Source of the DNA: an uncultured virus (IMG/VR IMGVR_UViG_3300025786_000100)
Lineage: Duplodnaviria > Heunggongvirae > Uroviricota > Caudoviricetes
DNA: 20,000 nucleotides
Virus record (IMG/VR): IMGVR_UViG_3300025786_000100
Reading direction: 5' to 3' (one strand)
The position numbers and the translations under genes were made by a program. Below the pieces are notes generated by a model, which ran no database searches, had not been told where the DNA came from, and saw only the letters and a program-made list of their open reading frames with translations. This document shows, piece by piece, positions 1 through 20,000 of the stretch (position 1 is its first letter; each line of letters opens with the position of its first letter).

Positions 1-306
1 CGCTTGAGCCTGGTGGCCTGGCGAGAGCCAGATCCTTCGCGCCGAGAACATGAAGCGCACGTCCGAATTGCCGGTCTTGCGACCCGCTGACTCGACCGCC
101 TCCTTCAGCCATGCGGGAATGACGAGCTCCCGACCGGAGGAGACCGCGAGCGCCACGCGCATCGCGACCCTCCCCACCTGAACGACGACGGGCACATCGT
201 AGCCGTCCTCGAACTCCTCGGACATCGCGGCCGGTACCGAAACGGTCGTCGTCAAGGTGCTGATCGGAATTGTGCGAATCTCATCGCCAAGAATTTCTCT
301 GCTCAC
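1..306 (-). CDS. Hypothetical protein, truncated at window edge; possibly AbrB/MazE-like swapped-hairpin repeats
   Basis: Not in the ORF track; translated by hand. GGAGG SD, GTG start at 306, open to position 1 (MSREILGDEIRTIPISTLTTTVSVPAAMSEEF...SGRELVIPAWLKEAV...). The 'VSVPAAM' and 'GRELVIPAWLK' segments weakly recall AbrB motifs. Confidence 0.55.
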   Translation of the reverse strand, partial: MSREILGDEIRTIPISTLTTTVSVPAAMSEEFEDGYDVPVVVQVGRVAMRVALAVSSGRELVIPAWLKEAVESAGRKTGNSDVRFMFSARRIWLSPGHQAQA

Positions 307-321
307 AGCGTCCTCCATAAC

Positions 322-348
322 ATATCTTATGGATATTCTATAAGATAT
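322..348. promoter_or_regulatory. AT-rich inverted repeat (putative operator) between divergent genes
   Basis: ATATCTTAT (322-330), 9-nt spacer, ATAAGATAT (340-348), in an AT-rich patch of otherwise GC-rich DNA. Confidence 0.55.
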
Positions 349-479
349 ACTGTGGAATGGCAAGCTCCCGACGCCTCCCTGGGAATTGTAACGCCCTACC
401 CGAAACCACCCGTTTATTGAGGAAGGATGCCGGCCGCGCCAGTTCGGGCGCTTCCGACTTCCTTCGCGGGGGACAATGC

Positions 480-662
480 ATGGAGGAAAAGCGCCTGTTG
501 AGCGTCGACGAACTATCGGCCTACCTGAGCCTGCCCAAGTCTACGATCTATAGCTGGGTCAGCATGCGGCGAATACCCGGCGTGGTGCGGCTGGGTCGGG
601 CGCTGCGCTTCGAGAAGCAGGCCATCGACCGCTGGATCGACGCGGAAAAGACGCGGGCATGA
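480..662 (+). CDS. Excisionase / AlpA-like HTH_17 DNA-binding protein
   Basis: 60 aa from ATG 480: LLSVDELSAYLSLPKSTIYSW...IP..RLGRALRF...IDRWI, a typical Xis-like winged helix; lies directly upstream of an integrase. Confidence 0.85.
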   Translation: MEEKRLLSVDELSAYLSLPKSTIYSWVSMRRIPGVVRLGRALRFEKQAIDRWIDAEKTRA

Positions 663-712
663 CCCGCGGCGGGGCCGCTCCCGAAGGCCGCGATTCGGGG
701 CCGCTTCGCCGT

Positions 713-757
713 CGAGAATCGCCTTGCTTTCCGGCGGGAGTCCTTGTACCTTCGTCA
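713..757 (+). promoter_or_regulatory. Conserved motif upstream of integrase 1 (possible promoter TTGCTT-17-TACCTT or protein-binding site)
   Basis: GCCTTGCTTTCCGGCGGGA (721-739) is identical to the reverse complement of 8720-8738. Confidence 0.55.
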
Positions 758-779
758 CTGACCGACGAGAAGGTCGACG

Positions 780-1871
780 ATGCGAATCTATAGAAGGCAC
801 AAGGATCGCCCCGAGTGGCACATCGATTTCCGCTACAAGGACGAGAACGGCCAGTGGAAGCGGCGCATCGAGGTCGTCGGGCCGAATAAGAAGCTGGCCG
901 AGCAGGTGCTGCGCAAGCGCATGGGCGAGGTCGCCGAGGGGAAGTTTTTCCCGGAGCGCAAGAAGCGGCGCATCTCCTTCTCGGAGATGGCGGACCTCTA
1001 CATGGAGCTTCACGGCAAGCACCAGCCGAGCGGCCATATCACGAACCACCACGTCCGGCGGCTCAAGAAGCATTTCGGCGCGAAGATGCTCGACAAGATC
1101 ACGATTCCGGACGTCCTGCGCTACGTCAACGGCGTCAAGGAGCGCACCTCGGCCTCGACCGCCAACCGCCACCACGCGATCCTGCGGGCGATCTTCAACC
1201 GGGGCATCGAGTGGGAGAAGTTCGACGGCCCGAACCCCGCCGCCAAGGTCAAGCCCTTTCGCGTGGAGAACAGCCGCCTGCGCTTCTTGTCCAAAGAGGA
1301 GATCGGCAGCCTGCTGGAGTCCTGCTCGCCGCGCATCTATCCCTTGGTGGTCTGCGCGCTTCTGACGGGCATGCGGCGCGGCGAAATCCTGGGGCTCGCC
1401 TGGGAGAACGTGAACTTGGCGCAAGACGTTCTCTATGTGCTAAAATCCAAGTCAGGGAAACCTAGGGAGATTCCGATCGCCCGCAAGTTGCGAGAGGTAT
1501 TGGTGGCTCTAGGCCCGAAGAAGTCCGGGCGGCTCTTTGAAATTTCGGACATGACCCTCAGGCGGGATTTTCCCGTCGCGCTGAGGGCCGCAGGTATCGA
1601 GAATTTCAGGTTTCATGACCTGAGGCATACGTTCGCGTCCCATTACGTGATGCGAACCAACGATTTGCCCGCCACGCAGAAGCTGCTCGGGCACCACAGC
1701 CCGGTCATGACCCAACGGTACGCCCACCTATCCACGGGGCACTTGAAGGTCGGAATCGAGCTCCTGGATACGGGATTGGATACGAATTGGATACACGGGC
1801 CTAAATCGGCCCAGGGCGAAACCGAGAAACCTAAAGATTTACAACCAAACGCGGGCGTGGTTCAATGGTAG
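780..1871 (+). CDS. int: Tyrosine recombinase / phage-type integrase 1
   Basis: Catalytic motifs TGMRRGE, KSKSGK, HDLRH, LGH, RYAHL; N-terminal arm-binding and SAM-like regions; stop codon lies inside the tRNA. Confidence 0.95.
   Translation: MRIYRRHKDRPEWHIDFRYKDENGQWKRRIEVVGPNKKLAEQVLRKRMGEVAEGKFFPERKKRRISFSEMADLYMELHGKHQPSGHITNHHVRRLKKHFGAKMLDKITIPDVLRYVNGVKERTSASTANRHHAILRAIFNRGIEWEKFDGPNPAAKVKPFRVENSRLRFLSKEEIGSLLESCSPRIYPLVVCALLTGMRRGEILGLAWENVNLAQDVLYVLKSKSGKPREIPIARKLREVLVALGPKKSGRLFEISDMTLRRDFPVALRAAGIENFRFHDLRHTFASHYVMRTNDLPATQKLLGHHSPVMTQRYAHLSTGHLKVGIELLDTGLDTNWIHGPKSAQGETEKPKDLQPNAGVVQW
1765..1794 (+). repeat. Three tandem TGGATAC repeats, probable integrase arm-type sites
   Basis: TGGATAC at 1765, 1777 and 1788 (11-12 bp period) in the 3' end of int, about 55 bp from the tRNA. 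Confidence 0.6.
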
Positions 1872-1924
1872 AACGCTACCTTGCCAAGGTAGAGACGGCG
1901 GTTCGATTCCGCTCGCCCGCTCCA
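1851..1924 (+). tRNA. tRNA-Gly (anticodon GCC), CCA encoded
   Basis: Acceptor stem GCGGGCG/CGCCCGC, D arm GTTC-AATGGTA-GAAC, anticodon arm CTACC-TTGCCAA-GGTAG, T loop GTTCGATTC, 3' TCCA. Confidence 0.96.
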
Positions 1925-1945
1925 ATTTCCAAGTAGTTCGAATCG

Positions 1946-1988
1946 CGCCGGAGCCCGCAATCGTAGCGGCTTTGGCGTTTTCTTTTCT
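1946..1988 (+). terminator. Probable intrinsic terminator after the tRNA
   Basis: CGCCGGAGCC...GGCTTTGGCG stem with G-U pairs, followed by TTTTCTTTTC. Confidence 0.6.
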
Positions 1989-2152
1989 CCGTCGAGGATT
2001 GGGAAAAGTGGCGAGGAAGTCGGGGCTTCTTGGGTGGCGCGAAAGGTGCGCACTCGGCTAAATCGGGCCCCGAATTAGCTCCGCAACGCTTGGATCGTGT
2101 CCAAGAGCCATGTCCCTCCGTGGCCCTCCATGACCCCCGATATCCCGGGGCT

Positions 2153-2172
2153 TGTTAGCAAAAGTGTTAGCA
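2153..2172 (+). repeat. Tandem TGTTAGCA direct repeat (arm-site-like)
   Basis: TGTTAGCA at 2153-2160 and 2165-2172, 12-bp period, about 230 bp downstream of the tRNA. Confidence 0.45.
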
Positions 2173-2179
2173 GGAATTC

Positions 2180-3319
2180 TTAGGGATGCTCGATAATTTC
2201 CTGGACGGTCGGTGCCCAAACCATCGCCATTCCATCACTCAATACAGAGCGAATGTACGGGCCTTGGGTAGAGCACTCGTCCTCAAAGGCCAATTCGGAG
2301 ATTTTGTCCAGTGAGCCGCTAATGATTGAATCATGGATCTGCGAGTCCAAACCCCAGAAGAACACACCGGCCTTCGGAATCTCCGTCTTTCCAAACAGAT
2401 GTGCGGGCCAATGGGCACCATCAAAAATGGTCCCATTGAAACGCCGTTGACCAATCCGAAAAGAAACACGTTTCGACAAACCACCCCGGCGAACATTGAC
2501 CCCGCCTTTTAGGTAGGCATCCCAAGTCTGATCCCCACCCCTGATGAGGCCCATCAGGCTATTGGCGACTTCTCGAAATCCTTGGATTGAAAAGACACGA
2601 AGATAGTGCTGCAACAAAAAGCGGTAGCCAAAGTATTTGTCAGGATTTGATCCCGGGCCTTCCGGATCGCAGACAAGAATATCCGTTGCCCTGCTGTTTG
2701 GCGTACTTCTGGGAGCGAAAAGCACGCCCATTGCGTGGCGATAGTCTCGCCAACTCCTGAGTTTGTCGCGGATGCCCTGATGGGCTGCAGGCCAGCCCAC
2801 CCGGTCAAAGCGCCCTCGGACCTCGAGCTTTAGCGCTCCCGGGGACAGATTCGGTGCCATGAAATCAACTTGGCCCATCCCTGTCGACTTCCACAAAGAA
2901 AGCCGAATGCCATAGACGCGCTTCGCCACCAGTAGCCCCACGCCGGTCCCGAGCAATTCTGTAACCAGCCCCTTGAGCCTTGCCAACTTGGGATTGTCGA
3001 GCACCAACCTATATGGGGGGCCGCCTCTGGGGATCTCTGCGCGCGGATTCCAGGCAGAGAGAATCAACCAGCACAAACTGGCACGGACGCGCATCTCGCC
3101 CACGCCAAAGGGATCGATCGTGGAATTGATGAAGTGATGCGCGGCGTGCGTGACAATGGAGGAAATCTTCAGCGTTATCCCATTGGCCTGGAGATCTGAC
3201 AATGCCGCCCGAATCGCCGCGTTCGTAGGCGTGCAATCGCGCTGGTCTACCTCAACTCGGAAATGAACTTCATCGTTGGGTAAGGGGGTGGCAGCCAGAG
3301 GGACTATCGGAGTGGGCAT
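2180..3319 (-). CDS. Hypothetical protein with a putative PD-(D/E)xK restriction-endonuclease-like domain
   Basis: 379 aa; TELLGTGVG helix...QVDF...KLEVRGR matches the E...(P)D...ExK order, with R in place of K; co-oriented downstream of the DUF262 gene. Confidence 0.55.
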   Translation of the reverse strand: MPTPIVPLAATPLPNDEVHFRVEVDQRDCTPTNAAIRAALSDLQANGITLKISSIVTHAAHHFINSTIDPFGVGEMRVRASLCWLILSAWNPRAEIPRGGPPYRLVLDNPKLARLKGLVTELLGTGVGLLVAKRVYGIRLSLWKSTGMGQVDFMAPNLSPGALKLEVRGRFDRVGWPAAHQGIRDKLRSWRDYRHAMGVLFAPRSTPNSRATDILVCDPEGPGSNPDKYFGYRFLLQHYLRVFSIQGFREVANSLMGLIRGGDQTWDAYLKGGVNVRRGGLSKRVSFRIGQRRFNGTIFDGAHWPAHLFGKTEIPKAGVFFWGLDSQIHDSIISGSLDKISELAFEDECSTQGPYIRSVLSDGMAMVWAPTVQEIIEHP

Positions 3320-3355
3320 TGTGCTATTTTCGACAGAACCCAGCAGACATCCGGC

Positions 3356-5224
3356 TTAGATTGCCTGACTGGCGGCCGCGGCCGACGAGTCGCTCGCAAT
3401 CTGGCTGATGTCCCAAACCTCTTTGGTCAGATTGATGAGCAGCCCTTGACGCCTGTCAATGTTCGCAGCCGTCCATTCGGTGAAGGACTCCAACTTGCTG
3501 TTGATTCTCGTGATCGAGCTGTTGTTCCCAACGGAAGCCAGCCCGGCGATACTACTGGTAAGGTAATTCTTGCACTTGGCGTACTCGGCCTTTTTGAGTG
3601 CAAAGAAGTTGTTGCTGGCCACGATGTTAATCGGCTTTTCGAGTAGGGTCAAATTTCCCAGCTTGATCTTATACTCTTCGTACTCCGCTTTTGGGTTCTT
3701 CTCGGCGAAGTCAGCGCGCAGGTCCGGCTTGGGATTATTTGGCAGGATGTGTTCGATTTCGAGCACGGTATAGTCTCGAAGCGCGCCCGGTTCCCGAAGC
3801 CCCTTATAGGCCATATCGACATGCTGTGCCAACTTCGCAAGAAGATAGCGCGTCCGGTACTGCTGCATCGAATATAGCGTGTAGCGCTTCAGCGCATCGG
3901 ACAACTCTCCATCCTTCGCTGACATATTCTTTTTGAAGCGTTCCGCGATGAATGCATTAAGCTTGTCTGCTTGGGTCTGTGGATCAGGAATCCCCACGAT
4001 TGCCCGAAGCTCATCTGCCCAAGTCGAAAAATTCCTCTCCAGGTCTTTCGTCGGTGTCTTCGTGAAGATGTAGTAGAACAGGAAACTCTCGAGCTGCCGG
4101 ACGAGATGGTCGAATAGATGCTTGGGAAGGCTGCTGGCGGCCAGCAGGAGCACATAGTGCAGGCTGAAAGCTCCGCCGCAAAGCAATTTCAGACTACTCA
4201 TCGCGATGCTAGACTTCTTATCATTGCCCAGGCCATCAGAAAACGCGATGTAGTTTTCGACGTTCTGGATGACTTTGCGTACAAACTCGAATGGTTTCTC
4301 CGAGTAGTTGCAGAGTTTGGCATTTGCCTTGTTTACGAACCAGTTGTAAATCTCATCCTCGCGAACGACCGCGTCTCCCCGGGAGCTCTGGATCTTGTAA
4401 TTAGCCATCAAGAAATAGCGGAGGAAGCGGAGCGGCTTCTCTTTGTTGACCTCGAGGGGCTTGGTTATCTTCTTCCATTCATTCTTCAGGCGCGTAAACT
4501 CGTCCATCCGTACATGCGTGAAGAGCAGGTTCTTCAGAAGATCCATCGGGTTCAGCCCAACGCCTCGTTCATTTATGGTTTCAAAGATCTTCAGGGCGCT
4601 GCTGACATCCGTTGATATTTGGATGAAAACCACATTGTTGGCGAGATAACCCCAAAACTTCTTTAGCTTGGTCTTGTTGTCGTAGTTGTCGGAAAGATAT
4701 CTGCAAAGAGTGCCATAGGCGTTAACCAGATTTTCAAGGGAGCCAAAGCTCGTTATCCCCGCTCCCTGGATGCCGTTTCGAGTCGACAGGGGATCTGCGT
4801 TCAATTCGACAATCTTCGCCATAACGTCGCCGGCATTCTCATATCTGGGTTCTAGCTTGAGGGTTGTCTGCGTTTCACCGGTGCCAGAGGTGTAGCTAGT
4901 CGAGATCAGCCCGCTGATCGTCTGAACTTGGGGTTCTCCTTCAAAGAGATGCTTTAGCGCGCAGAGCAGGAGATAGAACGTGGTCAGACGTTGCTGGCCG
5001 TCAATGACGTCATAGTGGTTCTTCTGATCCCTGGGCGAAACGAGAACCGTGCCGACGAAATATTCGCGGCTTGTCCCCTCATCGATCTGCTCGTTAATGT
5101 CGTCGAGGAGCTGCTGAATTTCTGTATCCGTCCATACGTACTCGCGCTGGTAATCTGGAACAACATAGAAGCACTCACGGAATGCTTCTTCTACGCTGTA
5201 TTTGTGGTTTTCAATTTTTGCCAT
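3356..5224 (-). CDS. DUF262 + DUF1524 (HNH) protein, GmrSD/SspE-like modification-dependent nuclease
   Basis: VPDYQREYVW, IDGQQRLTT, FETINERG (DUF262); EIEHILP and LGNLTLL...N (DUF1524 HNH). Confidence 0.9.
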   Translation of the reverse strand: MAKIENHKYSVEEAFRECFYVVPDYQREYVWTDTEIQQLLDDINEQIDEGTSREYFVGTVLVSPRDQKNHYDVIDGQQRLTTFYLLLCALKHLFEGEPQVQTISGLISTSYTSGTGETQTTLKLEPRYENAGDVMAKIVELNADPLSTRNGIQGAGITSFGSLENLVNAYGTLCRYLSDNYDNKTKLKKFWGYLANNVVFIQISTDVSSALKIFETINERGVGLNPMDLLKNLLFTHVRMDEFTRLKNEWKKITKPLEVNKEKPLRFLRYFLMANYKIQSSRGDAVVREDEIYNWFVNKANAKLCNYSEKPFEFVRKVIQNVENYIAFSDGLGNDKKSSIAMSSLKLLCGGAFSLHYVLLLAASSLPKHLFDHLVRQLESFLFYYIFTKTPTKDLERNFSTWADELRAIVGIPDPQTQADKLNAFIAERFKKNMSAKDGELSDALKRYTLYSMQQYRTRYLLAKLAQHVDMAYKGLREPGALRDYTVLEIEHILPNNPKPDLRADFAEKNPKAEYEEYKIKLGNLTLLEKPINIVASNNFFALKKAEYAKCKNYLTSSIAGLASVGNNSSITRINSKLESFTEWTAANIDRRQGLLINLTKEVWDISQIASDSSAAAASQAI

Positions 5225-5271
5225 GGATGCCCTCTCCGCAGATCGTCCTCAGCGCCGACGGAATGCCGCGG

Positions 5272-5466
5272 TTACTTTGGTTGACAGAATGAGCACTCTT
5301 GAACAGGCAGGCCCGTCGTCGATGCATATGCCTTCGCGTCTGCCATAGAGTCGTGGTCCTTATATTCTCCCCGGCCCTCTCCGCCACGCTTGCGAAGCTG
5401 GTTGCAGTCTTGTCGATGAATGGCTACGTGCGGGTTATGACGATTTTCGTAAGTGGTGAATGCCAC
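5272..5466 (-). CDS. Small putative Zn-binding protein (HxxxC...CxxC)
   Basis: 64 aa; GGAGG SD 4 nt before GTG; motifs IHRQDC and ECSFCQP. Confidence 0.65.
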   Translation of the reverse strand: MAFTTYENRHNPHVAIHRQDCNQLRKRGGEGRGEYKDHDSMADAKAYASTTGLPVQECSFCQPK

Positions 5467-5486
5467 TATTCCTCCAGTCGGTCGTG

Positions 5487-5729
5487 CTATTCGGGTGAAA
5501 TGTCGGAGTCGAACATTTCCTTCGCCGCCTTGAAAATCGACTCCCCCACATAACGCATTTTATTCTTGGTCGCGCGAACAACGGGCTCGGTATCAATAAA
5601 TCGCTGATCTTTCGTTACGACCCCGTTTTTCCATCCGCGTATTGAAATCCACGGAATTCGTCTTCCATCTTCACCCCGCTTCACGTCTACCATTACGTTC
5701 ACTAAAATTGAGTACCGCTTCTTTGTCAT
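5487..5729 (-). CDS. Hypothetical protein
   Basis: 80 aa, ATG start, co-oriented and 20 bp upstream of the next ORF; no recognisable motif. Confidence 0.5.
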   Translation of the reverse strand: MTKKRYSILVNVMVDVKRGEDGRRIPWISIRGWKNGVVTKDQRFIDTEPVVRATKNKMRYVGESIFKAAKEMFDSDISPE

Positions 5730-5929
5730 GATTGCGCTCTCTGGGCGTGATTCTCCCTTATCGGGACCACGGATTTCACTATTCTAGAAATTTGAGCGAT
5801 GGCATCTTGAAGTGCTAAAATTAAGTGTCACCGTTAGTCGGTGGCTTCTGTATTTTGCCCCGGCCTGATCTAGGGCTAACAAAGTGCTAGAATAAATTTT
5901 TTTCGGGCAGGCGCTATTAGGATAGGGAT

Positions 5930-6229
5930 TTACGGAAGCACGTTCCGAGAAAGAAGAACGCGTTCATACTCGGCTTGATCCATTGGACACGCCAACAGAT
6001 CGCAAGCTTCTCTGAATGTCAGGTTCCCTAGCTGGCGAGTCATTTTCCGAATTAGATCAGCGCCGTAATCTCTATAGCCCGTGCCGGTTGAAATCTTTGT
6101 TCGCACTCGAGTGCGGCGTCCCTGATAAATGAAATAGTAAAAGCGATGATCCCGGGCGTCTTGCTCAAACCCCTTCGAAGCTAGAGACCTTTCGATAGTA
6201 TTACGCGGTATAGACCGCATCTTCGACAA
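5930..6229 (-). CDS. HicA-like mRNA interferase toxin (alternative start ATG 6220)
   Basis: Basic protein with pattern L..KGF.....DH.FY.....G.RT....S.G.......I..M..QL; overlaps the stop of the HicB-like gene. Confidence 0.7.
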   Translation of the reverse strand: MSKMRSIPRNTIERSLASKGFEQDARDHRFYYFIYQGRRTRVRTKISTGTGYRDYGADLIRKMTRQLGNLTFREACDLLACPMDQAEYERVLLSRNVLP

Positions 6230-6638
6230 AGCCTCGATACTGTTGCTTTAGGTCCAGCGCGCCTCTTGAGAGTTCATTGTCTGGAGTACGAGTATAGACG
6301 AAATAATCGTGCACAATAAATTCCACAAGGTCTTGTTTCGCTGCTTCGAGCGAGTCGCCATGACCAAATAGTTCCAGATCGGGAATTTCGACAAACCATT
6401 CAGCATCACTCCGCTGGACGTTCAACTGAAGCGCCTCTCTCAAATATAGACGGCCCTCCGCGCTGGAAATTTCTCCCCAGAGGTGATAAGGCTTTTCAAC
6501 CGCGATGGGGTGAACATCGGGCCTGATTTCTCCAATCAAGTCGCGATACTGCAAGGTGCGCGAATCTTCCTGAGGCTCGTTAGCGGAGACCCATTCGAGC
6601 GGTGCTTCCGGGGACACCAAAGTCGCGGTTGGAGACAT
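6201..6638 (-). CDS. HicB-like antitoxin with N-terminal extension and no evident C-terminal DNA-binding domain
   Basis: WFVEIPDLELFGHGDSLEAAKQDL is the HicB partial RNase H-fold signature. Confidence 0.72.
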   Translation of the reverse strand: MSPTATLVSPEAPLEWVSANEPQEDSRTLQYRDLIGEIRPDVHPIAVEKPYHLWGEISSAEGRLYLREALQLNVQRSDAEWFVEIPDLELFGHGDSLEAAKQDLVEFIVHDYFVYTRTPDNELSRGALDLKQQYRGFVEDAVYTA

Positions 6639-7343
6639 TTAGTTCCTCTGTTGGCGCATGACTTTTAGATAGTCGGCCGTTATCAGACTGGAGAAAACGC
6701 TCTTCGTGTGCTTATGTGATTCGTCTAAATAACCGGCAAGTTGCCTAAACTCAAGTCCGCCTTGTTTAATGTAGTCGAAGTCCAACAAAATAACATCCCC
6801 GCCAGTTTTGTCCTGGGCCTTGGCTAGTTCAACAGCAGTCTTAAGCCGACCTTCTCCCAGACGAGTGGTAATGGTGGACGCAAAATGATCGAGCTTCGCT
6901 GGTATTGCCTCCGGCGTCAAGTAGGCAAAGTTGAGATATTTCTCCAGAGGTACTAGTCCATCCTCTCTGAGGGCAGGGATATGATTAATGTATCGAAGCC
7001 CCGTTTGCTTCAGCTGGGTGAGTTGGCACATTTCGCCAAATTTTTCGAAAACGGCCAATGCCTTTTTCTTAAATTCCTCAAATCGAGCATAGTTATAAGT
7101 GTGAAAGGAGACCTTATTAATGCAGAAGTGGATGAGTTCCTTCCCATCAGCACTGGTCAAACGGTAAGGAATGAGATCCGGGTGCGAGGGCTCCTTTGAA
7201 ACCGCAACACCAAGCGTTGGATAATCCGTTTCGAAAGCCTCTTGAATAAGATGCTTTTGGCTGTCTACCAACAACTTGCCGTCAAACCGAATCTCGAATA
7301 CAGCCTCGACCAGAGGCGCATTCGGCAAATGCTCATCAATCAT
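6639..7343 (-). CDS. TIGR04255 family protein (function unknown)
   Basis: N-terminal LPNAPLVEAVFEIRF, central GLRYINHI, C-terminal LLDFD...H....F...IT; AGGAGG SD. Confidence 0.85.
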   Translation of the reverse strand: MIDEHLPNAPLVEAVFEIRFDGKLLVDSQKHLIQEAFETDYPTLGVAVSKEPSHPDLIPYRLTSADGKELIHFCINKVSFHTYNYARFEEFKKKALAVFEKFGEMCQLTQLKQTGLRYINHIPALREDGLVPLEKYLNFAYLTPEAIPAKLDHFASTITTRLGEGRLKTAVELAKAQDKTGGDVILLDFDYIKQGGLEFRQLAGYLDESHKHTKSVFSSLITADYLKVMRQQRN

Positions 7344-7470
7344 ATAGGGGCCCTCCTGGAGTGTAACAGACGCGCCGCATAACCGCCAGGAGCGGCTTCT
7401 TTCTAGGATTTATAGCAAAATTCTAAACTCCGTTCATTCTGACCTGCAGCCCCCTTTCACACGCCACCGT

Positions 7471-8505
7471 CTAGTCCGATATAGTGTCGCGGTATACTGC
7501 GCTGGATGCGCTCGGCAACCTCAACACCGCCTCCCGCAGGCTCGACGGCATGAGGTGGGCGTAAATCTGCGTCGTCTTGGGACTCGAATGCCCGAGCATC
7601 CGGCCGATGCGGAAAAGATCGACGCCGGCCATGGCGAGATGCGAGGCGAAGCTGTGGCGAAGCGCGTGCAGGCCTCCCTTGGCCACGCCTGACTTCTCGA
7701 GAAAGCGCGTGAAGGCCTTGCTCAGATGCCCGGGGGCCAGCGACGGGAGCAGAACCCTGTCGGTCTCGGCCGCGCCGTTCTTGAGCTCGCGAAGCACCTC
7801 CTCCAACGCCGGGTGCAGCTCGATCTCGCGGGCCTCGTAGTCCTTGGGCGTCCAGCCTTCCTTGGGCGTGATGCGAAGCTGACGCGAGCCGAAGTCTACG
7901 TCGCGCCACTGAAGGGCCAGCATCTCCCCGCGGCGCAGGCCGGCGTAGAAGCCGAGGTGGATGACGGTCCGCCAGAACGGGTCGGCCGCGGCGAGGAGCG
8001 TTTGGATCTCCTCGTGGGTGTAGAAAACGGGGCGCTTCTTGACTTCGGGGAGGCGCTTGACGCCGCGCAGGCTCGCGCAGGTGTAGCCCCACTCCTCGGC
8101 CTTATTCACGATGGCCTTTAGCAGCGAGAGCTCGCGGTTGATCGTCGCGGGCTTTCGGCCGAGCCTTTTTCGCAGGAGCTTGTAGCGCTCCAGGACCTCG
8201 GCGCGCAGGTGGGCGAGCTTCTCCAAGTGAAAGGCGCGGTTAAATTCCTGGAGGATGATCCGGTTGAGCTCCCAGGTCTTGGGCGCGACGCTGGCCTTGG
8301 CGTAGGTCATGTACTTCTTGGTGAAGTCGGCCCAGGAGATGTCCTTGCCGCCCGCTCCGCTTCCGCCCGAGCGCAGGTTCTTGATGATCTCGGCCAGCTT
8401 GATGCGGGCCACGTCCTTATCGGCCGAGAGCGAGCGCCAGATATGTTTCTTGCCCTCCCACCAGCAGCCGTACCAGCGGCTTCCCCGCTTAAGCAAGGTC
8501 GCCAT
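7471..8505 (-). CDS. int: Tyrosine recombinase / phage-type integrase 2
   Basis: AGLRRGE, TPKD, HALRHSFASHL, LGHSS...TQIYAHL. Confidence 0.95.
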   Translation of the reverse strand: MATLLKRGSRWYGCWWEGKKHIWRSLSADKDVARIKLAEIIKNLRSGGSGAGGKDISWADFTKKYMTYAKASVAPKTWELNRIILQEFNRAFHLEKLAHLRAEVLERYKLLRKRLGRKPATINRELSLLKAIVNKAEEWGYTCASLRGVKRLPEVKKRPVFYTHEEIQTLLAAADPFWRTVIHLGFYAGLRRGEMLALQWRDVDFGSRQLRITPKEGWTPKDYEAREIELHPALEEVLRELKNGAAETDRVLLPSLAPGHLSKAFTRFLEKSGVAKGGLHALRHSFASHLAMAGVDLFRIGRMLGHSSPKTTQIYAHLMPSSLREAVLRLPSASSAVYRDTISD

Positions 8506-8508
8506 CGT

Positions 8509-8703
8509 TTAGCTCCATGCGTCCTCGCGCCCGCGCAGCCAGCGCTCGATCTTGTCCGGGTTAAAACGAATCACCTGGGCCTCAATGTGCAGGGCGGGCA
8601 GCTTCCCAGCCCGCACCCATTTGCGCACCGTCTTAGGGGCGAGCTTAAGCAGCCGCGCCACCTCGGCCACGGTCAGAAGGTCCCTGCGCCCGGCCGCGCT
8701 CAT
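8509..8703 (-). CDS. Excisionase-family HTH_17 protein
   Basis: LLTVAEVARLLKLAPKTVRKWVRAGKLPA...IRF...IERWL; stop 3 nt before the int start; AGGAAGG SD. Confidence 0.88.
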   Translation of the reverse strand: MSAAGRRDLLTVAEVARLLKLAPKTVRKWVRAGKLPALHIEAQVIRFNPDKIERWLRGREDAWS

Positions 8704-8746
8704 GACGAGGTACCTTCCTTCCCGCCGGAAAGCAAGGCCTTTCTCG
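8703..8746 (-). promoter_or_regulatory. Second copy of the conserved integrase-module motif
   Basis: Minus strand reads CGAGAAAGGCCTTGCTTTCCGGCGGGAAGGAAGGTACCTCGTCA, compared with 713-757. Confidence 0.55.
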
Positions 8747-9144
8747 GCTCGCAGGCTCCGAGCCCGGTTCGAGGGCCGTTTTGCGCCCGTTCAGCGATTC
8801 GTTCATACGGGTTCCCCGTCGAGCGTTTTGAACAAACAAAAAATGTGTGAAACACCGCATGCGCCTTCAAAACGCGGCGCTGCCATGAGTGTGCGGGGTT
8901 TGGGGTCGAAAATTTGCGCTTTTTCCGGCGGGCCCGAAATCCAGAATTGTCGTTGCGAATCAAAAGGAAACCTAATGTGCGATTAGGTCCCCCTGACGAG
9001 GTCCCTCGTTCGCCCGTTCCGAGCCCATGCCACGCCGCGACCGGCCCCGCGACCCTGCTCCGGCAGGGGCAGGGGGGCACATTCAAGGCGGGGGCCGCGC
9101 TGGCTGGATTTGAGCTTCTCTGTTGCTTCTTTTGCCGGGAGCGT

Positions 9145-11667
9145 TCAGTCATCGCCCCTCCCGCGGTCGACCGCGTACCACTGACGCACGAGCGACTCGA
9201 CCGTCTTCTCGGCCTCCTCGCGCGAGAAGCCGTCCTCATGCTCGAAGGTTCCCGCCTTCTCTTCGAAGATGTCCTTGTAGTACTCGGGCCAATCCTCGAT
9301 ACGCTCGGGAAGCTCGGGAGGGAAAGACTTGGACCGGCTCGGACCGGGCAGACCGGCTTGTTCCGACCTTTCTCCTTCCGGCTCCTCTTCCTCCTCGAAA
9401 AGATCGATTCCAGGTGAACTAAAGTGGGCGGAACCCGGTCTTTCCGGTCCATCCCGGTCCGGCGCGTCCTCGGCCCAACCCAGGCCCAGCCAGACGCGCA
9501 GCTTCCTGCCGCCCTCGGCCACTTCCCGCCCCTCGCGGACGGCCAAGGTCTCCGAGAGGCGCTTGTTGAAGGTCTTCTGGCTGACGGGATGGGGCACGCC
9601 GATCTCGGCCGCCCAGGCCTTGTAAGCCTCGTAGGTCTCGGCCTTGGCCAGCGTATGCCCCTGCACCACGCGAAGCCGCTCCTCAATGAACTCGTAGACG
9701 TTGTCGCACTGCCGGCGGTACTTCTCGGTGGCGGCGCTGACGCTTGAAGATTCGGTAAAGCCCGCCTGGGCTTCCAGGCGTCTTAAGCCCGCCAGCGCGC
9801 GATTAAGCCACGCGCTTCTCGCCTCGGGCGTTACGAGCTTCGCGCTCAGCCCGCGATCGGCCTTCTGGCCTTCAAAGCGATTGGGAAAGGGGATGATCAG
9901 CCAGCGGCGGAAAAACCCCGGCGTCAGGTCGCGGCTCGGCGGCAACTCGTTGGCGCTAAAGAGCAGGCGGCTGTAGGGGCGCAGGTCGAAGGGGTGCTGG
10001 AACTTCCGCTCGGCCTTGATCATGTCGCCGGTGACGACGGCCTTGAACACGTCGCTTTTCTCAAGCGCCTTGGCCGGCAGGTCGGGGTAGATGTTGGCCA
10101 GCTTGCCCAGAAGCTCGGCCGCGGCGAAGCGGTTGTCGCTCATGTCCTGCAAGGCGACGTGACTGATGTTCTCGTATCCCAAGAGCGCCTCGACGGCGTT
10201 TAAGAAAGTGGACTTGCCGTTGGCCCCCGCACCCAAGAGCATGAAGGCCTTCTGATGGCGCGTGGTCGGGAGCAAGAGATAGCCCAACATCTCCTCGGCC
10301 AGGGGCAAAGCGTCTTCCGGGAAGACCTCGGGCAAGAAGCGCTCGACGACCGGGCAGCGCGCCTCGGGGGAGTAGGCGGCGTGGATGCGGAAGGTGGAAA
10401 GATAATTCTTCGAGTGAGGGCGCAGCTCCCCAGTGCGCCAATTGAGCATCCCGTTTTCGAGGTTGATCAAATCCAAGGCCCGGGGATCGAGCTCGCCTTG
10501 CTCCTTCTTGCCGGTTTCCTTTATGAGCGCGACCGTGGACTCCAGGCGGTCGGGCTTCGAGAGATAATCCAGCTTCTTATGCGCGATCGTCCGGGCGATG
10601 CTGGCGCCGTTTTGGAAGACGCCCCCTTCGTAGGTGAGAAGCCGCACCCCCTTTCCCGCATCGTCGATCGGGCTCGAAATAAACACGCGCGATCTCATGA
10701 TCTTGCGGCAAAGTTTGGCGGGAAGAAAATCCTTCTTGTTGAAAAACTCCGTGGGGTCCTCATCGGCGTCCTCGTCTTTTTCCGGGAGCAGCCCGCCGCT
10801 AAGCAGGCTCGCCAGCTTGTAGAGCGGCTTGGCCCCCGTCACCGCGGACGAGAGCGCTTCCTTAAATCCCTCGGCGTCTTTCTGGTGCAGCTCGTTGGCG
10901 TCCTTGGCCCCTTCCAACTGAACCGCGAAGGCCTCGCCGGTAAAGCCGATCTCGCGCAGGCGCTGGGCCAGCCCTTTGATCAAGGCTTCGCCGCCTTGGT
11001 CCGGCTCCTGGATCGCGTAGACTCGCGCGGCCTGGGCCACATGCTCCGCTTCAAGAACGCCCGTCATGTTCGCGCCCGGAAGCCCCAGCGCAGCGAAACC
11101 GTGATACCAGAGCGTCCAGCAGTCGGACTCGCCTTCGACGAGATAGAGCCGCTCGTCCTTGCCGTAGTCCTTGAGCCGCCACAGGCCGTAGGGAACCGGC
11201 CGCCCGCCGGCGCCCATCCAAATGCTCCCGTCCTTGGCCTTAAGCGCGCGGCGGAGGCGCTGGCGCGGGGCGAGCGCGCCGCCGATCAGCCGGTAGGTGA
11301 TCTTGACGACGTTGTTTTCGTAAATGTCGATCAGGTCGTAGACGCCCTGCTCTTTAAGGAACTCCTCGGGCAGCTTCTTGTCGGCCGCGAGTTCGACCAA
11401 GGTAAGGGTTTGGGGCTCTTTCTTCCGGGGAGCGCGCTTTTTCTGCGGGAAGAGATCGCGCATCGCAAGGCCCATCTCCGCTACAACGGTCTTGGTCTCG
11501 CAGCCGGCGAAGCACTTGATGAGTAGCTTCCCGTCCGTCGCCTGGCTGACCGAGAGGCTGCGCTTCTTGTCCTCGTGGGCCGGGCAGCGCGCAATCCAGC
11601 CCTTCTTGTTCTCCTTGACCTCTTTGAGGCGGGGCAGGAAGTCGTCTATAGGGTTGGTCTTGTTCAT
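9145..11667 (-). CDS. P4 alpha-like primase-helicase (CHC2 zinc finger, TOPRIM, D5/SF3 helicase, C-terminal winged helix); start at 11667, 11673 or 11685
   Basis: CPAHED...CFAGC, VEGESD, DQGGE, KDANEL, GAGANGKST (Walker A), LLFSANELP, FFRRWLIIPF; GGAG SD 9 nt before ATG 11667. Confidence 0.92.
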   Translation of the reverse strand: MNKTNPIDDFLPRLKEVKENKKGWIARCPAHEDKKRSLSVSQATDGKLLIKCFAGCETKTVVAEMGLAMRDLFPQKKRAPRKKEPQTLTLVELAADKKLPEEFLKEQGVYDLIDIYENNVVKITYRLIGGALAPRQRLRRALKAKDGSIWMGAGGRPVPYGLWRLKDYGKDERLYLVEGESDCWTLWYHGFAALGLPGANMTGVLEAEHVAQAARVYAIQEPDQGGEALIKGLAQRLREIGFTGEAFAVQLEGAKDANELHQKDAEGFKEALSSAVTGAKPLYKLASLLSGGLLPEKDEDADEDPTEFFNKKDFLPAKLCRKIMRSRVFISSPIDDAGKGVRLLTYEGGVFQNGASIARTIAHKKLDYLSKPDRLESTVALIKETGKKEQGELDPRALDLINLENGMLNWRTGELRPHSKNYLSTFRIHAAYSPEARCPVVERFLPEVFPEDALPLAEEMLGYLLLPTTRHQKAFMLLGAGANGKSTFLNAVEALLGYENISHVALQDMSDNRFAAAELLGKLANIYPDLPAKALEKSDVFKAVVTGDMIKAERKFQHPFDLRPYSRLLFSANELPPSRDLTPGFFRRWLIIPFPNRFEGQKADRGLSAKLVTPEARSAWLNRALAGLRRLEAQAGFTESSSVSAATEKYRRQCDNVYEFIEERLRVVQGHTLAKAETYEAYKAWAAEIGVPHPVSQKTFNKRLSETLAVREGREVAEGGRKLRVWLGLGWAEDAPDRDGPERPGSAHFSSPGIDLFEEEEEPEGERSEQAGLPGPSRSKSFPPELPERIEDWPEYYKDIFEEKAGTFEHEDGFSREEAEKTVESLVRQWYAVDRGRGDD
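9331..9460. repeat. Inverted arrays of GACCGG iterons, putative replication origin
   Basis: GACCGG at 9332, 9342 and 9351; CCGGTC at 9435, 9444 and 9454; about 10-bp spacing around a ~78-bp spacer. Confidence 0.65.
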
Positions 11668-11683
11668 CTTCATCCGCTCCAAC

Positions 11684-11746
11684 AAAAAAAGCGCCGCCGG
11701 CCCCCGCGGGGGCTTGGCAGCGCTTCGATTCCGCTCGACGGCGCTT
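11684..11746 (-). terminator. Terminator/antiterminator structured leader upstream of the primase
   Basis: Terminator AAGCGCUGCC-AA-GCCCCCGCGGGGGC-C-GGCGGCGCUU followed by a U tract; overlapping alternative hairpin AGCGC-CG-UCGA-GCGGAA-UCGA-A-GCGCU. Confidence 0.7.
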
Positions 11747-11751
11747 ACGGA

Positions 11752-11946
11752 CTAACGGCTCGAATTGTCCCGGACTTCGTCCGGCTTGAACGTCTGCGTC
11801 AACGTCACGAAAGAGATCTTCCCGCCTTGAATCTTGAACGTCCCGTCGCCAAAGAACCCGCTGTGGGCGACGCGTCCCAGAAAGTCGGCGAACTCGCCCA
11901 CGGACAAAAGGCCGCGCTGCGCATCGGCGACACGGCGCTCCCTCAC
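11752..11946 (-). CDS. Small protein, DUF2292/YezD-like
   Basis: FFGDGTFKIQGGKISFVTLTQTFK resembles the FG...i.iQ.Gki.......k pattern; GTGA overlap with the upstream gene. Confidence 0.55.
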   Translation of the reverse strand: MRERRVADAQRGLLSVGEFADFLGRVAHSGFFGDGTFKIQGGKISFVTLTQTFKPDEVRDNSSR

Positions 11947-12227
11947 GGCCTGGGCCTCTCGCGGCGCAGGCCATGAATGAGCGACTTTAAATCGACGATG
12001 GCGTTCTTGTAGGCCAGCGGATCAACGCCCGCCCGGTGGCCGTAGAAATCCTGGATGAGGGCCTCGCGCCTGGGCGAGTCCTCGAGCACGAAGAGCACGC
12101 GGCTTCCGCCGGCGGGATCTAAGCGCAGAAGCGGCAGCCCCTCGGCGATCAGGTAGGCGGCCAGGTAGAAATCGGAGAGCGCGTAGGACGCGGGCGCTTC
12201 GTCGTCGGTTTTCATGTTCTTCTTCAT
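11943..12227 (-). CDS. DUF5659-like small (winged-helix) protein
   Basis: SDFYLAAYLIAEG...RVLFVL...FY......VDPLAY......LKSLI pattern, typical of genes upstream of MGE primases. Confidence 0.65.
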   Translation of the reverse strand: MKKNMKTDDEAPASYALSDFYLAAYLIAEGLPLLRLDPAGGSRVLFVLEDSPRREALIQDFYGHRAGVDPLAYKNAIVDLKSLIHGLRRERPRP

Positions 12228-12259
12228 CTTCGCTCGGGCCTCGCGCCCGCTTCCACTCT

Positions 12260-12373
12260 ACTTTAACCTGCGCCGCCGCGGGAGTAAATGCACAGGTTAA
12301 CTTGTTGACAGCGTATCGGTAGTTTACGTGGCCGCTGGGTCCGGGTCCATGCACTGTTTAAACTGTGCACAGT
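12260..12373 (-). promoter_or_regulatory. Leftward promoter (TTTACT-17-TAAAGT) with repeated TGCACAGKTTAA-like operators
   Basis: -35 at 12288-12283 and -10 at 12265-12260; repeats at 12262-12273, 12289-12300 and 12350-12373. Confidence 0.5.
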
Positions 12374-12454
12374 CCGATCCGCCCTCACTTACTAAAGGGG
12401 GATCGAGAGGCCGAGACGGGGACGGGGATTTGCCGGAGAGGCCGAAGCGCAAGT

Positions 12455-12488
12455 TTTACAGGTCTATTAAATTTGCTTAAATTGCCTT
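12455..12488 (+). promoter_or_regulatory. Rightward promoter TTTACA-17-TAAATT, probably leaderless
   Basis: -35 at 12455-12460, -10 at 12478-12483, ATG 5 nt later, no SD. Confidence 0.55.
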
Positions 12489-12680
12489 ATGCGCCCACAA
12501 GATATTGTTAGTGCCCGAGACGCCTGCCAACTCCTGGGAATCAGCCGGCCGACTCTTTACTCCTGGATCGAGCAGGGCAAGCTCAAGCCTTGGGGCAAGG
12601 TCGGCGGCAACGAGGCCTGGATTTTCCTGCGAACGGAAGTTCTTAAAGCACACGGAACCAAGTACCAGAGGATCAAATAG
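12489..12680 (+). CDS. HTH_17/MerR-like DNA-binding regulator
   Basis: VSARDACQLLGISRPTLYSWIEQGKL...WIF...EV. Confidence 0.85.
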   Translation: MRPQDIVSARDACQLLGISRPTLYSWIEQGKLKPWGKVGGNEAWIFLRTEVLKAHGTKYQRIK

Positions 12681-12758
12681 CTCCCATGGCCAAGAAAGGA
12701 ATAATGCTCGCCGTGGAACACGGGATTTGGCGCGGTGAAACCGCGCAGGAGCACCGCC

Positions 12759-14210
12759 ATGTTTGAGCAGACTTTTAAGAACATCGATGACGTTTTGTGG
12801 AAGGAAGCAGGCTGCACGACGGAGCTCGATTACACCGAACAAACCTCGTGGATACTCTTCCTCAAGTATCTAGACGACCTTGAGCAGGAGCGCGCCACCG
12901 AAGCAGAGCTGGTCGGCAAGAAGTACAGCCACATCATCGACAAGGACTTCCGCTGGGCGAAATGGGCCGCCCCGAAAACGAAGGACGGTTCCTTCGACCA
13001 CGACAAGGCGCTTACCGGCGACGACCTCGTCGAGTTCGTCAACAAGAAGCTCTTCCCCTACCTCCAGGGCTTCAAGGAGCGCGCCTCGACCCCCGACACG
13101 ATCGAGTACAAGATCGGCGAGATCTTCGGCGAGATCAAAAACAAGTTCCAAAGCGGCTACAGCCTCCGGGACGCGCTCGAACTCATCGATGCGCTGCGCT
13201 TTCGCTCCCAAAAGGAGAAGCACGAGCTCTCGCACCTCTATGAGGCCAAGATCAAGAACATGGGCAACGCCGGCCGCAACGGCGGCGAGTACTACACGCC
13301 CAGGCCCTTGATTCGCGCGATGATCCAAGTCGTCAAGCCCAAGGTCGGTGAGACGATTTACGACGGGGCCTGCGGGTCCGCCGGATTCCTTTGTGAATCG
13401 CACGACTATCTGATGCGGAGCAAGCTCTCGACGAAGCAGCTCGCTCGGCTTCAGGACAAGACGTTTTACGGCAAGGAGAAGAAGAGTCTCGCCTATGTGA
13501 TCGCGATCATGAACATGATCCTTCACGGCATCGACGCGCCCAATATCATCCACACCAATACGCTCTCGGAGAATTTGGCCGACATCCAGGAGAAGGACCG
13601 CTACGACATCATCCTGGCCAATCCTCCTTTCGGGGGAAAGGAACGCAAGGAGGTTCAGCAGAACTTCCCGATCAAGACGAGCGAGACGGCGTTTTTGTTC
13701 CTTCAGCACTTCATCAAGATGCTCAAGGCGGGCGGCCGTGCGGCGGTGGTCATCAAGAACACCTTCTTGTCGAACTCGGACAACGCCTCAAAGGCGCTGC
13801 GCAAGGAACTCTTGGAATCCTCCAATCTCCACACGATCCTGGACTGTCCGGGAGGGACATTCCTCGGCGCCGGCGTCAAAACCGTCGTTCTCTTCTTTGA
13901 GAAGGGCTCCAAGACCCGGAAGATCTGGTACTACCAGCTTGAACCCGGTCGGAACCTCGGCAAAACAAACCCGCTAAACGATGATGATCTCTCCGAGTTC
14001 GTGAAGCTTCAGGCAAAGTCCGGCAAATCCAGCTCCTCATGGACGGTCGACGCCAAGGACATTGAGCAGGATAGCTTCGACCTATCGGTCAGGAATCCGA
14101 ACAAAAAGGAAGATATTGAGCTCCGCAGCCCGAAGGAGATCATTGCCGAGATTAAGCGACTCGATGAGGAGAGCGCAGAGATTCTCAAGAAGATTGAGGA
14201 ATTGGTTTGA
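12759..14210 (+). CDS. hsdM: Type I RM methyltransferase subunit (m6A)
   Basis: GEYYTPR, DGACGSAGFL (motif I), NPPF (motif IV); AGGAG SD before ATG 12759. Confidence 0.95.
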   Translation: MFEQTFKNIDDVLWKEAGCTTELDYTEQTSWILFLKYLDDLEQERATEAELVGKKYSHIIDKDFRWAKWAAPKTKDGSFDHDKALTGDDLVEFVNKKLFPYLQGFKERASTPDTIEYKIGEIFGEIKNKFQSGYSLRDALELIDALRFRSQKEKHELSHLYEAKIKNMGNAGRNGGEYYTPRPLIRAMIQVVKPKVGETIYDGACGSAGFLCESHDYLMRSKLSTKQLARLQDKTFYGKEKKSLAYVIAIMNMILHGIDAPNIIHTNTLSENLADIQEKDRYDIILANPPFGGKERKEVQQNFPIKTSETAFLFLQHFIKMLKAGGRAAVVIKNTFLSNSDNASKALRKELLESSNLHTILDCPGGTFLGAGVKTVVLFFEKGSKTRKIWYYQLEPGRNLGKTNPLNDDDLSEFVKLQAKSGKSSSSWTVDAKDIEQDSFDLSVRNPNKKEDIELRSPKEIIAEIKRLDEESAEILKKIEELV

Positions 14211-15409
14211 AGAACGGTTGGAAAAACCTCCCCCTCAAGGAGGTGTGTACGGTCTTCGCAGACGGAGATTGGATCGAAACCAAAGATCAGTCCCCATCTG
14301 GTATTCGTCTTATCCAGACCGGCAATGTTGGCGCGGGTCTTTTCAAAAACCGTGAAGGTAAGGCGCGGTTCATTTCTGAACAAACTTTCCGTCGTCTTAA
14401 ATGCACGGAAATCCTTCCGGGGGACTGTCTCGTGTCGCGCCTGCCGGACCCAGTCGGCCGCGCATGCCTTTTACCTAATATTGGCGAGAGAATGATCACT
14501 GCGGTCGATTGCACGATTGTTCGCCCAAAAAACAACATCCTTTTGCCGAAATTTTTGAATTACTATGCGTGCTCTTCAAAGTACCTTTCCGAGGTCGAAA
14601 AGAAGTGTACTGGAGCAACGAGAAAGCGCATTAGTCGGAAAAACCTTGGGCTTGTTCCAATCCCCATCCCCCCGCTCCCCGAACAAAAGCGAATCGTCGG
14701 GATCCTAGATAAAGCCTTTGCGGAGATTGATCGTTCGATAGCAAATAGTCAGTCAAGCCTAACTCAGATCAGCAAGCTCATCGCATCGGTGCTTGAACGA
14801 GAATTCCAAAAGGCTTTACAATTTGGATCCTCTCCTGTCGGCGAACTTGCAGACCACTGCCTGGGGAAAATGCTCGATAGGCGCAAGAACCAAGGAACCC
14901 CAAAGATGTACCTCAGGAATATTAATGTCCGCTGGTTCGAATTTGACCTCAGCGATCTTCTTGAAATGCGCTTTAAGGATGATGAATTCGATCGATACTC
15001 CGCCAAGAAAGGCGATGTTCTGGTTTGCGAGGGTGGATATCCTGGTCGATGCGCCATCTGGACTAGTGATGAACCCATCTATTTTCAAAAGGCCCTGCAT
15101 CGCGTCCGGTTCCATAACCCGCTCCATGCGAAATGGTTCATGTACTTCATGTTTTATTGCGATCAGGCGGGCCTCCTTCGACGGAAATTCACCGGCGCCG
15201 GCATACAGCACTTCACTGGTAAAGCCCTGAAGGTCTTCGAAGTGCCCATCATTGCAGACGATCAAATGAAACGCTCATTATCCTTGATCGAGGAACTCTT
15301 TACCGAATCTTCCAGGCTGATCGAGAGCCACGGACGGAAGATTCAAACGCATAATGAGCTCAAGCAAGCGTTCATGGAAGAGCATTTCTCAAAGGGCGCC
15401 GAATCGTGA
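14207..15409 (+). CDS. hsdS: Type I RM specificity subunit
   Basis: Two TRDs with conserved regions (IPIPPLPEQKRIVGILD; VPI...Q); 4-bp overlaps with hsdM and hsdR; visibly more AT-rich than the flanking genes. Confidence 0.93.
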   Translation: MKNGWKNLPLKEVCTVFADGDWIETKDQSPSGIRLIQTGNVGAGLFKNREGKARFISEQTFRRLKCTEILPGDCLVSRLPDPVGRACLLPNIGERMITAVDCTIVRPKNNILLPKFLNYYACSSKYLSEVEKKCTGATRKRISRKNLGLVPIPIPPLPEQKRIVGILDKAFAEIDRSIANSQSSLTQISKLIASVLEREFQKALQFGSSPVGELADHCLGKMLDRRKNQGTPKMYLRNINVRWFEFDLSDLLEMRFKDDEFDRYSAKKGDVLVCEGGYPGRCAIWTSDEPIYFQKALHRVRFHNPLHAKWFMYFMFYCDQAGLLRRKFTGAGIQHFTGKALKVFEVPIIADDQMKRSLSLIEELFTESSRLIESHGRKIQTHNELKQAFMEEHFSKGAES

Positions 15410-17760
15410 ACGAAGCCGAAACCCGCGCAGAACTAATCGACCCCGCCATCAAAGAGGCTGGCTGGGGCGCCGTCGATAGCTCTCGCGTAGGCCGCGAAGT
15501 CCCAATTACTCTCGGCCGCCTCCAAGGCGCAGGCCGACGCGCCAAGCCCGATATCGCCGACTACGTTCTCTACTTCAAGAACGAGAAGCTCGCCGTCATC
15601 GAGGCCAAGCGCCGCGACGCCGAACTGACCGAGGGCGCCACACAGGCCAAGAACTACGCCGACAAGCTTCATGCTCGCTTCGCCTATTCCACGAACGGCC
15701 GCGGCATTTACCGCATCGACATGCAAACCGGAAAGGAAGGCGAGATCGACCGCTATCCGACCCCGGAAGAACTCTGGAACGCCGCCTTTTCCGAGGCCAA
15801 CACGTGGCGCGACCGATTCGCGGCGATCCCCTTCGAAGATAAGGGCGGCTTCTGGAAATCTCGCTATTACCAGGACACCGCCGTCAGCAAGGTCCTAGAC
15901 GCTATCGCTCAAGGCAAGGACCGCGTCCTGTTGACGATGGCAACCGGCACCGGCAAAACCTTCGTCGCCTTCCAGATCGCCTGGAAGCTCTTCCAAAGCC
16001 GCTGGAATCTTTCCGACTGGAAATCCGGCGCGGAGCCATCCCGAAGGCCCCGCATCCTCTTCCTAGCCGACCGGAACATCCTGGCGGACCAGGCCTATAA
16101 CGCCTTCTCAGCGTTCCCGGAGGACGCTCTCGTCCGTATCGCGCCCGATGCCATCCGCAAGAAAGGCCGCGTTCCCACGAACGGCAGCATCTTCTTTACG
16201 ATCTTTCAGACCTTCATGTCCGGCCGCGACGCCGACGGGAACCCCTCGCCCAGCTTTGGCGGGTACTCGCCGGACTTTTTTGACTTCATCATCATCGATG
16301 AATGCCACCGGGGCGGGGCCAAGGATGAGAGCCGCTGGCGCGGCATCATGGACTACTTCAAACCCGCCGTCCAGCTCGGCCTGACCGCAACCCCGCTGCG
16401 CAGACACAACGCCGACACCTATGCCTACTTCGGCAAGCCCGTCTATGTCTACTCGCTTAAAGAGGGAATCAACGACGGCTTCCTGACCCCATTCAAGGTC
16501 CAGCAGATCGCCACGACCCTGGACGACTACACCTTTACGACCGATGACGAGTTGATCGAAGGCGAGGTCGAAGAAGGGGAACGCTTCGCCGCTTCGGATT
16601 TCAACATCACGATCGAGATCAAAGAACGCGAGAAGTACCGGGTCAAGCTGTTCATGGATCGGATCAACCAAAACGAGAAGACCCTGGTCTTCTGCGCGAA
16701 CCAAGCCCACGCGCTCTTGGTGCGCGACCTTGTCAACCAGGCCAAAACCAGCACGGACCCCAATTACTGCGTCCGCGTAACCGCCGATGAGGGCGAGAAC
16801 GGCGAGCGGCAGCTTCGCGCCTTCCAGGACAACGAGAAGACGATCCCGACCATCTTGACCACCTCTCAAAAGCTCTCCACCGGCGTCGATGCTCGCAACG
16901 TCCGCAATATCGTTCTCATGCGTTCGATCAAATCGATGATCGAGTTCAAGCAGATCATCGGTCGCGGCACGCGCCTCTTCGACGGCAAGGACTACTTCAC
17001 GATTTACGACTTTGAGAAGGCCTATGAGCACTTCAACGACCCCGACTGGGACGGCGAGCCCGCCGAACCGGAGCCGCCGAAGCCCCGCCCCCCAGGCGAG
17101 CCCAAACCTGAACCCGAACCGACCGGCGATCCCGAGCCGCGGCCCGAGAAGGTCCGCATCAGGCTCTCAGACGGCAAGGTGCGCTCGATCCAGCACATGA
17201 CGGCCACTAGCTTCTGGAGTCCGGACGGCAAGCCCATTTCGGCCAAGCAGTTCGTCGAACGGCTCTATGGCGATATTCCGGCGCTGTTTAAGGACGAAGA
17301 CGAGCTTCGCGCGATCTGGAGCAAGCCCGACACCCGCCGAAAGCTCCTAGAAGGCCTTGAGGAGAGGGGATATGGTCGCGAACAACTCGAAGAGGTGAGG
17401 AGGATCGTTAACGCCGAGAGGAGCGATCTTTTTGACGTGCTGGCCTATATCGCCTACGCGATGGCTCCCAAGAGTCGCGAAGAGCGTGTTATCGACCATC
17501 GCGACGAAATTTACGCCTCGTACGCCGACCCCAAGCAGCAGGAGTTCCTCGACTTTGTCCTCAACCACTACATCGACCAAGGCGATGAGGAGCTCAACGA
17601 GGAGAAGCTTCCCGATCTTTTGCAGCTCAAGTACGCCTCCATCCACGACGCCACCGAGAAACTCGGCGCCGCCTCACTCGTACGCGAAATGTTCGTCGGT
17701 TTTCAAAAGCACCTCTATTCGCCCGAACGGGCCCAGGACGACAAGTCCTCTCGGCCATGA
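15406..17760 (+). CDS. hsdR: Type I RM restriction subunit (EcoAI/EcoEI-like)
   Basis: NEAETR...ADY...IEAKR nuclease, MATGTGKT, DECH, LTATP, QIIGRGTR. Confidence 0.95.
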   Translation: MNEAETRAELIDPAIKEAGWGAVDSSRVGREVPITLGRLQGAGRRAKPDIADYVLYFKNEKLAVIEAKRRDAELTEGATQAKNYADKLHARFAYSTNGRGIYRIDMQTGKEGEIDRYPTPEELWNAAFSEANTWRDRFAAIPFEDKGGFWKSRYYQDTAVSKVLDAIAQGKDRVLLTMATGTGKTFVAFQIAWKLFQSRWNLSDWKSGAEPSRRPRILFLADRNILADQAYNAFSAFPEDALVRIAPDAIRKKGRVPTNGSIFFTIFQTFMSGRDADGNPSPSFGGYSPDFFDFIIIDECHRGGAKDESRWRGIMDYFKPAVQLGLTATPLRRHNADTYAYFGKPVYVYSLKEGINDGFLTPFKVQQIATTLDDYTFTTDDELIEGEVEEGERFAASDFNITIEIKEREKYRVKLFMDRINQNEKTLVFCANQAHALLVRDLVNQAKTSTDPNYCVRVTADEGENGERQLRAFQDNEKTIPTILTTSQKLSTGVDARNVRNIVLMRSIKSMIEFKQIIGRGTRLFDGKDYFTIYDFEKAYEHFNDPDWDGEPAEPEPPKPRPPGEPKPEPEPTGDPEPRPEKVRIRLSDGKVRSIQHMTATSFWSPDGKPISAKQFVERLYGDIPALFKDEDELRAIWSKPDTRRKLLEGLEERGYGREQLEEVRRIVNAERSDLFDVLAYIAYAMAPKSREERVIDHRDEIYASYADPKQQEFLDFVLNHYIDQGDEELNEEKLPDLLQLKYASIHDATEKLGAASLVREMFVGFQKHLYSPERAQDDKSSRP

Positions 17761-17859
17761 ACTACGACGTCCCCATCTTCGACCCGATACATGCGCGATC
17801 CGAGGGAAACTTCTTCCCCGGCAATTCGCGCACGAAACGCCTCGTGCTGATACAACAGA

Positions 17860-18594
17860 ATGGATAAGAAGAAGGTCCTCGCCGACCACAAGCAAATCGG
17901 CAAGAAGTATATCCCGCCTATGGCCCAGCTTGGATTTTCCGAGATTCTCTGGACGGACAAGCTCGTCCCGGAACTCCTCTGGCTCGGACTTCTAAATGAT
18001 GCCCACGGACTTCAAGCCGGCGCAGATCTCGCCATCAGCCTCGCCAAGGCTGCGACCAAAACGTGGAAGAACGGCCATAAGAAGCTTTTCGCTTCCACCA
18101 GTTCTTTTTCAGCTCTCGACGACGGTCAACGGACCCTAATCGCTGCTGACTTAAAATCGTCCGATAAGCTCAATCCTATTCGGTCGGCCATTAAACCCCT
18201 GGCAGCGCTATATCCCAAGTGCCCACTCGGCTTTCTATTTGACGATGTTCCTGAGTTCGGGGAGGGCACCCATATAATGGACAGCTTTAAAGCTTCACTC
18301 GATCGCATGTTCTATCGTTGGGAAAAACCGGCAACGATGGCCCAGGCGAATGCCGTTTACATCGCGTTCGTGACGGATATTTTGAAGGTACGTAAGGGGC
18401 TATCGCTCGCCAATTTCCCGGCGATCGAGAAATTTCCGGATACCGAAGAGTCGAAACGCGTCGCGAGTGGAGTGCGATGCGCAGTGAGCATGTTCTTTTC
18501 TCCGCCCCACTACGACGATTCCTCTTCATGGCCGGCATACTTTTGGGATCGAGGCTTCAAAATCGAGCCTTGCATCCTTGAGAATCTCTCGTGA
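17860..18594 (+). CDS. Hypothetical protein, translationally coupled to the DUF5677-like gene
   Basis: 244 aa; conserved-looking N-terminus HKQIGKKYIPP...W...VPELLW; GTGA overlap at 18591-18594. Confidence 0.75.
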   Translation: MDKKKVLADHKQIGKKYIPPMAQLGFSEILWTDKLVPELLWLGLLNDAHGLQAGADLAISLAKAATKTWKNGHKKLFASTSSFSALDDGQRTLIAADLKSSDKLNPIRSAIKPLAALYPKCPLGFLFDDVPEFGEGTHIMDSFKASLDRMFYRWEKPATMAQANAVYIAFVTDILKVRKGLSLANFPAIEKFPDTEESKRVASGVRCAVSMFFSPPHYDDSSSWPAYFWDRGFKIEPCILENLS

Positions 18595-19421
18595 CACAAG
18601 AAAAAGTCCTAAAGCGTCTTGAAGAGGTCATCCGGAAATACCAGGACCTGGCAGAGCAAGAGTTGATCGCACGATGGAATGCCTGGATCGGGGACACTTC
18701 GACTACGGAAGTGCACGAGGTCGTCGGAGCGCTGCTGGCACGCCAGACCACCTTGGCGACGCAGTTCGCGGGTGCCCCGTCCACATGGAACGGGCATATG
18801 GCCCCACTGGTAATCCGGTCGATGGTGGATGCCCATATTTCTCTGTTATGGATTTTCCAGAAGCCCGACGAACGTGCAAATAAGTTCATCGCCTACGGGC
18901 TCGGCCAAGAAAAGCTCGCTCTAGAACATCTCAAGGTGGCCGTAAAGGAGCGCGGGGAGGATCCGGACAAGGACCCTGGAGTAAAGGCTCACGAGGCGTG
19001 GATCAATTCGCAGCGCTTCACCTTTCTGACCGAGGTGAACGTCGGAAGTTGGTCCGGCTCGGACACGCGAAAGATGGCGGATGAAGCCGGCTGCCTGGAG
19101 CTGTACCGCAGATCCTACCTCCCCTACAGTTTCGCGACGCATAACATGTGGAATCACGTGTCCAAGTACAACCTCCGCCAATGCGACAATCCTTTGCACC
19201 GCTATCACCGCGTTCCGAGCAGCCCGCAGATGTCTTTTGAACTCGAATACATACATGGTGCAGCCAGCTACTTAAAAAGGACTTTCGACGCGTTCGATTC
19301 CTATGCAAAAGTTGTCGTCTCCGTCGAACCCGCCGTAGAAGTCCTGCTATCGGGATTTCAGAAAATCCAGGAGAGCATTGATCCCGATGACAAAGCACCG
19401 GCCGTTGTCGGGGCCGGGTAG
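18591..19421 (+). CDS. DUF5677-like (HEPN-like) helical protein
   Basis: LVIRSMVDAHISLLWI...W...TRKMADEAG...Y...Y...SFATH, the R-s-x-x-(D/E) and Y..S...H pattern. Confidence 0.65.
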   Translation: MTQEKVLKRLEEVIRKYQDLAEQELIARWNAWIGDTSTTEVHEVVGALLARQTTLATQFAGAPSTWNGHMAPLVIRSMVDAHISLLWIFQKPDERANKFIAYGLGQEKLALEHLKVAVKERGEDPDKDPGVKAHEAWINSQRFTFLTEVNVGSWSGSDTRKMADEAGCLELYRRSYLPYSFATHNMWNHVSKYNLRQCDNPLHRYHRVPSSPQMSFELEYIHGAASYLKRTFDAFDSYAKVVVSVEPAVEVLLSGFQKIQESIDPDDKAPAVVGAG

Positions 19422-19490
19422 GCTGGTTGATGCCATGGGTACAATTTGTGGTCTTGCTAACTGGACTTATGGAGATGAGGAGGCATTCTC

Positions 19491-20000
19491 ATGCCGGATT
19501 TGATCGGAAAACAGAAAATCCAACTGGCGGCGGAGCGCGTTGGAAAGTATAAGGCACACCTTATCACGCTGAGAGGAAAGCTATTCACTGAATTCGGTGA
19601 GATCGAAGTTCCAGAGAAGCTCGCGGACGCCATCGACGGCGCAAGCGCACTACATGAGCACCTGCTTAAAGCCGGGGGGCATGTCGTGCTTGATGACGCA
19701 TCGACCGTTGTCTATATCGCAGCGCTTCGATGGCAAATCCTTCAGCTAGACTCTCAAATCTCCGAGAAACGCAACCGCGGAGCCTCTGAAGAAATGGTCC
19801 GCCCTTTGGCCGATAAGAAGAAGGAACTCGAGGCGGTGCTGGGTCAGAGCGCTTACGCGAAGTACAAAGACGTGACGCCTCTCCTTGAAGATTCCTATCT
19901 AAAACCGCGTCCCGACCTGAAAGCTGCCGTCGGCGTCCGTGCCCCGGAGTCAGGAAATTGCTTCGTCGTAATAGCATCCGATAAGGAGGAAGGGCAAACC
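19491..20000 (+). CDS. Hypothetical protein, truncated at window edge
   Basis: Not in the ORF track; GAGGAGG SD, ATG 19491, open to the edge (MPDLIGKQKIQLAAERV...ESGNCFVVIASDKEEGQT). Confidence 0.7.
   Translation, partial: MPDLIGKQKIQLAAERVGKYKAHLITLRGKLFTEFGEIEVPEKLADAIDGASALHEHLLKAGGHVVLDDASTVVYIAALRWQILQLDSQISEKRNRGASEEMVRPLADKKKELEAVLGQSAYAKYKDVTPLLEDSYLKPRPDLKAAVGVRAPESGNCFVVIASDKEEGQT

Follow-up and report, generated by a model that had tools for sequence, protein, structure and literature searches.

We identified a compact RNA unit of about 65 nt (positions 11745-11681, minus strand), composed of an intrinsic terminator and an overlapping bulged hairpin of 26-27 nt, between a gene for a 64-aa protein and a primase-helicase gene in a 20,000-nt stretch of DNA from an uncultured virus of the Caudoviricetes (IMG/VR record IMGVR_UViG_3300025786_000100; hereafter the window). 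The unit is a new form of a known type of control, the terminator/antiterminator switch, and, judged from its sequence, it looks like an undescribed on/off switch RNA with a candidate operator protein encoded next to it. Comparison of related copies demonstrated the terminator, the conservation of the unit, covariation in two stems (that of the terminator and the upper one of the hairpin) and the association with the small gene. In the reading that we prefer, to which we give a probability of roughly 45%, transcription would terminate by default and read through when a factor stabilizes the hairpin, the adjacent small protein being the most likely factor.

Operon Organization and Overlapping RNA Structures

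The operon runs on the minus strand. Its first gene (11943..12227) encodes a 94-aa DUF5659 protein (Pfam PF18903, E = 1.2e-7), homologs of which are found elsewhere upstream of primases or fused to them. The stop codon of this gene forms a GTGA overlap with the GTG start of the small gene (11752..11946; stop TAG at 11754-11752), which encodes the 64-aa member of a distantly DUF2292-like family. Behind the unit lies the primase-helicase gene with its SD sequence (9145..11680), for which the GGAG is at 11680-11677, the start codon is the ATG at 11673 or 11667 and the stop is at 9145; its product matched the Pfam families DUF5906, D5_N and Pox_D5, a weak CHC2 zinc ribbon and the PHROG DNA primase family (E = 6e-93). 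At the end of this direction of transcription, the Pfam/PHROG scan placed an HTH_17 gene at 8703-8509 followed by a tyrosine integrase gene at 8505-7471. On the plus strand, divergent from the primase operon, lie a type I restriction-modification system (12735-17760) and an HTH_17 gene of the AlpA/excisionase type (12489..12680; Pfam PF12728, E = 5e-12), whose product could regulate the shared promoter region. A single assembly contig covers positions 1830-19665 only of the window.

Directly after the small gene, a G+C-rich stem-loop followed by a U tract stands in sense orientation, as expected of an intrinsic terminator (11689..11725, minus strand; -29.3 kcal/mol, ViennaRNA). Its 10-bp lower stem pairs AAGCGCUGCC (11725-11716) with GGCGGCGCUU (11698-11689), its 5-bp apex reads GCCCC-CGCG-GGGGC (11713-11700), and the U tract (UUUUUUUGUU, 11681..11690, minus strand, with U7 at 11690-11684) is kept in all aligned copies. 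The stem is interrupted, and the site was not listed by a simple consensus terminator scan. The second structure, hereafter hairpin b, is a candidate antiterminator (11719..11745, minus strand; -10.8 kcal/mol, ViennaRNA). After the stop codon of the small ORF, 7 nt lead to a GCGC (11744-11741) and then to a 4-bp hairpin, UCGA-GCGGAA-UCGA (11738-11725), which makes up the upper part of hairpin b (UCGA 11738-11735 paired with UCGA 11728-11725, loop GCGGAA 11734-11729); the lower stem is formed by AGCGC (11745-11741) and GCGCU (11723-11719), with bulges of CG on the 5' side and of A at 11724. Hairpin b and the 5' arm of the terminator overlap by 5 nt (11723-11719). In nascent RNA that ends at 11700 and so lacks the 3' arm, the fold combines hairpin b with the apex hairpin (-22.0 kcal/mol). 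The original prediction had described these structures from this one sequence, and all of its quoted bases, coordinates and pairings proved exact on the minus strand, as did the position of the primase GGAG directly behind the U tract.

The MFE of the whole 101-nt region was -46.7 (z = -2.57), and equally good folds arose from 4 of 200 shuffles. In a chance control based on mononucleotide shuffles of the 26 nt upstream of the terminator arm, 497 of 2000 shuffles gave a hairpin of -10.8 kcal/mol or lower that sequestered at least 5 nt of the 5' arm. Hairpin b in a single sequence is therefore not beyond chance, and it becomes so only by comparison with related copies.

Recurrence of the Unit behind a Family of Small Genes

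A DNA search with window positions 12300-11600 as the query was carried out against 61 genomes (60 relatives and the window's own). In three relatives (G017, G018 and G032) only query positions 552-634, corresponding to 11749-11667 of the window, were matched, with 80-88% identity. The window's own genome yielded a second copy (L016), which matched inside this interval; in addition, there were two weaker matches to other parts of the query. The ORFs upstream of the copies detected in this way are remote homologs of the 64-aa protein.

Another set of loci was found through the small protein alone and is thus unbiased for the RNA. A protein HMM built from 14 sequences had matches in 8 of 101 genomes of the order, 24 of 401 genomes sampled from the phylum and 20 of 393 genomes of the class. 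The unit was present behind the stop codon of the small ORF in 27 of the 37 protein-anchored loci examined, at a distance of 4-17 nt in 26 of them and of 128 nt in L163. In one more of the 37, L157, it lies ~350 nt downstream of the small ORF, behind an inserted tandem repeat. Seven of the 37 were distant small-protein loci that lacked the unit and in which an AlpA-type HTH gene came next after the small ORF, and two were weak or truncated matches.

A covariance model (R1) built from the first 27 copies was searched in 151 genomes of the class, matches of at least 41.9 bits being regarded as strong. There were 36 strong places in 17 genomes, including 12 in G358 and 5 in G381, and a small ORF was found upstream in 25 of the 36 (directly in 23, at 128 nt in L163 and at ~350 nt in L157/L254). 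The small protein was encoded in 16 of the 17 genomes with strong matches, compared with 20 of 393 genomes of the class; it was not found in G436, a genome that is 85% complete and has a strong R1 match. Among loci located by a DNA pattern, all 9 viral and 35 of 65 metagenome ones were strong model matches, and the small ORF was directly upstream in 39 of these 44 elements. A scan of genome contigs with a DNA pattern yielded 119 loci, with the small protein upstream only in L052 and the rest mostly coding-sequence noise. Rfam gave no match at E<=1 in window positions 7000-13000; in eight related loci it gave no match on the elements and two weak matches off them.

The large alignment used below contained 63 copies (61 distinct): the 27 protein-anchored ones, 13 found with the model and 23 of the 44 strong pattern-found ones. 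The 21 strong pattern-found loci left out were mostly exact or near duplicates.

Covariation and Conservation of the RNA

In the 27 protein-anchored copies (25 distinct), the upper stem of hairpin b and the lower stem of the terminator were 99.4% paired and 6 of their 13 pairs changed on both sides, a covariation score that none of 500 shuffles reached. Seven of the 13 pairs changed on both sides among the 61 distinct sequences of the large alignment. There, the upper hairpin stem was 99.2% paired, with compensatory changes at 3 of 4 pairs; its variants were UCGA:UCGA, UCGG:CCGA, UUGG:CCAA, UUGA:UCAA, UCAA:UUGA, UCAG:CUGA and CAG:CUG, in addition to a G.U variant, UCGG:CUGA. The terminator lower stem was paired in 99.5% of cells, and 4 of its 9 pairs changed on both sides. 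These comparisons bore out two proposals of the original prediction, namely a real terminator after the small ORF, preserved through compensatory stem changes across 61 distinct copies, and an overlapping bulged hairpin, which is conserved and whose upper stem covaries among homologs.

The terminator pairs that share their 5' bases with the lower stem of hairpin b hardly vary (pair 25-90 is GC in 61/61, 26-89 is CG in 61/61 and 27-88 is GC in 60/61), an invariance that is inflated because the pattern behind 23 copies fixed the GCGY/GCGC cores and R1, the source of 13 copies, favors them; the 27 protein-anchored copies gave the same picture with less variation. The terminator pairs on either side are free to vary, as at 24-91 (GC in 29, AU in 26 and GU in 6), and the upstream GCGY is conserved as strongly as the terminator core. 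The core pairs of the lower hairpin stem were formed in 59/61, 58/58, 58/58 and 61/61 sequences, which makes 236 of 238 cells; one-sided wobble changes numbered 19, and there were one double change from G-C to A-U (L275) and two violations. In the protein-anchored copies this stem (GCGC:GCGC) was always pairable, and its changes were only one-sided and wobble-compatible. We consider it likely that the lower stem forms and competes with the terminator; the point that speaks against this part of our reading is that the stem is almost devoid of compensatory change (one cell), so that the argument is one of conservation and wobble-compatible changes.

The palindromic GCGC allows the 5' lower arm of hairpin b to pair with either arm of the terminator. 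The rival pairing of the upstream bases with the 3' arm was violated 7 times in the core and, at the two pairs of its extension, 16 and 7 times. A three-way junction, which had also been proposed, can be folded in the window (-33.8 kcal/mol) and is not maintained as a conserved structure: its extension pairs fail in 16/61 and 7/61 sequences of the large alignment (and in 6/25 and 1/25 of the protein-anchored copies), and it is conserved only at the GCGC core. Mean energies over the 61 copies were -10.7 kcal/mol for hairpin b and -28.5 kcal/mol for the terminator, the hairpin being ~18 kcal/mol weaker throughout. No unpaired nucleotide is conserved; it is the stems that are conserved, with free variation in the bulges and in the loop of 4-6 nt. 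Inspection by eye for a CsrA-like GGA loop or a lambda boxB-like GAAAA loop led to the rejection of both, as the loops are not conserved.

Genes Led by the Unit and Copies without the Small Gene

At most loci, the genes downstream of the unit encode a prohead protease (S78) and then an HK97-type capsid protein. In one provirus record (G535), the small ORF and the unit head a morphogenesis operon comprising protease, major head, adaptor, neck and tail genes. Primases follow the unit in the window and in L155, L159 and L185 (D5-type or CHC2) and in L147 and L251 (Prim-Pol), and a tail-tube gene does so in L268 and L200. The terminator precedes the primase-helicase here, but the unit is not primase-specific: most copies precede prohead protease/capsid operons.

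Another type of locus involved a dispersed gene for a class-III cyclase-like protein of ~232 aa behind the unit. The product in L271 matched PF00211, the locus L269 had no Pfam match and L275a looks disrupted. The small ORF was missing from 11 of the 36 strong genome copies, of which 9 were at class-III-cyclase-like loci, one at a tail-tube locus and one at a primase locus. The cyclase-type copies have no ORF upstream and are 5' leaders, because their position is 10-20 nt past a -10 box, in promoters that are unrelated, with the SD following directly. As the 11 copies without the small ORF follow unrelated promoters or ORFs, the conserved determinant is the RNA and not a promoter element. In addition, the unit was found directly behind the DUF5659 gene, with the small gene missing, at four metagenome loci.

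The Small Protein Family

The 64-aa protein had three close relatives by word search and nine matches at E<=0.001 among 1.84 billion representatives. It matched no Pfam family, PF10055 (DUF2292) included, even at E<=10; PF10055 had no match in the window's genome and, among control genomes, matched in Bacillus subtilis only. One family member (P0009) reached 22.1 bits against PF10055 (E = 1.2e-4; gathering cut-off 22 bits), and 19 of 51 aligned family members matched it at E<=1, the best at 1.2e-6. The DUF2292/YezD-like character ascribed to the protein thus holds as a remote relation of the family and does not extend to a PF10055 match of the window's own protein; from these profile matches, the small protein appears to belong to a family distantly related to DUF2292/YezD. 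In the papers that could be searched, DUF2292 was mentioned in passing only, and nothing relevant was found there on oscA and YezD.

An AF2 model made from the 51-sequence alignment (mean pLDDT 82.6) has the order helix, helix, beta-hairpin, helix. Its structural neighbors in the Atlas were mostly viral clusters, with one YezD cluster (TM 0.58) that serves as a lead only. A PDB sequence search with the small protein returned nothing below E 0.02, Foldseek with the model returned nothing from the PDB at E<=1, and a wide VIA-align search gave a best Z of 2.6 and no structural relative pointing to RNA binding. With a median pI of 8.1 and a median net charge of +1, the family has a mildly basic character only, and its conserved basic residues map to strand 2 and the end of helix 2. 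No Pfam match to the HutP family was detected in the window protein or in the aligned family members.

Putative Promoters and the Resident Prophage

Two putative promoters were recognized by their sequence upstream of the operon, both on the minus strand. Motif 1 (12367-12321) consists of the inverted repeat CACAGTTTAAACAGTG (12352..12367), a -35-like TGGACC (12349-12344), a 17-nt spacer and a -10-like TAAACT (12326-12321); motif 2 (12309-12260) consists of the inverted repeat GTCAACAAGTTAACCTGTG (12291..12309), a -35-like TTTACT (12288-12283), a 17-nt spacer and a -10-like TAAAGT (12265-12260). A consensus promoter scan did not list motif 1. The arrangement of motif 1 (inverted repeat, TGGAC and -10 box) is also found before the small ORF in protease-type loci, where a ACAGTTTAAACTGT-like inverted repeat abuts a -35-like TGGACA, followed by a 17-nt spacer and a -10 box ending 6-8 nt before the ATG; the small protein of these loci is probably made from a leaderless mRNA.

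Over 23 nt, motif 2 is the same as the motif that precedes the small ORF of L016, the prophage copy in this genome. The hairpins of the window and of this copy are identical over 30 nt and their small proteins are only 25% identical, a pattern more in keeping with one shared factor than with a separate pairing of each small protein and its own hairpin. One 90-kb metagenome contig also carries two units, 36 kb apart. We infer that the window carries an integrative element whose control signals are shared with a resident prophage. As the hairpin and the promoter inverted repeat are common to both, the replication gene of the element is probably switched together with the late genes of the prophage.

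Proposed Mechanism and Alternative Explanations

In the mechanism that we favor, the terminator would form by default, so that transcripts starting within 12370-12260 would stop after the DUF5659 and small genes and the primase-helicase would remain untranscribed. Read-through would occur when a trans-acting factor holds the weak hairpin (~-11 kcal/mol) against the terminator (~-29 kcal/mol). As the terminator is far stronger than hairpin b, and as the upper part of its stem is free to nucleate, read-through probably requires a factor of this kind. The most likely factor would be the DUF2292-like protein of ~60 aa from the gene just upstream. The same unit heads the late (protease-capsid-tail) operon of the resident prophage. 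The positive-feedback switch of the original prediction fails at this point: the small gene precedes the terminator, so read-through cannot raise its own transcription, and its role is at most that of a feed-forward delay, not of a feedback loop.

The small protein is the leading candidate for the antitermination factor by its position, in a hutP-like gene order, and by its co-occurrence with the unit. This assignment is tentative, and we put it at somewhat less than an even chance because of the copies without the small gene, the variants that lost it and the sequence-only nature of the case. The unit occurs without the small gene at the four DUF5659-type metagenome loci, in the 11 genome copies and in G436, and the seven distant family loci show the converse, having an AlpA-type gene directly behind the small ORF and no unit. 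The protein is not markedly basic and has no RNA-binding structural relative, and the identical hairpins of window and prophage are accompanied by small proteins of 25% identity. Alternatively, the switch may be real and its factor another phage or host protein: an HTH_17/AlpA-type protein, say, or an antiterminator of the Q type, or some RNA-binding protein whose gene lies elsewhere. The small protein would then act otherwise, for example on the promoter inverted repeat. The copies without the small gene and the loci that lost it, the distant relatives directly preceding AlpA-type genes and the identical hairpins served by such different proteins all favor this explanation. AlpA is, according to the accessible text of two papers, a documented antiterminator that acts past an intrinsic terminator (PMC7969949, PMC9371919). 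The HTH_17 genes, the promoter inverted repeat and the downstream terminator that an AlpA-type system might use are all present in the window, where two HTH_17 genes flank the operon; the inverted repeat is conserved and overlaps the -35 region in both the window and the prophage copies. However, loading of the AlpA type needs a DNA site at the promoter, and all that the cyclase-type copies have in common is the RNA unit, their promoters being unrelated; a processive mechanism would also leave the conserved hairpin overlapping the terminator arm unexplained. We regard another factor as unlikely on balance. That no factor is involved seems to us more doubtful still: the unit would then be a leaky terminator that sets a fixed, low downstream/upstream ratio or stabilizes an mRNA 3' end, with the hairpin tuning its efficiency or blocking RNases. 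Such a role would suit a canonical, strong terminator and a hairpin that is ~18 kcal/mol weaker in all 61 copies and is equaled by an alternative hairpin in 25% of shuffles, but it explains neither the near-invariant GCGY and overlapped terminator bases amid covarying stems nor the occurrence of the unit as a 5' leader directly behind single-gene promoters.

Three further explanations were considered. Terminator-embedded mini-aptamers exist (the HMP-PP class), and 9 of the 11 genome copies lacking the small ORF are leaders at class-III-cyclase-like loci, as might be expected of a small terminator-embedded riboswitch for a metabolite, perhaps a cyclic nucleotide; a ligand-binding RNA is nevertheless very improbable given loops (4-6 nt) and bulges that vary freely and the lack of any conserved unpaired nucleotide. 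At the same loci the 26-nt imperfect palindrome lies 10-20 nt past the -10 box, and its outer half-sites, AGCGC...GCGCT, are conserved, so that it could be viewed as a DNA operator of a dimeric repressor or activator instead of an RNA structure. Such an operator is hard to reconcile with an inner stem that changes its sequence and yet keeps complementarity, including the G.U variant, with a palindrome that at phage loci is behind a 180-nt ORF and not at a promoter, or with its constant fusion to a sense-oriented terminator, and we give it very little credence. The short and fairly constant distance between the stop codon and the element (4-17 nt before GCGC in 26 loci) would suit ribosome-mediated attenuation, in which a ribosome terminating on the small ORF masks the 5' half of the hairpin and favors termination. 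Against it stand 11 genome and 5 metagenome copies without the small ORF, several of them 5' leaders with no upstream ORF, and elements located 128 nt (L163) and ~350 nt (L157/L254) from the stop. The copies without the small ORF rule out ribosome-stop attenuation as a general mechanism, and we give it scarcely any weight.

Protein-assisted antitermination at hairpin b remains our preferred reading, and the unit would add an RNA family that is absent from Rfam 15. If the small protein is the factor, this would be the first testable function for a protein family (DUF2292) that is barely mentioned in the literature that could be searched. The loci described here would show late-gene gating by phages of a little-studied, uncultured bacterial group and point to control signals common to a prophage, a neighboring integrative element and host cyclase genes. 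A broader scenario, which we regard as speculative and rather unlikely in its entirety, is that DUF2292-like mini-proteins are an unrecognized class of hairpin-binding antiterminators; that temperate phages of this bacterial class use one as a late-gene timer; that the primase-bearing integrative element has copied the hairpin and the promoter repeat to replicate when the phage goes late; and that host cyclase genes with the same leader are switched on by the phage antiterminator as an infection-triggered signal.

Comparison with Known Systems

Several known systems share one or another feature with the unit. In satellite P4, CI RNA controls the alpha (primase) operon by premature termination. 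Here, too, the primase operon of an integrative element would be gated by premature termination, with signals (hairpin and promoter repeat) common to a resident prophage. However, the analogy with P4 CI/C4 RNA drawn in the original prediction was unsupported: the Rfam search gave no C4/CI-like RNA at E<=1, there is no antisense seqA/seqC logic, and the shared signal is the hairpin-terminator unit. The RNA targets of ANTAR proteins have two tandem small hairpins with hexaloops that carry A at position 1 and G at position 4. In contrast, there is a single small hairpin here, with a variable loop of 4-6 nt, and Pfam detected no ANTAR domain among the scanned ORFs of the window. The lambda Q/tR' system and AlpA offer another parallel, since a terminator right behind a late promoter gates the prophage morphogenesis operon and AlpA-type genes are nearby. 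Q and AlpA load at promoter DNA sites and act processively, whereas the conserved element here is an RNA that overlaps one terminator and also occurs behind unrelated promoters.

The gene order resembles that of the HutP system of Bacillus subtilis, in which, as given in the available part of a review, the regulator gene comes first, followed by a terminator and the regulated genes, and HutP binds the terminator RNA (PMC12591593). The same order of small gene, terminator and regulated genes is seen here. HutP, however, is a ligand-activated hexamer that acts on NAG repeats, and the present system has no HutP homology, a bulged hairpin and no indication of a ligand.

In its logic, the unit resembles the RAT elements of the BglG, LicT and SacY proteins. 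As described in the accessible portions of the literature, an imperfect palindromic hairpin of ~30 nt partly overlaps the 5' arm of a terminator and is too weak to form unless held by its protein (PMC12591593, PMC3575810, PMC5393181). The weak hairpin b of the window likewise overlaps the 5' arm of an intrinsic terminator. The two differ in hairpin sequence and in the candidate protein, which here is a DUF2292-like protein of 60 aa; Pfam detected no CAT (CAT_RBD)/PRD protein among the 20 scanned ORFs of the window. They also differ in their targets, which are sugar operons for RAT/BglG and phage and mobile-element genes here, and the word phage does not occur in the main text of the antitermination review (PMC12591593). 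We liken the logic of the unit to RAT/BglG, because its weak overlapping hairpin would have to be held, and its gene order to hutP.

Upstream region and variants of the small ORF

Upstream of the small ORF, which encodes a 64-aa distant DUF2292-like protein, an inverted repeat resembling ACAGTTTAAACTGT was conserved and ran straight into a -35-like TGGACA (window 12367-12260); the same arrangement was present in the upstream regions of L009-L016 and L136-L163. In protease-type loci, where the hairpin-terminator unit heads prohead protease/capsid operons, the ATG lies 6-8 nt past the end of the -10 box, a spacing that makes a leaderless mRNA for the small protein probable in these loci.

The small ORF is followed by TAG TCC in the window (11750-11754), whereas the assembly of the same genome (L001, G000:C124) has TAA GCC; the protein match between the two is 98%. 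Both variants were also present in metagenome contigs (TAG TCC in L222 and L233, TAA GCC in L171 and L196). At L157/L254 (G522:C388), the small ORF and its hairpin-terminator unit were separated by an inserted tandem repeat whose units resemble GGCAAGGCGAGGCA. At small-protein loci in less closely related genomes of the phylum (L143-L145, L148-L150 and L154), the terminator unit was absent, and an AlpA/HTH_17 gene was located within a few bases 3' of the small protein gene.

Window ends and cargo

Positions 1-1829 and 19666-20000 of the window are off assembly contig C124; an integrase-like ORF (780-1871) thus crosses a join and may be an artefact. The contig has a tRNA-Gly (1851-1924) at its very start. 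Defence-type cargo flanks the element (2180-7343 and 12735-19421), including GmrSD (3356-5224), type I R-M hsdM/S/R (12735-17760) and DUF5677 (18591-19421). The G+C content falls to ~0.50 in 4001-7000.

Genes behind the hairpin-terminator leader

Class-III cyclase-like genes of ~232 aa formed a family dispersed in genomes G358, G381 and G436 (L269-L276 and L253); one of them (L271) matched PF00211. Every one was preceded by the hairpin-terminator leader and had its own promoter, and all stood as single genes beside unrelated housekeeping genes. G358 contained at least 5 copies of this gene-leader combination.

With regard to the window primase, no convincing ORF was found in the ~440-nt gap (8703-9145) between its stop and the HTH_17 gene; a 328-aa frame (8700-9686) overlaps the primase. 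The primase operon of the window begins with a DUF5659 gene, and a Prim-Pol/D5_N primase with a DUF5659 domain fused at its N-terminus was detected behind the leader at L251 (G048:C60). Judged from this domain fusion, DUF5659 is functionally linked to primases.
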